This document shows, one piece after another, positions 1 to 64,000 of a stretch of 64,000 nucleotides of DNA (the first letter of the stretch is position 1; each line of letters starts with the position of its first letter). This DNA comes from Acidobacteriota bacterium. Lineage in GTDB: Bacteria > Acidobacteriota > CAIWXX01. Below the pieces are notes generated by a model that saw only the letters and a program-made list of their open reading frames with translations, was not told where the DNA came from and did not search any database. The stretch lies in the NCBI GenBank assembly GCA_040755995.1, contig JBFMAF010000044.1, positions 35,067 through 99,066 on the forward strand, in the 5' to 3' direction. The position numbers were made by a program, and so were the translations under genes.

Positions 1-192
1 AGTCGCGTCTCGGTCACCGCACCCATCGGTTCCACAGTACCCTCACAAACCTTGCCGGTCTGCGTGCGCACGGCACTGCGGACCGGTGACATCGCGAGCA
101 GCTTCGGCCAGTCTGCCATGGACTCTGCCCATGGTCGCCCGGCTTGACCTTCCCGCATCCGGATCCCTCGGCCTCAACACCAGGCCGCAGCG

Positions 193-1653
193 TCAGTGTC
201 CGTCATCCGCCTTCCACGCGCTCGACAGCTCCTGGGTCAGCTCCAGGTACGTGCGGCCGCACTTCCTGCTCGGTTCGATGTACGTGTGTTCCCACCACTC
301 GTTCCACGACGTGATGAAAAGCCAGTCGGGGCCGCTGTCGATGGCGGCGTCGAACGTGGCCCGATAGAACTCACCGTTCGCCCGGTCGAGGGTCGGTGTG
401 GTACGCCCCGGGATGAGATGATCGTCGTAGCCGGGCTGCACCGTGGCAGCCCAGATGCGCGGCTCCGGCGCCTGCATCAGCAACGGGAAGTTGTGGACCG
501 CCCGGCGCGTTCTCGAGTAGACACCGGCGAGGTCGGTGGGCACCTTCTCGATTGAGTCCACGAAGTTCACCACGTTGTACGTGTGCAGACCCGCGAAAAC
601 GTCGAGTACATCAAGCTTGGGCCAGGCGGAAGTGAACTCGGCGATGAGAGCCGCCTCGCGCCCCGTCGAGTGCAGGATCTCAAGAATGTCTCTCCAGGTG
701 GATGCCGGCACCGTGTGAGACGCCCACATGACGAAAACGGGCTTGCCGTCCAGCCTCATGTAGGCAGGGTGATTGCCGTATTTCGTGATCGCATACTTGA
801 GCCAGGCGATGATCTCGGTCTTCTCTCTCGGTACCGTATTCCCATCCGCATCTGTCGTGAGGAGCTCGAAGTTGATCATCACCTTGAAGTCACTCTTCGT
901 TGCTTCCTCCAGGAGTTTCCCCAGATTCGCATCCGTGTAAGTTCCGGGCCCCCACCAGGACGACAGGAATCCGTCGATACCCGCCAGCTTCGCCTGATTG
1001 ACGTGCCTGGCGATAATCGCGGGATCGTCAGAGTCGTAGTAGCCGCCGGCAGGTCGATCGGAGAGGATCGTGGTGTCCCAGGGGATGTCATACCAAGGGT
1101 AGTAGAAAGCCCATATCATCTTCTGCGGCTCGATTCTCGGCGGCGTGCCGCTGAGGGGAGTCGAAGCCGCGAGGGAGCTCAGGTCCATCTCAAACTGCTG
1201 TGATTCGACCGAGTTGAATTGATACGTTCGGATGAGATCGGTCCCGCCCGCCCGCACCTTGTAGACCTGGAGGGTCGCAGGACCCTCGCCAAGCCCACGG
1301 TAGATGCATGGGAGCGGTGACGCGATTCCGGCGGCCTTCACGGCGCAATCAGCTGTGATCGCCACCTCAGTGCCGGCCGTCTTCGGCCCCACCCAGATTC
1401 CCCCGAGTGTCACGCCGTGCTTGTGGGTCTCTCCGTAGACAGCCATCTGGCGGACCGTGAGGAGCCTGCCAGTGTCACGCACCTCGACACTGGCCACCCC
1501 TTCGGTCGCCTTCAGTTTCAAACGCACTCTGTAGTACTCGACGGCCTCGGACGCGCGCGGGGAGTCCTGCGCTATCGCGGGCCGCGCGTGAGCGATCATC
1601 ACACCCAGCGCACACAGGGCAAACGCCCTCAGGCCTCGCGTTGCTGGTCTCAT
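193..1653 (-). CDS. Secreted glycoside hydrolase, GH99/GH71-like (endo-alpha-mannosidase-like)
   Basis: Motifs AFYYPWY, YDSDDP..I..H...AK.AGIDGF..SWWG, ATVQPGYDD and ITSWNEWWEHTYIEPS are typical of GH99-like proteins. Start moved to ATG 1653 (AAGGAG RBS, signal-peptide-like MRPATRGLRAFALCALG...AIA). Confidence 0.8.
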   Translation of the reverse strand: MRPATRGLRAFALCALGVMIAHARPAIAQDSPRASEAVEYYRVRLKLKATEGVASVEVRDTGRLLTVRQMAVYGETHKHGVTLGGIWVGPKTAGTEVAITADCAVKAAGIASPLPCIYRGLGEGPATLQVYKVRAGGTDLIRTYQFNSVESQQFEMDLSSLAASTPLSGTPPRIEPQKMIWAFYYPWYDIPWDTTILSDRPAGGYYDSDDPAIIARHVNQAKLAGIDGFLSSWWGPGTYTDANLGKLLEEATKSDFKVMINFELLTTDADGNTVPREKTEIIAWLKYAITKYGNHPAYMRLDGKPVFVMWASHTVPASTWRDILEILHSTGREAALIAEFTSAWPKLDVLDVFAGLHTYNVVNFVDSIEKVPTDLAGVYSRTRRAVHNFPLLMQAPEPRIWAATVQPGYDDHLIPGRTTPTLDRANGEFYRATFDAAIDSGPDWLFITSWNEWWEHTYIEPSRKCGRTYLELTQELSSAWKADDGH

Positions 1654-1931
1654 CAGAGTCCTCCTTCGGCGGCTTCTCAACCGCCCCAAGCAGTCATGTG
1701 CGGCGCCGGACAGTGCGACCGGCGTTCCGTTCATTCGACCCTCCGCCTGATCATCTCCGTTCTCTACCCAGCAACAACGACGCACGGCAGGGAGATATTA
1801 TGGGAGCAGCTCCAACATGTGACCCGGATCACCCGACGCGATCAGCCGGCGTCGTTCGACCCGCGCAGGCGCCGGCAAGCAATTTTGCGATAATAGAGCA
1901 CCTGCCTCTGACGTTATAATAGACTGAAAGC

Positions 1932-2474
1932 ATGCAGCCGGATGAGCAACTGGTTCAGTTGTACCGGGAGGGGGACGAGGGGGCCTTCGAGGAGCTCTTC
2001 TCGAGGTACCGCCGGCCTGTTTTCGGCTTCATCCTAAAGATGCTCGGCAACAGGCCGGCGGCCGAGGACGTCTTTCAGGAGGTGTTCGCCAGGGTCCACG
2101 CGCGAATACGCGAGTACGAGTCCAACGAGAAGTTCTCGGGGTGGCTCTACACGATCGCATACCACCTCTGCGTGGATGCGCAGCGAAGGCAGAGAAGGCA
2201 GTGGTGGCTGCGCTTCGGCGCGGAGGCTCCCGAGCCGCGTTCCACGATGAATCCGGAAGATGAGGCAGCGAGTCGCGAGATGAAGGAGCTTGTCGCGGCA
2301 CAGGTGGAGCACCTGGATCGGAGGCTGAAAGAGGTCTTCCTCCTGCGGACCCACGGGAACCTCCTGTTTCGTGAAATCGCAATGTTGCTCGATGTGCCGC
2401 TGAACACAGTGCTGGTCCGGTATCACCAGGCCGTATTGGCATTGCGGGAAGCGCTCAAGGAAGGTGTCAGGTGA
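1932..2474 (+). CDS. ECF-family RNA polymerase sigma-70 factor
   Basis: GDEGAFEELFSRY, AEDVFQEVF, FSGWLYTIA and region-4 REIAMLLDVPLNTV. Confidence 0.92.
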   Translation: MQPDEQLVQLYREGDEGAFEELFSRYRRPVFGFILKMLGNRPAAEDVFQEVFARVHARIREYESNEKFSGWLYTIAYHLCVDAQRRQRRQWWLRFGAEAPEPRSTMNPEDEAASREMKELVAAQVEHLDRRLKEVFLLRTHGNLLFREIAMLLDVPLNTVLVRYHQAVLALREALKEGVR

Positions 2475-2926
2475 CCTGCGAAGAATTGCAGACGAAGGCG
2501 ATCTACTTGGCCGAGGACGATGCTTCTATGAGGGAGCAGGTGGAGGCGCACATCGCCGGATGCGCCGGCTGCTCCGCGTGGCGTGAGGAGTACCAGCGGG
2601 TCCTGCAGGCCTACTCGAGGACGATCCACGAGGAGGCACCGGCGCTAGTCCGGCGGCGCGCGCGACTTCCCCTTTCGCTGCTGCTCGCCGCTGCCGCAAC
2701 GCTCCTGGTGGCGATCGGGATCGTGTTCTTGGTGGATTGGCGGCCGGCCACGCAGGAGGCCCCCATCTCATCCCCAGCCAGCGGTGCTCTCACACCCGCT
2801 CCTCCATCGCCGGCGCGGGCCGAGGACGTTCTCGCTGCACCAGACAGCGATTTCGATGCGCGCCTCGACGCCGTTCATCAGAGGGTCGCCTCGTTGAAAC
2901 GCGAGCTCTCAGCCACGGAGTTCTAA
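2471..2926 (+). CDS. Zinc-finger (ZAS-type) transmembrane anti-sigma factor
   Basis: HxxxCxxC (HIAGCAGC), one TM helix, GTGA overlap with the ECF sigma gene. Confidence 0.8.
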   Translation: MTCEELQTKAIYLAEDDASMREQVEAHIAGCAGCSAWREEYQRVLQAYSRTIHEEAPALVRRRARLPLSLLLAAAATLLVAIGIVFLVDWRPATQEAPISSPASGALTPAPPSPARAEDVLAAPDSDFDARLDAVHQRVASLKRELSATEF

Positions 2927-2930
2927 GAAG

Positions 2931-3584
2931 ATGATCAGCAACGCGAGACACACACGGTTCACCGCATCGGCAATTCGCAGGCCGGTGCCTGCGAGATCCG
3001 AGCATACGGCGATGCCGGGTCCGGGCGGAGCACGGATGGCCATGATGATCGCGATACTCGGAATTCTCGTACCGGCCGTTTGCGGCGGGACTCCACAGTC
3101 CGCCGCTAACCAGGTGACGGCACAGGAGGAGCGCGAGGTCATGGACTTCCTGCTCCCACTCGCGCCGAACATCACGGCCGAGCTGACGACTCTGAAGGCC
3201 AGCGACCCCGCGGCTTACACACAGAGGATCAGGAACCTGCTGGACAAGAAGCACAGGCTCGACGAGTTGAAGAGAAACGACCCTGCGGGCTACGAATCAC
3301 GCATTGAGGAGATCAGGCTGGAACAGAGGAGCCTGTATCTGTCGCAGCAGTACAGGGCAACGAAGGACCCGGCGGCACAGGCCCGTGTCAAGCAGGAGCT
3401 CACGACCGTTCTCGATCACCTCTTCGACATTCGCGGCCGGAACCGCGAAGCGGAGATACGGGCGCTCGAGGCCGAGATCGGGCGGTTGAAGGAGGCTCTG
3501 GCGGCACGCCAGCACAACAGAGAGGCGATACTGAAGGGCAAGCTGGAGGAGATGCTCGGCGAGAGCCCCGTTCGCGAGTGGTGA
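2931..3584 (+). CDS. Putative periplasmic helical protein of the ECF operon (start may be 3012 or 3036)
   Basis: Hydrophobic signal-like segment MAMMIAILGILVPAVCG followed by a charged coiled-coil region; sits directly after the anti-sigma gene. Confidence 0.55.
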   Translation: MISNARHTRFTASAIRRPVPARSEHTAMPGPGGARMAMMIAILGILVPAVCGGTPQSAANQVTAQEEREVMDFLLPLAPNITAELTTLKASDPAAYTQRIRNLLDKKHRLDELKRNDPAGYESRIEEIRLEQRSLYLSQQYRATKDPAAQARVKQELTTVLDHLFDIRGRNREAEIRALEAEIGRLKEALAARQHNREAILKGKLEEMLGESPVREW

Positions 3585-3811
3585 CCGTTCCAGTCGAAAT
3601 GACGGATCGACTACGGAGTGCGCGTGCTCCTGCGACCTGCTGCGGGACAGCCATTATTGATCCAGCACACAGCCCGACCTGATCAGAAGAGCTGGCCGCC
3701 TTGTGCGCGTAATAAAAGACGGAGATCGGTCGTTGTATCTGGGCAGAGCGCGGTTGAGTATCCGGGGCCCGCGGTGGGACACGGGGATTCGACCCGGCAC
3801 AAGGAGGAGAA

Positions 3812-5161
3812 ATGATCGCCCAGAACAGCAGGAAATCCCGCATGACGCAGTGCAGCAGCAGTCGCAAGGCACTTCTACTTGGCATGGCGGTGCCGCTTCT
3901 CATGGTGATCAGCCAGGTTTGCATCTGTGCTGAGCCGCTCGGCGACACGAACGACTTGACGTTCGCAGCCGATGCCGCCGCACCCAAGGTCATCTTCGTC
4001 GACATCAACTGCCCCACATGTAGCAACGGCAACCCCGGCACCGAGAGCGCGCCCCTGTGTAGCATCCAGGCGGCAGCGAACCGCGCTGCTCCGGGCACGA
4101 CGATCTTCGTGAAGGAGGGCACCTACAATGAGATGGTGACTGTGCGGAAGTCCGGCCAGCGCGGCAGGATGATCAAGTTCCTGGCATGCGACGGTGACCA
4201 CGTGGTGATCGACTCACCAAGCTACGCTTGCTTCGACCTGGCCGGAGTACAGTACATCAAGATACATGGGTTCGAGCTTACGGGGGCGTACGGTGGAGCA
4301 GGAACCCCCGTGGCGCATGGCGCCGGAATCAAGGCGTTTCCGCTGACAAGGACGGGGTACGGAGCCCAGAACTGCATGTTCGCGAACAACGTGATCCACC
4401 ACAACGATGCCGGGCTTCACCTCGTTGCAAGTCACCGCAACTTCATCCAGAACAATGTCGTCTCGTACAGCGACGAGGCGCCGATACGCATCAAGCGCGG
4501 CGACATGAACCGGATCGTGAACAATCTGACGTTCAACAACGGCGTCAAAGAGGCATGGGGGATCACCTTCTATGGGGGGCTCGGCACCAAGGTCATCCAC
4601 AATACGATAGTGGAGCCTGCGGGCGGAGCGGTGTACATATACGAGGGGACGAGCAACCTGGACGGCGCGAAGCCGGGGTCCGAGGGCTTCTGCATCCCCA
4701 GCGCACACTCGCGCGTCCGTGACAACATCTGTGTGGTGGGCGGAACCGCCGACACTGACAGCGTGCCGCTCGTGATCGGTAGCAGCACCACGACCGATCG
4801 TGACCCGGTGATCGAGGAGCTCTACGGGCCGATCGACAACGAGTACCGGTACAACCTGTTCTTCAATGCCAACGAGCCGGATGCGATCGTGAGCTGGGGA
4901 GACCTGAGTGAGAAGCAGACGTTTCCGTACTACGACCTGCTGAGCTTGAGCGAATTCCAGGCCAAGCATCCGCATTACGGCGCGAACTGTGTCGCAGCTG
5001 ATCCATTGTTCACGGACGCAGCTAACGACGACTTCACGTTGAGCCCGAGCAGCCCTGCGAAGAACAGTGCATCCGATGGGAAGGACATCGGCGTGGATTT
5101 CTCCTCTTTGCCGGCCGCTGTCCAATTCACCCGCCAGACGTGGGCAGCGGTGAACCACTGA
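3812..5161 (+). CDS. Secreted right-handed parallel beta-helix protein (DUF1565/pectate-lyase-like fold)
   Basis: GNPGTESAPLCSIQAAA, PGTTIFVKEGTYNE, Asn-rich repeats, ADPLF...DFTL...SPA...DIG ending; AAGGAGG RBS. Confidence 0.8.
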   Translation: MIAQNSRKSRMTQCSSSRKALLLGMAVPLLMVISQVCICAEPLGDTNDLTFAADAAAPKVIFVDINCPTCSNGNPGTESAPLCSIQAAANRAAPGTTIFVKEGTYNEMVTVRKSGQRGRMIKFLACDGDHVVIDSPSYACFDLAGVQYIKIHGFELTGAYGGAGTPVAHGAGIKAFPLTRTGYGAQNCMFANNVIHHNDAGLHLVASHRNFIQNNVVSYSDEAPIRIKRGDMNRIVNNLTFNNGVKEAWGITFYGGLGTKVIHNTIVEPAGGAVYIYEGTSNLDGAKPGSEGFCIPSAHSRVRDNICVVGGTADTDSVPLVIGSSTTTDRDPVIEELYGPIDNEYRYNLFFNANEPDAIVSWGDLSEKQTFPYYDLLSLSEFQAKHPHYGANCVAADPLFTDAANDDFTLSPSSPAKNSASDGKDIGVDFSSLPAAVQFTRQTWAAVNH

Positions 5162-5253
5162 GCCTCTTGATTGCGGCCCGTCTGCATTAGGGAAACGCAA
5201 CTCACTCGTCGCGAGGGGTCGCGTCGCGTTCACCCGCCACCGACCAATCGCCC

Positions 5254-5946
5254 CTATCGGATCTGCCGGACGATTCTCATCGCCGATTCGTCCAGCCCCT
5301 TGCTCAACTCGCCCGTCATCTGCACCATCCGGCTGACCTTGAACAGGTTCTGCTGGATCTGTCTCAACTGACGCATGCCATCCGGATTGCCCGCGTCCAC
5401 GTTCACCATGTTCTTCTCGAGTCGGGCCGTGTGGTCCAGAGCCTTGCGGCCCTGGCCCCTGCCGTGGGGCATGGCGGCAGAGACCTCGCCGGCCGTCTCA
5501 CCGAGTGGTGGAGCACTTACTCCGATCCTGTCGAGCTGGCCCAACGTTCGTTGGATCGAGCCCAAGGAGTCGCCGAGTTTCTGCAGAGCCTCGCTGCCGG
5601 GCCGCAGCAGGTTCGCCACGTTGTTCATGACGTTGGCGCCGAGACCGGCGAGGCTGATATTCCTGTGGCCGGGACCGAACGACCTCGTGGTCAACGCGGT
5701 CCTGCCGGTTCGGGGAATCGTCGGAAACTGGCCACGAGGCGCCACGATCTTTCCTGCGCCGCCTCCGAGCGCTCCCGCCTCGCCCAACTTCCTCCCGATG
5801 CCTGCGGCGATCTTCGAGAAGGTGTCGCCCACTCGCTTCATCTTGCCGAGCTCGCGGCTCGACACGCCCTTCGCGAGGCCACCGGCGATATTCCGCGCCA
5901 TAGGTGCTATGTGCCCGGCCGCGCCGGCTCCAAGCGCGATCTTCAT
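5254..5946 (-). CDS. Hypothetical Gly/Ala-rich protein with a needle/pilin-like helical C-terminus
   Basis: GAGGAGG RBS before ATG 5946; C-terminus QIQQNLFKVSRMVQMTGELSKGLDESAMRIVRQIR. Confidence 0.55.
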   Translation of the reverse strand: MKIALGAGAAGHIAPMARNIAGGLAKGVSSRELGKMKRVGDTFSKIAAGIGRKLGEAGALGGGAGKIVAPRGQFPTIPRTGRTALTTRSFGPGHRNISLAGLGANVMNNVANLLRPGSEALQKLGDSLGSIQRTLGQLDRIGVSAPPLGETAGEVSAAMPHGRGQGRKALDHTARLEKNMVNVDAGNPDGMRQLRQIQQNLFKVSRMVQMTGELSKGLDESAMRIVRQIR

Positions 5947-6222
5947 GCCCGCCCTCCTCGCGTGCCGTGACACCCAACGGCCGGAATAGCAGACACCACG
6001 CCTGCCTTCCTGTCAGTGATTATCGCACGAACGGGTGGCGTGTTACGAGTGTGCGTGGCCGACACGGCCTGTGCGGTAGCTCGTGCAAACAGACCTCAAT
6101 GGCCGAGGATGGATCGGACTGGTCGTCTGCGCGATGGCGCCTTCGCGCCTCGTTGCTCGCAATGGGAACGATAGGTTAAAATACGCGCGTATCATCGTCC
6201 ACGGTTAGCCGGGAGGTTCGCA

Positions 6223-7977
6223 GTGGAGGCCACAGGTCGAGGCAGTCTCTCTCTGACGCGCGACGGCATCATTGGGAGAGACGATGACGTGGAGTACTCG
6301 CTGGAACACGTGTCGATATCCAGGCGTCATTGCGAGGTGAAGATCGAGAAGAACCGTGTCGAAGTGCGTGATCTGGGGAGCCGTAATGGGACCTGGCTGA
6401 ATGGACGGCGGATCGAGCAGGCCGTTCTGGCCCCCGGCGACACCGTTCAGCTCGGGACTCTCAAGTTCACCGTCACCCAGTGCCAGAACGGAGTCCTGTT
6501 GCAGCCGTCTGCGGAACAAAGCGGTGCCCCGGCGCCGCCTGTCCCGGCTGGCGATCGGCAAGTGAAGGATTCCGCCACCTTGGTCGCCACGCAGGGACTC
6601 TTCAATCAAGCGTTGGATTCGTGGCGCGTGCGCATAGGATGCCAGGCGCTTCTGTTGTTCGAGTTCGGCAGGGGAGGCTCCGTGCTGATCGCAGAGAGTG
6701 CCGGCGGCGAGTACGTGGTGAGCGCGACGGTCCTCGCCGTGGTCTCTCGCAAGGCCGGCCCCGTGTGGGCGCCCCGGGACGTTCCCGCGAAGGCGGCCAG
6801 CCTTCAGGGATGCATGGCCACCTCCATCTACTGCCGTCCGATTTACCAGCGCGAGGACGGCGTCATTGCGGCCTACGCATACTGGCCATTCGGCTGCCCG
6901 CAGATCGAGACGGCCGAGCAGCAGGTAGTGCAGACGGGTGAGGTGATCGGGACGTGGGCCTGGGAACGATCTCACCCTCCGGCCCCACAGGAGGGCTTGG
7001 CTGAGCCGGCGCTTCGAACGGCGCCGTCCATGATCGGCAAGTCACCGGCATTCGTGCAGATGATGGAACACATCCAGAAAGTCGCGCGCACAGACCACCC
7101 TGTCATTCTCATCGGTCCGCCGGGAAGCGGAAAGACCACCGTCGCGCATCTGATACACGAAGGGAGCCGGCGCAGCGTCAAAGCTTTCAGGCGGCTGCAT
7201 TGCGCGAAAATCCCCGCGACGCTGGCCGAGTCGGAGCTGCTTGGGACCAGGCGCGGAGCCTTCAGCGGCGCGCAGGATCGTGAAGGACTGCTGCTCGCCA
7301 CCGACGGCGGCACTCTGTTTCTGGACTCGGTCGAGTCCTGCCCGATCGAGGTGCAGGCGAAGCTGCTGGACGTGCTCGAGGGACGCTCGTTTCGCGCGCT
7401 CGGGAGCACGCGCGAACGAAGCGTCGATCTGCGATGGATCGCTGCGACCAACGAAGACCCGCAGACCCTGATGAAAGAGGGGAAGCTGAGGCGCGATCTG
7501 TGGGATCGCCTTGCCACGCAGGTGATTCTGATACCTCCGCTCTCCGACCGCGTGCCCGACATTCCGTCGCTCGCCATGCACTTCCTCGAACAGGAGCTGG
7601 CCGAAGCATCCGCCTTCCCCGGCATTCGCGGCTTCTCGCCCGAAGCTATCCGCGCCTTGCAGTCGTATGCCTGGCCGGGCAACGTTCGCGAGCTTGCCAA
7701 CGTCGTCAAACGTCTCGTGACACTCGCCACCGATGAGATAGTCTCCGAAGCCGATGTGCGGCGCGCGCTGCAGAGCGCGCAGTCCGGAGAGCCGGGCGCC
7801 GCAGGATACCAGGACCTCTTTGACTTGCCCTACCAGGAAGCCTGCAAGGCTTTTCAAAAGATCTACGTGGAACGGAAGCTAGAGGAGTCAGGACAGAACA
7901 GGAGCGAGGTCGCCAGCAAGATCAAGATCTCGCGCAAGGGGCTCTACAAGATCTTGAAGCGCGTCGGCGCAGAGTGA
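6223..7977 (+). CDS. FHA-domain sigma-54-interacting transcriptional regulator (FHA-AAA+-Fis HTH)
   Basis: FHA motifs IGR, SISRRHC, DLGSRNGTWLNG; Walker A GPPGSGKT; ESELLG..RGAFSGA; YAWPGNVREL; C-terminal HTH. Confidence 0.9.
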   Translation: MEATGRGSLSLTRDGIIGRDDDVEYSLEHVSISRRHCEVKIEKNRVEVRDLGSRNGTWLNGRRIEQAVLAPGDTVQLGTLKFTVTQCQNGVLLQPSAEQSGAPAPPVPAGDRQVKDSATLVATQGLFNQALDSWRVRIGCQALLLFEFGRGGSVLIAESAGGEYVVSATVLAVVSRKAGPVWAPRDVPAKAASLQGCMATSIYCRPIYQREDGVIAAYAYWPFGCPQIETAEQQVVQTGEVIGTWAWERSHPPAPQEGLAEPALRTAPSMIGKSPAFVQMMEHIQKVARTDHPVILIGPPGSGKTTVAHLIHEGSRRSVKAFRRLHCAKIPATLAESELLGTRRGAFSGAQDREGLLLATDGGTLFLDSVESCPIEVQAKLLDVLEGRSFRALGSTRERSVDLRWIAATNEDPQTLMKEGKLRRDLWDRLATQVILIPPLSDRVPDIPSLAMHFLEQELAEASAFPGIRGFSPEAIRALQSYAWPGNVRELANVVKRLVTLATDEIVSEADVRRALQSAQSGEPGAAGYQDLFDLPYQEACKAFQKIYVERKLEESGQNRSEVASKIKISRKGLYKILKRVGAE

Positions 7978-8029
7978 AGCGATTTCAGGTTTCGCGTCTC
8001 AGGGGGGTCCGGCAGCGGAGCAACAGCAG

Positions 8030-8812
8030 GTGAGCATTCTTGTCCAAATCTACGAGATACAGGATCCGGTCGAGGCAGAAACCGTCGTCCGCCTCGGCGT
8101 CAATCGCGTGGGCAGCGTCTTGTTCTCGGCGGCTGAATGGAAGCAGCCCGCGCTCAGGGACGTCAACCGGGTGGCGAGGTCCCTTGGTGCGACACACAGC
8201 ATCATCCCGTTGTTCAACGAGTCGGATCTCTTGTGCCGGGCAGTAGACTACTACGAGCCCCATCTGCTCCACTTCTGTGAAGATCTGGCCGGCGCCACAG
8301 CGCTCGAACTGGACCAACTCGTTGCGGTCCAGCTAGCGCTCAAAGCTCGATACCCGGCACTGAAGATCATGCGCACAATCCCCGTAGGCAGGCCGGGAGC
8401 AGGCCGTTCCATACCGACAGCAGATCTCGCTGCCCACGCAGCGCCCGGCACCGACGTCTACCTGCTCGACACGCGGATAGATGCGCAGCCGGTCGGCGGC
8501 TATGTAGGAATCACGGGACAGACATGCGACTGGGATGTGGCGCGTGAGCTTGCGCGCGACTGCGCCGCACCGGTGATACTGGCCGGAGGCCTGGGACCGG
8601 AGAACGTCTGCGATGCCATCCTGAAGGTCATCCCGACCGGCGTCGACAGTTGCTCCAGGACCAACGTCGCCGACGCCGCGGGGAATCCCCTCCGTCTAAG
8701 GAAGGACTTCGAGAAGGTCAGGAAATTCGTCGAAGAGGTCCGGAGGGCCGAATCGATCCCGAGAAGGCCGTCTTCTCCACCGGTCTCCGATTCGAGCCAC
8801 CGGAACGGATAG
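8030..8812 (+). CDS. trpF: Phosphoribosylanthranilate isomerase-like protein
   Basis: YLLDT, GITGQTCDW, PVILAGGLGPENV, GVDSCS, KDFEKVRKFV. No other trp genes nearby. Confidence 0.75.
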   Translation: MSILVQIYEIQDPVEAETVVRLGVNRVGSVLFSAAEWKQPALRDVNRVARSLGATHSIIPLFNESDLLCRAVDYYEPHLLHFCEDLAGATALELDQLVAVQLALKARYPALKIMRTIPVGRPGAGRSIPTADLAAHAAPGTDVYLLDTRIDAQPVGGYVGITGQTCDWDVARELARDCAAPVILAGGLGPENVCDAILKVIPTGVDSCSRTNVADAAGNPLRLRKDFEKVRKFVEEVRRAESIPRRPSSPPVSDSSHRNG

Positions 8813-8819
8813 AAGTTAC

Positions 8820-9209
8820 ATGCCCGACTCCGTGAGGCTCGACATCTGGCTCGATGTCGCCTGCCTCGCCAAGACGCGCTCGCAGGCCAAGCTGCTGTGC
8901 GAGGGAGGGAAGGTGGACGTCGACGGCGACCGAGCCAAACCCCACAGGGCGTTGAAAGCCGGTGATCGCATTCGGATCACGCTCGGTCCGGGCCATCGCC
9001 GAGAGGTCGTAGTTCGGGAGCTCGCGGAGACGCACGTGCCCAAAGCCAAGGCACGCGAGCTCTACGAAGATGTCACACCGCCGCCGACGGCGGAGGAGCT
9101 GGAGATGCGGCGGCTCCTGAGCCGCGCGCCGCAGGCTCGACGGCCGAGGGGCACCGGCAGGCCGGAGAAGCGCCAGAGGCGCGAGATCGAACGGCTGCGA
9201 GGCAGGTAG
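8820..9209 (+). CDS. hslR: S4-domain RNA-binding heat shock protein Hsp15
   Basis: VRLDIWL...AKTRSQAK...GGKVDVDG..AKP and the GRPEKRQRREI tail. Confidence 0.9.
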   Translation: MPDSVRLDIWLDVACLAKTRSQAKLLCEGGKVDVDGDRAKPHRALKAGDRIRITLGPGHRREVVVRELAETHVPKAKARELYEDVTPPPTAEELEMRRLLSRAPQARRPRGTGRPEKRQRREIERLRGR

Positions 9210-9348
9210 CCCGGCCTGATGCTCCCCGCATCAGGCTCTCGGCGTTGCCCGAGCGAATTCGGGAGGGCTCAGGCGGTGCACCCTTACCAATCAAAATCAA
9301 AGAGACCCTCGATTGAACAAATGCCCATGATGTGATATTTTTGTCAAT

Positions 9349-9582
9349 ATGAAAACCATTGCAGTGTCTATTGACGAGGCATCGCTTGAGCGTCTGGACC
9401 ATCTCGCGGCAGCCGGCCGGCGCCGACGGCGCTCAGCACTCGTCCGGATCGCCGTTCGCGAATACCTGGATCGAGCGATGAAGCAGGATGCCGAATCGCG
9501 TGAGAGCGAGATACTCCACAGGCACCGCCACCGGCTCGCCCGCCAGGCGGCGGCTTTGATCAAGCAACAGGCGGGCCGATGA
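9349..9582 (+). CDS. Ribbon-helix-helix (CopG-type) antitoxin
   Basis: MKTIAVSIDE..L..LD...RSALVRIAVREYL; ATGA overlap with the toxin gene. Confidence 0.85.
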   Translation: MKTIAVSIDEASLERLDHLAAAGRRRRRSALVRIAVREYLDRAMKQDAESRESEILHRHRHRLARQAAALIKQQAGR

Positions 9583-9953
9583 ACCGCGGTGAGATCTACC
9601 GCACGCACGTGCGCGTTCCAGAACGGGGAGACAAGCCCGGGTTCTATGTAATCGTCTCCCGTACCTTCATCGCCCGCCATCCCGATGTGTCGACTGTCGT
9701 TTGTGCGCCGGTGTACAGCGAAGTCCTGGGGCTGGCCACGGAGGTTGTCATAGGGCCCGACGAAGGCGTGCCGCGTACTTCAGCGATCCGTTGCGATTTC
9801 CTGACGCTCATGTTCAAGAACGAGCTCACGCGGTTCGTGGCGACCCTCTCCATCCGTAGGATCGACGAACTGAATCGGGCCCTCGCTCACGCGCTCGATC
9901 TCCCGCGTGGCGTCACCGGGCCGTCCGGTGCTACCGGAGGTCACGATCTGTAG
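9579..9953 (+). CDS. PemK/MazF-family endoribonuclease toxin
   Basis: MNRGEIY, VIVSR, EVVIGPDEGV...SAIRCD, ELNRALAHALDL. Confidence 0.85.
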   Translation: MNRGEIYRTHVRVPERGDKPGFYVIVSRTFIARHPDVSTVVCAPVYSEVLGLATEVVIGPDEGVPRTSAIRCDFLTLMFKNELTRFVATLSIRRIDELNRALAHALDLPRGVTGPSGATGGHDL

Positions 9954-9962
9954 CGCCCACGA

Positions 9963-10832
9963 TCAGCGCAGAAGCATGCCTTCCACCGCCCTGACGGAGG
10001 TGGCGTCCGGGCGGAAGTAGAGCGTGCCGCACGGAATCTCGCGCGCAGCGCGCGAGCAGGTCGCGAGCACTGTGTCGACCACCGCGGGCTCCCACATAGG
10101 CGGGAACGCGCGAGTGAACAGCTGCGCTGCGGCAGCCGCCTCCGGCATGGGTTCGACTCGGCTGAAATCGCCCCGAGCGAGGAAGAGGATCGCGGCCAAT
10201 CGGCCGCCAAGCGGAGATGCGAACTTGCCTGCGCCGTGCCATGGCGTCCCGAAGGCCCACAGGCGGCCGCGGTATGGGCGCACCAGCATCCGGTCATCGC
10301 TCAGGACAGTTGCGGCGCGATGATATCTCCTCCATAGCCGTGCGGTGGTCGTCTTCCCGGCCCCGGACTCTCCGCAGAACAGAAACACCTTGCTCTCGAC
10401 TGCAACTCCACACGCGTGCACGACCATGAACCCGCGGGCTGCCGCCGCGTGCTGGAAGAGCACCTCGTCGAGCGGGTAGGACATGGCGAAGCCCCGCAGG
10501 CGGCTGTACCGCGACGGCGCGACATGGAGCGTCCCACGCGTCCGTGCGCGGTCGATCACGAGCACCCGGGCGCGCTGATCGCCGGCGTCGGGTGAGCGAA
10601 AGGCGTAGACGAGATCCTCCCCATGCTGGTAGACCCGCCACAGGCTTCCGGAGTCGAATACAAGTGCAGCAGGGGAGACTGCGGGAGCAGCCGCTTCAAC
10701 CAGCTCTAGCCGGATGTCAGCCCCGTGCCCCGGCATGAACGGGAGGAGCCGATCTGCGAGCTCGATGGCGCGCGACTCGCGGCGATAGCGAATCGCGAGT
10801 GTGATGCCCCCGACGCGGATGCGCTCGATCAT
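9963..10832 (-). CDS. HprK-related P-loop kinase-like protein (ScmC-like)
   Basis: VHACGV, FCGESGAGKTT, LSDDR, FGTPWHG motifs typical of HprK-like proteins in PqqD/radical SAM cassettes. Confidence 0.75.
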   Translation of the reverse strand: MIERIRVGGITLAIRYRRESRAIELADRLLPFMPGHGADIRLELVEAAAPAVSPAALVFDSGSLWRVYQHGEDLVYAFRSPDAGDQRARVLVIDRARTRGTLHVAPSRYSRLRGFAMSYPLDEVLFQHAAAARGFMVVHACGVAVESKVFLFCGESGAGKTTTARLWRRYHRAATVLSDDRMLVRPYRGRLWAFGTPWHGAGKFASPLGGRLAAILFLARGDFSRVEPMPEAAAAAQLFTRAFPPMWEPAVVDTVLATCSRAAREIPCGTLYFRPDATSVRAVEGMLLR

Positions 10833-10881
10833 CGCGCACCGTCAGCAGTGCGTGACACGGCGGCGTGGCATGCACCGCCCC

Positions 10882-12030
10882 TCAGCCTGCCGGCGGACCC
10901 GCAGACTTCAGACAGCAGCTCGCATCCGGCGCATGCCCGCATGCGTCTCCGAGAATCCCAAAGGTCCGGCGATGAGTCACCTCACAGCACAAGGCCACCT
11001 GAGATTCGGGGTCTCCGTGCTCCATCTCCGCAACACCCGGGCAGCTGCCGCAGAGCGGGAGCAACGAGCAGTTCTCACAGATGGATCCGGATTGCCACTT
11101 GCGACTCCTGACTCTCGGCAGTAGTTCTTCCCAGCCGCGCATGAACGTGTCGTCGCGAAGGTCGAATCGGGAGCGCCTGGAGAGGAGGCAGAGCAGGAGA
11201 TTCCCGTAAGGGTCGACCGTGAACGACGAGTGCCCCCCGCCGCATGAGTACACGAACTGGCTCCTCTGTCGATCAGACCCGGAACACAAGACGGTCTCGG
11301 CTGACCTGCGGAATCGCTTCTCAGTCGCGGGGTCGGAAAGGTCGACGGCCGCGAGCCGGTCGGCCGGGAGTTGAAGCTCGGGATTGCGGTTCGCTCCGCA
11401 GTCCACGCGCGGGTTGAGCAGCCCGTCGTGGCGGAACGCGACGCCCAGCCGATGTGCGAACGATCGCATCGCCTCGATTTCGCGCTCGTTCCAGGTCATC
11501 ACCATCGTCTTGAGCTTGACGTTGATGCCTCGCGCGAGCATCCCCTCGATGCCGGCGATGCAGCGATCGAACGAGCCGGCGACGCGCGTGATTCGCTCGT
11601 AAGTCTCGCGCGTCGCGCCGTACAGGGTCACCTCGACGCCGATCGGCGGAAGCCTCTGGAACAGGTCCAGCACGCGGTCGGAGACCAGCGTCGCGTTGGT
11701 GAAGACGGACAAGCGCAGCCCCCGCCTGACGGCATACTCGTAGAGCTCCGCGAAGTCCGGGCGGACGAGAACCTCTCCACCCGTGAGCAACAGACTCACG
11801 CATCCGGCGTTTGTGATCTCGTCGATGAGCCTCAGATGTCGATCGAGCGGGAGCTCGCGATCCCGTTCCACGCCCGCATCCGCCGGCTGATTCACGTAGC
11901 AGTGGACGCACCGCAGATTGCACCGGAACGTCGTCTCGATCGTTCCGCCGAAGGGGATGCGTCGAGTCCGGATTCCGAGCTCGTCGAGGAAGTCGGAGAC
12001 GTGCACTTCGCGAACGGGCATCGCGAACAT
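10882..12030 (-). CDS. Radical SAM/SPASM peptide maturase
   Basis: CNLRCVHC, LTGGE, and SPASM cysteines (YSCGGG...DPYGNLLLC...CENCSLLPLCGSCPG...C). Start ATG 12030 or 12021. Confidence 0.9.
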   Translation of the reverse strand: MFAMPVREVHVSDFLDELGIRTRRIPFGGTIETTFRCNLRCVHCYVNQPADAGVERDRELPLDRHLRLIDEITNAGCVSLLLTGGEVLVRPDFAELYEYAVRRGLRLSVFTNATLVSDRVLDLFQRLPPIGVEVTLYGATRETYERITRVAGSFDRCIAGIEGMLARGINVKLKTMVMTWNEREIEAMRSFAHRLGVAFRHDGLLNPRVDCGANRNPELQLPADRLAAVDLSDPATEKRFRRSAETVLCSGSDRQRSQFVYSCGGGHSSFTVDPYGNLLLCLLSRRSRFDLRDDTFMRGWEELLPRVRSRKWQSGSICENCSLLPLCGSCPGVAEMEHGDPESQVALCCEVTHRRTFGILGDACGHAPDASCCLKSAGPPAG

Positions 12031-12032
12031 GG

Positions 12033-12218
12033 TCAACTGCCCAACGCTATGTTGATGAGCAAGCCGTCGCGCCGGCAGACGCCGGGCGCTACGAGCACGG
12101 CCTTGCAGCCGGCTGAAGCCATCTCGTCGGCAGCGAGTCTGATTCGGCGGATCTCCGGCGGCTCGTACGCTTCCTTCGTCGTCCCTGTCGCGTCCTTGTT
12201 CTCTATTTCCTCAGGCAT
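12033..12218 (-). CDS. Putative RiPP precursor (61 aa) with RRE-binding YxxPxI leader
   Basis: KEAYEPPEIRRIRLAADE-MASAGCK...VC; AAGGAG RBS; lies between the C25 protease and radical SAM genes. Confidence 0.75.
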   Translation of the reverse strand: MPEEIENKDATGTTKEAYEPPEIRRIRLAADEMASAGCKAVLVAPGVCRRDGLLINIALGS

Positions 12219-12262
12219 GCGTGCTCCTTGCGTCGGAGCCCTCCTATTTCACCCCACTGCCT

Positions 12263-15200
12263 TCACCAGCTCAATTCGAGAGACGGATCTCCCAGCAGAC
12301 TCCACCCGTCGACAACCGGCTTCAGCTTCGCGTCTGACCGCAGCGCTTTCTCCTTCGCTTCTCGCAGAGCTTCGCCCAGAGTCATCCCCTTGCCGAGATT
12401 GTCGTACAGCTGGACGTAAAGGGTTCGCTGGAGCGTCGGATCAGTGATACCAGTCGGCCCCACCGAGGCGATGGCGCCGCCTTTGGGCAGCAGCAGCAGT
12501 GCCTCGTTTATCGTCGGCCCTGTGGCGAGCTGGTACCACTGCACCTCGCATGTCCAGGTGAACAAGACGGTATTCCCTCTCGATCCAGCCAGGGTCGCCG
12601 CATCGTCCACTGCCAATAGTCCGTCGTCGGACCAGATCTCGAAGCTCCCGTGCCCGAAGAAGTGCGTGGCCTGGGCGCCCGACTTGAGGCTGTAGAGCAG
12701 GTTCGATCGCGCCTGGTCCGCACCCGATTCGATGTTCGCCCAGACGAGGCGGGCCCGCGACGGCAGGTGATTCGCCGCTTCCGCCGCTGCCTGGTAGAAC
12801 GACGGGTCGGTCGGACCCTGGTTGTCGACTGCGATGATGTGCCGGCGGCGCGCGTTCTCATCTACAGGCGCGCTCGCGCGGCTCGTAATCTTGTCAGCCA
12901 TCGCCTGGGCCTCGTCAACCGTCGATACGGGGAGCCGACCGATCGCCAACTCCGGCGACCCATCACCGTCGGTGTCCGCGTACTTGTTCTCGGACGGGAC
13001 TCGCCCGAACACGTCGTCCCAGCCGTTGAGCGACGGGATGAACGACACGTGCCCTCTTCCCATGAAGTCGCGCGGATCGTAGGTGTCGTCGCCCACGAGA
13101 AGCACGTATTTCATGTTCCGGCGATTCGCCTGCCGTATCTCGGCGATCATGGACTTGATCGCATTGGGTTCCACGACACCGCTGCTGAACCGGTCATATG
13201 CGCGTTCTGCATTCACGACCGAAACGCGGTACTTACCTCGCTTCGCTGCTCCGATCTGCTCGGCCTGACTCCCAAAGGCGCCGTGAGTCGCTATGAGGTA
13301 CTCGGTGCCGTGCGGGTTCAGAGAGAGGTCGGTGTTGTACGGAGCGATCCGGTCGGCGTGAACCTCGTCAGTTGGAGCCGCCAAGGGGAAGCCCATGTCC
13401 ACGACGTCGATGAACGCGAGCGCCCCGTCGGTGGGCCCGGAAACATCGGCGGAGTAGACGAAGGCGATCTTGTTGCCTGTCTTGTTCAGAGCACCGCCGG
13501 GTATCTCGCCCCAAATCTCGCCCGTGGTCTTGCCGCGGAACGAGACCTGCCCCACGCGGTTTCCATTGATCCAGGCCTCGATCGTGTGCGTGTGATCCGT
13601 GCCTCCCACTACACCGATTCGAACCGGGATCGAGCCGGCAGGCGGAGCCGCGAGCGACGGCAAATCGAATGACAGCTCATCCGGCGGGAACCAGGTCGAC
13701 AGGAAGTTCCAGACCCACGGGTCGCCTCCCTGCGCAATGAAAGGCGCGTAGAACAGGTTCTGCTCGACGCGGGTGCCGCCCGGGAACTCGGCGAACCCGG
13801 ACTTCGTGAAATGCACGGACGGTGCCGGAGCCGTCGCCGCGCCCCAGGTTACGACATAGACGTTGCGCGAGCTGTAGTCGGTCGCGAATGCTGTCGACAC
13901 AAACTCGATTGTGGCCGCGCCGCCCGCGTCTTTGAGCACGTTGAATCCCACCACCTGGCCCAAGTTAGTCAGGCGGAGCTGCTCCGGTGTTGCTGCGTAT
14001 TCGGCGGGAAGGCCAGCCGCGACCAGATCGGCAACGGGCACACGCACGATGCCGACGCGAGAGACCTCCAGCTTCAGGGCCGTCACAGCGCCGCCGCGCT
14101 CGATGAGCGTTCCGGCCTGCGGCACGGGTGTCCGTGCGGGCAGTGACTTCTCGGCAAGCCGTTGCTCGACGAGCTCCAGCTGCCGGGCGAGCACCGAGCT
14201 CTCCACGGGGAACGGTCCCAACATGCGAGTCGTGCCGCCGCACTCGATCTCTTCGATCAAGATGAATGGCTCGTTGATCGGCCGCGTGTTCACCCGGTAG
14301 ACTTCCGGCTCGAGTATGGCCAGCGGGTTGGCTGGGACCGGCTCGTTCGAGATCAGCTCGACATCAGCCTGGCCGAACGGATCTGATGTCTGGTAGATGT
14401 TGAAAGCCGCTGATGCAAACTGCGACGCCGTCGCGAACTCGACGAAACCTCCCCTGTTCACTCGAACACCCATAATCCGTGCCCACGTCGGCGCATTCGG
14501 GTCGTCGCACAGCCGAACACCCGGGATGTCGCTGAGCGTCACAGCCGTCTGGCTCACGCCGGTGGAGCCCGGAGTGGCGCCGAAGGCATCGAGCGCGGTC
14601 GTGGTAGTGCCGTTGACGCCACCCGATACGTCAATACCAGCGGAGCCGCTGGACAGCAGGACAACGCCGCCACCACCCCCGCCGCCGGGGCCGTGGCGAG
14701 CGCCTGGGTAACTGCCTGGAGCCTGCAGCGGCCATGCATCCGCGCCGCCGCCGCCGCGAGCCTGCACGGTGAGGCCAGTCCAGGTCCCGGTCGGGGCCAC
14801 CACGACCACCGTTCCGCCCGCGCCTCCACCACCCCCGCCGTCGTTTTCCGGAGTGATCCCGGAGATATCACGTCCCCTACCGTTGGCCGTGATCGTGCCT
14901 GTCCCAGTCACCTCGTACGCACGTATCAGGACGGTCCCTCCTCCTGGTCCCCCGCTCGATGCATTGGCGATAGTAGGCGAATTGTTCCGGGTCCCGGCCC
15001 CGCCGCCTCCGCCCATCGCTATGCGAGCGTTTGCGCCGGTTGCATACGGGAAGGTGGCTCCCTGGTGGCCGCCCCTGTCAAGATCGCTGTTCCAGGTGCG
15101 TCCCCCGCGCCCGCCGAGGCCTCCGTTTCCACCACCGGCACCGCCGCTGTTCTCGTCGTTGGCAGCCGGATTCCCATCGGTTCCGCCGCCACCGGCGTTG

Positions 15201-16039
15201 CCGGGTGCGCCTCTGGCATTCGATCCATTCGTGTACCCCTCGACACCCATGTCCGAGATGATCGTCCCGTCGAATACGTACCTTGGCGTACCGGCAATGC
15301 TCTCGCCCTTTGCGCCGTTGTTGTCGTTGGTCGCGACCGTGCGGTAGTCGGTGCTCGCACCTGTATCGCCCGTCAGTTGTCGGCCGCCGCCACCCGCAAA
15401 ACCGAGCCCGTCCACACTGACGGTGCCGCCCAGAGTGAGCGTCCCGCTCACGTCTATGGCAAGCACGCCGCCGACAGCTCCGTCCCAGAGCAGCGCAGTG
15501 AGCGTCGAGCTGAGCGTGGCACTTCTGTATCGAGGCACGCGCATGAGTTGCCAGGTCCTGCGAGGTGTCGCTGTCAGGAGGCTCTGCCTGTAGGAATGGA
15601 GTAGCCCGTTGCCGGCGCCCGCACCGGTGATGTCGACCCAGCCGGCTCCGCTCACTGCGCTCTGTGCGACAAGGTACTCAAAGTAGCCCACCCTGTTCAG
15701 GTTGGTCTGGCCGTTCGCCGGATCGCTGGCCACGCCGTCGCCGTATAGATTGCTTTGCGACGCGTTGATGTCGGCGTCCTGCATCTGCATGATGAGCAGC
15801 ATGTCGCCGGCCGCAATTGCCGGGTTTCCGGACGGGTAGATGGATCCGTAGACACGGACAGACGTGGCACCGGCTGCAGGACTGTTCCGTCCCTGATAGT
15901 AGCTGTTGACGATCCCGCTGAGGGTCCCGCCAGCCGGCAGCGTGTCGCACGGGCCGGCCTGGAGCCCCGCGGGCACTAACATGACCACCGAAGTAAGTAT
16001 CCCGAAGATACTTCCAAGTGGCGTATGATGTCGTCTCAT
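12263..16039 (-). CDS. Secreted C25 (gingipain-like) cysteine peptidase with N-terminal Gly-rich domain
   Basis: Signal peptide; GGGGG-rich N-half; YVLLVGD, PELAIGRLP, catalytic His (FFGHGS) and Cys (WTC), GGAIASVG, LLGDP. Confidence 0.88.
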   Translation of the reverse strand: MRRHHTPLGSIFGILTSVVMLVPAGLQAGPCDTLPAGGTLSGIVNSYYQGRNSPAAGATSVRVYGSIYPSGNPAIAAGDMLLIMQMQDADINASQSNLYGDGVASDPANGQTNLNRVGYFEYLVAQSAVSGAGWVDITGAGAGNGLLHSYRQSLLTATPRRTWQLMRVPRYRSATLSSTLTALLWDGAVGGVLAIDVSGTLTLGGTVSVDGLGFAGGGGRQLTGDTGASTDYRTVATNDNNGAKGESIAGTPRYVFDGTIISDMGVEGYTNGSNARGAPGNAGGGGTDGNPAANDENSGGAGGGNGGLGGRGGRTWNSDLDRGGHQGATFPYATGANARIAMGGGGGAGTRNNSPTIANASSGGPGGGTVLIRAYEVTGTGTITANGRGRDISGITPENDGGGGGGAGGTVVVVAPTGTWTGLTVQARGGGGADAWPLQAPGSYPGARHGPGGGGGGGVVLLSSGSAGIDVSGGVNGTTTTALDAFGATPGSTGVSQTAVTLSDIPGVRLCDDPNAPTWARIMGVRVNRGGFVEFATASQFASAAFNIYQTSDPFGQADVELISNEPVPANPLAILEPEVYRVNTRPINEPFILIEEIECGGTTRMLGPFPVESSVLARQLELVEQRLAEKSLPARTPVPQAGTLIERGGAVTALKLEVSRVGIVRVPVADLVAAGLPAEYAATPEQLRLTNLGQVVGFNVLKDAGGAATIEFVSTAFATDYSSRNVYVVTWGAATAPAPSVHFTKSGFAEFPGGTRVEQNLFYAPFIAQGGDPWVWNFLSTWFPPDELSFDLPSLAAPPAGSIPVRIGVVGGTDHTHTIEAWINGNRVGQVSFRGKTTGEIWGEIPGGALNKTGNKIAFVYSADVSGPTDGALAFIDVVDMGFPLAAPTDEVHADRIAPYNTDLSLNPHGTEYLIATHGAFGSQAEQIGAAKRGKYRVSVVNAERAYDRFSSGVVEPNAIKSMIAEIRQANRRNMKYVLLVGDDTYDPRDFMGRGHVSFIPSLNGWDDVFGRVPSENKYADTDGDGSPELAIGRLPVSTVDEAQAMADKITSRASAPVDENARRRHIIAVDNQGPTDPSFYQAAAEAANHLPSRARLVWANIESGADQARSNLLYSLKSGAQATHFFGHGSFEIWSDDGLLAVDDAATLAGSRGNTVLFTWTCEVQWYQLATGPTINEALLLLPKGGAIASVGPTGITDPTLQRTLYVQLYDNLGKGMTLGEALREAKEKALRSDAKLKPVVDGWSLLGDPSLELSW

Positions 16040-16635
16040 CCTACCCCCCTATCCTTGGGCAGCAGGTGCCCTCGCTGATTGCGATGTTGCCCTCTGTTTG
16101 ACTGCTCAAGATTAAACTGCAACAAATAGAAGCATAGCATATTACTCGAATTCTGGAAAGAGCCCGCGCTCGCTCGCCCGCTCGCCCGCTCGGCATGTCG
16201 GCTGGGAAGCAGGAGTTGCGGAAGAGGCTCAGGCAGGCCGAGTGACGTGGGCGTCGCCCGCAGCTCATCGGACTACTGGGGACCGTGCCGGCAAATCGGA
16301 CATCCCCGCCACGCATGTGTGCCCCGCGGGCGCCGCGTTAGATATCAGAGACTTGCGCTCAGCCTCGGTCCTTCACGCAGGCTGTATGTCCGAGAGCCGG
16401 ACATTCAGAGTCAAGCCCACAGGACGAGCGAACAGTGCTAACTCATAGAGAATCCAGTACTTGCGCGGCATCCGGCACGCTGGCACGGGCCTTGCTCTAC
16501 ACCGGGCAGGAGGTAGCAGAGATGGACAAGCGGATGAGAGAGGAAGCGAGGACATCAACGGGCGCCGCAGTCGTTGGCCGCGGCGAACAGGCTACCTCGA
16601 GATTGGTCGTAACGGAGCGCAGGGAGGAGATGACA

Positions 16636-17886
16636 ATGAACAGAATCGCTGGACTGATGGTGCTATGCCTGGTTCTCTTCGGTTGGAGTGCGCAGGCAGC
16701 CGAGACAACTGAGAAGAACGGTCTGCCCGAGCAGGTCCGCTACCACGAGACGGTGATCGCATTCTCGGGGGCGGAGAGCAACGCCTCCGGTCAGACTTCT
16801 TTTTACGCCTTTGGCCAGGAGTTCGTGCTGAATCTCGAGGCCATGAATGATCTCGCGTCCGATGAGGCGGATAGGCGAAGCATTCGTCGACCTGAGGAGG
16901 CCCTCTACAGAGGTACAGTCCAGGGCGATGACGGTTCGTGGCTGCGCGGCAGCATGACCGGATCGGTGTTCGAGGGCGTGATTCACACGAGCAACGACGA
17001 CTACTTCGTCGAGCGCGCTTCGAGACACTTCGCCGACAGGCCCGATGACGAGATGATCATCTATCGCCGTTCCGATTGCGACTCAGGGTGGGAAGCCTTG
17101 GCCGGCGGCCCGATCCCCGTGATCGCCAACATCACCAGCACGCAGCCGGGCATGGCTACGATCTACGGCTCGGGCTTCTCCGCCAATGCTCCTGAAGTCC
17201 GCGTCTTCTTCGGTGGCTACTTCGCGCCCCTGAAGAGCACCAGCCGTTCCGCCATCGTCGTCAAGATCCCCTCCGGCGCGCTCCGGGCCGGCACAGTGGC
17301 CGTCCACGTGGTCGTGAAGGGCGTGTGGAGCGACGGCTACTACTTCCGCTTCGGGCAGAGCGTTCCGTCAGGGCCGGCTCCCGTCATCACAAACGTCACC
17401 AGCACGCAGCCGGGCATGGCTACGATCTCAGGCTCGGGCTTCTCCGCCAACGCTCCTGAAGTACGCGTGTTCTTCGGCGGCTACTTCGCACCCCTGAAGA
17501 GCACCAGCCGCACCGCCATCCTCGTCAAGATCCCCTCCGGCGCACTCCGGGCCGGCACAGTGGCTGTGCACGTGGTCGTCAAGGGCGTATGGAGCGACGG
17601 CTACTACTTCCGCTTCGGGCAGAGCGTTCCGTCAGGGCCGGCTCCCGTCATCACAAACGTCACCAGCACGCAGCCGGGCATGGCTACGATCTCAGGCTCG
17701 GGCTTCTCCACCAACGCTGCTGAAGTACGCGTGTTCTTCGGCGGTTACTTCGCACCCCTGAAGAGCACCAGCCGTTCCGCCATCCTCGTCAAGATCCCCT
17801 CTGGCGCGCTCCGCGCCGGCACGGTCGCCGTGCACGCGGTCGTGAAGGGCGTGTGGAGCGACGGCTACTACTACAGCGTGCGCTAG
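16636..17886 (+). CDS. Secreted protein: reprolysin (M12B) propeptide-like domain plus three IPT/TIG-like repeats
   Basis: GGAGG RBS, signal peptide MNRIAGLMVLCLVLFGWSAQA, AFGQEFVLNL...YRGTVQGD..S..GVI....YFVE...IIYRRSD, then three 88-aa P.IT.V...ATI.GSGF repeats. Confidence 0.7.
   Translation: MNRIAGLMVLCLVLFGWSAQAAETTEKNGLPEQVRYHETVIAFSGAESNASGQTSFYAFGQEFVLNLEAMNDLASDEADRRSIRRPEEALYRGTVQGDDGSWLRGSMTGSVFEGVIHTSNDDYFVERASRHFADRPDDEMIIYRRSDCDSGWEALAGGPIPVIANITSTQPGMATIYGSGFSANAPEVRVFFGGYFAPLKSTSRSAIVVKIPSGALRAGTVAVHVVVKGVWSDGYYFRFGQSVPSGPAPVITNVTSTQPGMATISGSGFSANAPEVRVFFGGYFAPLKSTSRTAILVKIPSGALRAGTVAVHVVVKGVWSDGYYFRFGQSVPSGPAPVITNVTSTQPGMATISGSGFSTNAAEVRVFFGGYFAPLKSTSRSAILVKIPSGALRAGTVAVHAVVKGVWSDGYYYSVR
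17110..17880 (+). repeat. Three near-identical 264-bp intragenic tandem repeats
   Basis: AGCACGCAGCCGGGCATGGC recurs at 17137, 17401 and 17665 (period 264). Confidence 0.95.
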
Positions 17887-17912
17887 CGCATCGATAGACT
17901 CCTCCTCCAAAA

Positions 17913-17952
17913 TCAGGCCTCGGGCGTCGAGAGATCGAAACCCGGGGCCTGA
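17913..17952. terminator. Stem-loop between convergent genes, probable terminator
   Basis: TCAGGCCTCGGG / CCCGGGGCCTGA inverted repeat, with a T-run shortly downstream. Confidence 0.55.
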
Positions 17953-18063
17953 AGCGTTTTTGAAGAGCGATAGGAGCAGGTTGGCAGCCGGCATTCGTGA
18001 GTGGACGTGGAGACGCGTGGACACAGAGACGCGGTGAAGGGATCGCCCACCCGGTCGCCGGAT

Positions 18064-18384
18064 CTAGCCGGCCGTCCGATCGGTGCGCTTGACGACCTTC
18101 ACTGACTCGAGCTGCGCCAGGAAGCGGCGGTAGTCATCGGCGGCCTGGTCGACACCCACATCGAAGCGGCCGGTCATCTCCTTTACGATCTGCTCACCGG
18201 TAGTCTCCCCATCCAGTCGTTCCCAGATGAACGATCCAACGCGGTTCAGGTGGAAGATCGAATCGAGGTCGGCTCCTTTGGCCACGATCGGAACCAGGAC
18301 GAACTCGCCGGCGATGTTCCGCGCAACGACGTTCGGATCGCGGGCGAAGGCGGTCTCCAGCGTCGCCGGGGCGTCCTCGGTCAC
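18064..18384 (-). CDS. PqqD-family RiPP recognition element (peptide chaperone)
   Basis: VVARNIAGEFVLVPI...IFHLNRVGSFIWERLDG...FDV....A..D...FL..L; GTG start overlaps the upstream TGA. Confidence 0.88.
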   Translation of the reverse strand: MTEDAPATLETAFARDPNVVARNIAGEFVLVPIVAKGADLDSIFHLNRVGSFIWERLDGETTGEQIVKEMTGRFDVGVDQAADDYRRFLAQLESVKVVKRTDRTAG

Positions 18385-18836
18385 AGGCCACGGTTCCGCA
18401 GGGCTAGCCGCAGCCGCGTCCGGAGTCCGCGGCACAGTGAGCGCACAGCGACAGCCGGGCGTGATCGAACGGTGTCGGGCTGCGGTCCCTCGACCGCCAC
18501 CACGGTCCCCAGCACATCTCGGGGCGACACCCGCACATCCCAGACCTGGGCCCTGTCCGCCATGGTCCTCCACGAAGAAGTCGCGCGCGCGATGGGCGGG
18601 CCCCAGATCAGGCGGTGAACGCGAAGCCCCGCTGGCTGCCGCACCAGAACCAGGTCGCCTATCCGCGGGCGCCGGAGCGTCGTGCCGGCCACGCAGACAG
18701 TGTCTCCCGGTGAAAGCGCTGGCTCCATGCAGCCACCCGTGGTCCTCAGACGGACATGCCGGAAGGCCGACAGGCATTGGCGGATCACGCCGTCAGACAA
18801 CTCGCGCGAGGCATCCAGCGTTAGAACATCCGGCAT
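18381..18836 (-). CDS. S24/S26 signal-peptidase-like protein
   Basis: TTGGCMEPALSPGDTV, IGDLVL, VHRL, TMAD, VLGTVVAVE. Confidence 0.75.
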   Translation of the reverse strand: MPDVLTLDASRELSDGVIRQCLSAFRHVRLRTTGGCMEPALSPGDTVCVAGTTLRRPRIGDLVLVRQPAGLRVHRLIWGPPIARATSSWRTMADRAQVWDVRVSPRDVLGTVVAVEGPQPDTVRSRPAVAVRSLCRGLRTRLRLALRNRGL

Positions 18837-19215
18837 CTGTCAACCCAGGGTACCTATTATAGCAGAGCGCAGGCGGTGGCTGGCTCCAATCCTACTTTCC
18901 GATCACGATCGGAGATTTGGCCCGATAATTTCGATCATGATCGAGAACTCCGACCGCCAGGCGGAACAGGTAGTCCACTCGATGGGCCGTAATCCAGCGC
19001 TAACGGCATTGACGGCGCTGCCCGCGTCGGCTATACAGTGGGAGTCAGGGATCCGAGGCGAGCATTTTGCGAAACCAGCATCGTCGAGTCCACTCGCTCC
19101 GTGGATGCCTCCGTCCCGGCGGTAATCGCGCGGCGGGCGGGAGTATTACTACCATTGTAGATACAACTGGTGTCCGCGAAGAACGTCCTTCACGACGATT
19201 CAGGGAGACCCCGTC

Positions 19216-22215
19216 ATGATTCAACTCTTGGTCTCGGACCGAACGGCGCGCGTCAAGTCCGTGACGAACCTCTTCATCAGGACGCTGCTGCGGCTGATGG
19301 CGGCGAATTTCAACCACCGCCGCTCTCTGCGAGAGTACCTGCGGAGCGATCAGGGGTGGATCAACTTCTCGATCGGCTTCCGCACCGACGGCGGCTCGGT
19401 CGAGACGGGCATGATCTTCCGTGACGGCCGCGTGCAAGTCATCGGAGGCATTCCCGAGAACGCGAATGTCATCCTGAGCTTCGACTCGGACCGGTCGCTC
19501 AGGAGACTGCTCTCGGCTACGCCGACCGAGCAGGTGTTCATGATTCTCAAGAGCCGCCTGAAGTACGAGGGCAGCTCCGCCTATCTCAACCTTTTCTTCT
19601 TTCTCCTTTCTCTGCTCATCATCAAGAAGCAGAAGAAGCTGATGGAGAGGGAGCGTCGCGAATCGAAGCGAAATCTGCTGAAGCAATCGCCCGCGGCCAG
19701 GACGGAGCTCAGCACGGAGCTTCAGGCGAGGCGGGCATATCGCATGAAGGCCGAGTCGATCGATCCGGGTGTGAAGTACTTGAAGGAGCCGTATCTTTCG
19801 GAATACTCACTCGACGATTTCCCGCGGGTCAAGCAGTTCTTGGATGACCACTTTGCGGTGAAGGCCGAGGTCTGCCCGGAGCTTCCGAAGCTGCTCACCG
19901 ACTGGCACAAGAGATACGGCTTCGAGATCGACCAGGCGGGCAAGCCATGGGTTCCCGTCTCAAGGAAGGCCCATGCACACAAGTACATGATGGAGAACCG
20001 GAAGCCCATCATCCACAAGAACGACCTCATCGCCGGCACGACGACCTCGAAGGATGTCGGTGTGGTCGTCTACCCCGAGGGGCACGGGACGATGATCTGG
20101 TCGGAGCTACTCACGGTGCCTCACCGGTCGCTCAATCCGTACGACGTGAGCGCAGAGACCGTACAGATACTGCACCACGAGGTGTTCCCTTACTGGGCCG
20201 GGCGCAACTTCAAGGAATGGGTGCGCGAGAAGTACCAGCGACCGCTCTGCCAGAAGATCGACGAGCGCTTCGCGGTCTACTTCGACTGGAAGTCGGTGAC
20301 GATCTCGCACACTGTCCCGGATTTCCCCAAGGTCATGCGCCTGGGTGCTCGCGGCATGATCGAGGAGATACGGGCGGAGCTCGGGTCAGGCGACTGTGAC
20401 GCCGAGAAACGGGCCACGCTCGATGCGATGGTCCTGGTTCTCGAGGGCCTCACGACATACTCCAAGAACCTGGCGCGACAGGCTGGTCGCGAGGCGGATG
20501 CCGAGTCCGATGCGAGGCGAAAGGCGGAGCTCTATCGGCTGTCGGAGATCTGCGCGCAGGTGGTGGAGAACCCGGCGCGCACCCTGGATGAGGCGGTCAA
20601 CGCCATGTGGATCACATGGGTGGGGCTGCACCTGGAGAGCACCAACGCGGGTCTCTCGCTCGGCAGGCTCGACCAGTGGCTCCAACCGTACTTCGCGGCA
20701 GACATCGCGAAGCTCCAATCGGACGAGGAACGCGAGGAATACGTCCGGCGCGCAATCGAGCTTGTCGGCTGCTTCTACATGCGCTCGACCGACCATCTGC
20801 CGCTCACCCCCGACGTCGCCAACTTCTACTTCGGCGGCAGCTCCTCGGACCAGGCGATCACGCTTGGCGGCGTCACCCCCGACGGTGAAGACGCCGTCTG
20901 CGACATGACATACATCTTCCTCAAGGTCACCGAGATGCTCTCCATCCGCGACCCGAACGTCAACGCCCGGTTCCATCCCGGCAAGAACAGCGACACGTAT
21001 CTGAAGCGGCTCTGCGAGGTGAATCTCATCACCTCTGCCACACCGTCGATGCACAATGACGAGGTAGTCATGACCTCGCTGCGGCAGTTCCCTTACGACG
21101 AGCGCGATCGCCGCAACTGGGCCGCAACCGGCTGCGTCGAGCCCACGTTGTGCTCGAAGCACATCGGCCATACCAACATGCAGATGATGAACATGGTAGC
21201 TGCGCTCGAAATGGCCTTGAACAACGGCAGGCATCCGGTGATGAATTGGAAGCTCGGTCCGGAGACCGGTGAGATCGAGAACGGAACCTTCGAGACCTTC
21301 GACGGCTTTTTCGATGCCTTCACGACTCAATTCAAATTCCTGATCGACCAGTCGATCCAGTACAACAACATGCTGGCCGAGGCCCATCAGTACCTGCGGC
21401 CTACCCCCCTGCTCTCCTCGCTCATCGGCGGGTGCATCGAGAAAGGCCGCGACGTCACCAAGGGAGGCGCCGTATACAACAGCTCGGGTGCGGCCATCAT
21501 CGGGCTCGCCGACGTCACCGACTCCCTCATGGTCATCAAGAAGCTGGTCTACGATGAGAAGAAGGTCACCTTCGCCCAGCTCAAGCGGGCGGTCGACTCG
21601 AACTTCGAGAATGCGCCTGCGCTCTACGCCATGGTCACCAACAAGGTCCCGCTCTTCGGATCGGGCAGTACCGAGGCTGTGGCCATGGCCAACCGCGTCA
21701 CGAAGTGGGCGCACGACTACTACTCGAGCCTGCCGCACTACCGCGGCGGCAAGTACACCGTAGGGTTCTGGTCGATGTCCAACCATGTCATCTACGGCAC
21801 CCTCACCGGCGCTCTGCCGTCGGGCCGGCGCGCCGGGAAGCCCTTCACCCCGGGCCTCACACCCCAGCCGTGCGCGTCCCGCAACCTCCTCGACAACATC
21901 AAAGACGTGGCCATGCTCGACCCGGCCAACATCACCAACAACATGGCGTTCAACGTCAAGGTAGTCCCGCACAGCGGCGACCCGCGTGAAAAGACCGTCA
22001 GCCACATGTTCTCGTACGTCAAGTCGTACTTCCAACTGGGCGGCATGCAGATGCAGATGAATGTCGTGACCTCCGATACGCTCCGGGATGCCATGGCCCA
22101 CCCCGAGAATTACCGCAACCTGCTGGTGCGCATCTCCGGCTACAACGCCTACTTCGTTACCCTCAACCGGGACATGCAGATCGAGCTCATAGAGCGCGCG
22201 GAGTACGGGTTGTGA
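19216..22215 (+). CDS. Glycyl radical enzyme (PFL2/eliminase class) with N-terminal SCP2-like extension
   Basis: SLGRLDQWL, single-Cys active-site loop GCVEP, C-terminal glycyl motif LLVRISGYNAYF. Confidence 0.92.
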   Translation: MIQLLVSDRTARVKSVTNLFIRTLLRLMAANFNHRRSLREYLRSDQGWINFSIGFRTDGGSVETGMIFRDGRVQVIGGIPENANVILSFDSDRSLRRLLSATPTEQVFMILKSRLKYEGSSAYLNLFFFLLSLLIIKKQKKLMERERRESKRNLLKQSPAARTELSTELQARRAYRMKAESIDPGVKYLKEPYLSEYSLDDFPRVKQFLDDHFAVKAEVCPELPKLLTDWHKRYGFEIDQAGKPWVPVSRKAHAHKYMMENRKPIIHKNDLIAGTTTSKDVGVVVYPEGHGTMIWSELLTVPHRSLNPYDVSAETVQILHHEVFPYWAGRNFKEWVREKYQRPLCQKIDERFAVYFDWKSVTISHTVPDFPKVMRLGARGMIEEIRAELGSGDCDAEKRATLDAMVLVLEGLTTYSKNLARQAGREADAESDARRKAELYRLSEICAQVVENPARTLDEAVNAMWITWVGLHLESTNAGLSLGRLDQWLQPYFAADIAKLQSDEEREEYVRRAIELVGCFYMRSTDHLPLTPDVANFYFGGSSSDQAITLGGVTPDGEDAVCDMTYIFLKVTEMLSIRDPNVNARFHPGKNSDTYLKRLCEVNLITSATPSMHNDEVVMTSLRQFPYDERDRRNWAATGCVEPTLCSKHIGHTNMQMMNMVAALEMALNNGRHPVMNWKLGPETGEIENGTFETFDGFFDAFTTQFKFLIDQSIQYNNMLAEAHQYLRPTPLLSSLIGGCIEKGRDVTKGGAVYNSSGAAIIGLADVTDSLMVIKKLVYDEKKVTFAQLKRAVDSNFENAPALYAMVTNKVPLFGSGSTEAVAMANRVTKWAHDYYSSLPHYRGGKYTVGFWSMSNHVIYGTLTGALPSGRRAGKPFTPGLTPQPCASRNLLDNIKDVAMLDPANITNNMAFNVKVVPHSGDPREKTVSHMFSYVKSYFQLGGMQMQMNVVTSDTLRDAMAHPENYRNLLVRISGYNAYFVTLNRDMQIELIERAEYGL

Positions 22216-22276
22216 CTCAGGGCTATGCGGGTGGGCCGGGCGCGTACTGACGACGAAGTCGGGCCAGGAGGGATGC

Positions 22277-22355
22277 GACGCGGAGACGCGGAGCCACGGA
22301 GACGCGGGGAAAGAGAAGAACGCCGAAATGCGGGGACACGGAGACGCGGTGACGC
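22277..22355. repeat. Largest member of a dispersed octamer tandem repeat family (GGAGACGC/GGGACACG/GGTGACGC)
   Basis: Related arrays at 18009-18036, 25964-25997, 27431-27464, 34708-34745 and 39860-39893 (last on the opposite strand). Confidence 0.75.
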
Positions 22356-22357
22356 TC

Positions 22358-23305
22358 ATGAACAGCCAGCCGGACCTCGGCGCCAGGCCCGGGACGGAGC
22401 GACCGCCGCTGCTGTTCGAGATCAAGGGCAACTCGCTCGATGACGGCCCGGGCATCCGAACGGTCGTCTTCTTCAAGGGCTGCCCGCTCAGGTGCCGGTG
22501 GTGCCATAACCCCGAGGGTATGCGCGCAGGTCCCGAGATTTCGTACGATGCCGGCAAGTGCGCCTCTTGCGATCAGTGTATCGCGCTATGCCCGAAAAAG
22601 GCGCTCGCGCGCGACAACCCGCATTTCGTGGACCGTGAGCGTTGCGATCTCTGCGGCGAGTGCTTCGATCAATGCCCTTCCGGCGCTCTGAGAAAGGTCG
22701 GCCTCCCGCTCCCTGTCGAGACCGTCGTTGAATGGGTGCTAAGCGATAGGCCGTTTTTCGACAACTCCGGTGGAGGCGTGACACTCTCCGGCGGCGAGCC
22801 GTGTCTCTACATGCACTACGTCTCGCTCTTGGCTGCGCAACTCCACGAACACGGTATCCACGTGCTGCTCGAAACCTGCGGCTGGTTCGACTACGAGCGG
22901 TTCCGGGAGACTGTCCTGCCCCACCTGGACATGATCTACTACGACATCAAGCTCTTTGATAGCGCGCCGCATCGCGAGTACTGCGGCGTTCCCAATTCCC
23001 TTGTTCTAGACAACTTCACGCGCTTGCTCAGGGACGCGAAGAACGGTCGTCCGTCGATCCTGCCCCGCACGCCACTGGTGCCGGGGATCACGGACACCGA
23101 GGCAAACCTGCGCGCAATCGCAGGTTTCCTGAGGGACCAGGGTGTGAGATTCGCGGCCCTCCTAGCCTACAATCCACTCTGGCCGGAGAAGAGCCGCAGC
23201 CTCGGCACCGAGCCCGGCCGGAGTCTGGCCGCGGCGAAGTTCATGAGTCGCGACGAGATCGAACGCTGCAGGCGCATCTTCGCCGCCGCCGGCGTCGAGA
23301 CGTGA
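22358..23305 (+). CDS. Glycyl-radical enzyme activating enzyme (radical SAM with ferredoxin insert)
   Basis: DGPGIRTVVFFKGCPLRCRWCHNPE, two CxxCxxCxxxCP ferredoxin motifs, GGGVTLSGGEP. Confidence 0.93.
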   Translation: MNSQPDLGARPGTERPPLLFEIKGNSLDDGPGIRTVVFFKGCPLRCRWCHNPEGMRAGPEISYDAGKCASCDQCIALCPKKALARDNPHFVDRERCDLCGECFDQCPSGALRKVGLPLPVETVVEWVLSDRPFFDNSGGGVTLSGGEPCLYMHYVSLLAAQLHEHGIHVLLETCGWFDYERFRETVLPHLDMIYYDIKLFDSAPHREYCGVPNSLVLDNFTRLLRDAKNGRPSILPRTPLVPGITDTEANLRAIAGFLRDQGVRFAALLAYNPLWPEKSRSLGTEPGRSLAAAKFMSRDEIERCRRIFAAAGVET

Positions 23306-23364
23306 GCGAGCCGCGGGACGGGCGCGGGTCCGGCGGTAGTAGCGGTTCTCCTCCGCGCTTCGGG

Positions 23365-23898
23365 CTACTCGTCCATCTTGTACACGTCGGCTCCGCCGAC
23401 CGACCGCGCTTCGGTGCGCGTCTTCACCTGGCCGCCGCAGCTCGGGCAAGTCGTGGTGGCGTCGGTGATTCGGAACTCGGCGCCGCAGTACTCGCAGGTT
23501 CGGACGGCGAGCCGAGGCTGGAGGTCGCGGAAGACGTAGTACCAGCTGCCCGCCCTCGGCAGGCGCTCGCACAGCCCCTCGGCGCTCATGGTGTCGAGGA
23601 CGCTCGTCGCGTGGCGTGCGCGGGCTCCGAGTGCGGCTTCGACATCCGCCCAGGAGATCTCTCCGTTGCGCCGCCGTGCGACTTCCATGATCTCTCCTCG
23701 CAGCCGCTCCGGAGACACCGCCTCGGCCTGCTTGTAAAGCCTCAAACCCACCCCGATGAGAATCGCTCCGGCGGCAAGAAGAAGCAGAGCCACGGTGTAG
23801 CGCGCCGCCTGCCCGGCCGCCCCCACCACGAACAACAGCCCGAGCGCCACGCTCACGATTCCGACTGGAACCAAGAGAATGCATGCAATCCTCTTCAT
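23365..23898 (-). CDS. Hypothetical membrane protein with C-terminal zinc ribbon
   Basis: Two TM helices after MKRIACILL; CEYCG...CPSCGG. Confidence 0.65.
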   Translation of the reverse strand: MKRIACILLVPVGIVSVALGLLFVVGAAGQAARYTVALLLLAAGAILIGVGLRLYKQAEAVSPERLRGEIMEVARRRNGEISWADVEAALGARARHATSVLDTMSAEGLCERLPRAGSWYYVFRDLQPRLAVRTCEYCGAEFRITDATTTCPSCGGQVKTRTEARSVGGADVYKMDE

Positions 23899-23932
23899 GA
23901 TCGCATCAAAGCCCCCAACTCTGCGGCCCCTG

Positions 23933-24301
23933 CTAGGCTCCCAGCGGCAGCGGACGGACGCGATGGCGGGATTCCTCGACCACAACGATCGCCCCCCGTT
24001 CGATCGCCAACGACGAGTCGACCAGCACTTTCCTAAGTCGGTCGATGACATGATGTGTGCTTGTGTTGTGAAGTCGAAAGATGATTACACTTCGGACCAC
24101 CCCCGCTGACATGGCGAGGATCTCGCCGAAATCAAGATCGAACGTAAGCAGGATGCGGGACTCGTCGTATGTCTTCTGGAAGATGGCCACATCGGGAAGT
24201 CTCCCTAATTCCTCCTCTCGAAGATGGAGAGCATCGTGTCCGTTGGCACGCAGCCAGTCCACCACCCTCTGTGCGACCCCCATGTCGGCGAGGAACCTCA
24301 T
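23933..24301 (-). CDS. DUF5615-family PIN-like toxin
   Basis: MRFLADMGV...LRANGHDA.H...LPDVAIF...RILLTFDLDFGE...RVRPLP. Confidence 0.88.
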   Translation of the reverse strand: MRFLADMGVAQRVVDWLRANGHDALHLREEELGRLPDVAIFQKTYDESRILLTFDLDFGEILAMSAGVVRSVIIFRLHNTSTHHVIDRLRKVLVDSSLAIERGAIVVVEESRHRVRPLPLGA

Positions 24302-24310
24302 TGGGCGCGC

Positions 24311-24526
24311 TCAGGCCGAGTGGACTTCCTCTTGCGCGAGCCAGGCTGCGTACTCGAGAGCCTGTCGAATATCGTCGGATTCAAGGTCTGGATAGTCAGC
24401 GAGCACCTCATCCACGCTCGCGCCATGTGCAACCTGTCCGACGATCACCGAGACGGGAATCCGCATCCCACGGATGCAGGCACGACCTCCGAGGATCTGG
24501 GGATCAAACGTTATTCGGTCGAACAT
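24311..24526 (-). CDS. DUF433-family antitoxin
   Basis: RITFDPQILGGRACIRGMRIPV...YPDLE..DIRQALEYAA; start set at ATG 24526 with GGAGAGGA RBS. Confidence 0.9.
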   Translation of the reverse strand: MFDRITFDPQILGGRACIRGMRIPVSVIVGQVAHGASVDEVLADYPDLESDDIRQALEYAAWLAQEEVHSA

Positions 24527-24646
24527 GCGCTCCTCTCCTGAGAGAAACGACCTCACATCTTCATACTCCGGCATGGATCGAAAGGCAAGACCCCGTCCCT
24601 CCCTCCCTCGTCCTGTCCCTTTCGCCTTTCCCCTTTTCCCTCTCGC

Positions 24647-25894
24647 TCATCCCCACTGCGCCTTGGCTTGCAGCGACAGCTCTTGGCCCATCGTCTCGAA
24701 GTACAACTTGATGTTGTCCGCGGTGAAGACATTCTGGGTGAGGGCCGCCACCTGTGAGGCGAAATCCTGAGGGTGGAGTGACAGATCTTTAGAAACCGCG
24801 TCCCTTAGCTGGTCGAAGTGCCGTCCGTACTGCATGCTCCGGTCGGGCACCTCGATCTGCAGTTTGGCCAGCGGGTACCGCTTCTCGTTCTCGATCATCT
24901 TGGTGACGCTCTCCATGAAGGCATCCATGCCGGTCTTGAGCCCGCGCACCAGGCCGATGATCTCCTGGCACGCCTTCATGCCGTCGGCGAAACGGCGGTG
25001 ATGCAGATTCAGTTGAGCCATCTCGTCGATGCTACCCTCGAGATCCGGCCGATCCGGTGTCAGGCGCATGGCGCAGATGTGGCAGAAATGGTTGGATGCC
25101 GGGTTGGGAGACGCGCAGCGCGGGCAGGCCGGGTCGCCGGGTTTCGGCGGTGGAGGCATCGTCGCCTTCTCGAACAGCACCCGCTCCAGCGAGCTGCGCG
25201 CTATCACCTGCGATCGGGATTGCTCAAGGTAGTCTATCTTCGCCTGCACGGCCGCCGCATCGCTCTCGAGCTTCACCCATTCGCCTCGCAGCTCCCGCTC
25301 CCGCTCGACACCTTCCGCCTCCGTTTCCTTCCAGCGCGTTCGCAACGCGTCGATTCGCGCAGCCACGTCGCCCTGTTCCCTGTCCAGCCTCTTCCGCTCG
25401 GCTGCCAGCGCCCGCATCCGGAACAGGTTCGAGAAGAAACCGAATCCGCGGCCCATCTGGCGGATCCGATCGTTGTACCCGCGGATCTGCTCCAGGAGCT
25501 TCACGCTGCGAATCTTCAGAGCCTCCTCCTCGGCATCCAGCGACGTATTCTTCCGGCGCACCAGCTTCTCCAGCTCCAGCGATCGCCTCCGCCGCTCCTC
25601 GGCCTCCTTCGCCAGAGACGCGTGACGTTCCTGAATCCGGGCCAACTCCTGATCGAACTCCTTCGTCGCCGCCGCCTCGGCAGAGGTCAGGGCTGCGTCA
25701 AGCCATCCGGGCAATGCAGCCCGGCCGGCCCGCACATGCCCGTCCAGTTGCCCCAACTCCGCCTCCCTCACCCGCGCGACTTCGCTGAAGAACGACTCGT
25801 ACTTCGTCTGCAGCGCGCAGAGCTTCTCCTCAGCCCCCTTGAGCGCATCCCGGCGGCCTGCGAGGTATTTCTCGAAATCACTGAGACGCCCCAT
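24647..25894 (-). CDS. Long coiled-coil protein with double zinc ribbon
   Basis: E/R/K/L heptad-rich; CPRCASPNPASNHFCHIC; ATG 25894 lies 8 nt after the radical SAM stop. Confidence 0.7.
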   Translation of the reverse strand: MGRLSDFEKYLAGRRDALKGAEEKLCALQTKYESFFSEVARVREAELGQLDGHVRAGRAALPGWLDAALTSAEAAATKEFDQELARIQERHASLAKEAEERRRRSLELEKLVRRKNTSLDAEEEALKIRSVKLLEQIRGYNDRIRQMGRGFGFFSNLFRMRALAAERKRLDREQGDVAARIDALRTRWKETEAEGVERERELRGEWVKLESDAAAVQAKIDYLEQSRSQVIARSSLERVLFEKATMPPPPKPGDPACPRCASPNPASNHFCHICAMRLTPDRPDLEGSIDEMAQLNLHHRRFADGMKACQEIIGLVRGLKTGMDAFMESVTKMIENEKRYPLAKLQIEVPDRSMQYGRHFDQLRDAVSKDLSLHPQDFASQVAALTQNVFTADNIKLYFETMGQELSLQAKAQWG

Positions 25895-25902
25895 TTCTGC
25901 GT

Positions 25903-27576
25903 TCACCTGCTCATGTGGGTTACGGTTGGCTGTTCGTCTTGCATGGGTAAGGCACGGGCATCCGACGCGGAGACACGGGGACGCGGGGATACGGTGAAAC
26001 CGACCCCGTAGCTCCTCCCGCGCTTGCGCAGCCGCTCCCAGCTCGCGCGCGCGCGTGTATCCCCGGCGCCGGCCCGCGGGATCTCGCCAAAACCCCCGGC
26101 CACGTCCCAGTATAGCGGGCATGCACCCGCGCACACATCCACGTCAGCGCACTCCGTGCATGCCGGCGGCACGTACAGTCTCTTCTTCCAGTACTCCGCG
26201 GCCCGGCCGCGCCGGATACTTTCGTACGAGTGCGTCAGCAGAGACCCGATCCCCTGCGCGAAAGACGAGCACGGCAGCACCTCACCGTCGGGCGCCACCG
26301 AAAGTATTCCGCTGACGCATGCGCAGGACTTCGCACCGAGCCCGTGCAGGACGGGATTGAAGATGCAGTAGGGGATCGGCGAGTACCACACAAGGCGCAC
26401 CGATTCGCTGCGAGCCGTGTCCAGCAGTGCCGGCAGTCTCCTGCCCACCTCCGTGTAGCTCACTTCCATGTCGTCCCTGCTCAACGCAGTGCCGGTGCGG
26501 ATCACCATGTTCATGGAGATGGTGCCCAAGCCGAGGTCGCGGCCGGCGAACCGGATGAGATCGTGCGCGGCATCGAGGTTCGCGGCGCAGAGCGTGCTGT
26601 TCGTGTGCACATGAATCCCGAGTCGCTGGAAGTGGCGAATGCCCGCTACGGTCTGTTCGAAGGCCCCCTCGCGCCCCACGATTCGATCGTGGACTTGGGC
26701 GCAGCCGGCTTCCAACGAGACTTGGGCCGATGCCAGTCCGGAATCTGAGAGTAGCCGGGTGTAGGAAAGATCCGCGGCGCGCACACCGTTGGTGATGAGG
26801 TTCACCCTGAAGCCGAGCGAAGCGCCGTAGGCGATCAGCTCCGGCAGCTCCGGCCGCAACGTGGCCTCCCCACCCGTGAAGCTCAGCGACGGCACATGAG
26901 CCTCGTGGAAAATGCGATCCATCACACGCTCCACCTCGTCCACCGACATCATCCGATGCTCGCGCGCCCTCAGAGGGCTGGCAGCGTAGCAGAAGGCGCA
27001 TCGGTTCTGGCAGCCGTAGGTGAGCGCGATCTCGGCGAGCGTTGGATACCGCACCATGGCGGGCGTGAACGAGCCGAGCCGCAGGTTTGGCGACGGCGAG
27101 AAATCCTCGTGAAGTATCCGCCGCAGGGTCTGGACGAGCCCATCCGCGTCGGTCACAAGCTGCTCCGCCGGCACACCCACCTCTGATGAGAGCGCGCACA
27201 GGACCTCCGCTGCCGGCCGCCCCTCGCGATTGTACAGCGCAGCCAGGATCTTGACCGCCGAGTCGTTCAGACCGAGGGTCTTGTCGGGGCGTATCATCAG
27301 CAAGCGGTCGACCTGCCGCACGAAGATCGCAGCCCGAGTCGACTCTACGAACCGATCGATCTCTGAAAGGAGAGGGTGGGTCGATTCGGTCTCGATTGTG
27401 GCGTCTTCGGGTCTGCGGCGATTCGAATCCGACGCGGTGGCGCGGTGACGCGGTGACGCGGAGAGGTCCTCGCACAAATCACCGTGTCTTGGTGTCTCCG
27501 CCTCCCCGATTCCCCGATTCCCCGATTCTCCGTTTCGGATGCGAATCCCCACGCGGCTGCCGATCCCATTCAGCAT
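25903..27576 (-). CDS. RRE (PqqD-like)-radical SAM-SPASM enzyme (start uncertain; recognisable protein begins near 27395)
   Basis: N-terminal LGLNDSAVKIL RRE-like domain, CQNRCAFC, FTGGEA, SPASM KSCAC...DGEVLPCSS...CTECADVDVCAGACP. Confidence 0.88.
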   Translation of the reverse strand: MLNGIGSRVGIRIRNGESGNRGIGEAETPRHGDLCEDLSASPRHRATASDSNRRRPEDATIETESTHPLLSEIDRFVESTRAAIFVRQVDRLLMIRPDKTLGLNDSAVKILAALYNREGRPAAEVLCALSSEVGVPAEQLVTDADGLVQTLRRILHEDFSPSPNLRLGSFTPAMVRYPTLAEIALTYGCQNRCAFCYAASPLRAREHRMMSVDEVERVMDRIFHEAHVPSLSFTGGEATLRPELPELIAYGASLGFRVNLITNGVRAADLSYTRLLSDSGLASAQVSLEAGCAQVHDRIVGREGAFEQTVAGIRHFQRLGIHVHTNSTLCAANLDAAHDLIRFAGRDLGLGTISMNMVIRTGTALSRDDMEVSYTEVGRRLPALLDTARSESVRLVWYSPIPYCIFNPVLHGLGAKSCACVSGILSVAPDGEVLPCSSFAQGIGSLLTHSYESIRRGRAAEYWKKRLYVPPACTECADVDVCAGACPLYWDVAGGFGEIPRAGAGDTRARASWERLRKRGRSYGVGFTVSPRPRVSASDARALPMQDEQPTVTHMSR

Positions 27577-27598
27577 TCCTGACAGCACCGCGCGACCT

Positions 27599-30415
27599 CT
27601 AGAAGCTGCCGGCGCACGAAGAGTGGCACGCCGAGTGGCACGCGGAATGACAGGCACAGGCCGAATGGCATGCCGAGTGGCACGCAGAGTGACAGGCCGA
27701 GTGGCATGCGGAGTGACATGCTGAATGGCACGCGTCGTAACCCGCCGCGATCGACCCTGCTATGGCGGGTGCCAGCGGGCCGCCAGCGGCGGCCAGCTTG
27801 CGGGAGTCCCCATCGAAGTTGAACAGGCCCTCCAGCCGGTCGACTGTCGCGCGCGCTCCGCTCTCCACCGACTCCACCACCCCCTGCGCGAACTCCTGCA
27901 CGCGCTCGACCGCACCCGTGAGCGTTCGGACTTCGCGCGACGCGCCGAGTACCGAGAGAGGGGAGTCGAGCGCCGCGTTCGTCCCGATGGGCTCGAAGCT
28001 CCGGTTCAGATTGGAGAAGAAGCTGTCGTGGAGGTAGAGGGTCGTGTAGTGCGTATCGAAGTAGGATCGCTGGTCACGCGATGAGAGCCGCCGGAGCTCA
28101 TCCCAGGCCGAGTCGGCGGATCGGCGCTGCGCATCGGCCGTGGCCTTCATGTCGGCTCTCCAGATCTTCGGCTGCATGCTCTTGGCAATCGCAGCGAGTA
28201 TGGCCTGCACGCCTTCGCGCAGCAGTGTGCCTTCTTTGGTGACGTGCGTGAGCAGCGCCTTCTCCGGGTCGCTCTGGAACCTGCCCGAATCTAGCACCTC
28301 GACCTGCAGCGGATTCCTGCTCAGGATGCGCAGTGCGCCTCTCGCCTGAAGGCCCATGACCAACAGGTTGATCGCCTTGATCGGGCGATCGATGAGCATC
28401 GCGGCCTCGACAGGTTCCAGTTCCGGTATGAAGCCCTCCTTCTGGAAAGTAGCGACGGTGATCTCCGGCGAGACGTACGCCGGCGCCTTCTTCTTCATGT
28501 AGGTAGCCAGGTAGGGGTGGAGGCGCAAGATCCAGACCAGCACTGCAAGCACTCCGCTGATCAGCAGCCAGGCTGCGCGGAACGGCACGAGCACGGCGGT
28601 CCATCCGAAGAGAGTGCCCTTGGTGGGATGCAGCCATCGGAACTTGCCGGCGGGCAGGAGCATGTCTCTGCACAGACGTGTGCCGGCGATCTTGTCGACG
28701 ATGGCGAGCGGCCACCCGATCGTGATCAGCCAGAGAAGCAGCAACATCCAGTTCAGGAAGAAGGTCACGATCACCCAGGCGAGCAAGACTCCCGCGAACT
28801 CCGCCGCCTCCTCGTTGTCTCGCTGCGTCAGCTCGCCGTGGACCAGTCGCGCCAGAAAGAGGCGCACGCTCATAAAGAACGGCACGGGCAGGTTCATCGG
28901 CTCGGCAGGCAGCCAGGCAGAGAGTCGCAGAGGCTCGGCCAGGCGATCACGCCTGACCCATCGCAGCACGCACTCCGGCTGGGAGGCCGGGAGCCTGGGG
29001 TACGATCTGATCAATCGGAACCGGTTGTACTCAGGCCAGTCGACCGCCCGCGAGCTGATTTCGACTGCGTGCCGAGGCGGCTCGATCAGCCAGACCGGGA
29101 TACTGACCGACTCGTCCAGAGTGATCCCTGGTTTCACTGGATCAAGGACAGGGAGGCCGGAGTACAGGGTGATTTCAGACGACTTCAGCCGATCGCGAGG
29201 CGCGTATTCCTGATTAACCCCCCGAAAGTCCAGCCTGACGTAGGGCGTCCGACCCTCCAGGACGACTCCCACGCCGCGTTGGAATGCGTAACAGTACTCG
29301 TACGTGAGCTCGATGGTCTGGCCCGGCTCGCTCGGCGGGGAAAACCGGACCGAGTCGATTTCCGCCGAGCTTGCAGCCTCGCGGCCGTTCAGGCTGATCT
29401 TCGCGGGTGTCCCGTAGCCCAGTGGAAACATCCCCCGCGTGGTACGTGGTTCCGGCAGGAAGTTGCGCGAGCCCTCTTCTACGAAGCTGAGCGTCATGGC
29501 GACTCGGACCGGGTGTGGCGGCTCTTCGGCGAGCAGGTTCTCGGACGGCTTCGCATTGGCGAACACCTCGTACTTCTCCGATAGCAGATACGCCCGCCCC
29601 TCCGCGTGCAGCTTTTCCGCCGCCGCTGCGCCGCTCTCCTCAACGTCGCTCCCGGCGGCAAGCGCCGGCATGGCCTCGCGGGGGATGTAGAGGCGAGTGA
29701 AGTGAGTTCCCTCGCGTGGGACGTTCGTGCGCTCCGCGTAGAACGTCAGGCGCCGCGATCCCGCGTAGTCGGTGTAGACGAACGCCCACTTCTGCTGATC
29801 CTTCAGAACTTCCGGATCGGTTATCACACCTAGCTGGTCCACCATGGCCGGCGTGATGTCTTCGTGCCGTTGTACCTCGGCGGGAAGCGCGAGCGGCAGA
29901 ACGAGCTTGATCACCGATCGCCGCACGGGCATGCTCCATCGAACGGGGTTGAACCAAACCGCCAGCAGCCCCTTGCCGTCGCGCGTCGTGGGATCTGCGA
30001 AGCGGTGATTGCAGCGCATGTGCAGTTCGAGCGTGTACGTGCCTCCGGCGCGCGTCGGCCTCGCGAAGCGAACGCGGTAGTAGCCGTCGCCGACGGAGCT
30101 TACCTGAGCCTCAGTAGGCGCCTGCTCCGTGCGCAGATACGCTCGGGTAAAATGGGCCGGCTCGTAGAACTGCCCGATCTTCCTGATCTCCGAGCGCCCT
30201 TCGTTGTCCAGGAACTTCAGGCTGTAGATGACGTCCATCGCCCCGTTGTCCTGCACGAAGGCCTGGCTGTCGGCTTCGAGCAGCTCCACCGGATCGGCGA
30301 CACACAGGATCGCCGTCGCGAGAACCGATGCGATCGGCAGGGCGAAAGGAGCAAGCTGCGATCGAATGATCCAGCGGCTGCGGCCTGCACCGGTCTTGGA
30401 CATACCCGCCCTCAT
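27599..30415 (-). CDS. Large membrane protein (DUF2207-like architecture) with C-terminal Cys/His-rich (CHSA)n tail
   Basis: Signal-like N-terminus, extracytoplasmic region, TM block, LEPVEAAMLI motif, and tail YDA(CHSA)6CA(CHSA)2CHSSCAGSF. Confidence 0.8.
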   Translation of the reverse strand: MRAGMSKTGAGRSRWIIRSQLAPFALPIASVLATAILCVADPVELLEADSQAFVQDNGAMDVIYSLKFLDNEGRSEIRKIGQFYEPAHFTRAYLRTEQAPTEAQVSSVGDGYYRVRFARPTRAGGTYTLELHMRCNHRFADPTTRDGKGLLAVWFNPVRWSMPVRRSVIKLVLPLALPAEVQRHEDITPAMVDQLGVITDPEVLKDQQKWAFVYTDYAGSRRLTFYAERTNVPREGTHFTRLYIPREAMPALAAGSDVEESGAAAAEKLHAEGRAYLLSEKYEVFANAKPSENLLAEEPPHPVRVAMTLSFVEEGSRNFLPEPRTTRGMFPLGYGTPAKISLNGREAASSAEIDSVRFSPPSEPGQTIELTYEYCYAFQRGVGVVLEGRTPYVRLDFRGVNQEYAPRDRLKSSEITLYSGLPVLDPVKPGITLDESVSIPVWLIEPPRHAVEISSRAVDWPEYNRFRLIRSYPRLPASQPECVLRWVRRDRLAEPLRLSAWLPAEPMNLPVPFFMSVRLFLARLVHGELTQRDNEEAAEFAGVLLAWVIVTFFLNWMLLLLWLITIGWPLAIVDKIAGTRLCRDMLLPAGKFRWLHPTKGTLFGWTAVLVPFRAAWLLISGVLAVLVWILRLHPYLATYMKKKAPAYVSPEITVATFQKEGFIPELEPVEAAMLIDRPIKAINLLVMGLQARGALRILSRNPLQVEVLDSGRFQSDPEKALLTHVTKEGTLLREGVQAILAAIAKSMQPKIWRADMKATADAQRRSADSAWDELRRLSSRDQRSYFDTHYTTLYLHDSFFSNLNRSFEPIGTNAALDSPLSVLGASREVRTLTGAVERVQEFAQGVVESVESGARATVDRLEGLFNFDGDSRKLAAAGGPLAPAIAGSIAAGYDACHSACHSACHSACHSACHSACHSACACHSACHSACHSSCAGSF
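27614..27730 (-). repeat. Coding 12-bp repeat encoding nine CHS(A/S) units (11 Cys)
   Basis: Direct translation; synonymous codons differ between units. Confidence 0.95.
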
Positions 30416-30498
30416 AGCTATGTCAACTGTGCTGACTCTCGGGCACTATGCATCAGCGGGCGAATCGGTGTCAAGCTGACGCCGCGAGCCCTCAGCGA

Positions 30499-31356
30499 CT
30501 ATCCAGCGGCGCTGATCTCGTGAAGATCGGGGAAGGCGTCGAGAAGGCCTGAGGGCACCTCGATCTTACGGCCGTTGATCATCGACTTCAGGCGGAGTCC
30601 GTTGGCCACTGCCTGACCGCGGTAGTGGTTGTTCGCGATAATGTAAACGCTTTCGGTCTCGCGACCGATCTCGCCGATGCGCTCCGTCCACTCCTGAAGC
30701 TCCTCCGGCTTGTAGTAGTAATCGTACCGGCTTGCGACATCCGCCCCCTCCCTGAACCACTCCTTGTAGTTCCGCCCGTGCAGCCGCACGTAACCGACCC
30801 CTGATGTCGCCACCGCGGTAGGGTGGATGGACTGCGATATGAGCGGTTGGTCGATGTTGCAGAATCCAACGCGACGCTCGCGAAGGTGCCCGTAGAATCC
30901 CGGCACGTCGAATGAAGCATGCCGGATCTCCACCACGCACGGAAATGCGGCGAATGCATCCAGGATGCGGGCCAGCCGCCCCCTCACGCCCGAGACGTTC
31001 TTGAACGAGTACGGGAACTGTATCAGCAGCGCCCCAAGCCTCCCTTCGGATTGAACCAGGTTCAGGGCGGGCAATACCGCGTCGATCTCCTCCTTGCCGA
31101 ACGGCTCCGCATCATGCGTGAAACGCTGCCAGAGCTTGACCGCAAAGCGGAACCCGGGCAGCGGTTCGATTCGCTTCATCCAGCTCGACATGGTGCGGTG
31201 AGCAACCGGGTGGTAGAACGACGTGTTCACCTCGATCGCGTCGAACAGGCGCGCCACCTCGACCAGCCTGTCGCCCTTGCCCGGAGGGTACACGATGCCT
31301 TCCCAGTCCGCATACGACCACCCGGCCACACCGACCAGATACCTGCTGCTGGGCAC
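30499..31356 (-). CDS. DUF72 (YecE/YunF) family protein
   Basis: VGVAGWSYADWEGIVYP, IEVNTSFY, LLIQFP.SF, VEIRH.S, YVRLHGRN, RYDYYY. Confidence 0.92.
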   Translation of the reverse strand: MPSSRYLVGVAGWSYADWEGIVYPPGKGDRLVEVARLFDAIEVNTSFYHPVAHRTMSSWMKRIEPLPGFRFAVKLWQRFTHDAEPFGKEEIDAVLPALNLVQSEGRLGALLIQFPYSFKNVSGVRGRLARILDAFAAFPCVVEIRHASFDVPGFYGHLRERRVGFCNIDQPLISQSIHPTAVATSGVGYVRLHGRNYKEWFREGADVASRYDYYYKPEELQEWTERIGEIGRETESVYIIANNHYRGQAVANGLRLKSMINGRKIEVPSGLLDAFPDLHEISAAG

Positions 31357-31387
31357 TCATCCTCCTTGTTCGCCCGGCTCTCTCGGA

Positions 31388-32686
31388 TCACGCCACGTGC
31401 GGCGCGGGCGGCTCGACATGGTGACGCCGGCGGGGCCGCCGGCGTCTGCGCCGCCTGGCAGGCGCGCGCCCCGGCGCGAGCACATCCGCCTCTTCCATAG
31501 GCACTCCACGCCGCTCCAGGTCGGCTCGATACAGCTCGAAGCCCTCCGCGAAATGCTCGGCCTCCTGCAGCGCGCGCGGGATGCAGCCGTGCCGGTAGAT
31601 GGCCTGCCGGATCTGCTCGCATCTCATGATCTCCCAGTGAACGCACGAACGTGTCAGCTGGGCGAAGCTCAACCGTCGCAGGACGGGGTCGAGCACGTGC
31701 GCGAAGCGCCCTCGGAGAAAGGCGGTGAGCTCCTGGCCTTTCTCAGGAAGCGCTCTCCACGCGTGCGTCGTGAAGTACGGCATCAGAAAGATCCCCAGCA
31801 GCATGGGAGCGCTCGGGGGTTCCCTGGAGGCGGCCACGCGTTGATCGATGACGGACGCGGCTTCGAGGAGGTGGTGCAGGAAGTCGATGCGATGCGGGAG
31901 CCTTCCGGCACCGGGTATCTCGAACTCCGGGAAAAGACTGTACAGGAAGCCTGAAGCGTGGAACAGCTCAAGCACCGCGGCGAGCTTGGTCGAGACCAGA
32001 TCCCTGAGGAACTCCTCCCGTATGCGGTCGATCGCGCAAGCCATCACTGTCCGTTGCCGGTTCATCAGCTCTTTCCACGTCTGTGTTTCAACCTCGAATC
32101 CCGTGCGGGCCGCATGTCGCATCACGCGTATGATTCGCACCGGATCTTCGACGAAGCTCTCGGCCGGATCCTTGATCGTCCGTACGATCCCGTCTCGCAG
32201 GTCCCGAAGACCTCCCACATAGTCGATGACCGAGAAGGTGCCGATGTCGTAGAAGAGCCCGTTGATCGTGATGTCGCGCCGGCGCGCGTCCTCGGCGGGG
32301 GTTCCAAACGTGTTGAAGCGCTCCGAGGGTGCGGACTCCTCGGCCTCGCTCACATCCGGCACGCTCCTGAACGTCGCCACCTCGATTATCTTGCCGCTCG
32401 GGAAGTAGACGTGCACGAGCTTGAACCGGCGGCCGATGATGCGCGAGTTCCGGAAGAGCCTCCGCACCTGCTTCGGGTGGGCGTCCGTGCCGATGTCGAA
32501 GTCCTTCGGTGTCTTGCCAAGGAGCAGGTCGCGTACGCTCCCTCCCACCAGATAGGCCAGCTGCTTGCTGTGATGCAGTCGATACAGGACCTTCAGCGCG
32601 TCCGGGTCGATCTGCGACCGCGAAATGCCGTGCTGCGCTCTTGGAACGACTATCGGCTTCTCCGGAGCCTCGGGCCACGATCTCAT
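31388..32686 (-). CDS. pcnB: Poly(A) polymerase I
   Basis: AYLVGGSVRDLLLG..PKDFDI, PAP-type signature IIGRRFKLVHV, EDARRRDITIN, EDPVR, Arg-rich tail. Confidence 0.88.
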   Translation of the reverse strand: MRSWPEAPEKPIVVPRAQHGISRSQIDPDALKVLYRLHHSKQLAYLVGGSVRDLLLGKTPKDFDIGTDAHPKQVRRLFRNSRIIGRRFKLVHVYFPSGKIIEVATFRSVPDVSEAEESAPSERFNTFGTPAEDARRRDITINGLFYDIGTFSVIDYVGGLRDLRDGIVRTIKDPAESFVEDPVRIIRVMRHAARTGFEVETQTWKELMNRQRTVMACAIDRIREEFLRDLVSTKLAAVLELFHASGFLYSLFPEFEIPGAGRLPHRIDFLHHLLEAASVIDQRVAASREPPSAPMLLGIFLMPYFTTHAWRALPEKGQELTAFLRGRFAHVLDPVLRRLSFAQLTRSCVHWEIMRCEQIRQAIYRHGCIPRALQEAEHFAEGFELYRADLERRGVPMEEADVLAPGRAPARRRRRRRPRRRHHVEPPAPHVA

Positions 32687-32876
32687 ATTCCGCCGCCGGG
32701 TCAAGCACGACGAAGCGCGGTCGCGGCCCGACGGAGTCGCTCTGCCCGCATCACGCGTGGAGAGTGGAGTGCTCCAGTGCGGCGATGACGCACCGCGCCA
32801 AAGACTTGACTTGCTCGCGACACGTCTCTCGCCTCAGGCCGCCATTTCCAACTCGAGACAGGACTGGCCGGCCCCC

Positions 32877-34622
32877 TCACTGGACCTGCCCGCAGTTGCC
32901 GCAGTACTGCACCCCGGGCTCCACGATCTCGCCGCAACTCGCGCACGTGCGCGTCCCACGCGCGATCGTGACGGGCTGACCGACCATCACCAGGTACAAG
33001 GGGGCCACCATCCCGATCAATGGGACCAGCGGCCACAGGCCCAACCAGCGCGATCTGCCCAGACGCCGGCTGATCCGCATCCAGGCCCATATCCAGACAA
33101 CGAAGTTGAGCAGCGGCACGAAGAACGCCAGCAGCCACCAGCCCGAGAGGGCCGCGATGCGCAGCGTGAGATAAACGTTGAGGACCGGAAGCCATCCGAG
33201 CCAGCCGTTCGGGGTGGCCGTCCGCTCCGCCAGCGCCATGAGCACGAGGGCGAAGTAGATCCAGGCGAGCGCGCAGGGGATGGCGACAGCCAGCGCGACA
33301 AAGCCCGGATCAGCCAGGCGAGGCCCCTGGAACAGGTACAGCGCGAGAACGGAATAGGCCGCGAGGCCGACCACGCACAGCACGGCCAGACCAGTCCGCC
33401 AGACCGGCTCACGCCGGACCGATGGCAGCCCTACGGCGGCAGGCGCCTGCTGCAGAGAGCCGCCGCACTGCCCACAGAACTGCGCATCGGACGGCAGACG
33501 CGCTCCGCACGACGGGCAGGTGACATCTCGCGGTCCCGCTTCGGGCAGCGAAACAGGCGCGATGCTCCCTCCGCCCGAGCTTCGCGCGTAAGAGGGTGGC
33601 GCACCCGAACCGTCTCGTTGCTCGGCCCACTGCTGGGCGGAGGCGGGTGGTGGCGGTGGAGGAGCCTGAGGAGGGCGAGCCGATCGAGAGACCGGGCTGG
33701 AGACAGCCGGCGAGGATGGCGGCGGTGGTGGCGGCACTGTCCTGACCGGCCTGGACGGGGGCGGCGGGGGCGCCTGGTGTGCGGCTTGCCACGGGGGCAC
33801 TCCATCCTGCTCCTGCGGAGCTATCGACTTCTCTCCCGGGCGCTTGAACACGCCCGCTCTCTCGATGGGCACGCTTGGACTCGCCGTTGCGCGGGCCATC
33901 GCGGCGGCCCGCTCGAAGACCATCTCTACGCGGCCCAGGACGATTCGATCGTCCGGCTCGAGCGTGTAACGGTCTACCTTGGCATCGTTGACGTAGACGC
34001 CATTGGAGCTCCCCTTGTCGACGATCAGCAACCCGTCAGGTGATTCCTCGATCACGGCATGAAAGCGCGAGACGGTAGTCTCCTCGGCGAACGACAGATG
34101 ATTGCTCGTGTCGCGCCCGATCTTGAACGGTATCGTCGCGATCAGGACATCGTTCCAGGGGGCTGCCGGGTCGCCTGCGAACCGCCAGGACAGGCGGCGA
34201 GGTGAAGGGGGGCGGGGAGGCGGCCCGTCCGCGAACGCCGGTTGAGTCGTGACAGGGGTTTCGACACGCTCGGGTGCGGGCTTGCCGGCCCCCGCCTTCG
34301 CCACGGTCGAGGCCGAGAACGAGCTCCGCGCCAGCTCGAACTGCGTCTCCCCGATCGAGAATCGATCGCCGGCATTCAAAGTGCATCGCGTGATGCGCTC
34401 GCCGTGCATCCAGGTCCCGTTCGTACTCTGGTTGTCGACCAGCGCGACCTCGCCGCCGGGATTGATCAGGAGCTGCGCGTGATGGCGCGACGCGCCGTCG
34501 TCGTCCACGTGCACCCGGTTATCGCGCTCGCGGCCGAGAGTCGTCGTCCCGGGCTCCAACTTGATTTCGCGAACGTCGTCCGGTGTGCTCTGTTTCCAAA
34601 CTCTCAGGTAGAAGCTGCTCAT
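32877..34622 (-). CDS. Double-FHA, Pro-rich linker, zinc-ribbon membrane protein
   Basis: Two FHA domains (ASRHHA/STNGT; VSRFHA/SSNGV), Pro-rich stretch, CPSCG..FCGQCG, TM helices, terminal CASCG..YCGNCG. Confidence 0.82.
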   Translation of the reverse strand: MSSFYLRVWKQSTPDDVREIKLEPGTTTLGRERDNRVHVDDDGASRHHAQLLINPGGEVALVDNQSTNGTWMHGERITRCTLNAGDRFSIGETQFELARSSFSASTVAKAGAGKPAPERVETPVTTQPAFADGPPPRPPSPRRLSWRFAGDPAAPWNDVLIATIPFKIGRDTSNHLSFAEETTVSRFHAVIEESPDGLLIVDKGSSNGVYVNDAKVDRYTLEPDDRIVLGRVEMVFERAAAMARATASPSVPIERAGVFKRPGEKSIAPQEQDGVPPWQAAHQAPPPPPSRPVRTVPPPPPPSSPAVSSPVSRSARPPQAPPPPPPASAQQWAEQRDGSGAPPSYARSSGGGSIAPVSLPEAGPRDVTCPSCGARLPSDAQFCGQCGGSLQQAPAAVGLPSVRREPVWRTGLAVLCVVGLAAYSVLALYLFQGPRLADPGFVALAVAIPCALAWIYFALVLMALAERTATPNGWLGWLPVLNVYLTLRIAALSGWWLLAFFVPLLNFVVWIWAWMRISRRLGRSRWLGLWPLVPLIGMVAPLYLVMVGQPVTIARGTRTCASCGEIVEPGVQYCGNCGQVQ

Positions 34623-34793
34623 GGCGCCATGTTCATATCGCCGGGACCCATCACTCGATCCCGACGAACGATTTTACGCCCGCGCCGATGACGGCGCAAT
34701 ACGCGTCCGGGTGACGGGGTGACGGGGTGACGCGGGTAACGGGTGCGCGTATGGACAGTGGAATCGCTCCGAGGTGAAGCGGCCGTCGCGGCC

Positions 34794-35213
34794 TCACCAG
34801 TACTGCGGGGGCTCGGTCTCTCTGATCAGAGTTTGATCGGCGAATCTCCACCGGCCTGGAGCGAAGCTCTCGATCCTGAGGCCCAGGGCGTCGATGCCCG
34901 CATCGCTCACCAGCACTTCGGGATCCGCATCGGATACCAGAATCTTGAAAGAAACCTCGTGTCCCTCCCTATCGGCTGTGACGGCCCTCGCGTTGACCGT
35001 ATCGCTGGCGAGCAGGAAATCCACCTGGCCGCCGGCAGCCTCCATGGACTGCCACACGGCGGAGGAACGGTAGTCGCCGAGCACCAGCCCGGCGCAGCGG
35101 GCAGGCAAGAGCAGGTGTGGTTCGGCGACCTCGAAGCCCCCGTTAAGCACGGCGGTCGTGATCACAGGCTGCTCCCCCTGTCCGGTGATCTTGAGCCTAA
35201 TTCTTACCGCCAT
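34794..35213 (-). CDS. Hypothetical clan-AA (retropepsin-like) fold protein
   Basis: MAVRIRLKI...TAVLNGGFE...EVLVSDAGIDALGLRI pattern; Asn at the usual catalytic Asp position. Confidence 0.55.
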   Translation of the reverse strand: MAVRIRLKITGQGEQPVITTAVLNGGFEVAEPHLLLPARCAGLVLGDYRSSAVWQSMEAAGGQVDFLLASDTVNARAVTADREGHEVSFKILVSDADPEVLVSDAGIDALGLRIESFAPGRWRFADQTLIRETEPPQYW

Positions 35214-35456
35214 CTGCCGGCTTCTCGTCTGTGCAGCGAGGCCGCTGCGCTGCACTACCGCGCATGCCGCGCGGGTAGGTGAGTCGTCCAATCCGCGGCT
35301 TCTTTCCACGGCGCGCCGGTCTGAGCACCAGTATCTTGGCCCGATCCATGCTCCAAGTGTAGCACGCCGAGGAGATGCGCGGAAGTGGTGGGATCGCGGC
35401 GAATCGGCCCTTCCGAAGAGACGCCCCCGCACACAGCGCGACTTGTGTCGCGCTGT

Positions 35457-35846
35457 CTAGATCATTCCCACCGGGCGTGTGAGGTCGTGTTCGATTCGCT
35501 GCGAAAGGTTCACCCAGACTGTGTCTCTGGAATACGACGTGATCTGCACATCCCAGTCGCCCTTTGCGTTTCGGGCCTCGCTCCCGAACAGTTTGATCTT
35601 GTTCCGGGGCGTGAAGATCTCCCAGAACACGTATCCGAAGTCGGCGCCCTTCGGGCCGAAGACCCAGGCCGGCACTCGCGTACCAGGCTCGATCAGGACG
35701 TCGTTCACGGTCAGTGGGCGAAAGCCGAGCTCCGCGAGGCGTTTCTCGAACAGTTCGCGATGTTCGAGAGGAATGTCGTGCCGCACGCGCTTGACGCCGC
35801 GCCCGAGTATCAGATCGTCGATGGCATCCAGGAGCAGCTCGTCCAT
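35457..35846 (-). CDS. Conserved-looking hypothetical protein
   Basis: GAGG RBS before MDELLLDAI; protein-like composition (FGYVFWEIFT..KLFGSE). Confidence 0.6.
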   Translation of the reverse strand: MDELLLDAIDDLILGRGVKRVRHDIPLEHRELFEKRLAELGFRPLTVNDVLIEPGTRVPAWVFGPKGADFGYVFWEIFTPRNKIKLFGSEARNAKGDWDVQITSYSRDTVWVNLSQRIEHDLTRPVGMI

Positions 35847-35991
35847 AGAGACCTCATTATGACAGGTCCGCCCGGCTCGAGAGTGCCCGTGTCCGCGCCG
35901 ATCCTGGAACACCGAGCGGCTAGGGAGTCACGAGATAGTTGAAGCGCAAAGCGGCGTTGTTGAGACCAGCGGTCACAGCCGAGCCGGTGGG

Positions 35992-36035
35992 CTCAGGCCT
36001 TGCGCGGCCGAATGGCCGCAGATGCAAGGCCTGAG
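35992..36035. repeat. Palindromic REP-like hairpin in a divergent intergenic region
   Basis: Perfect 12-bp inverted repeat CTCAGGCCTTGC/GCAAGGCCTGAG enclosing GCGGCC-GAAT-GGCCGC. Confidence 0.6.
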
Positions 36036-36166
36036 GCCATCCCCGCGAATACAGCGCGTCGCACACTGTGCTGACTCAGTCAATCTGTTGTGGACTTGTG
36101 ACGCGCTGTATAGAATCGGCACGCGTGCATATTGAGTGCTTGCGCAACTGCAAAAGGAGCCGAGTC

Positions 36167-38161
36167 ATGAGATTGTCATCGATGCTTCCGCTGTCGTTAT
36201 TCCTGATCTTTCCACCGTTGTATTCGGAGGAAGCCAAGGTCGCCGTCACGGATGCTGATGCTCCGGCGGTGATCGACGAGATCGCCGCCAGGCACGGTGC
36301 CTCTGATCGCCTGACGCGCGGCGTCACTGGCGCCGCCCGGATGTGGAGGGCGGGAGATGGGAGCTCCGCGGAGTTCGCCGACTTCTGCAAGGAATACTAC
36401 CTGCCCGAGGGCGACGAGCTGCGGAGCACGTTCGAGCACATCCAGCTCGCTGCCGAGTCCATCGGCGGGCACTTCAACGCGATGGGCCGCGACCTGAACC
36501 GCCCGCTGGCGCTCGACATCGGCCCGATCCTCCCTATCGACTACCTTGTCGGCGAATTCGATCCCTCGGCGCATCTGTCCGAGGACCTGTTCACGTCGAA
36601 GATCGCGTTCGCGGCCCTGTTGAACTTCCCGCCGACAACGCTGGAAGAACGGCTGTCGCAGGGAGGCACGTGGACGCGCGAGCAATGGGCACGCGCCCGG
36701 CTGGCGCGGCATTTCACAGAGCGCATACCTGCGCCCGTACAGCAGGCGATCTCGAAGGCGCTGACCGCCGCAGACAACTACATCGCCGGCTACAACATAT
36801 ACATGCACAACCTCCTCACGCCGGATGGAAAGCGGCTGTTCCCCGAGGGCCTTCGCCTCATCACCCACTGGAACTTGCGCGATGAGATCAAGGCACAGTA
36901 CGCCGACAAGGACGGCCTGCCGCGGCAGAGGATGATCCAGACCGTGATGGAGAAGATCATCACGCAACAGATTCCGGAGAACGTCATCGACAACCCGAAG
37001 GTGGACTGGACTCCGACCGCTCCTCCACCCACGCCGCGTGAACCTGACAGGCGCTACGCGCGCCTGCTCGACGTTTTCCATGCGGCCCGTCTGGCCGATC
37101 CGTACTCGCCGGATCTCCCAACGCACATAGACCGCTGCTTCAAGAGAGATCGCGAGATCCCCGAGGAGAAGGTGGCGTCGCTCTTCAAGGAGGTGCTCAC
37201 TTCACCAGCCATCGCGCAGACCGCGAAGCTCATCGAGAAGCGCCTCGGACGCAAGCTGGAGCCATTCGACATCTGGTACAACGGATTCAAGGCGAGAGGC
37301 CGATATACCGAGGCCGAGCTGGACAAGATCGTGAGCGCTCGCTACCCGACAGCGGCCGCGTTCCAGGCGGGGCTCCCCGACATCTTCCGAAAACTCGGCT
37401 TCGCCCCGGACACGACAGGGTTCCTCGCGAGCAAGATCGTGGTCGACCCGTCGCGCGGCCCCGGCCACGCACTGGGCGCGCAGATGCGCGATGACAATGC
37501 GCACCTGCGCACGCGCGTCGGCCCCGGCGGAATGGACTACAAGGGCTACAACATCGCCGTACACGAGCTCGGGCACTGCACCGAGCAGGTGTTTTCGCTC
37601 AACCACATCGACTACACGATCCTGGCCGGCGTACCCAGCACGGGGTTCACCGAGGCGATGGCGTATCTCTTCCAGAATCGCGATCTCGAGCTGCTGGGCC
37701 TCTCGCCCGATCGCGACGAGAACCTCGAGACGCTCGACAAGCTTTGGATGACCTACGAGATCGCGGGCGTGTCGCTCGTCGACATGGCCGTCTGGCACTG
37801 GATGTACGATCATCCGAACGCAACGGCGGCCGAGCTGAGAGAGGCCGTCATCCAGATCTCCAAGGACACGTGGAACGCTTACTACGCACCTGTCTTCGGC
37901 ACCCGCGACGTCATTCTGCTGGGGATCTACTCTCACATGATCGATGCGGCCCTATACCTGCCGGACTACCCGCTCGGTCACTTCATAGAATTCCAGATCA
38001 GGCAGTACATGGAAGGAAAGGACATGGCTTCGGAGATGGAACGGATGTGCAAGTTGGGATCGATTACGCCTGACGCCTGGATGCAAGCCGCAGTGGGCGC
38101 GCCGATCTCGGCCGAACCGATGCTGCGGGCCGCCGCCGAAGCGCTGAAATCGGTGAAGTAG
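36167..38161 (+). CDS. Secreted zinc metallopeptidase-like protein (M3/M32-like gluzincin)
   Basis: Signal peptide; AVHELGH (HExxH) plus downstream FTEAMA third-ligand motif; DYPLGH. AGGAG RBS before ATG 36167. Confidence 0.7.
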   Translation: MRLSSMLPLSLFLIFPPLYSEEAKVAVTDADAPAVIDEIAARHGASDRLTRGVTGAARMWRAGDGSSAEFADFCKEYYLPEGDELRSTFEHIQLAAESIGGHFNAMGRDLNRPLALDIGPILPIDYLVGEFDPSAHLSEDLFTSKIAFAALLNFPPTTLEERLSQGGTWTREQWARARLARHFTERIPAPVQQAISKALTAADNYIAGYNIYMHNLLTPDGKRLFPEGLRLITHWNLRDEIKAQYADKDGLPRQRMIQTVMEKIITQQIPENVIDNPKVDWTPTAPPPTPREPDRRYARLLDVFHAARLADPYSPDLPTHIDRCFKRDREIPEEKVASLFKEVLTSPAIAQTAKLIEKRLGRKLEPFDIWYNGFKARGRYTEAELDKIVSARYPTAAAFQAGLPDIFRKLGFAPDTTGFLASKIVVDPSRGPGHALGAQMRDDNAHLRTRVGPGGMDYKGYNIAVHELGHCTEQVFSLNHIDYTILAGVPSTGFTEAMAYLFQNRDLELLGLSPDRDENLETLDKLWMTYEIAGVSLVDMAVWHWMYDHPNATAAELREAVIQISKDTWNAYYAPVFGTRDVILLGIYSHMIDAALYLPDYPLGHFIEFQIRQYMEGKDMASEMERMCKLGSITPDAWMQAAVGAPISAEPMLRAAAEALKSVK

Positions 38162-38218
38162 ACCGGCGAGCGCAAGCGTGTGACTGCGCGCTTCATACTT
38201 CAATACTTCAGGATGTGG

Positions 38219-38247
38219 TTGACATCGCGCGATTCATCGGGTATAAG
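38219..38247 (+). promoter_or_regulatory. Sigma-70 promoter of the tRNA gene
   Basis: TTGACA-N17-TATAAG. Confidence 0.8.
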
Positions 38248-38273
38248 AACGTCGAACCGAGAAGGTTTGCTGC

Positions 38274-38350
<77 letters not shown>

Positions 38351-38558
38351 CCTTCTTGTGTTATGCAGCGCGTCATAGGTCCACGGCAGATTCAACGGGT
38401 CGATGCAGGGTGTGACGCGCTGCATAGACGCCCGGCCACGGCAGGGACACCAGCCGGCTCGTCTGTATCGCGCGCGGGATCGTGGTCCATTGCGCAACGG
38501 CACTGCTTGGGTCAGAATCCCACCGCGCATTCGAGCGCCACACGAAGGGAGATCGCCG

Positions 38559-39791
38559 ATGCAGGACGAGATCGCAAACAGGCCGGTGGAAGGACTCGCG
38601 GCGATCTACGATCGGGCCGTGAGGCTGCTCGTGGATCTCTGCGACATTTCATCCCCAACCGGGGACTCGGCAGGGATTCGCGCGGTGGCGGAGAGGCTGG
38701 CGGAGGAGCTGATTCGGCGCGGCTTCAAGGCGGAGGTGCTGGAGGAGACGGGAGCCGGCAGAGCGCTCCAGCCGATTCTCCTCGCGCGAAGCGGTCCGGC
38801 CGCCCAACGTCACCTTCTGATCGCAGGCCACCTCGACACGGTTCTTCCGGCCGAGACACCGCGGGTCGATGGCGATCACTTGATTGCCACCGGCGCCTCG
38901 GACATGAAAGGAGGCTTCGCCGCATTCGTAGGTGCTCTGGATCTGCTCAAGCTCTGGCAGATGGAACCTCCCGCGGACGTCCTGCTGGTCGGCGTCCCTG
39001 ATGAGGAGATCGGCGGCCCGCTCACGGAGCTCGCAATGCAGCGCTGGGGTCAGGACGCTCGCGGGTTGCTAGTGCTCGAACCCGGCGAGCAGCGTGGAGA
39101 CGGCGAGACCGTTGTGGGGAGACGCCGAGGGATGTTCGCGTGGAAGCTGCGGATCGATGGGCAGGGGGCGCATTCCGGCATGGCCTACTGGCAGGGCCGA
39201 TCGGCGCTCGCAGCCGCGGCCGACTGGTGCCTCAGCGCGGTGAAGCAGTCGCAGCCGGGCCCGGGGCCCACCGTGAACGTGGGACGGCTCGTCGCCGGCG
39301 ACGCAACTTTCGTCGAGAACCTCGCCGAAGCACACGCGTGGATCGGCACATCGCGCCAGCTCAACATCGTTCCAAACCGGGCGATCGCCGAGGGCGAGGC
39401 GCGATTCTTCTCGACGATCGACGCCGAACGACTGCTCGGAGAATTGAGCAGCGCGGCTGCGCGGGTCAGCGAGATGTACGGCGTCACCTCGACATTCGAC
39501 GCGGGGAAGATGACCCCGCCAGTGGATCCTCAGGAGTCTGGCACGGCCCTGATCAAGCGCGCGACCCAGCTTGCCGCCGGCCGCGGGATGCGCCTGGTCG
39601 TCGACATGGAGCGGGGCGGGATATCGTTTCCCAACTGGCTGCCCGACCCATCCCGCGTGCCCGTGCTCGACGGACTCGGACCGGCGGGCGCCGGCATGCA
39701 CGCCCGAGGCGAGTTTGTCGACCTGGGCTCCTTGAGACGCAGAATCGTGCTGCTAGCCGACCTCCTTGCTGACTTACGGGTCACTGCATAG
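38559..39791 (+). CDS. M20-family metallopeptidase (glutamate carboxypeptidase-like)
   Basis: GHLDTV, GASDMKGG, DEEIGG, LEPG, GAHSG, DGLGPAGAGMH..GE. Confidence 0.9.
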   Translation: MQDEIANRPVEGLAAIYDRAVRLLVDLCDISSPTGDSAGIRAVAERLAEELIRRGFKAEVLEETGAGRALQPILLARSGPAAQRHLLIAGHLDTVLPAETPRVDGDHLIATGASDMKGGFAAFVGALDLLKLWQMEPPADVLLVGVPDEEIGGPLTELAMQRWGQDARGLLVLEPGEQRGDGETVVGRRRGMFAWKLRIDGQGAHSGMAYWQGRSALAAAADWCLSAVKQSQPGPGPTVNVGRLVAGDATFVENLAEAHAWIGTSRQLNIVPNRAIAEGEARFFSTIDAERLLGELSSAAARVSEMYGVTSTFDAGKMTPPVDPQESGTALIKRATQLAAGRGMRLVVDMERGGISFPNWLPDPSRVPVLDGLGPAGAGMHARGEFVDLGSLRRRIVLLADLLADLRVTA

Positions 39792-39953
39792 CGCAAATCC
39801 ACGATCGTTTCGGAGAGTCGCTCGGGCTCGCCGCGATCGCGACACAGAACGATGCCCCCTCACCGCGTCTCGATGTCCCCGCGTCTCCGCGTCGGATTCA
39901 GGATGGAACGAACCATTCCGACCGGTAGAGCCTCCAGAAACGCTCCAGCCCTC

Positions 39954-42900
39954 CTACTTAACGGGGTCGGGCGGGCGCGGCGGGAGCGCCGCCGGCTTCT
40001 CTTTCATCTTCTCCAATACCACAGCTATCGCCTTCTCGAGCTGCGGGTCCTGTCCCCTGGCCACGAGGTCAGGCCGGTTATCTACCTCGATGTCAGGATC
40101 CACACCGTGGTTCTCGATGTTCCACTTGCCTTCCAGATCATAGTTGCCGAACTCCGGCCGCGTCACGTAGCCGCCGTCGACAAGCGGCGAGTAGCCGCGG
40201 ATGCCGACGACCCCGCCCCACGTGCGCATGCCGATGAGCGGCCCGAGACCGTACTTCTTGAAGTAGTAGGGGAAGATGTCGCCGTCGGATGCGGAGTACT
40301 GATTGATGAGGCAGACCATCGGGCCGGTGAAGACGCTGGCGGGATAGGTGGTTTCCGCGGCGTTTCTCGCCGTGCCCATGCCGGCGAGCACGCGGCGCAG
40401 CCGCTCGATGATCATCTCCGAAACGAAGCCGCCGCCGTTGTATCGCACGTCGACGATCAGCCCCTCTTTGCGGATCTGGGCGTAGAAGGTGCGGGCGAAC
40501 TCGTTGAGTCCGTCGCCGCCCATGTCGGGGATGTGGATGTACCCGACACGGCCGCCCGTCGCCTGATCAACCTTGCGGCGGTTGGCCAGGACCCAATCCA
40601 CGTATCGCAGGTCGCCTTCGTTGTCCAGCGGGGTGACGACGACGTCGCGCGCGCTCTCGGTGGCGGGCCTGGTGTTGACGCGGAGCGTCACAGTGCGCCC
40701 GGCGGCGTTTTCCAAGAGACTCTCGGGGACTGCCGGTGCCCGCAGGTCCTGGCCGTCGATCGCGAGCACGTAGGAGCCGGGGGCGATGTTGAGTCCGGGG
40801 TCGATGAGCGGAGAGCGGCGCGACGGAATCCAGCTCTGGCCTTCCAGGATGCGGGCGATGCGGTATCGGCCGCTGGCCGCGTCGAGCTCCCAGTCGATGC
40901 CCAGGTTGCCGATCGAGACCTTCTTTGGCTTCGGCGCGTCGCCGCCACCGACGTACGAGTGCGAGCAATTCAGCTCGGCGATCATTTCCCCTATCAGGTA
41001 GCTGAGATCGCTGCGGTGGGAGACGTACGGGAGGAGCTGAGCGTAGCGATCGTGGAGGGCTTTCCAGTCGTAGCCGTGCATGTTGGCGGCGTAGAAGAAG
41101 TCCCGCTCCTGCCGCCACGCGTCGTCGAACATCTGCCGGAATTCCGCGCGCCGGTCGAGCTTGACTTGCATGCCGGCGAGGCTCAGCGCGCCGTCTCCGA
41201 CCTTGGCTGTGGTCCCGACCTTGGCATCGACGATGCCGTATTTCTTCTCGCTCTTGTAGATCAGCTTCTCGCCGCCCGCGGCCAGATCATAGTTGTCGAT
41301 GCCGGTGAGCAGCACGGCGTCTTTGCGCTTGTCCATGTCGAAGAGGTGGAGCGAGACCGAGGGCCCTTTCGGTCCACCGGTAAGGTAATTGTCCTGGCCT
41401 TCCATGAAGACGAGGCGGTCGGCGGCGGCCGTCAATCCGAAGTAGTTGCCCGGTTCGACCGGGAACGGCACGACGCGCGACTCGATCGCGGATGTGTCGA
41501 TCTTCATCGGCTTTACGGGTTCTTCCTTCTTCGCATGCTGCTTGCTTTCGGCCGCGCCGTCTTTGCCGTCTTTGGATGTCTTGGCGGGTGTTTCCGGTGC
41601 GGCCTTGGCCTCGTCGCTCTGCGGCTCGAACGGCGACGGCGCGTCGGCCTGTAGAGTCACCGCGTACGGGCGGGTCATCTTGGTGTACAGGTAGTTGCCT
41701 TCCCACGGCGCAAGGATCGCGTTGAAGTCGCGGTTGGAAAGGAAGTAGAGATACCTACCCTCTGGATCGAACACCGGTTCACTGCTGTCGGTGGCGTCGC
41801 TCGTAACTGCGAATATTTTCTTCTGAGCCAGCGAGTAGAGCATGATGGAACCGAACTGGTTTCGGCTCGGTTTCCTGTAGGCGAGCCATTGGCTGTCGGG
41901 AGACCAGGCATACTGCGTGATCTCCCAGGCCTCGGCCTTGTCCACCTGGGTCTGTGTTTTGGTTGCGACGTCCAGGTACCAGAGCTTCAGATCCTTGTCG
42001 GCGAATGCGATCTTCTTGGAGTCCGGGGACCAGACTGGATTGAAGCGGTAGCAATGTCCATCGGAAGTCAGTCGCTGGGCCGGCGCTTTCCCGTCCTGAG
42101 CGACGATGTAGATCTCATCCTCGCCGCTTGCGTCCGAGACATAGGCCACGTACTTCGCGTCGGGCGACCACACGCCCCCGCGCTCGCGAGAACCGCTGCT
42201 GTTCGTGAGATTCCTGCTGTTCCCTTTCTCCGCCGGCACCGTGAATATGTCGCCGCGGGCGGCGAAGAGCGCGCGCTTTGCGTCCGGTGACAGCGCGAAC
42301 CCCGTGATGTTCTCCGAGGCGTCGACGAACTCGCTGCGCGACCATCGCCTGTCGCTGTCGGCCTCGATCGCGAGCTTCGTGAGCTTCTCGGTCGCCAGCT
42401 CCAGGAGGTACAGATAGCCGCCGTTTTCGAACACTATGCGATCGGGACCGAGGCTCGGCCACTTTACATCGAAGTCGGTGAAGCTCGTGTGCTTCCTGAC
42501 CTGCTTCGATCGCACGTCGATCGAGAAGAGATTCTCAGTGTTGTCGCGATCCCCCGCGTAGTACACCTTGTCCCCGATCCACATAGGGAAGTGATGCGTC
42601 GTCTCGTTGTCAGTGAGGCGCTCGGCAGTGTTCGCATCGAGGTCGTAGATCCAGATGTCCTGCGTCATCCCGCCGCGGTAGCGCTTCCACGTGCGGAAGT
42701 CGCGGAAGATGCGGTTGTAGGCCACCTTCTTTCCGTCGGGCGAGTACGAGGCCAGGCCGCCTTCGGTCATCGGGAGCGGCTTCGGGCTTCCGCCGTCCAC
42801 ACTGACGGTGTAGAGGCGCCCGACCCACGAATCCATGCTCTGGTGGCGCGACCGGAACAGGATGCTCTTGCCGTCGGGCGTCCAGTCGATGACCTCGTTG

Positions 42901-43262
42901 TTGGGCCCCATGCGCTCCGACGGCGCGCCCGCGTCGGTCCACCACGTGAGCCGTCGCGGTTCGCCGCCGGTCGCCGGCATGACGTACACGTCACGGTTCC
43001 CGTCGTACTCGCCGGTGAAGGCGATCCACTTGCCGTCGGGGGAGAACTTCGGGAACCACTCCAGGCCTGGATCGGCTGTCAGCTGTCGCGCCTGGGCCGC
43101 CTGGCCGGAAGGATCCAGGGGGGCGATCCACAGGTCGCCGGCGTACACGAAGGCCACGCTGTCGCGCGACACGTCGGGAAAACGAAGAAGCCGTGCTTCA
43201 GCGGCAGTCAGAGCCGCGACTGCCGTCGTGAGTGCCAGAAACGTCGAGATCGCCTTCAGCAT
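39954..43262 (-). CDS. Tricorn-type S41 serine protease (beta-propellers, PDZ, catalytic domain)
   Basis: RLLRFPD, PD40 repeats (FSPDGKW), VGYIHIPDM, DVRYNGGG, SASDGDIF, RTWGGVVG, ENHGVDPD. Confidence 0.95.
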   Translation of the reverse strand: MLKAISTFLALTTAVAALTAAEARLLRFPDVSRDSVAFVYAGDLWIAPLDPSGQAAQARQLTADPGLEWFPKFSPDGKWIAFTGEYDGNRDVYVMPATGGEPRRLTWWTDAGAPSERMGPNNEVIDWTPDGKSILFRSRHQSMDSWVGRLYTVSVDGGSPKPLPMTEGGLASYSPDGKKVAYNRIFRDFRTWKRYRGGMTQDIWIYDLDANTAERLTDNETTHHFPMWIGDKVYYAGDRDNTENLFSIDVRSKQVRKHTSFTDFDVKWPSLGPDRIVFENGGYLYLLELATEKLTKLAIEADSDRRWSRSEFVDASENITGFALSPDAKRALFAARGDIFTVPAEKGNSRNLTNSSGSRERGGVWSPDAKYVAYVSDASGEDEIYIVAQDGKAPAQRLTSDGHCYRFNPVWSPDSKKIAFADKDLKLWYLDVATKTQTQVDKAEAWEITQYAWSPDSQWLAYRKPSRNQFGSIMLYSLAQKKIFAVTSDATDSSEPVFDPEGRYLYFLSNRDFNAILAPWEGNYLYTKMTRPYAVTLQADAPSPFEPQSDEAKAAPETPAKTSKDGKDGAAESKQHAKKEEPVKPMKIDTSAIESRVVPFPVEPGNYFGLTAAADRLVFMEGQDNYLTGGPKGPSVSLHLFDMDKRKDAVLLTGIDNYDLAAGGEKLIYKSEKKYGIVDAKVGTTAKVGDGALSLAGMQVKLDRRAEFRQMFDDAWRQERDFFYAANMHGYDWKALHDRYAQLLPYVSHRSDLSYLIGEMIAELNCSHSYVGGGDAPKPKKVSIGNLGIDWELDAASGRYRIARILEGQSWIPSRRSPLIDPGLNIAPGSYVLAIDGQDLRAPAVPESLLENAAGRTVTLRVNTRPATESARDVVVTPLDNEGDLRYVDWVLANRRKVDQATGGRVGYIHIPDMGGDGLNEFARTFYAQIRKEGLIVDVRYNGGGFVSEMIIERLRRVLAGMGTARNAAETTYPASVFTGPMVCLINQYSASDGDIFPYYFKKYGLGPLIGMRTWGGVVGIRGYSPLVDGGYVTRPEFGNYDLEGKWNIENHGVDPDIEVDNRPDLVARGQDPQLEKAIAVVLEKMKEKPAALPPRPPDPVK

Positions 43263-43490
43263 TTGTCACTCCATGTAGATAGATGATGATGTGCACATGC
43301 GGCATTCTATACAGTGCGTCACAAGCCCACAACAGACTCAACGAGTCGACGCGGTGCGTGACGCGCCGTATAGCACGACGGCGAGGATGTTCGTTCGCGG
43401 TCAGGTCCACGAATGCAAAGGCCATGACGCCCGATCGCGGCGGTGGGGCCGGAGCGTCCCTCCGTTCTGGCGTCCCCCCCTGAGATCCCC

Positions 43491-43520
43491 TTGACAGCGG
43501 CCAGCGATCTCACGTAGATT
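43491..43520 (+). promoter_or_regulatory. Candidate sigma-70 promoter for the RiPP precursor
   Basis: TTGACA-N18-TAGATT, about 175 nt upstream of the precursor start. Confidence 0.45.
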
Positions 43521-43693
43521 GGCCCGACAGAGAAGAAATGGCGCCGATCACACTCGGGCGGAGGGGGGCATCGGCCGAACTCCGTCCACGTTGAGGAAGG
43601 GGGGTGCGGATCAATCGAGCCAAGTGACGTTTGCCACGGAGTGTTGTTGGACGAATTTGTAAACATTGACACGGATAGACCACGGAGGCACAT

Positions 43694-44023
43694 GTGAGCG
43701 AGATTGAACGCTTCGAGAAGGACGTCAAGAGCGACCAGAAGCTGCGCGATGAGCTGAAGCAGAAGGGTCTGGATGCGGCCAAGATTGTGGAGTTCGCCAA
43801 CGCCAAAGGTTACAAGATTACCAAGGCTGACGTCGCAGCGTATGCCAAGGCGAAGAAGGCCAAGCTGAGTGAGGAGGCTCTCGCAAAGGTCGCAGCAGGC
43901 GATACTACGCAGACCTCAACCGACGTCGAGCAGAGCGGGGTAGAAGTGACGACCTACGCGACCACATCTGAGGTCGAGGTTGAAACCGAAGTCGCCGCGG
44001 TCGCCGCAGTGTGCTTGACGTAG
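43694..44023 (+). CDS. Nif11-like leader peptide RiPP precursor (69-aa leader + 40-aa core)
   Basis: GGAGG RBS + GTG; IERF..D...D..LR...IVEFANAKGY.IT..D; double-glycine-type cleavage site LSEEALAKVAAG; core DTTQTSTDVEQSGVEVTTYATTSEVEVETEVAAVAAVCLT. Confidence 0.93.
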   Translation: MSEIERFEKDVKSDQKLRDELKQKGLDAAKIVEFANAKGYKITKADVAAYAKAKKAKLSEEALAKVAAGDTTQTSTDVEQSGVEVTTYATTSEVEVETEVAAVAAVCLT

Positions 44024-44213
44024 ACGCAGTAGCTCGTTAGGCGAAGGGTAAGCAGCTAGGCCGCACTGCCGTGCACAGTCGTTGAGAAGAGGGGAGAATC
44101 TATGCATGTCGCCCCTGTTGAGCGGCTTTCCACGATCCTTCGTCCCCTTTCGGCAATGAGGCGATGCTGCCATCTGGAGGCGACGGTCATTTCGCGGAAA
44201 GACTGAATCCACG

Positions 44214-45773
44214 ATGGTAGGACAGCCTGAACAGCAGGGCACGAGGCAGAGCCAATGCGAAGACCCGTTTGAATTCCAGCGCAGATGCACCGAATCCCGG
44301 ACGAGCGAAGAGAAGAGAAAGATCGCCAGGATCAAGCGCCTCTGCGAGTGGCTCATGGCGGATGCGGAATTCCGCCTAGCGCTCAAACAGTACCCCGAGA
44401 AGGCGGCGTCCCTGGCAGCCGAGCGCGGCCTCGCCGTAGACCCCATGTCTGTGGCACCTCTCTGGGCTGACGGGTTCACGACGATCCTGCCGAAGAAGAC
44501 GACCGGCCAGCACCCCGACCTCGACCTCTGGGTTGATTGGGTGCTCGACATCGCCCGATTCCGCGATCTGCTCAGGCTCGAAGGCGACCCGGGCGAGCAC
44601 AACCCTCGCGTGCACGCCTGGCGCCGCCGCCAGATCTTCAGGAACGACATGGAGCTGGGCCCCAGGAATCGCGCCATCACATATCCGCTGTTTTCGTACG
44701 AGCTGACACTGGGGTGCTCCGTCAGGTGCTGGTTCTGCGCTCTGTCCGCTCCCCGGTTGCAGGGGATATTCAGATACTCGCCTGCGAATGGAAGGCTGTG
44801 GAGGGATGTGCTGGAGACGGCGCTCCGTGTGGTGGGGCCGCGCGCGGCGCGGACGGGCGTCTGTTACCACGCGACCGAGCCTGCCGACAACCCTGACTAC
44901 TTCAGGTTCCTCGATGACTACCGCGAAGTGAACGGGATACTCTGCCAGACGACGACGGCCGCTGCGATGCGGAACTCGGAGTGGACCGGGCGGCTCCTCG
45001 ATATGTACGAACGCCACGACAGCGTGAAGTCGCGGTTCTCGATTCTGACGTTGGACACCCTTAGGAAAGTCCATCAGACGTTTGATCCGGACAGGATGCT
45101 GAGAATCGAGTGCCTGATGCACAATCGCGAATCGATGATCTTCAAAGCGCACAGCGGGCGCGCCGCACAGTCGTGGAACAGCCGATGGGAGAATGAGTAC
45201 CGGGCGCGGGTCGCGGAGAAGGCCGGAATGGAGCGCCCCGAGGGCACCCCTGAACCGGGAGACGTGAGCGTGCCGAAGGGGATGAGCGGGACGATCGCCT
45301 GCATCGCCGGATTCCTGGTCAACATGGTCGAGAAGACCGTTCGACTCGTAAGCCCGTGCGAGAGCTCTGATCGCTGGCCGCATGGGTATCGGATACACGC
45401 CGAGGGGAGGTTCGAGACCACGGCCGACTACGGGGAGCTCATCGAACGATTCATCGACGAACATATGCCGATGTCGCTCCCGAGCGGCTCGCCGGTGAGC
45501 TTCCGCCGCGGCCTCCACCACGAGGAGACCCAGACGGGTTTCAAGCTGGCATCGAGGAATCGGAAGGTGTCATTCAGCGCGAGCGAGGCTCCCTACCGCA
45601 CCGCGGGGCGCCTGATCGCAGAGGGCAAGCTGAACTCGGCTCGGATTCTGGATGCGCTGGTGGACGCGGGCGAGGACTACCTGGTGTCGGCGACCGTTCT
45701 TTCGGATCTGTTCGAAAAAGGCGTTCTGGAGGATGAGCCCTGGGAGGACGGAAGCCGGTTGGCGTACCCATGA
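44214..45773 (+). CDS. Radical SAM peptide epimerase (PoyD/OspD-like)
   Basis: IARIKRLCEW..AD.EFR, AWRRRQI.R, ELTLGCSVRCWFC, CYHATEP.DNPDY, QTTTA, GTIACIAGFLVNMV..TV.L.SPC...RWP.GY. Confidence 0.9.
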   Translation: MVGQPEQQGTRQSQCEDPFEFQRRCTESRTSEEKRKIARIKRLCEWLMADAEFRLALKQYPEKAASLAAERGLAVDPMSVAPLWADGFTTILPKKTTGQHPDLDLWVDWVLDIARFRDLLRLEGDPGEHNPRVHAWRRRQIFRNDMELGPRNRAITYPLFSYELTLGCSVRCWFCALSAPRLQGIFRYSPANGRLWRDVLETALRVVGPRAARTGVCYHATEPADNPDYFRFLDDYREVNGILCQTTTAAAMRNSEWTGRLLDMYERHDSVKSRFSILTLDTLRKVHQTFDPDRMLRIECLMHNRESMIFKAHSGRAAQSWNSRWENEYRARVAEKAGMERPEGTPEPGDVSVPKGMSGTIACIAGFLVNMVEKTVRLVSPCESSDRWPHGYRIHAEGRFETTADYGELIERFIDEHMPMSLPSGSPVSFRRGLHHEETQTGFKLASRNRKVSFSASEAPYRTAGRLIAEGKLNSARILDALVDAGEDYLVSATVLSDLFEKGVLEDEPWEDGSRLAYP

Positions 45774-45818
45774 TTTCAGAGTCTCACATGTGAGGTTGAC
45801 TACCTCCTCAGGGGCGAT

Positions 45819-47822
45819 ATGGACTGCTGCCTCGTGAACATGCCGTTCGTGGATGTGCGGCGGCCTTCACTCGCCCTCGGACTTCTGCAGGCCGCCCTCG
45901 AAGCCGACGGCCTGGCGGCGCGGACGGTCTATGGCAACCTCCTTTTCTGCGAGTACGTGGGCCTTCCGGCGATGCAGCTCACGGTGTCGAGCGCATGGAA
46001 TCAGCTGGGTGACTGGGTTTTCTCTCTCGCGGCGTTCCCGGATTTCGAACCTGACCAGCGGCAGTTCTCTAAGTACTTCGTCGAGCGCGGGATGAATCTC
46101 ACATCGCGCACTGGGCGAGTCGCCCGGGAGCGCATGTTCGAGAGGATCCTCCGGCTGGCGACCCACATGCGCACGAAGGTGGACGGTTACCTTGACGGCC
46201 TGGTCGACGAAGTCCTGAGAGGGAATCCGCGCATTGTCGGCTGTTCGTCCATGGTCATACAGCACGTGGCATCTCTCGCTCTGCTGCGACGGATCCGCGA
46301 GCGCGCTCCCGATGTAGTAACCATGCTCGGCGGCGCGAACTGCGAGTCGATCATGGGAGTGGCTACTCACCGCAACTTCCCCTGGGTTGATTTCGTCGTG
46401 TCAGGGGAAGCGGACCATCTGATCGGTCCGCTCGTGCGGAGCATATTGTCGCACGGGCGGGACGTCCCGCCCTCGGACCTGACACCAGGCGTGTTTGGGC
46501 CGGTACATCGTGTGGCGGGCTACCCCGTCGGGGAGGACGGGTCACCCCCTCGAGCCGTCGTCGTGGACATGACCTCCATTCCTCCTCCGAACTATGACGA
46601 CTACTTCTCCACAATCGAGCGGGGCCCCGGGCTTAGGGCGGCGGTCCGTCCCACCCTCTCGGTTCAGACTTCCCGGGGGTGCTGGTGGCACGCGAAGGGA
46701 GGGTGCACGTTTTGCTCGCTTAGCGGACAGGGCACCGCGTTCCGCAGCGTGGACCCTCCTCAGGTGGTGCGGCTGCTACGTCAGATGGTCGAGCGCTACC
46801 ACGTGCGATCATTCGCGATGGTGGACAACATCATCGACCCGCGCCACGTAGAGGCGTTGCCGCCGTTGCTGAAGGGCGACGACCTGACACGTGACTGCCG
46901 GTTCTTCTACGAGACCAGAACCAGTCTGCAGCCACACCAACTGAGATCTCTTGGGGAAGCAGGCGTCAGGTGGCTCCTGCCCGGAATCGAGAGTCTCAGC
47001 ACGGAACTTCTGAGGCTCATGAACAAGGGCTGTCAGGCGTGGCAGAACATACAGTTCCTGAAAGCATGTCTCCGATATGGCATGATGCCATTCTGGAACG
47101 TGCTGCACGGGTTTCCGCTGGAACAAGACGTCTGGTACCGGGAGATGGCGAGTCTCATGCCTCTGCTTCACCACCTGCCCCGGCCCACCACGTTTGCGCC
47201 GTTGCAGATCGGGCGATTCAGTGCATACCACTCGAACCCGGAACGCTTCGGGCTCAAGCTCGTCCCGCTGCGCGACTACTTCTACACATATCCACTGGGC
47301 CGCACGGAGATCGAACAGCTCGCATACTACTTCGAGGACGAACGTGAAGCCGCGTTCGCAGGCAACCCAATGCACGAGTTGCTGGACGGAGAGGGCCTGG
47401 ATGCCGCCCGGCGCGCGGTCTGCGGATGGACCGACAGTTGGACGCCGATCGAGCGTCGTCCCGTGCTGACCGTTGCCGAGATGGATGGGTGCCTCCTCAT
47501 CCGCGACACACGCAAGATCGCGGTGGCAGAGAGGCACGAGCTGCGTGGTACGAAGAAGGAGATATACCAGACCATCGAATCCGGACCGCCACGGGAGTCG
47601 GTGACAGCGATGTTCGCCCGGCGCGGGATTGCGGGGGAGAGGATTGAGGAGGGGATAAGGGAGCTCGTAGAGCTGAGGTTGGCCATAGAGATCGACGGGC
47701 GGCTGTTGTCGCTGGCGGTGCCTGAACCTGTCTGGCCCCTGCCTGCCGACATCGAGGATATCCGTGGCGCCTTCGTAGTCAGGCAGTTCATTGCCGCACG
47801 GAAAAATGCGAAGAGAAACTGA
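45819..47822 (+). CDS. Cobalamin-dependent radical SAM RiPP C-methyltransferase (PoyB/PoyC-like), copy 1
   Basis: LVNMPF...PSLALGLL, B12-binding GGANCE, SRGCWWHAKGGCTFC, PGIES, RFSAY. Confidence 0.9.
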   Translation: MDCCLVNMPFVDVRRPSLALGLLQAALEADGLAARTVYGNLLFCEYVGLPAMQLTVSSAWNQLGDWVFSLAAFPDFEPDQRQFSKYFVERGMNLTSRTGRVARERMFERILRLATHMRTKVDGYLDGLVDEVLRGNPRIVGCSSMVIQHVASLALLRRIRERAPDVVTMLGGANCESIMGVATHRNFPWVDFVVSGEADHLIGPLVRSILSHGRDVPPSDLTPGVFGPVHRVAGYPVGEDGSPPRAVVVDMTSIPPPNYDDYFSTIERGPGLRAAVRPTLSVQTSRGCWWHAKGGCTFCSLSGQGTAFRSVDPPQVVRLLRQMVERYHVRSFAMVDNIIDPRHVEALPPLLKGDDLTRDCRFFYETRTSLQPHQLRSLGEAGVRWLLPGIESLSTELLRLMNKGCQAWQNIQFLKACLRYGMMPFWNVLHGFPLEQDVWYREMASLMPLLHHLPRPTTFAPLQIGRFSAYHSNPERFGLKLVPLRDYFYTYPLGRTEIEQLAYYFEDEREAAFAGNPMHELLDGEGLDAARRAVCGWTDSWTPIERRPVLTVAEMDGCLLIRDTRKIAVAERHELRGTKKEIYQTIESGPPRESVTAMFARRGIAGERIEEGIRELVELRLAIEIDGRLLSLAVPEPVWPLPADIEDIRGAFVVRQFIAARKNAKRN

Positions 47823-49815
47823 CTGCTGCTTTGTGAACATGCCGTTCATGGACGTGCGGCGGCCTTCACTCGCGCTCGGCCTGCTCCAGGCTGCCCTCGA
47901 AGACAACGGCCTGACCGCCCGGACGGTGTATGGCAATCTGCTTTTCTGCGAATACTGTGGCCTACCTGCTGTGCAGATCACCCTTTTCGACTCGCGATCT
48001 CTGTTGGCCGAATGGGTGTTCTCTCGCGCGGCGTTTCCGGGATTCAATCCGGACCCACGGGTTTACTTCGACTACTTCCTTGAGCGCCTGAAGAATTGGT
48101 CGTACCGCACGAGGATGGTTAGAGAAGACGGCACCTTCGAAGGACTTCTCCGACTGGCGATCCACCTGCGAACGAAGGTGGACGGATACCTCGACGAACT
48201 CATCGAGGAGGTGCTCGAACGGAATCCGCGCATCGTGGGTTGCTCTTCCACGTTCGAACAGCACCTGGCCTCTCTCGCCCTGCTCCGGCGAATCCGCGAG
48301 CGCGCGCCCGAGGTTGTTACGATGATCGGGGGCGCGAACTGCGAGTCGGCGATGGGGGTAGCCACTCACCGCAACTTTCCCTGGGTTGATTTCGTGGTGT
48401 CGGGGGAGGCGGACCATCTGATCGGCCCGCTCGTTAGAAGCATCTTGTCGCACGGCCGGGACGTCCCAGCCTCGGAGCTTCCCACCGGCGTGTTCGGCCC
48501 GCCTCATCGCCTGGCCGGGTACCCCGCCGGAGAGGACGGGCTGCCGCCGCGCGCGGTTGTCATGGACATGAATTCCATCCCGGTGCCAAATTACGACGAC
48601 TACTTCTCCACACTGGAAGGTTGTCCGACGCTCGGAGCCGCTGTCCTGCCCACCCTCACGTTCCAGTCCTCCCGAGGATGCTGGTGGCACTCGAAGGGTG
48701 GATGCACGTTCTGCGGGCTGAATGGACAGAGCGACACGTACCGCAGCGGGGACCCTCGTCGCGTGACACAGCAGATCCGCGAGATTGTCCAACGGCACGG
48801 CATACACACATTCATGATGGTGGACAACGTCATGGATCCGCGCCATATGGAAACGCTCTTTCCGCTGCTCAAGGCGGACGACGTCACGCGCAAATGCCGA
48901 TTCTTTTACGAGACCAAGTCCAATCTGGAGCCGCGCCATCTCAAAGCGCTCAGGGAAGCGGGCGTCACGTGGATCCAGCCCGGCATTGAGAGTCTGAACA
49001 CCGGGCTCCTGACGCTGATGAACAAAGGCAGCCAGGCGTGGCAGAACATCCAACTGCTGAAGTCCTGCCTGAGATACGGCGTGAGACCCGTCTGGCATGT
49101 GCTGTATGGGTTCCCTATGGACCGGGACGTCTGGTACCAGGAGATGGCCGATCTCATGCCGCTTCTCCAGCATTTGCCTCCGCCCACCTCGTTCCTGCCT
49201 GTACAGCTCGAGCGGTTCAGCGCCTATCACTCGAACCCGGAACGCTTCGGGCTCAAGCTTGTCCCGCTGCGCTACTACTCTTGTCTGTACCCGCTGGAGC
49301 CGAGGGAGATGGAACAGCTCGCGTATTTCTTTGACGACGAACGTACAGCCGAGTTCGTTCTGAATCCCATGTTCGCCTTCTTGGACGGCAATGGCCTGGA
49401 TGCCGTTCGCATTGCCTTCCGCGAATGGAAGGAAAGCTGGAGGCCACAGGAGAGCCGTCCCGTCCTGAGTGTCGTCGAGCGTGATGCGAGTCTGCTCGTA
49501 CACGACACACGGAAGATCGCGGTTGAGCAGAGCCACGAGCTGCACGGGCTCAGAAGGGAGGTATACTCAGCGGCCGACTCCGGACCAATGCGGGAGTCGA
49601 TGACAAAGAAGCTCGCCGCCCAGGGGATTGCCGCTGAGAGGATCGAAGAAGCGATCCGCGAGCTCATCCAGCTGCGGCTGGCAGTGGAGATAGACGGGCG
49701 AGTTCTGTCCTTGGCGGTCCACGATCCGATCTCGCCTTTCCCTACCCCTAGAGAATACCCCTGTGGATCGTTGGTGATGGAGAAGTTCATCGCGGCTCGC
49801 AGAGGGAAGGATTGA
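47806..49815 (+). CDS. Cobalamin-dependent radical SAM RiPP C-methyltransferase, copy 2
   Basis: Same motifs (SRGCWWHSKGGCTFCGLN, YETKSNL, QPGIES). The conserved Met is missing; nearest in-frame ATG is 47806. Confidence 0.88.
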   Translation: MRRETDCCFVNMPFMDVRRPSLALGLLQAALEDNGLTARTVYGNLLFCEYCGLPAVQITLFDSRSLLAEWVFSRAAFPGFNPDPRVYFDYFLERLKNWSYRTRMVREDGTFEGLLRLAIHLRTKVDGYLDELIEEVLERNPRIVGCSSTFEQHLASLALLRRIRERAPEVVTMIGGANCESAMGVATHRNFPWVDFVVSGEADHLIGPLVRSILSHGRDVPASELPTGVFGPPHRLAGYPAGEDGLPPRAVVMDMNSIPVPNYDDYFSTLEGCPTLGAAVLPTLTFQSSRGCWWHSKGGCTFCGLNGQSDTYRSGDPRRVTQQIREIVQRHGIHTFMMVDNVMDPRHMETLFPLLKADDVTRKCRFFYETKSNLEPRHLKALREAGVTWIQPGIESLNTGLLTLMNKGSQAWQNIQLLKSCLRYGVRPVWHVLYGFPMDRDVWYQEMADLMPLLQHLPPPTSFLPVQLERFSAYHSNPERFGLKLVPLRYYSCLYPLEPREMEQLAYFFDDERTAEFVLNPMFAFLDGNGLDAVRIAFREWKESWRPQESRPVLSVVERDASLLVHDTRKIAVEQSHELHGLRREVYSAADSGPMRESMTKKLAAQGIAAERIEEAIRELIQLRLAVEIDGRVLSLAVHDPISPFPTPREYPCGSLVMEKFIAARRGKD

Positions 49816-49816
49816 C

Positions 49817-51814
49817 ATGGACTGCTGCCTGGTGAACATGCCGTTCATGGACGTGCGCCGGCCCTCACTCGCGCTCGGGCTCCTCCGGGCCGCCCTGGAA
49901 GCCGATGGCCTGACCGCGCGAACCGTATACGGGAACCTGCTCTTCTGCAAGTACGGAGGACTCCCGGCTGCACGATTCATGCTGATCAGGGCTCGAGTTC
50001 TGCTCGGTGACTGGGTGTTTGCTCGCGCGGCATTTCCGGATTCCGATCTCGATCTCCAGCCGTTCTTCGACTACTTCGTCCAGCGCGGAATGAACCTCGC
50101 AGATCGAGCCGGAGTAGCGCTCCCTACAGGAACCTTCGAGTCTCTCATCCGGTTGGCGATGCACGTGCGCACGAAAGTGGACGGCTATCTGGACCACATG
50201 GTCGACAGAATCGTGACACTGGGTCCGCGCGTCGTGGGCTGCTCATCCACCTTCGAACAGCATGTGGCGTCACTTGCGCTTCTACGGCGCATTCGCGAGC
50301 GCAGGCCCGATGTGGTCACCATGATGGGCGGAGCGAACTGCGAATCGATCATGGGAGTGGCTACACACCGCAACTTCCCCTGGGTCGACTTCGTCGTGTC
50401 AGGGGAGGCCGACCATCTGATCGGTCCGCTTGTGCGGAGCATCCTATCGCACGGGCGGGACATCCCGGGTTCCAAGTTGCCGGCGGGCGTGTTCGGACCG
50501 GTCCACCGTCTGAGCGGGTACCCCTTGCAGGATGACAACCGGCCGCCACGCGCGGTCGTCATGGACGTGAATTCCATCCCCGTGCCAAACTACGAGGACT
50601 ACTTCTCCACTCTCGATGAGCTTCCCGCGCTCAAGGCGGCCATCCGACCTGCGTTGCCGTTCCAGTCTTCGCGCGGGTGCTGGTGGCATTCCAAAGGAGG
50701 ATGCACGTTCTGTGGGTTCAACGGCCAGGGCGCCCCTTACCGCAGCACGGACCCTCACCGGGTGATTGGGCAGATCCGCCAGGTGGTGCAGCGCTACGGC
50801 ATCCGGTCAGTCGTGATGGTGGATACCATCATGGATATGCGCTACATTGAGACGCTGCTGCCGCTGCTCCAGGCAGACGACGTGACACGGAATTGCCGAT
50901 TCTACTATGAGACGAAATCGAATCTGCAGCCGCGCCACCTCAGGGCTCTGAGGGAAGCCGGCGTGACATGGGTCCAGCCGGGCATCGAAAGCCTGAGCAC
51001 CGGGCTCCTGACGCTGATGAACAAGGGCTGCCAGGCATGGCAGAACGTACAGTTCCTGAAGGCGTGCCTCAAGTACGGCTTGAGGGTGGCATGGAACGTG
51101 TTGCACGGATTCCCGCTGGAGCAGGACCATTGGTATGAGCGGATGGCCGGCCTGATGCCGCTCCTTCACCATCTGCCGCCGCCTAACATGTTCACACAGA
51201 TGCAGATCCAGCGGTTCAGCAGATATCATTCGGATCCCGAGCGATTCGGGCTCAAGCTCGTCCCATTGCGAGACTATCTGTACATCTACCCATTGCAGCC
51301 CCAAGAGCTCGAGCAGCTCGCCTTCTTCTTCGATGACGAGCGAGGAGCCGAGCTCGCGTTGAACGCCATGTACCCCTTTCTTGACGGCACTGGCCTGGAT
51401 TCTGTCCGCGCCGCCTTCAAGGCGTGGAAGAAGAGCTGGGCACCCCCGGAGTCTCGTCCAGTGCTGACGATCACCGAAACGGACGGGAGCCTGCTCGTAC
51501 GCGATACACGGAAGATAGCGATGGCGGAGAGGCACCTGTTGTCTGGCACCGAGAAGGGCGTATTCGAGGCCGCCGACTCCGGGCCACTCTTGGAATCGCT
51601 GACAAAGAGATTCGTGAACCAGGGGGTTGCCCCCAAGGAGATCGAAGAGGTTCGCGCGAAGCTCGTGGATCTCAAGCTGGCCATCGAGATCGACGGGAGG
51701 CTCCTGGCCCTGGCCGTTCCGGAGCCGATCCGGCCCTTTCCACCTGAGAGGGAAGACATTCGAGGTGCGTTCCGGCTCGACCAGTTCACGGCAGCCTACA
51801 AGCGGGAGAACTGA
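49817..51814 (+). CDS. Cobalamin-dependent radical SAM RiPP C-methyltransferase, copy 3
   Basis: MDCCLVNMPF start; SRGCWWHSKGGCTFCGFN; QPGIES. Confidence 0.9.
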   Translation: MDCCLVNMPFMDVRRPSLALGLLRAALEADGLTARTVYGNLLFCKYGGLPAARFMLIRARVLLGDWVFARAAFPDSDLDLQPFFDYFVQRGMNLADRAGVALPTGTFESLIRLAMHVRTKVDGYLDHMVDRIVTLGPRVVGCSSTFEQHVASLALLRRIRERRPDVVTMMGGANCESIMGVATHRNFPWVDFVVSGEADHLIGPLVRSILSHGRDIPGSKLPAGVFGPVHRLSGYPLQDDNRPPRAVVMDVNSIPVPNYEDYFSTLDELPALKAAIRPALPFQSSRGCWWHSKGGCTFCGFNGQGAPYRSTDPHRVIGQIRQVVQRYGIRSVVMVDTIMDMRYIETLLPLLQADDVTRNCRFYYETKSNLQPRHLRALREAGVTWVQPGIESLSTGLLTLMNKGCQAWQNVQFLKACLKYGLRVAWNVLHGFPLEQDHWYERMAGLMPLLHHLPPPNMFTQMQIQRFSRYHSDPERFGLKLVPLRDYLYIYPLQPQELEQLAFFFDDERGAELALNAMYPFLDGTGLDSVRAAFKAWKKSWAPPESRPVLTITETDGSLLVRDTRKIAMAERHLLSGTEKGVFEAADSGPLLESLTKRFVNQGVAPKEIEEVRAKLVDLKLAIEIDGRLLALAVPEPIRPFPPEREDIRGAFRLDQFTAAYKREN

Positions 51815-51815
51815 C

Positions 51816-53804
51816 ATGGATTGCTGCCTGGTGAACATGCCGTTCATGGAAGTGCGGAGGCCTTCACTCGCAATCGGGCTTCTGCAGGCTGCTCTGGAGG
51901 CAGATGGCCTAACGGCGCAGTCGGTCTATGGGAATCTGCTCTTCTGCGAGCACGCCGGCCTCCCTGCGATACAGGTCATGTTCACCGGCATGCGGAGTCT
52001 GCTCTGCGACTGGGTGTTCGCTCGTGCGGCCTTTCCGGAGTTCGATCCCGACCCGGAGCCATTTTTCGAGGATTTCGTCAAGCGCGGAACGAATCTCGGG
52101 TACCGCGCCGGGCAGGCCGTCCGCGAAGGCGTGCTCAAGAGATTCCTGCAGGTGGCGATTCAATTGCGTGCGCAGGTCGACGGGTACCTTGACAAGCTCA
52201 TCGACAGAGTGCTCGCGGGTAATCCGCGTGCCGTGGGCTGTTCATCCACCTTTGAGCAACATGTGGCCTCGCTCGCTCTTCTGCGACGCATCCACGCAGC
52301 CGCTCCAGACGTCGTCACCATGCTTGGGGGTGCCAACTGCGAGTCGGTCATGGGCGTGGCGACTCACCGCAACTTCCCCTGGGTCGACTTCGTCGTTTCG
52401 GGGGAAGCCGATCGTGTGATCGGCCCACTGGTGCGCAGCGTCCTGAGACACGGGCGTGATATCCCAGCCACGGAGCTGGCCGCGGGCGTGTTCGGGCCCG
52501 CCCATCGCCCTCTAAGCTACCCATCCGGAGAGGACGGGCGGCCGCCGCGGGCGGTTGTCTCTGATGTGACGTCCCTGCCTGCGCCGAACTACGATGACTA
52601 CTTCTCGACACTCAAAGAGCTCCGCGGCCTCAAGCTGGTGATCCGCCCAACGCTGATGTTCCAAACTTCGCGCGGATGCTGGTGGCACGCGAAGGGAGGC
52701 TGCACCTTCTGCGGGCTGAACGGGCAGAATGACACTTACCGCAGCAGAAACGCTCAACAGGTGATCCAGCAGATCCGTCAGATGGCGCAACGGTACGGCG
52801 TGCGCACATTCATGATGGTGGACAACATCGTCGATATGCGCTACATCGAGTCACTGCTCCCGCTCCTGAAGGCGGATGAAGTGACACGCGACTGCCGGTT
52901 CTTCTACGAGACCAAGTCGAATCTTGAGCCGCACCACGTCAGATCGCTCAGGGAAGCGGGGGTAACGTGGATCCAGCCCGGGATCGAAAGCCTCAACACG
53001 GAGCTCCTGAGGCTAATGAACAAAGGCTGCCAGGCATGGCAGAACATACAGTTGCTGAAGTCGTGCCTGAGGTACGGCGTGAGGCCGGTTTGGCATCTGT
53101 TGCACGGGTTCCCGCAAGAGCAAGATGCCTGGTATCAGGAAATGGCCGAGCTCATGCCTCTCCTCCACCACTTGCCCAGACCCACGCTCTTCACCTATGT
53201 GCAGCTACAGCGGTTCAGCGCCTACCACTCGCATCAGGAACGCTTCGGTCTCAAGCTGGTGCCTTTGCGAGACTACCGGCACACGTATCCGCTGGAGCCT
53301 GAGGAGATCGAACAGCTTGCGTTCTTCTTCAATGACGAGCGAGAGGCCGAGCTCGCGCTCGATCCCATGTATGCATTCCTCGACGGACAGGGTCTGGATG
53401 CCGCCCGCTCCGCCTTCCATGAATGGAAGGACTGCTGGAAGTATGTCGAGCAGCGCCCCATTCTGAGGGCCACCGAGATGGACGGGTGCCTGCTCATCCG
53501 TGATACGCGAAAAATAGCGGTGGCGGAGAGCCACGAGCTGGTCGGCATCAGGAAAGACGTGTACGCCGCAGCGGACTCGGGGCCACTGTTGCGGTCGCTG
53601 ATCACGAGATTCGCGAACCAGGGGATCGCGCCGGGAACGGTCGAAGGAGCGGTGCGGGAGCTCGTGGAGCTGAAGCTGGCACTCCCGGTCGACAGGCGAT
53701 TACTGGCGCTTGCCGTCCCTGAGCCGGCATGGCCTTTCCCGACAAACAGGGAATACCTCGGGGGAGCAATTGAGCTGGAACGATTCGAGGCGGCAACGAA
53801 ATAG
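51816..53804 (+). CDS. Cobalamin-dependent radical SAM RiPP C-methyltransferase, copy 4
   Basis: TGAC-ATG junction; MDCCLVNMPF; SRGCWWHAKGGCTFCGLN. Confidence 0.9.
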   Translation: MDCCLVNMPFMEVRRPSLAIGLLQAALEADGLTAQSVYGNLLFCEHAGLPAIQVMFTGMRSLLCDWVFARAAFPEFDPDPEPFFEDFVKRGTNLGYRAGQAVREGVLKRFLQVAIQLRAQVDGYLDKLIDRVLAGNPRAVGCSSTFEQHVASLALLRRIHAAAPDVVTMLGGANCESVMGVATHRNFPWVDFVVSGEADRVIGPLVRSVLRHGRDIPATELAAGVFGPAHRPLSYPSGEDGRPPRAVVSDVTSLPAPNYDDYFSTLKELRGLKLVIRPTLMFQTSRGCWWHAKGGCTFCGLNGQNDTYRSRNAQQVIQQIRQMAQRYGVRTFMMVDNIVDMRYIESLLPLLKADEVTRDCRFFYETKSNLEPHHVRSLREAGVTWIQPGIESLNTELLRLMNKGCQAWQNIQLLKSCLRYGVRPVWHLLHGFPQEQDAWYQEMAELMPLLHHLPRPTLFTYVQLQRFSAYHSHQERFGLKLVPLRDYRHTYPLEPEEIEQLAFFFNDEREAELALDPMYAFLDGQGLDAARSAFHEWKDCWKYVEQRPILRATEMDGCLLIRDTRKIAVAESHELVGIRKDVYAAADSGPLLRSLITRFANQGIAPGTVEGAVRELVELKLALPVDRRLLALAVPEPAWPFPTNREYLGGAIELERFEAATK

Positions 53805-53836
53805 GGGAGACGATCAGACTGGCAGGGATACGTTAG

Positions 53837-55885
53837 ATGGCAGGCAAGATTGACGTGGTCCTCGTGAACATGCCCTTCACCATGCCATTGACCCCTTCGC
53901 CGGCGCTGGGGATCCTGCAGGCCGTGCTCCAGGCAGAGCGGATATCAGCCGCCAGCTTCTACGCCAACCTGACGTTCTGCGAGGAGTGCTCGTTCGAGCG
54001 CTACAAAATGATCAGCCACTGCAACCGTGACGAAGCGCTCGGCGACTGGATCTTTGCCGGCACGGCCTTCCCTGACTTCAGCCCTCCGGACGTTGAGAAG
54101 TATCTCCGGCGCGTCTACCGGCGAAATTATGTCTTCTGGCGCATGGGCATACAGAAGCTGATCGAAATGGCTTGGGAAATGCGGGGGCTCGCCGCGCCGT
54201 TCGTCCAGAAAGCAGCGGCAAGGGTGGTCGAACTGCGCCCGCGCATCGTCGGGTGCACGTCGATGTACACGCAGCACGTGGCAGCACTGGCCCTGTTGCG
54301 CCGTGTGCGAGAACTAGATCCCACTATCGTGACTATCATGGGAGGGGGCAACTGCGAGTCCGTAATGGGGCTCACCACGCACCGCTGCTTCCCCTTCGTG
54401 GACTATGTGGTCTCCGGCGAGGCAGACGAGCTGCTGCCCAGCCTGGTCCGCGGCATCTTCCTCGACGGACGCGGGCTCGACGCAGCCCGACTGCCGCGGG
54501 GTGTCTTCGCGCCCTGCCACCGGACCGTGGGGTACCCAGGCGACGGCGAGCGAGCACAGCGCGCCACGGCTTCAGACTTGGAACGGCTCCCCGTGCCCGA
54601 CTACTTCGACTACTTTGAGCAGTTGGCTCGGATGCCGGTCTTAAGCAAGATCGTACACGCAGGCGTTCCGCTGGAGACTTCACGGGGATGCTGGTGGGGA
54701 CGCTGCCGGTTCTGTGCGGTGCCGGGGCGGGACATGCCCTTCAGGAGCAAGTCGCCCGATCGCGTGATGGCGGAGCTCGACACGCTGCATGACCGGCACG
54801 GGGCGACCCACTTCCTCTTCACCGACAGCCTCATCGACACGGACTACTACACGACTCTCCTTCGCGAGCTGGCTCGCAGGAGGCGCCCGTTTCGACTCTT
54901 CTACGAGATGAAATCCAACATCAGCCGAAATGAGCTGTCACTCTTGCGCGATGCGGGCTTTGCGTGGATCCAGCCTGGAATCGAGAGCTTCTCCACACCC
55001 CACCTCGAGTGCATGAACAAGGGAGTGAAGGGATGGCAGCACGTCCGTCTGCTCAAGTGCGGAAGCGAGCTGGGAATGCGAGTCATCTATAACATTGTTC
55101 TCCGGCTGCCTGACGAAAGAGATGAGTGGTTGTGGGAGATGGCGAGGTTGATCCCATGGATATGCCACCTTCAGCCGCCTTTGAGCAACGCGCGAATGCG
55201 CTTCGACCGGTTCAATTACTATGTCGAGAATCGCGTCGAGCTTGGACTCGGGCTTCGAGCCCCCGAATCCTTTGGATGGATCTACCCCCTCCAGCAGAAA
55301 GACCGGGATTCCCTCGTCTACACGCTTGTGCTCGAGGACGAAGAGTGCCTTGGGGACGACCCTTTTCTCAGAGGGCTCCTGAAGGGACAGGCGGTGAGTG
55401 ACCTCTCCGGGGCGATCAATGGGTGGAAGAGGCTCCGCAATTCGTCTTCCCCGCCCATGCTGTCGATGAGGGATGCCCCGGGCAAGTTGCTGGTGCGCGA
55501 CACTCGCCCTTGCGCCATCGAAGCGGAGGTGGAGCTGTCGGGTGCGTCCCGCGCAGTGCTGCTCGCATGCGCCGACGGGGTGGACGAAGCAGGCATCTTC
55601 GAGCATGTGGGAGATCAGTGCCCGTCCAGCTCCGAATGCCGTCGCGTTGTGGAGGACCTTGTTCGGCGCAAGTTCCTGCTTCGCATGGATGGCCACCTGC
55701 TCACGCTCGTGCTGCCCGAGCCCGTGCCCCCGATACCGAACATCAAGGAGCATGGAGGCGGATACGTCGATTTCTCAGTCCTGCAGGGGCATGCCGATGC
55801 GTACGAGCACGGGAGCCACGATGCCTGCGCGTCAAGCGTGATCACGGGGGTTGGAGATGGGAGCACTGACAGCGATGGGATTTGA
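53837..55885 (+). CDS. Cobalamin-dependent radical SAM RiPP C-methyltransferase, copy 5 (divergent)
   Basis: LVNMPF, GGGNCE, ETSRGCWWGRCRFC, YEMKSN, QPGIES. Confidence 0.88.
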   Translation: MAGKIDVVLVNMPFTMPLTPSPALGILQAVLQAERISAASFYANLTFCEECSFERYKMISHCNRDEALGDWIFAGTAFPDFSPPDVEKYLRRVYRRNYVFWRMGIQKLIEMAWEMRGLAAPFVQKAAARVVELRPRIVGCTSMYTQHVAALALLRRVRELDPTIVTIMGGGNCESVMGLTTHRCFPFVDYVVSGEADELLPSLVRGIFLDGRGLDAARLPRGVFAPCHRTVGYPGDGERAQRATASDLERLPVPDYFDYFEQLARMPVLSKIVHAGVPLETSRGCWWGRCRFCAVPGRDMPFRSKSPDRVMAELDTLHDRHGATHFLFTDSLIDTDYYTTLLRELARRRRPFRLFYEMKSNISRNELSLLRDAGFAWIQPGIESFSTPHLECMNKGVKGWQHVRLLKCGSELGMRVIYNIVLRLPDERDEWLWEMARLIPWICHLQPPLSNARMRFDRFNYYVENRVELGLGLRAPESFGWIYPLQQKDRDSLVYTLVLEDEECLGDDPFLRGLLKGQAVSDLSGAINGWKRLRNSSSPPMLSMRDAPGKLLVRDTRPCAIEAEVELSGASRAVLLACADGVDEAGIFEHVGDQCPSSSECRRVVEDLVRRKFLLRMDGHLLTLVLPEPVPPIPNIKEHGGGYVDFSVLQGHADAYEHGSHDACASSVITGVGDGSTDSDGI

Positions 55886-57524
55886 AGGCAGGGAGCAAGT
55901 CGGGGCGCGGTGGGAGCGCACGGGACGGGGGTGTGGACGGAGGAGAGTACTGTTTGGCGCCTCACTTTCTTCCGCGGCAATGCTGTGCTGCGCAGTCGCC
56001 CATTCGGCCGCCGCGACTGCACCGCAGACGCAGCCCAAGGCGGTTCGAATCACGCTGGCGGAGGCGCTGAGACTGACACTGGAGCAGAACCAGCAGATCA
56101 GGAGCGAGCGGGGGAGGGTCGCCATCTACCAGGGCGCGGCCATCCAGGCGCAGGGGGCCTTCGACCTGCAGCTGAGCGCGTCAGCCAATGGCAGGCACAC
56201 GGAGACGCCGATCTACGTGCACGCGGGGAAGACGCCCGTACTCTTCACGGAAGAGCGGGACGAGGTGGCATCCGCATTGGAGGTGAGGCAGCTCCTTCCG
56301 TCTGGCATCACTCTCTCTCCTGCGATCCAGCTCGATCGTACATCCGACAACACCGGTCAGACCGTCAGGCAGACCGCGTACACGGGCGGCCTGTCTGTGG
56401 ATGTTCCATTGCTTCGCGGCAGCGGCAGCCGTGCGGTAACGGCGCCTGCGAGGTCGGCGTGGAACATGGAGCAATCAGCCAGGTCCTCCCTCAGCGCCAC
56501 GATCGCCCAGCAGTGCCTCACCACCATCATCTACTACTGGGAGTGTCTTGCGGCCGAGCGCATGTTGGCCATAATGCAGGAGTCCGAGCAGCGTGCCTAC
56601 AGGTACCTCGATCTCACGCGCTCGCTCATCGAGGGCTACGTCCAGCCGGCCTCGATGCTGCAGCAGGCCCAGGCCACCGTGAACCAGGCAGTTGCCGATC
56701 GCATCATGTACGAGAACAGCTATTCTACATCCGTAGAATCGCTGACCTCGGCGCTCGGGTGGCTAGTCTCCGCCGACCATGCAGTGCCATTGCCGGCGGA
56801 GGATTTCCCCGACTTGAAGGGGTTTGCGCCGCCGGCACCCGGTTCCTACCAACAACTAGTGGATATTGCGTTCAAGAACCGGCCGGACCTTGAAGCGGCT
56901 CGACAGAATGAAGAAGCCAGTATCATTCTCCTGGACGCTTACAAGAACAACCTGCGGCCACAACTGGACCTCACGCTGGTCGGAGGAGTGGCGGGCACGG
57001 ACGACTCGAGCTACTTCGGCGCGCTGGTCAGCAACCTGAAGGGGCCGAGCTTCACGGGCAACCTCTCGTTCCAGTGGCCGGTGCAGAACCGCTCGGCCAT
57101 CGGACAGCTGACGACGCAGCAAGGAGCTGTCGAGCAGGCGAAGGCCAGCAACGAGCAGGCCCGCATAAGTGCCGCATCCGCCGTCCTTGCAGACTCGGCG
57201 GTGCTGGACAGAGCGTTGACCGAGTTGAGCAGGCGGGTGGAAGCTGTGGGATTGTACCGGCAGAGCGAGCAGAATCTGGAGGAGCAGTTCAAGCTGGGCA
57301 TGGCCACGATGGTGGATCTGACACTGATCCAGGACAAGCTGGCAAGCGCACAGCTGAACGAGATCAACGCCCGGCTGGCAGTCATGATAGACATAGCGCA
57401 GATACACTACGATATGGGCACGCTCGTGCTCTCGACCCCTGACGGCCCGAAGATCAGGGAGATCTATAGCCCGTCCGCCGGAGTGATCTGGCCGGTAGCG
57501 CCGGGAGGGGAGACGCAGCCATGA
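55851..57524 (+). CDS. tolC: TolC-family outer membrane efflux protein (start uncertain)
   Basis: ITLAEAL, AQGAFD, VPLLRG, NRPDLEAA, PQLDL, QFKLGMAT..DL; lies upstream of the membrane-fusion protein. Confidence 0.85.
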   Translation: MEMGALTAMGFEGREQVGARWERTGRGCGRRRVLFGASLSSAAMLCCAVAHSAAATAPQTQPKAVRITLAEALRLTLEQNQQIRSERGRVAIYQGAAIQAQGAFDLQLSASANGRHTETPIYVHAGKTPVLFTEERDEVASALEVRQLLPSGITLSPAIQLDRTSDNTGQTVRQTAYTGGLSVDVPLLRGSGSRAVTAPARSAWNMEQSARSSLSATIAQQCLTTIIYYWECLAAERMLAIMQESEQRAYRYLDLTRSLIEGYVQPASMLQQAQATVNQAVADRIMYENSYSTSVESLTSALGWLVSADHAVPLPAEDFPDLKGFAPPAPGSYQQLVDIAFKNRPDLEAARQNEEASIILLDAYKNNLRPQLDLTLVGGVAGTDDSSYFGALVSNLKGPSFTGNLSFQWPVQNRSAIGQLTTQQGAVEQAKASNEQARISAASAVLADSAVLDRALTELSRRVEAVGLYRQSEQNLEEQFKLGMATMVDLTLIQDKLASAQLNEINARLAVMIDIAQIHYDMGTLVLSTPDGPKIREIYSPSAGVIWPVAPGGETQP

Positions 57525-58789
57525 CGGAGCCGAGCAGCGAACAACTCTTCAGGAAGGGTACTGTCGACCGCCTTTCCTCTCCCGACCAGCTGGACACGGC
57601 GATCTCGATAACGAGGCCTGTGGGATGGCTGGCCCTGTGGACGATCTCCCTGATTGTGCTGGTCGCGCTCATCTGGGCGATCTTCGGCAGGATACCCTCT
57701 ACGATCACCGGCGGAGGCATACTCCTGCGCGGCGGGAAGCTGATGCAGGTCGTGACCCAGGGAGCTGGGCAGGTGACGAAGCTCAATGTCAAGATCGGCG
57801 ACCGGGTCCACGCGCGCCAGGTGGTCGGCACCATCCGGCAACCGCTGCTGGATGCGCGCATCGCGAATCAGACCCACATGGTGGCCCAGTTCGCAAAGAA
57901 CCGGGATAACGTCGAGCGCGGCCAGCGAGAGCAGTTGAACAGGCAGCTGGACTACTACACACAGCAGCGCACCGCATTGAAGAAGAACATACAAGACTAC
58001 GAGATCCAGGTGGATTCGCTGAAGCGCATCGTCGATTCGCAGCAGCAGCTGCTCAAGAAGGGCTTGATCACGGAGCCCACGCTTCTGCAGACGCGCGGCC
58101 AGATGTACCAGGCTGAGATGGACGTTCTCAATGCGCGGAACCAGCAGGCCATGATCGACACACAGGAGACGCAGGCGAGGAACACGGCGGAGCAGGCGAT
58201 CTTCGCGGCCGAACAGAACTACCTCCAGGCCGTTCAGGCGCTGGCCGAGCTGAAGGTGCAGCTCGATGTCGGCTCGCAGCTCATCAGCGAGTACGACGGC
58301 GTAGTCGCGGACATTGCCGCGCTTGAGGGCGAGGCGGTCTCGCTCAACAGTCCCGTCATCACGCTCGAAGAGAGCGGCAGCTCCATGCGCGCCGTGATCT
58401 ACTTCAACGCCAAGCAGGGGAAGGAGGCGCAGGTGGGCATGGCGGCCCGCGTGTCTCCCACCACAGCCCCGTCCGAAGAGTACGGCCAGATGCTGGGCAC
58501 GGTCACGTTCGTGTCGAGCGTGCCGTCCTCGGTGGCGAGCATGAACGCGCTGCTGCAAAACGAAAGCCTCGTGCAGATGCTCTCGGCCGGAGGCGCCCCG
58601 ATTCGTGCGGACGTCGAGCTGGTCGAGGAGCCGGACAGCCGCAGCGGGTTCAAGTGGTCCTCCTCGCAGGGGCCGCCGATCAGGATCACCGCGGGCTCGG
58701 TCTGCACGGCCAATATCATCGTGCGTGAAGTGCCGCCAATCACCCTGGTGGTCCCGTTCCTCAAGAAGCTCTTCGGCATAGCGGACTGA
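57521..58789 (+). CDS. NHLP bacteriocin system secretion (HlyD-type membrane fusion) protein
   Basis: LFRK..DRLSSPDQLD, WAIFGRIP, EEYGQMLG.V, SGFKWSSSQGPP, PITLVVP. Confidence 0.92.
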   Translation: MTEPSSEQLFRKGTVDRLSSPDQLDTAISITRPVGWLALWTISLIVLVALIWAIFGRIPSTITGGGILLRGGKLMQVVTQGAGQVTKLNVKIGDRVHARQVVGTIRQPLLDARIANQTHMVAQFAKNRDNVERGQREQLNRQLDYYTQQRTALKKNIQDYEIQVDSLKRIVDSQQQLLKKGLITEPTLLQTRGQMYQAEMDVLNARNQQAMIDTQETQARNTAEQAIFAAEQNYLQAVQALAELKVQLDVGSQLISEYDGVVADIAALEGEAVSLNSPVITLEESGSSMRAVIYFNAKQGKEAQVGMAARVSPTTAPSEEYGQMLGTVTFVSSVPSSVASMNALLQNESLVQMLSAGGAPIRADVELVEEPDSRSGFKWSSSQGPPIRITAGSVCTANIIVREVPPITLVVPFLKKLFGIAD

Positions 58790-58791
58790 CC

Positions 58792-60954
58792 GTGGCCTCC
58801 ACACGCCGAGTACGCACTCCGACGATGTTGCAGTTCGAGGCAACGGAGTGCGGAGCTGCCTCGCTGGGCATCATCCTGGGATACTACAAGAAGTTCCTGC
58901 CGCTCGAGGAGCTGCGCGTCCTCTGTGGCGTCTCGCGCGACGGCAGCAGGGCAATAAACGTGGTCAAGGCCGCCAGGCAGCTCGGCATGACCGCCGATGG
59001 TGCCAAGTATGAACTGTCGGAGCTGGCGGAACTCAAGCCTCCATACATCGTCTTCTGGAACTTCAATCACTTCCTCGTGGTAGAGGGATTCGGGCGAGGC
59101 AAGGTGTACCTCAACGATCCGGCGCAGGGACCTCGTACCGTGAGCCTCGAAGAATTCGACAAGGGGTTCACGGGTGTCGTTATCGAGATGAGCCCCGGCC
59201 CGGAGTTTCGCCCCGGCGGCCAGCGCCCCCGCCTCTGGCCTGCGCTGCGTGCGCGGCTGCGCGGATGCGAGGGAGCGATGGTGTACGTCGTCTTGACCGG
59301 GATGCTGCTGGTCGTGCCGGGAGTGCTGACACCCGCGTTCAAGCAGGTATTCATCGACGAGTACCTGGTGCGGGAGCTGGTGCAATGGGTCAAGCCGATG
59401 CTCTGGATCATGCTCGCAACCACCGCCGTGCTTGGCGCCACCACGTGGCTGCAGCAGTACTACCTCATCCGGTTCCAGACCAAGCTGGCGGTCACCACGT
59501 CCAGCAGCTTCTTGTGGCACATCCTGCGGCTCCCCCTGGAGTTCTTCTCGCAACGGTTTGCAGGCGAGATCGGCAGCCGCGTCGCCTTGAATGATGCAGT
59601 CGCCGGCATGCTTTCGGGCCAACTGGCGACCACCATCGTCAACCTCATGGTCATCTTCGCATATGCCTCGCTGTTGCTGGCCGACGAATGGGTGCTCACC
59701 TTGATTGGCGTCACCATGGCGTCGCTGAACCTCATCGCGCTCAAGGTGGTCTCCAGGAAGCGCGTGGACGGCAACAGGCGCCTCATCCAGAACCGCGGCC
59801 GGCTGACCGCTACAACGATGTCAGGCCTGCAGCTGATAGAAACGATCAAGGCCACCGCAATGGAGGATGACTATTTTGCCAAGTTCGCCGGACAGCAGGC
59901 GATGCTGGTGAACGCCGACCAGGCACTCAGCCGCTGGACGCGACTCCTTTCGCACGTGCCGATTCTGCTCTCATCTCTGAACGGGTGCGCCATCCTCTGC
60001 CTCGGCGCATACGACGTCATCAGCGGACGGATGTCCGTCGGAACCATGGTGGCATTCCAGGCGCTGATGGGGCTCTTCATATCGCCCTTCTCGGATCTGG
60101 TGGACATGGGCAGCACCGTCCAGGAGACCTCTGGCAACATCAACCGCCTCGACGACGTTCTTCACTCCAAACTCGACCGCTACGCTCCCGACGTCCTGGT
60201 CGCTCCCAGGCTCTCGTCCTTCCCCCGGCCGCTGCTGGATGGGAGGCTCGAGCTGCGCAAGGTCACATTCGGATACAGCAGGCTCGACGAGCCGTTGATC
60301 TCCGAGTTCGATCTCACGTTGACGCCCGGCAAGCGGGTAGCGCTCGTCGGGAGGTCTGGAAGCGGCAAGTCCACGATGGCCAACCTGGTCTGCGGCTTCT
60401 TTCTCCCCTGGTCCGGAGAGATACTGTTCGACGGGATGTCGCGTGAGGAGATCCCGGTCGAGATTTTCCGGCGCTCGGTCTCCATCGTGAGCCAGGACAT
60501 TTTTCTGTTCGAGGGGACGGTGATGGAGAACCTGACCATGTGGGACCCTTCGATCCCCGAGAAGAACGTGGTCAGTGCGGCGATGGACGCGTGCATACAC
60601 GACGTCATCGTGGCCCGCCCGGGCGGGTACTACAGCCATGTGGAAGAGGCCGGAGCCAACTTCAGCGGAGGCCAGCGCCAGCGGCTGGAACTAGCACGGT
60701 CGCTTGTCTCGTCGCCAAGCTTGGTTGTGCTCGACGAGGCCACCAGCGCCCTGGACCCGATCACTGAATACACGATCGACACCAATCTGAGGCGGCGCGG
60801 GTGCGCTTGCCTTCTAATCGCGCACCGGTTGAGCACCATCAGGGACTGCAACGAGATCATCGTGCTCAGCAAGGGAAAGGTCGTAGAACGTGGGACGCAC
60901 GAAGAGATGGCTGCCCGCAAGGGGCCGTACTACGAGCTGATCTCCGTCGAGTAG
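58792..60954 (+). CDS. NHLP-family ABC exporter with C39 peptidase/permease/ATPase
   Basis: TPTMLQFEATECGAASL, CGVSRDGS, WNFNHFLV, NDPA.G; Walker A GRSGSGKS; FSGGQRQRLE; LDEATS. Confidence 0.95.
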   Translation: MASTRRVRTPTMLQFEATECGAASLGIILGYYKKFLPLEELRVLCGVSRDGSRAINVVKAARQLGMTADGAKYELSELAELKPPYIVFWNFNHFLVVEGFGRGKVYLNDPAQGPRTVSLEEFDKGFTGVVIEMSPGPEFRPGGQRPRLWPALRARLRGCEGAMVYVVLTGMLLVVPGVLTPAFKQVFIDEYLVRELVQWVKPMLWIMLATTAVLGATTWLQQYYLIRFQTKLAVTTSSSFLWHILRLPLEFFSQRFAGEIGSRVALNDAVAGMLSGQLATTIVNLMVIFAYASLLLADEWVLTLIGVTMASLNLIALKVVSRKRVDGNRRLIQNRGRLTATTMSGLQLIETIKATAMEDDYFAKFAGQQAMLVNADQALSRWTRLLSHVPILLSSLNGCAILCLGAYDVISGRMSVGTMVAFQALMGLFISPFSDLVDMGSTVQETSGNINRLDDVLHSKLDRYAPDVLVAPRLSSFPRPLLDGRLELRKVTFGYSRLDEPLISEFDLTLTPGKRVALVGRSGSGKSTMANLVCGFFLPWSGEILFDGMSREEIPVEIFRRSVSIVSQDIFLFEGTVMENLTMWDPSIPEKNVVSAAMDACIHDVIVARPGGYYSHVEEAGANFSGGQRQRLELARSLVSSPSLVVLDEATSALDPITEYTIDTNLRRRGCACLLIAHRLSTIRDCNEIIVLSKGKVVERGTHEEMAARKGPYYELISVE

Positions 60955-60963
60955 AGAGGCAGG

Positions 60964-63879
60964 ATGCAGCCCGTGACACAGTCCATGCAAGAGCTCGCGC
61001 CGGGCTTGTTCCCGCACGAGCTGCGAGTCTCGGCGAATGATGAGTGGCTGCTGGAGGACGCGGAGTCTGCCTGGATGGTCGTGGATGGAGACATCAACGT
61101 GTTCGTCGTGCGCGTGGAGAACGGGTCAGTCACGGGCTCCCGTCACTTCCTCAGGCAAGCGTCGAAGGGCGAGATCCTGTTCAGCTATTCCGCACCCGCT
61201 GCCGGTGTCCACCTCGGCCTTTGCGCGGTCTCTTCCGGCAGGGCCACGGTGCGCAGAGGAAAGGCTGCGGACATCGTGGCTGCGGCAGGGAGGTTCGAGG
61301 CGGTCGCGCTGTTGCTGGATCGGTGGATTGGCGAGGTCACATCCATACTTACGCGCGCGAACGTCGGCCAGCTCCCGCCGATGCGCATCTGCGAGGAACC
61401 GGGTGAGATGGCTCTGGAAGCCGGCTCGGGGGTCACCGCGGCCGGGGGTGTGTGGGCAGTGCGCTTTGCCGAGGGCAGCGGCCACTATATCTCGGAGCCG
61501 ACAGCGAAGGCCGACACGACCACTGGCTGGCACTTTCTGACTCCAAACTCATGGCTGGTGGCGATGGAACCGTCGAGAGTGCAGGCCGTAACCGCAGCCC
61601 AGCTCTATGGCGCACCCGACGCTGCGCGCGCATTCTCCAGCTTCATCATGACCCTGTTCTCGATAATGCAGGAGAGAGGCGCGCTGCTCAGGGCGGAGGA
61701 GATGGCGCGACTGGCCACACGCGACCGGGTCATGCATGAGGCGTTCGAACAGACGCTCAGACAGGAAGCCCGCTTGCTGGATGTGCGCCGGCGGAACCGC
61801 ATGGCTTTCAGCAGCGGCGAGGATCGGCTCTTCGCGGCATGCATGGTCATCGGAACACAGCTTGGGATTACGTTCACCCGCCCGCCTGACCGCCCCGACA
61901 CATTCAGGGACAAGGACCCGGTGCAGGCAATCGCGCGAGCTTCCCATGTGCGAATCCGCGAGATCCAGCTGGAGGGCAGATGGTGGGGTCATGAGCGTGG
62001 ATATCTGCTCGGCTCTTTCGGCGGAGAGAACCACCCGGTCGCACTGCTGCCCGGACCGCGCGGCCGGTACCGTATGGTGGACCCGATGGATGGGCAGCCG
62101 AGAAAGGTGGATGCGGAGCTTGCCCGGCAGATCGCGCCACACGCATACATGTTCTATCGGCCGCTGCCGGAGGGCTCGCTCAGAGGCAAGGACATAGTCA
62201 AGTATTCTCTCAAAGGATGCGGCCGGGACGCGGCCACGGTCATCACGATGGGGGTTCTCGGCGGTCTCCTGGGCATGCTGGTCCCGATCATAACAAACGT
62301 AATCTTCAGCCATGTGATACCGATGGCCGACGTGAACCAGCTCTGGCACATTGGGCTCGGTCTCATCGTGGCGGGGCTGTCCGGCACTATCTTCAGCGTG
62401 ACCTCCGCGGTGGCCATGCTGCGGATCGAAGGGCGCGGCGACAATGCCCTCCAAGCCGCCGTCTGGGACAGGCTCCTCTCGCTGCCGACGCGGTTCTTCC
62501 GGCAGTTCACCGCCGGCGATCTCGCGAGCCGTGCCATAGGCATCAACAGCCTGCGCCAGGCGCTCTCCGGTACCGTAATGAGCTCACTCCTCAGCGGCGT
62601 CTTCTCGGTCTTCAACCTGGCCCTGTTGTTCTACTACAGCTGGAAGATGGCAGTCCTCGCGGCGATTCTGTCGCTGATAGCAGCCGGTGGTACTTATTGG
62701 GTCTCGCGCACCCAGTTAAAATACCAGCGGACCAGCGCGGATATCCAGGGACGTCTCTCGGGTTTGACCCTCCAGTTGATCTCATCGGTTGCCAAGCTGA
62801 GGATTACCGGGAGCGAGAAGATGGCTTTCTCGCTCTGGTGCAACTCCTTCCTGAACAAGAAACGTGTGGACATCAGGGCAGCGAAAGCGGGTGCAGCGGG
62901 GGCAACGTTCAACGGGCTCTATCCGCTGTTCTGCCTGCTATGCACGTTCACCGTGTTCTTCATGTTCTGGAGAAACGAGCTGACTACGGGACAATTCCTG
63001 GCCTACAACGCGGCGTTCAGCCAGTTCATGTCCGCGCTCCTCGGCATGGCCGGAAGCTTCATCGCGATCTACAAAGCGCGCCCCTTCTACGAGCGGGCGA
63101 AGCCGATCTTCGAGGCCCAGCCAGAAGTCCATTCGGGTTCGCTCGACCCGGGCGAGATCAGCGGGAACGTCGATGTGAGCCACGTCTCGTTCAGGTACTC
63201 GCCCGACGGCCCACTCGTGCTCAAAGACCTCTCCTTCACCGTCCAGCCCGGCGAGTTCCTGGCGATCGTAGGCCCCTCGGGTTCCGGCAAGTCTACTCTC
63301 ATGCGTCTGCTGCTCGGGTTCGACACCCCCGAGAGCGGCGAAGTGTACTACGACGGCAAAGACGTCAGGAAGCTCGACCTGGTCGCGCTGCGCCGCCAAC
63401 TCAGCGTGGTGCTCCAGAACGGCAGAGTGTTCTCGGGCGACATCTACCAGAACATCGTCGGAGCGATGCGTTTCTCGGTCGACGATGCGTGGGAAGCCGC
63501 AAGAGAAGCGGGCATGGATGAGGACATCCAGTCCATGCCCATGGGAATGCACACGCACATCTCAGAAGGTGGGACCAACCTCTCTGGCGGCCAGCGCCAG
63601 CGGCTCATGATCGCCAGGGCCCTCGTACGCAAGCCGAGAATCGTTCTCCTGGACGAGGCGACGAGTGCGCTGGACAACAGGACACAGGCGATCGTCACGA
63701 CCACCCTCCAGGGACTCCGCGCCACCCGGATAATCATCGCCCACCGGTTGAGCACAATCATGGGGGCCAGCAGGATCATCGTTCTCCAGGATGGACAGAT
63801 CGTCCAGTCGGGCCTCTACAACGAGCTGCTCGAGACGCCCGGGCCCTTCCGCGACCTGAGCCGCCGGCAGATGATCTAG
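60964..63879 (+). CDS. NHLP bacteriocin ABC exporter permease/ATPase (second subunit, no peptidase Cys)
   Basis: LQAAVWDRLLSLP, GDLASR, GPSGSGKST, LSGGQRQR, DEATSALDN. Confidence 0.93.
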   Translation: MQPVTQSMQELAPGLFPHELRVSANDEWLLEDAESAWMVVDGDINVFVVRVENGSVTGSRHFLRQASKGEILFSYSAPAAGVHLGLCAVSSGRATVRRGKAADIVAAAGRFEAVALLLDRWIGEVTSILTRANVGQLPPMRICEEPGEMALEAGSGVTAAGGVWAVRFAEGSGHYISEPTAKADTTTGWHFLTPNSWLVAMEPSRVQAVTAAQLYGAPDAARAFSSFIMTLFSIMQERGALLRAEEMARLATRDRVMHEAFEQTLRQEARLLDVRRRNRMAFSSGEDRLFAACMVIGTQLGITFTRPPDRPDTFRDKDPVQAIARASHVRIREIQLEGRWWGHERGYLLGSFGGENHPVALLPGPRGRYRMVDPMDGQPRKVDAELARQIAPHAYMFYRPLPEGSLRGKDIVKYSLKGCGRDAATVITMGVLGGLLGMLVPIITNVIFSHVIPMADVNQLWHIGLGLIVAGLSGTIFSVTSAVAMLRIEGRGDNALQAAVWDRLLSLPTRFFRQFTAGDLASRAIGINSLRQALSGTVMSSLLSGVFSVFNLALLFYYSWKMAVLAAILSLIAAGGTYWVSRTQLKYQRTSADIQGRLSGLTLQLISSVAKLRITGSEKMAFSLWCNSFLNKKRVDIRAAKAGAAGATFNGLYPLFCLLCTFTVFFMFWRNELTTGQFLAYNAAFSQFMSALLGMAGSFIAIYKARPFYERAKPIFEAQPEVHSGSLDPGEISGNVDVSHVSFRYSPDGPLVLKDLSFTVQPGEFLAIVGPSGSGKSTLMRLLLGFDTPESGEVYYDGKDVRKLDLVALRRQLSVVLQNGRVFSGDIYQNIVGAMRFSVDDAWEAAREAGMDEDIQSMPMGMHTHISEGGTNLSGGQRQRLMIARALVRKPRIVLLDEATSALDNRTQAIVTTTLQGLRATRIIIAHRLSTIMGASRIIVLQDGQIVQSGLYNELLETPGPFRDLSRRQMI

Positions 63880-64000
63880 CGAGGCGGGGCCTCAGACCGA
63901 TGAACCATGCCAGGCCGCTTTGGCCCCGCCTCGCGTCGAGAGTCGACAGTCGAGAGTTGGGAGTGACTACCGTGGGAATTCAGAGCGAATGACGCGACGT

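Follow-up and report, generated by a model that had tools for sequence, protein, structure and literature searches.

The locus described here raises the question whether a radical SAM enzyme modifies the end of a full-size membrane protein. To our knowledge, nearly all known cases of radical SAM crosslinking concern short peptides, with a few soluble proteins besides. The window, a stretch of 64,000 nucleotides from an Acidobacteriota bacterium, contains the gene of a membrane protein with a Cys-rich repeat tail, which we call the carrier, and directly after it the gene of such an enzyme. The carrier gene showed the following features.

27599..30415, minus strand: carrier and proposed substrate gene, DUF2207-like membrane protein of 938 aa (934 aa if the start is at 30403)
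30445..30474, minus strand: sigma-70-like promoter match (10/12) upstream of the carrier gene, weak
30299..30355, minus strand: signal peptide or N-terminal anchor, aa 21-39 (hydropathy; AlphaFold2 helix 22-36)
28901..30286, minus strand: two extracytoplasmic beta-sandwich domains, aa 44-253 and 275-505 (AlphaFold2 model, Foldseek)
28520..28804, minus strand: membrane region, aa 538-632, probably three passes (hydropathy, AlphaFold2 model)
28436..28483, minus strand: predicted RRE-docking strand, aa 645-660 (co-fold interface, conservation)
28046..28435, minus strand: cytoplasmic DUF2207_C/TIGR04222-like domain, aa 661-790 (pLDDT about 90)
27599..27730, minus strand: (CHSA)n tail, aa 896-938, proposed modified core (sequence, codon comparison, conservation)

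Translation of the gene bore out the end of the protein as initially annotated, YDA(CHSA)6CA(CHSA)2CHSSCAGSF; the segment aa 896-934 contains 11 Cys and 9 His. The carrier possibly starts at Met5, and the corresponding Atlas entry begins at this residue. The promoter match is considered weak, since three sites were found versus 0.9 ± 0.8 in shuffled sequences. In Foldseek searches with the carrier model the best matches were subunits of oligosaccharyltransferase, at E 3e-12 with a low TM-score for the model as a whole, and M1 aminopeptidases, aligned over about 230 columns at an rmsd of about 4. With DUF2207 (YciQ-like) proteins the carrier shares a signal peptide, a beta-sandwich ectodomain, a cytoplasmic L-x-P-x-E domain and a low-complexity end. 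It gave no match to Pfam DUF2207 or DUF2207_C, and two of ten relatives passed the DUF2207 cut-off. The TIGR04222 score was 18.6 bits, under the cut-off of 43, and 16.5-29.2 bits in 7/32 relatives, none of them above the cut-off. The Atlas feature match to a DUF2207_C cluster was 0.90. In contrast to the carrier, the generic DUF2207 protein L181 ends in a Ser/Gly tail without Cys, possesses an extra hydrophobic stretch in its C-terminal domain and comes from a genome devoid of the enzyme. PF27846 is annotated on 14 of 70 carrier relatives and may already be a name for part of this family; it did not occur in the literature searched.

The eight CHSA units of the tail are all distinct in their DNA (0/28 pairs identical) and differ at 72 third codon positions and at no first or second position. 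Since all these differences are synonymous, the repeat is held at the protein level and does not stem from recent slippage, in agreement with the selection on the peptide postulated before. Among relatives the median identity amounts to 0.87 for the tail, 0.29 for the cytoplasmic domain, 0.19 for the ectodomain and 0.11 for the linker. The carrier tail was the sole regular CHSA array in the genome among the six-frame matches to a Cys-motif screen. Complete tail-bearing ORFs at the pattern loci are all 263-935 aa long. Consequently, a separate small precursor, of which none had been seen initially, was rejected. Four relatives matched TIGR04117 (Cys-Xaa-Xaa-Xaa repeat targets) in the tail region only, with 14.6-23.8 bits and thus under its cut-off of 50 bits; the targets of that family are precursors of about 100 aa.

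The enzyme gene was characterized as follows.

25903..27576, minus strand: RRE-radical SAM-SPASM enzyme gene (start uncertain; part common to relatives from about 27378)
27055..27378, minus strand: RRE domain and linker strand (PqqD match, AlphaFold2 model, co-fold)
26119..26367, minus strand: SPASM region with seven conserved Cys (six in 59/59 relatives, one in 57/59)

The only in-frame ATG, at 27576, lies about 66 codons before the region common to relatives, and this N-terminal stretch crosses short repeats of which the genome has up to 17-18 copies. The initial assignment as a radical SAM/SPASM enzyme with a PqqD-like RRE agreed with the Pfam matches to Radical_SAM (E 1.7e-22, 80.8 bits, cut-off 29.5) and SPASM (E 8.8e-5, 23.1 bits, cut-off 21.5). 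The three Cys of the CxxxCxxC motif are invariant in 59/59 enzymes. The PqqD match at the N-terminus (E 7.6e-4, 20.2 bits) fell below the cut-off of 23.4, and AlphaFold2 predicts a confident three-strand/helix domain there; from residue 19 the model aligns with CteB (Z 12.7, rmsd 9.6, 305 aligned). By its radical SAM core, SPASM Cys and N-terminal RRE the protein is a putative member of the RRE-radical SAM/SPASM peptide maturases. It reached the curated cut-off of none of the named NCBIfam radical SAM families (AhbD, PqqE, MftC, AlbA, StsB, SkfB, HxsC and others). The best scores were obtained with heme-synthesis families, far below their cut-offs (99.3 versus 500 bits at best), and StsB (67 versus 625) and SkfB (66.4 versus 300) scored lower. 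An initial fold search with the enzyme model gave general radical SAM matches only. SkfB (PDB 6EFN) is the top solved relative by sequence (E 8e-22) and shares first place by structure (Z 16.1, rmsd 4.0, 253 aligned); a lipid synthase ranks second among the solved relatives. The catalytic-proximity residues are Y-T-I-S-S-S and match those of the sactisynthase StsB (Y-T-I-S-K-L) at 4/6 positions. Positions 5-6 are S,S here, K,L in StsB and H,Q in CteB, which has 1/6 of these residues in common with the enzyme.

Do tail and enzyme belong together? Tail loci were gathered by a tail-pattern scan of genome contigs, a single-sequence enzyme scan having given no match, and 63 tail loci were retained from 80 flanked pattern loci after removal of 17 chance matches. 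Kinship inflates the following counts, and the tail was in part the criterion by which both tail sets were chosen: among 401 genomes of the phylum the tail occurred in 13, the enzyme clade (at least 369 bits) in the same 13 and neither in 388; the enzyme was found near 57/63 tail loci from many phyla, directly downstream in 50; and in an enzyme-anchored metagenome set the tail was present at 66/74 informative loci (80 minus six with less than 600 bases upstream, one of these with a spurious short ORF). Three informative exceptions among the tail loci (L014, L029, L061) possess the enzyme elsewhere in the same genome, so that tails do not commonly occur without it. The 13/13 concordance and the 57/63 loci support the earlier proposal that the substrate is fused to a full-size membrane protein. 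A sister enzyme clade (226-288 bits) was present in 42 genomes, 35 of which contain a (Cys-Ala)n pattern and the remaining seven variant (Cys-Ala)n tails nearby; one or the other clade is encoded in 55 of the 401 genomes. Tail type maps onto the enzyme tree with one change, 22/26 supported carrier splits were found in the enzyme tree, and the carrier-enzyme Spearman coefficient was 0.86 over 49 pairs. The range of the system covers many bacterial phyla and Asgard archaea. The tail is of low complexity, as a slippage repeat, an assembly artefact or a chance neighbourhood might produce. Against such an origin stand the purely synonymous codon differences, the same tail at the end of 98/120 pattern stretches in other genomes and the genome-level concordance. 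The counts refute it, and we assign it next to no probability.

The tail is most likely cytoplasmic and not periplasmic, as required for contact with the enzyme in the initial proposal; for the carrier's own subclade this location is inferred. Most carrier relatives have one membrane pass, the window carrier probably three. AlphaFold2 predicts aa 531-577 as one long helix, followed by a helix at 605-632, and an even number of passes is therefore possible in this subclade. c-type cytochromes carry their CXnCH heme motif on the extracytoplasmic face of the membrane. Attachment of heme c to the tail was rejected because the tail is most likely cytoplasmic and the sister tails lack His.

In the initial annotation the last 120 aa of the carrier were proposed for co-folding with the RRE. 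Co-folding predicted a contact (score 0.84; best of three controls 0.00) but placed it on the strand aa 645-660, just after the last membrane helix and about 245 residues before the tail, which itself lies outside the confident interface. The mark used was reached by 116/157 solved and 2/215 mismatched pairs, these counts being rough with the analyst's own alignments. At least 37% of contacts were common to the runs, and the partner pLDDT was at least 65. The co-fold may pass by likeness, because RRE-leader complexes are already solved (SuiB-SuiA, ChlB-ChlA). Pro650 and Ile/Leu/Val652 are each conserved in 85/89 relatives; this conservation may be structural, since the strand opens the DUF2207_C-like domain. 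L181 shows a hydrophobic stretch in a comparable position, and the docking motif is missing from the short (Cys-Ala)n carriers of L167 and L169.

Further genes follow the enzyme gene.

24647..25894, minus strand: coiled-coil protein with optional zinc ribbon, 415 aa, subclade accessory gene (long coiled coil, weak zinc-ribbon match)
24311..24574, minus strand: DUF433 antitoxin-like gene, inserted, outside the system (Pfam; absent between the neighbours in relatives)
23933..24301, minus strand: DUF5615 PIN-like gene, partner in the inserted pair (Pfam)
23365..23898, minus strand: fourth gene, protein of 177 aa with a membrane hairpin and, at its C-terminus, a double zinc ribbon (comparison with relatives)

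The coiled-coil/zinc-ribbon protein was correctly recognized at first, and the zinc ribbon is present in 6/11 aligned relatives, the window protein included; the Atlas gave no family name for it. A general co-occurrence with the tails did not hold: the gene is subclade-specific, found at 13/63 tail loci, and was rejected as a universal part of the system. The fourth gene had been overlooked behind the DUF433/DUF5615 insertion. In relatives this zinc-ribbon gene directly follows the coiled-coil gene without the inserted pair, and its hairpin is homologous to a gene upstream of (Cys-Ala)n carriers (probability 98.3). Neither DUF72 nor the toxin-antitoxin pair recurs in at least four loci, and both were therefore rejected as system parts. 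Alternative third genes at other loci gave no Pfam match, and L169 has TPM and LemA neighbours, a further resemblance to DUF2207 proteins.

In a different reading the tail would be an unmodified segment whose Cys and His bind metal or Fe-S, and the enzyme would only be tethered to the membrane protein, acting on a small molecule, a lipid or an accessory protein. It would account for the predicted contact on the folded cytoplasmic side instead of the tail, for the heme-synthesis scores and the lipid synthase among the solved relatives, and for six loci of one lineage with enzyme and coiled-coil genes and no adjacent carrier in the DNA fetched. However, the accessory genes vary between subclades while the tail stays constant, and catalytic-proximity positions 4-5 change with tail type (S/S versus T/Q). 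Moreover, one genome without the enzyme (G002) encodes a Cys-free generic DUF2207 protein, a single case. We regard this reading as improbable; that carrier and enzyme are a substrate-enzyme pair with a modified tail is well supported and rather probable.

Which bond would be formed? Cys thioethers are favoured because Cys and Ala are common to both tail types, because with seven SPASM Cys one iron site stays open, a situation described for CrpC, and because of the StsB-like proximity residues and the first rank of SkfB by sequence. Thioethers have, in our estimate, an even chance. Every CHSA repeat also contains the His(i)/Ala(i+2) spacing, and the same pair could instead form one His-to-Ala carbon-carbon cyclophane per H-x-A triplet and leave Cys free for metal. 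His-Ala triceptide systems (HaaB, ScaB) resemble the tail in this H-x-A spacing; compared by description and not by enzyme sequence, they differ by small precursors for which the accessible part of the source describes no regular Cys (PMC11002830). The sister clade serving His-free (Cys-Ala)n tails, hybrid tails with both motifs (P0062, P0068) and the RRE with its StsB-like profile make cyclophanes unlikely. Another change of the tail is conceivable, namely Ala/Ser epimerisation, Cys oxidation or cleavage near the C-terminus, perhaps releasing a peptide. This would fit an enzyme outside every NCBIfam cut-off with unique active-site positions 5-6, and the second SPASM gene and methyltransferase at some (Cys-Ala)n loci. 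Against it, of the peptidase and exporter families only a generic ABC ATPase recurred in at least four of the 63 loci, and the open auxiliary-cluster site and Cys-dense core suit thioethers. Such a change appears quite improbable.

We lean slightly towards the following explanation as a whole, a protein modification on RiPP logic with an entire membrane protein as substrate. The carrier would expose its beta-sandwich domains outside and keep its C-terminal part inside. The RRE would bind the short conserved juxtamembrane strand as an internal leader, and a flexible linker would bring the distant tail to the active site. Repeated H-atom abstraction would then join Cys to carbon in thioether crosslinks, with a mass change of -2 Da per crosslink. 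The simplest partner would be the near-invariant Ala that either adjoins each Cys or follows it three residues later. The tail would probably remain attached as a rigid His-displaying segment. It may bind metal, which we consider rather doubtful.

No description of the system was found in the literature searched, subscription journals and bioRxiv supplements lying outside reach. No paper found there paired DUF2207 with radical SAM, the tail motifs were absent among the matches listed (most text matches concerned a DNA-like string), and the supplements of the CrpC paper contain no mention of this system's terms. QhpD equips QhpC, the small soluble subunit of quinohemoprotein amine dehydrogenase, with Cys-Asp/Glu links; by description only, it resembles the present case as a SPASM enzyme that puts several thioethers into a protein that stays a protein. 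The closest precedent is CrpC/CrpA of Methanococcus voltae (TIGR04463), where, in the accessible part of the report, a ranthisynthase-like enzyme acts on a soluble protein of 28.8 kDa with an N-terminal RRE recognition sequence (PMC13692751). Both enzymes are RRE-radical SAM-SPASM proteins with seven SPASM Cys, both substrates are of protein size with repeated C-terminal Cys motifs, recognition occurs partly via a folded domain, and a metal role is proposed (PMC13692751, same part). In contrast, the substrate here is a membrane protein of 500-950 aa with a predicted internal docking strand, and in its proximity residues the enzyme comes nearer to StsB. Since TIGR04463 is missing from the best 25 of 74 NCBIfam families for the enzyme, its score is at most 56.5 bits. 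The StsA core contains a CxCxC motif resembling the sister (Cys-Ala)n tail, and StsB and SkfB, as far as the available text describes them, form hairpin Cys-Gly links in small free precursors (PMC10288494), unlike the present system with no small precursor found, a repeat period of four and different proximity positions 5-6. TIGR04222 membrane proteins with Cys-containing low-complexity C-termini were proposed, untested, as MNIO substrates (PMC12452194, accessible part). They share with the carrier a related domain and a Cys-bearing end beside a peptide-modifying enzyme, whereas their tails are Ser/Gly-rich and predicted to be periplasmic (PMC12452194, same part). An MNIO as modifying enzyme was rejected here, with 0 PF05114 matches in the window's genome (99.84% complete).

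Tentatively, and with somewhat less than even confidence, the system may represent a widespread membrane-anchored RiPP-like class. Its enzymes would read an internal leader and place up to about ten crosslinks in the cytoplasmic tail of a receptor-shaped protein, giving a never-released, His-lined metal-binding or signalling rod, and sister enzymes would act likewise on (Cys-Ala)n. One enzyme lineage would have turned the DUF2207 Ser/Gly tail into a modified core across many bacterial phyla and Asgard archaea. Here an entire membrane protein is the likely substrate, and the pairing is common in the phylum sample. Genome-mining tools that seek small precursors would miss such systems. The predicted docking strand would serve as a transferable tag for introducing several crosslinks into a protein tail, and the pairing opens a first functional approach to one branch of the DUF2207-like proteins.

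Translation of the window confirmed what the initial annotation had described, a 938-aa membrane protein (hereafter the carrier) with a CHSA tail followed by a radical SAM gene (hereafter the enzyme). The carrier C-terminus consists of six CHSA units, CA, two further CHSA units and CHSSCAGSF, with 11 Cys and 9 His. Comparison of the eight CHSA units (28 pairs) revealed 72 DNA differences at third codon positions and none at first or second positions, which points to selection on the peptide. In the enzyme the radical SAM and SPASM domains passed the Pfam cut-off, and the match of its N-terminal RRE to PqqD fell below it. The start of the enzyme gene is uncertain: the sole in-frame ATG (27576) lies about 66 codons ahead of the region common to relatives, and the gap is spanned by short repeats with up to 17-18 copies in the genome. 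Tandem repeats of 8-9 bases occupy the gene gaps at 27379-27598 and 22223-22330 and recur genome-wide; those at 27379-27598 preserve the reading frame, which makes the enzyme ORF longer by some 66 codons. The genes of the region are as follows:

27599-30415 (-), carrier, DUF2207-like membrane protein
25903-27576 (-), RRE-radical SAM/SPASM enzyme
24647-25894 (-), coiled-coil gene, 415 aa, third gene of the unit after the enzyme
23933-24574 (-), DUF433 and DUF5615 toxin-antitoxin-like pair, an insertion that separates the third gene from the fourth
23365-23898, membrane-hairpin zinc-ribbon gene, 177 aa, fourth gene of the unit
19216-23305 (+), 999-aa protein that we take to be a glycyl radical enzyme-like protein with an additional N-terminal domain; the next gene presumably encodes its activating enzyme, and the two converge on the carrier-enzyme unit
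12263-18836 (-), a 1258-aa secreted protein that we take to resemble C25 peptidases, with what are presumably a small PqqD-like gene and a peptidase-like gene (18064-18836) close by

The tail is a trait of the carrier family. A protein search with carrier residues 540-938 found a terminal CHxACH repeat in 68 of 70 relatives, some of them tail-driven matches as the query contained the tail. A DNA pattern scan using one genome per species yielded at least 120 stretches, and 98 of the matches listed were genuine C-terminal tails. By title, the records among these matches include members of Chloroflexota, Spirochaetota, Planctomycetota, Myxococcota, Acidobacteriota, Bacillota, Gammaproteobacteria, Omnitrophota, Gemmatimonadota, other candidate phyla and Thorarchaeota. 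The intact tail-bearing ORFs listed encode 497-935 aa, except two of 263 and 370 aa, and none of them is a small free precursor. Median identity to the window's carrier was 0.87 for the tail (n=78), a generous value because repeats align easily, 0.29 for the cytoplasmic domain (n=80), 0.19 for the ectodomain (n=77) and 0.11 for the linker (n=80). Many single-pass carriers (at loci L008, L013, L014, L016 and others) have a second Cys motif, C-F/Y-x-G-C-F-like, ahead of the repeats.

The co-occurrence of tail and enzyme was determined from both sides. After removal of 17 chance matches from 80 flanked loci, 63 real tail loci remained, and 57 of these contained the enzyme (50 directly downstream, four elsewhere on the same strand, three archaeal and divergent). 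At the other six, three loci stop at a contig edge and three genomes encode the enzyme elsewhere. Among 401 genomes of the phylum, the enzyme profile scored at least 369 bits in 13, including the window's own genome, and 226-288 bits in 42. The CHSA pattern occurred in the identical 13 genomes, with tail and enzyme adjacent in 11 and unlinked in two. The best 80 enzyme-anchored metagenome loci carried the tail directly upstream in 62 cases and elsewhere in the locus in four; six had too little upstream DNA and eight had no tail. In two of these eight the contig stops within the carrier gene. At the other six (L239, L241, L242, L245, L247 and L258) the carrier was absent from the fetched DNA; they form one tight lineage with the enzyme and, wherever the contig extends far enough, the coiled-coil gene. 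The carrier-enzyme pair is real, widespread and strongly coupled, with counts drawn from partly redundant metagenome loci and from related, non-independent genomes.

The lower-scoring enzymes form a sister system. At 17 of 17 fetched loci a related carrier lies directly upstream and ends in (Cys-Ala)n-Gly-Gly-Gly-Arg. The (Cys-Ala)n pattern was found in 36 of the 401 genomes, 35 of which contain the sister enzyme; in the 36th a broken enzyme gene lies behind the tail. For the seven sister enzymes that lack the pattern, a variant (Cys-Ala)n carrier lies downstream. Loci L163-L166 and L168 show the order enzyme, second SPASM-containing gene, carrier, with a methyltransferase-like gene in four of the five. 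Short carriers of 312-341 aa occur in L169 (808-6321, three in tandem) and L167 (5798-9312), where the (Cys-Ala)n tail directly follows the membrane helix and TPM and LemA genes adjoin. On the enzyme tree (n=62, quick search only) the tail type switches once, with an SH-aLRT support of 100. Two archaeal proteins combine both motifs in one tail.

Carrier and enzyme trees were concordant at 22 of 26 and 29 of 37 supported splits, with a Spearman coefficient of 0.86 over 49 CHSA pairs. This agreement establishes co-inheritance of the two proteins, not contact. Both window genes are closest to Myxococcota records rather than to G010, a genome of the same family, which suggests that the pair moves as a unit.

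A contact was predicted by co-folding. The enzyme with carrier residues 640-938 gave a score of 0.84 (median of three runs), and the best of three controls gave 0.00. Of 157 solved complexes 116 attain the mark applied, as do two of 215 mismatched pairs; with the alignments made here, these figures are a rough guide only. The runs had at least 37% of contacts in common, with a partner pLDDT of at least 65. The confident interface comprises RRE residues 27, 35-41 and 67-108 (numbered from 27378) together with portions of the SPASM region on the enzyme side, and residues 645-660 and 748-753 on the carrier side, with the lowest error at Ile652. The tail is not part of it. Among 89 carriers of both tail types, Pro650 and Ile/Leu/Val652 are each conserved in 85, and this docking motif lies 160-332 residues ahead of the tail; it is absent in the short carriers of L167 and L169. 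Because RRE-leader complexes have already been solved, the co-fold result may reflect likeness to these, and the conservation of the docking strand may be structural, belonging to a DUF2207_C-like fold.

In most of 73 carriers a signal peptide and an ectodomain precede a single strong membrane helix, after which come Lys/Arg and the conserved domain. Such carriers are predicted to be type I proteins with the tail inside. The ectodomains resemble oligosaccharyltransferase subunits and M1 aminopeptidases, in line with a location outside. In six carriers (P0040, P0056, P0057, P0062, P0068 and P0073) the docking motif is not immediately preceded by a membrane helix; two of them bear hybrid tails that combine CHSA and (Cys-Ala)n, and three are labelled Asgard archaea. 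A longer hydrophobic insert distinguishes the window's subclade from most carriers. The AlphaFold2 model (mean pLDDT 77.9) contains two beta-sandwich domains, a long helix (531-577) and a further helix at 605-632; residues 660-790 form a confidently modelled domain, and pLDDT in the tail is below 50. Taken alone, the model may be compatible with two passes. Three passes, or a single pass and a re-entrant loop, are favoured by three features: an Asn conserved midway along the first hydrophobic stretch, where Gly or Pro is usually the next residue, the basic residues that come after the last helix, and the homology to single-pass forms.

The accessory genes are less constant. Of the 63 tail loci, 13 carried the coiled-coil gene and 11 the zinc-ribbon gene, plus one fusion; in L066 (2547-3599 (-)) both apparently form one ORF. 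In most relatives having both, the zinc-ribbon gene directly follows the coiled-coil gene. They mark a single enzyme subclade, in which all 61 metagenome loci with enough DNA contain the coiled-coil gene. At 34 other tail loci a different membrane gene of approximately 300-340 aa occupies the accessory position. A gene located upstream of (Cys-Ala)n carriers shows homology to the hairpin of the zinc-ribbon gene, and some sister loci carry an extra methyltransferase and a second SPASM gene. No recurrent peptidase was found among the 63 tail loci.

Mechanistically, the system would resemble an RRE-radical SAM RiPP maturase whose core is fused. The enzyme falls outside all named families tested, and no published description of the pair was found in the literature searched (subscription journals lay outside its coverage). 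Membrane proteins with Cys-rich, periplasmic tails have been proposed as MNIO substrates, and the available text of PMC12452194 mentions no radical SAM link for them; no MNIO gene was found in the window's genome. The closest known system is CrpC/CrpA. Like CrpC, the enzyme has seven conserved SPASM Cys, one fewer than the eight ligands. According to PMC13692751, a substrate Cys is suggested to occupy the open site of CrpC, whose targets are short C-x-x-X motifs.

At the six catalytic-proximity positions, as defined in PMC10288494, the enzyme has Y-T-I-S-S-S. The sactisynthase StsB shares four of the six residues, PqqE two and CteB one; SkfB shares three of four visible. Eight sister enzymes have Y-T-x-T-Q-S. 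Cys and Ala are the elements common to both tail types, and in 501 tail units Ala immediately precedes Cys in 455 and stands at Cys+3 in 470. We give Cys thioethers in the tail an even chance. His-Ala cyclophanes, which the H-x-A spacing would fit (PMC11002830), are unlikely, and a metal-binding tail left unmodified, with the enzyme merely tethered, is equally improbable; another chemistry seems slightly less probable still. A crosslinked array of His beneath a receptor-shaped protein would point to a putative role in metal binding or signalling.
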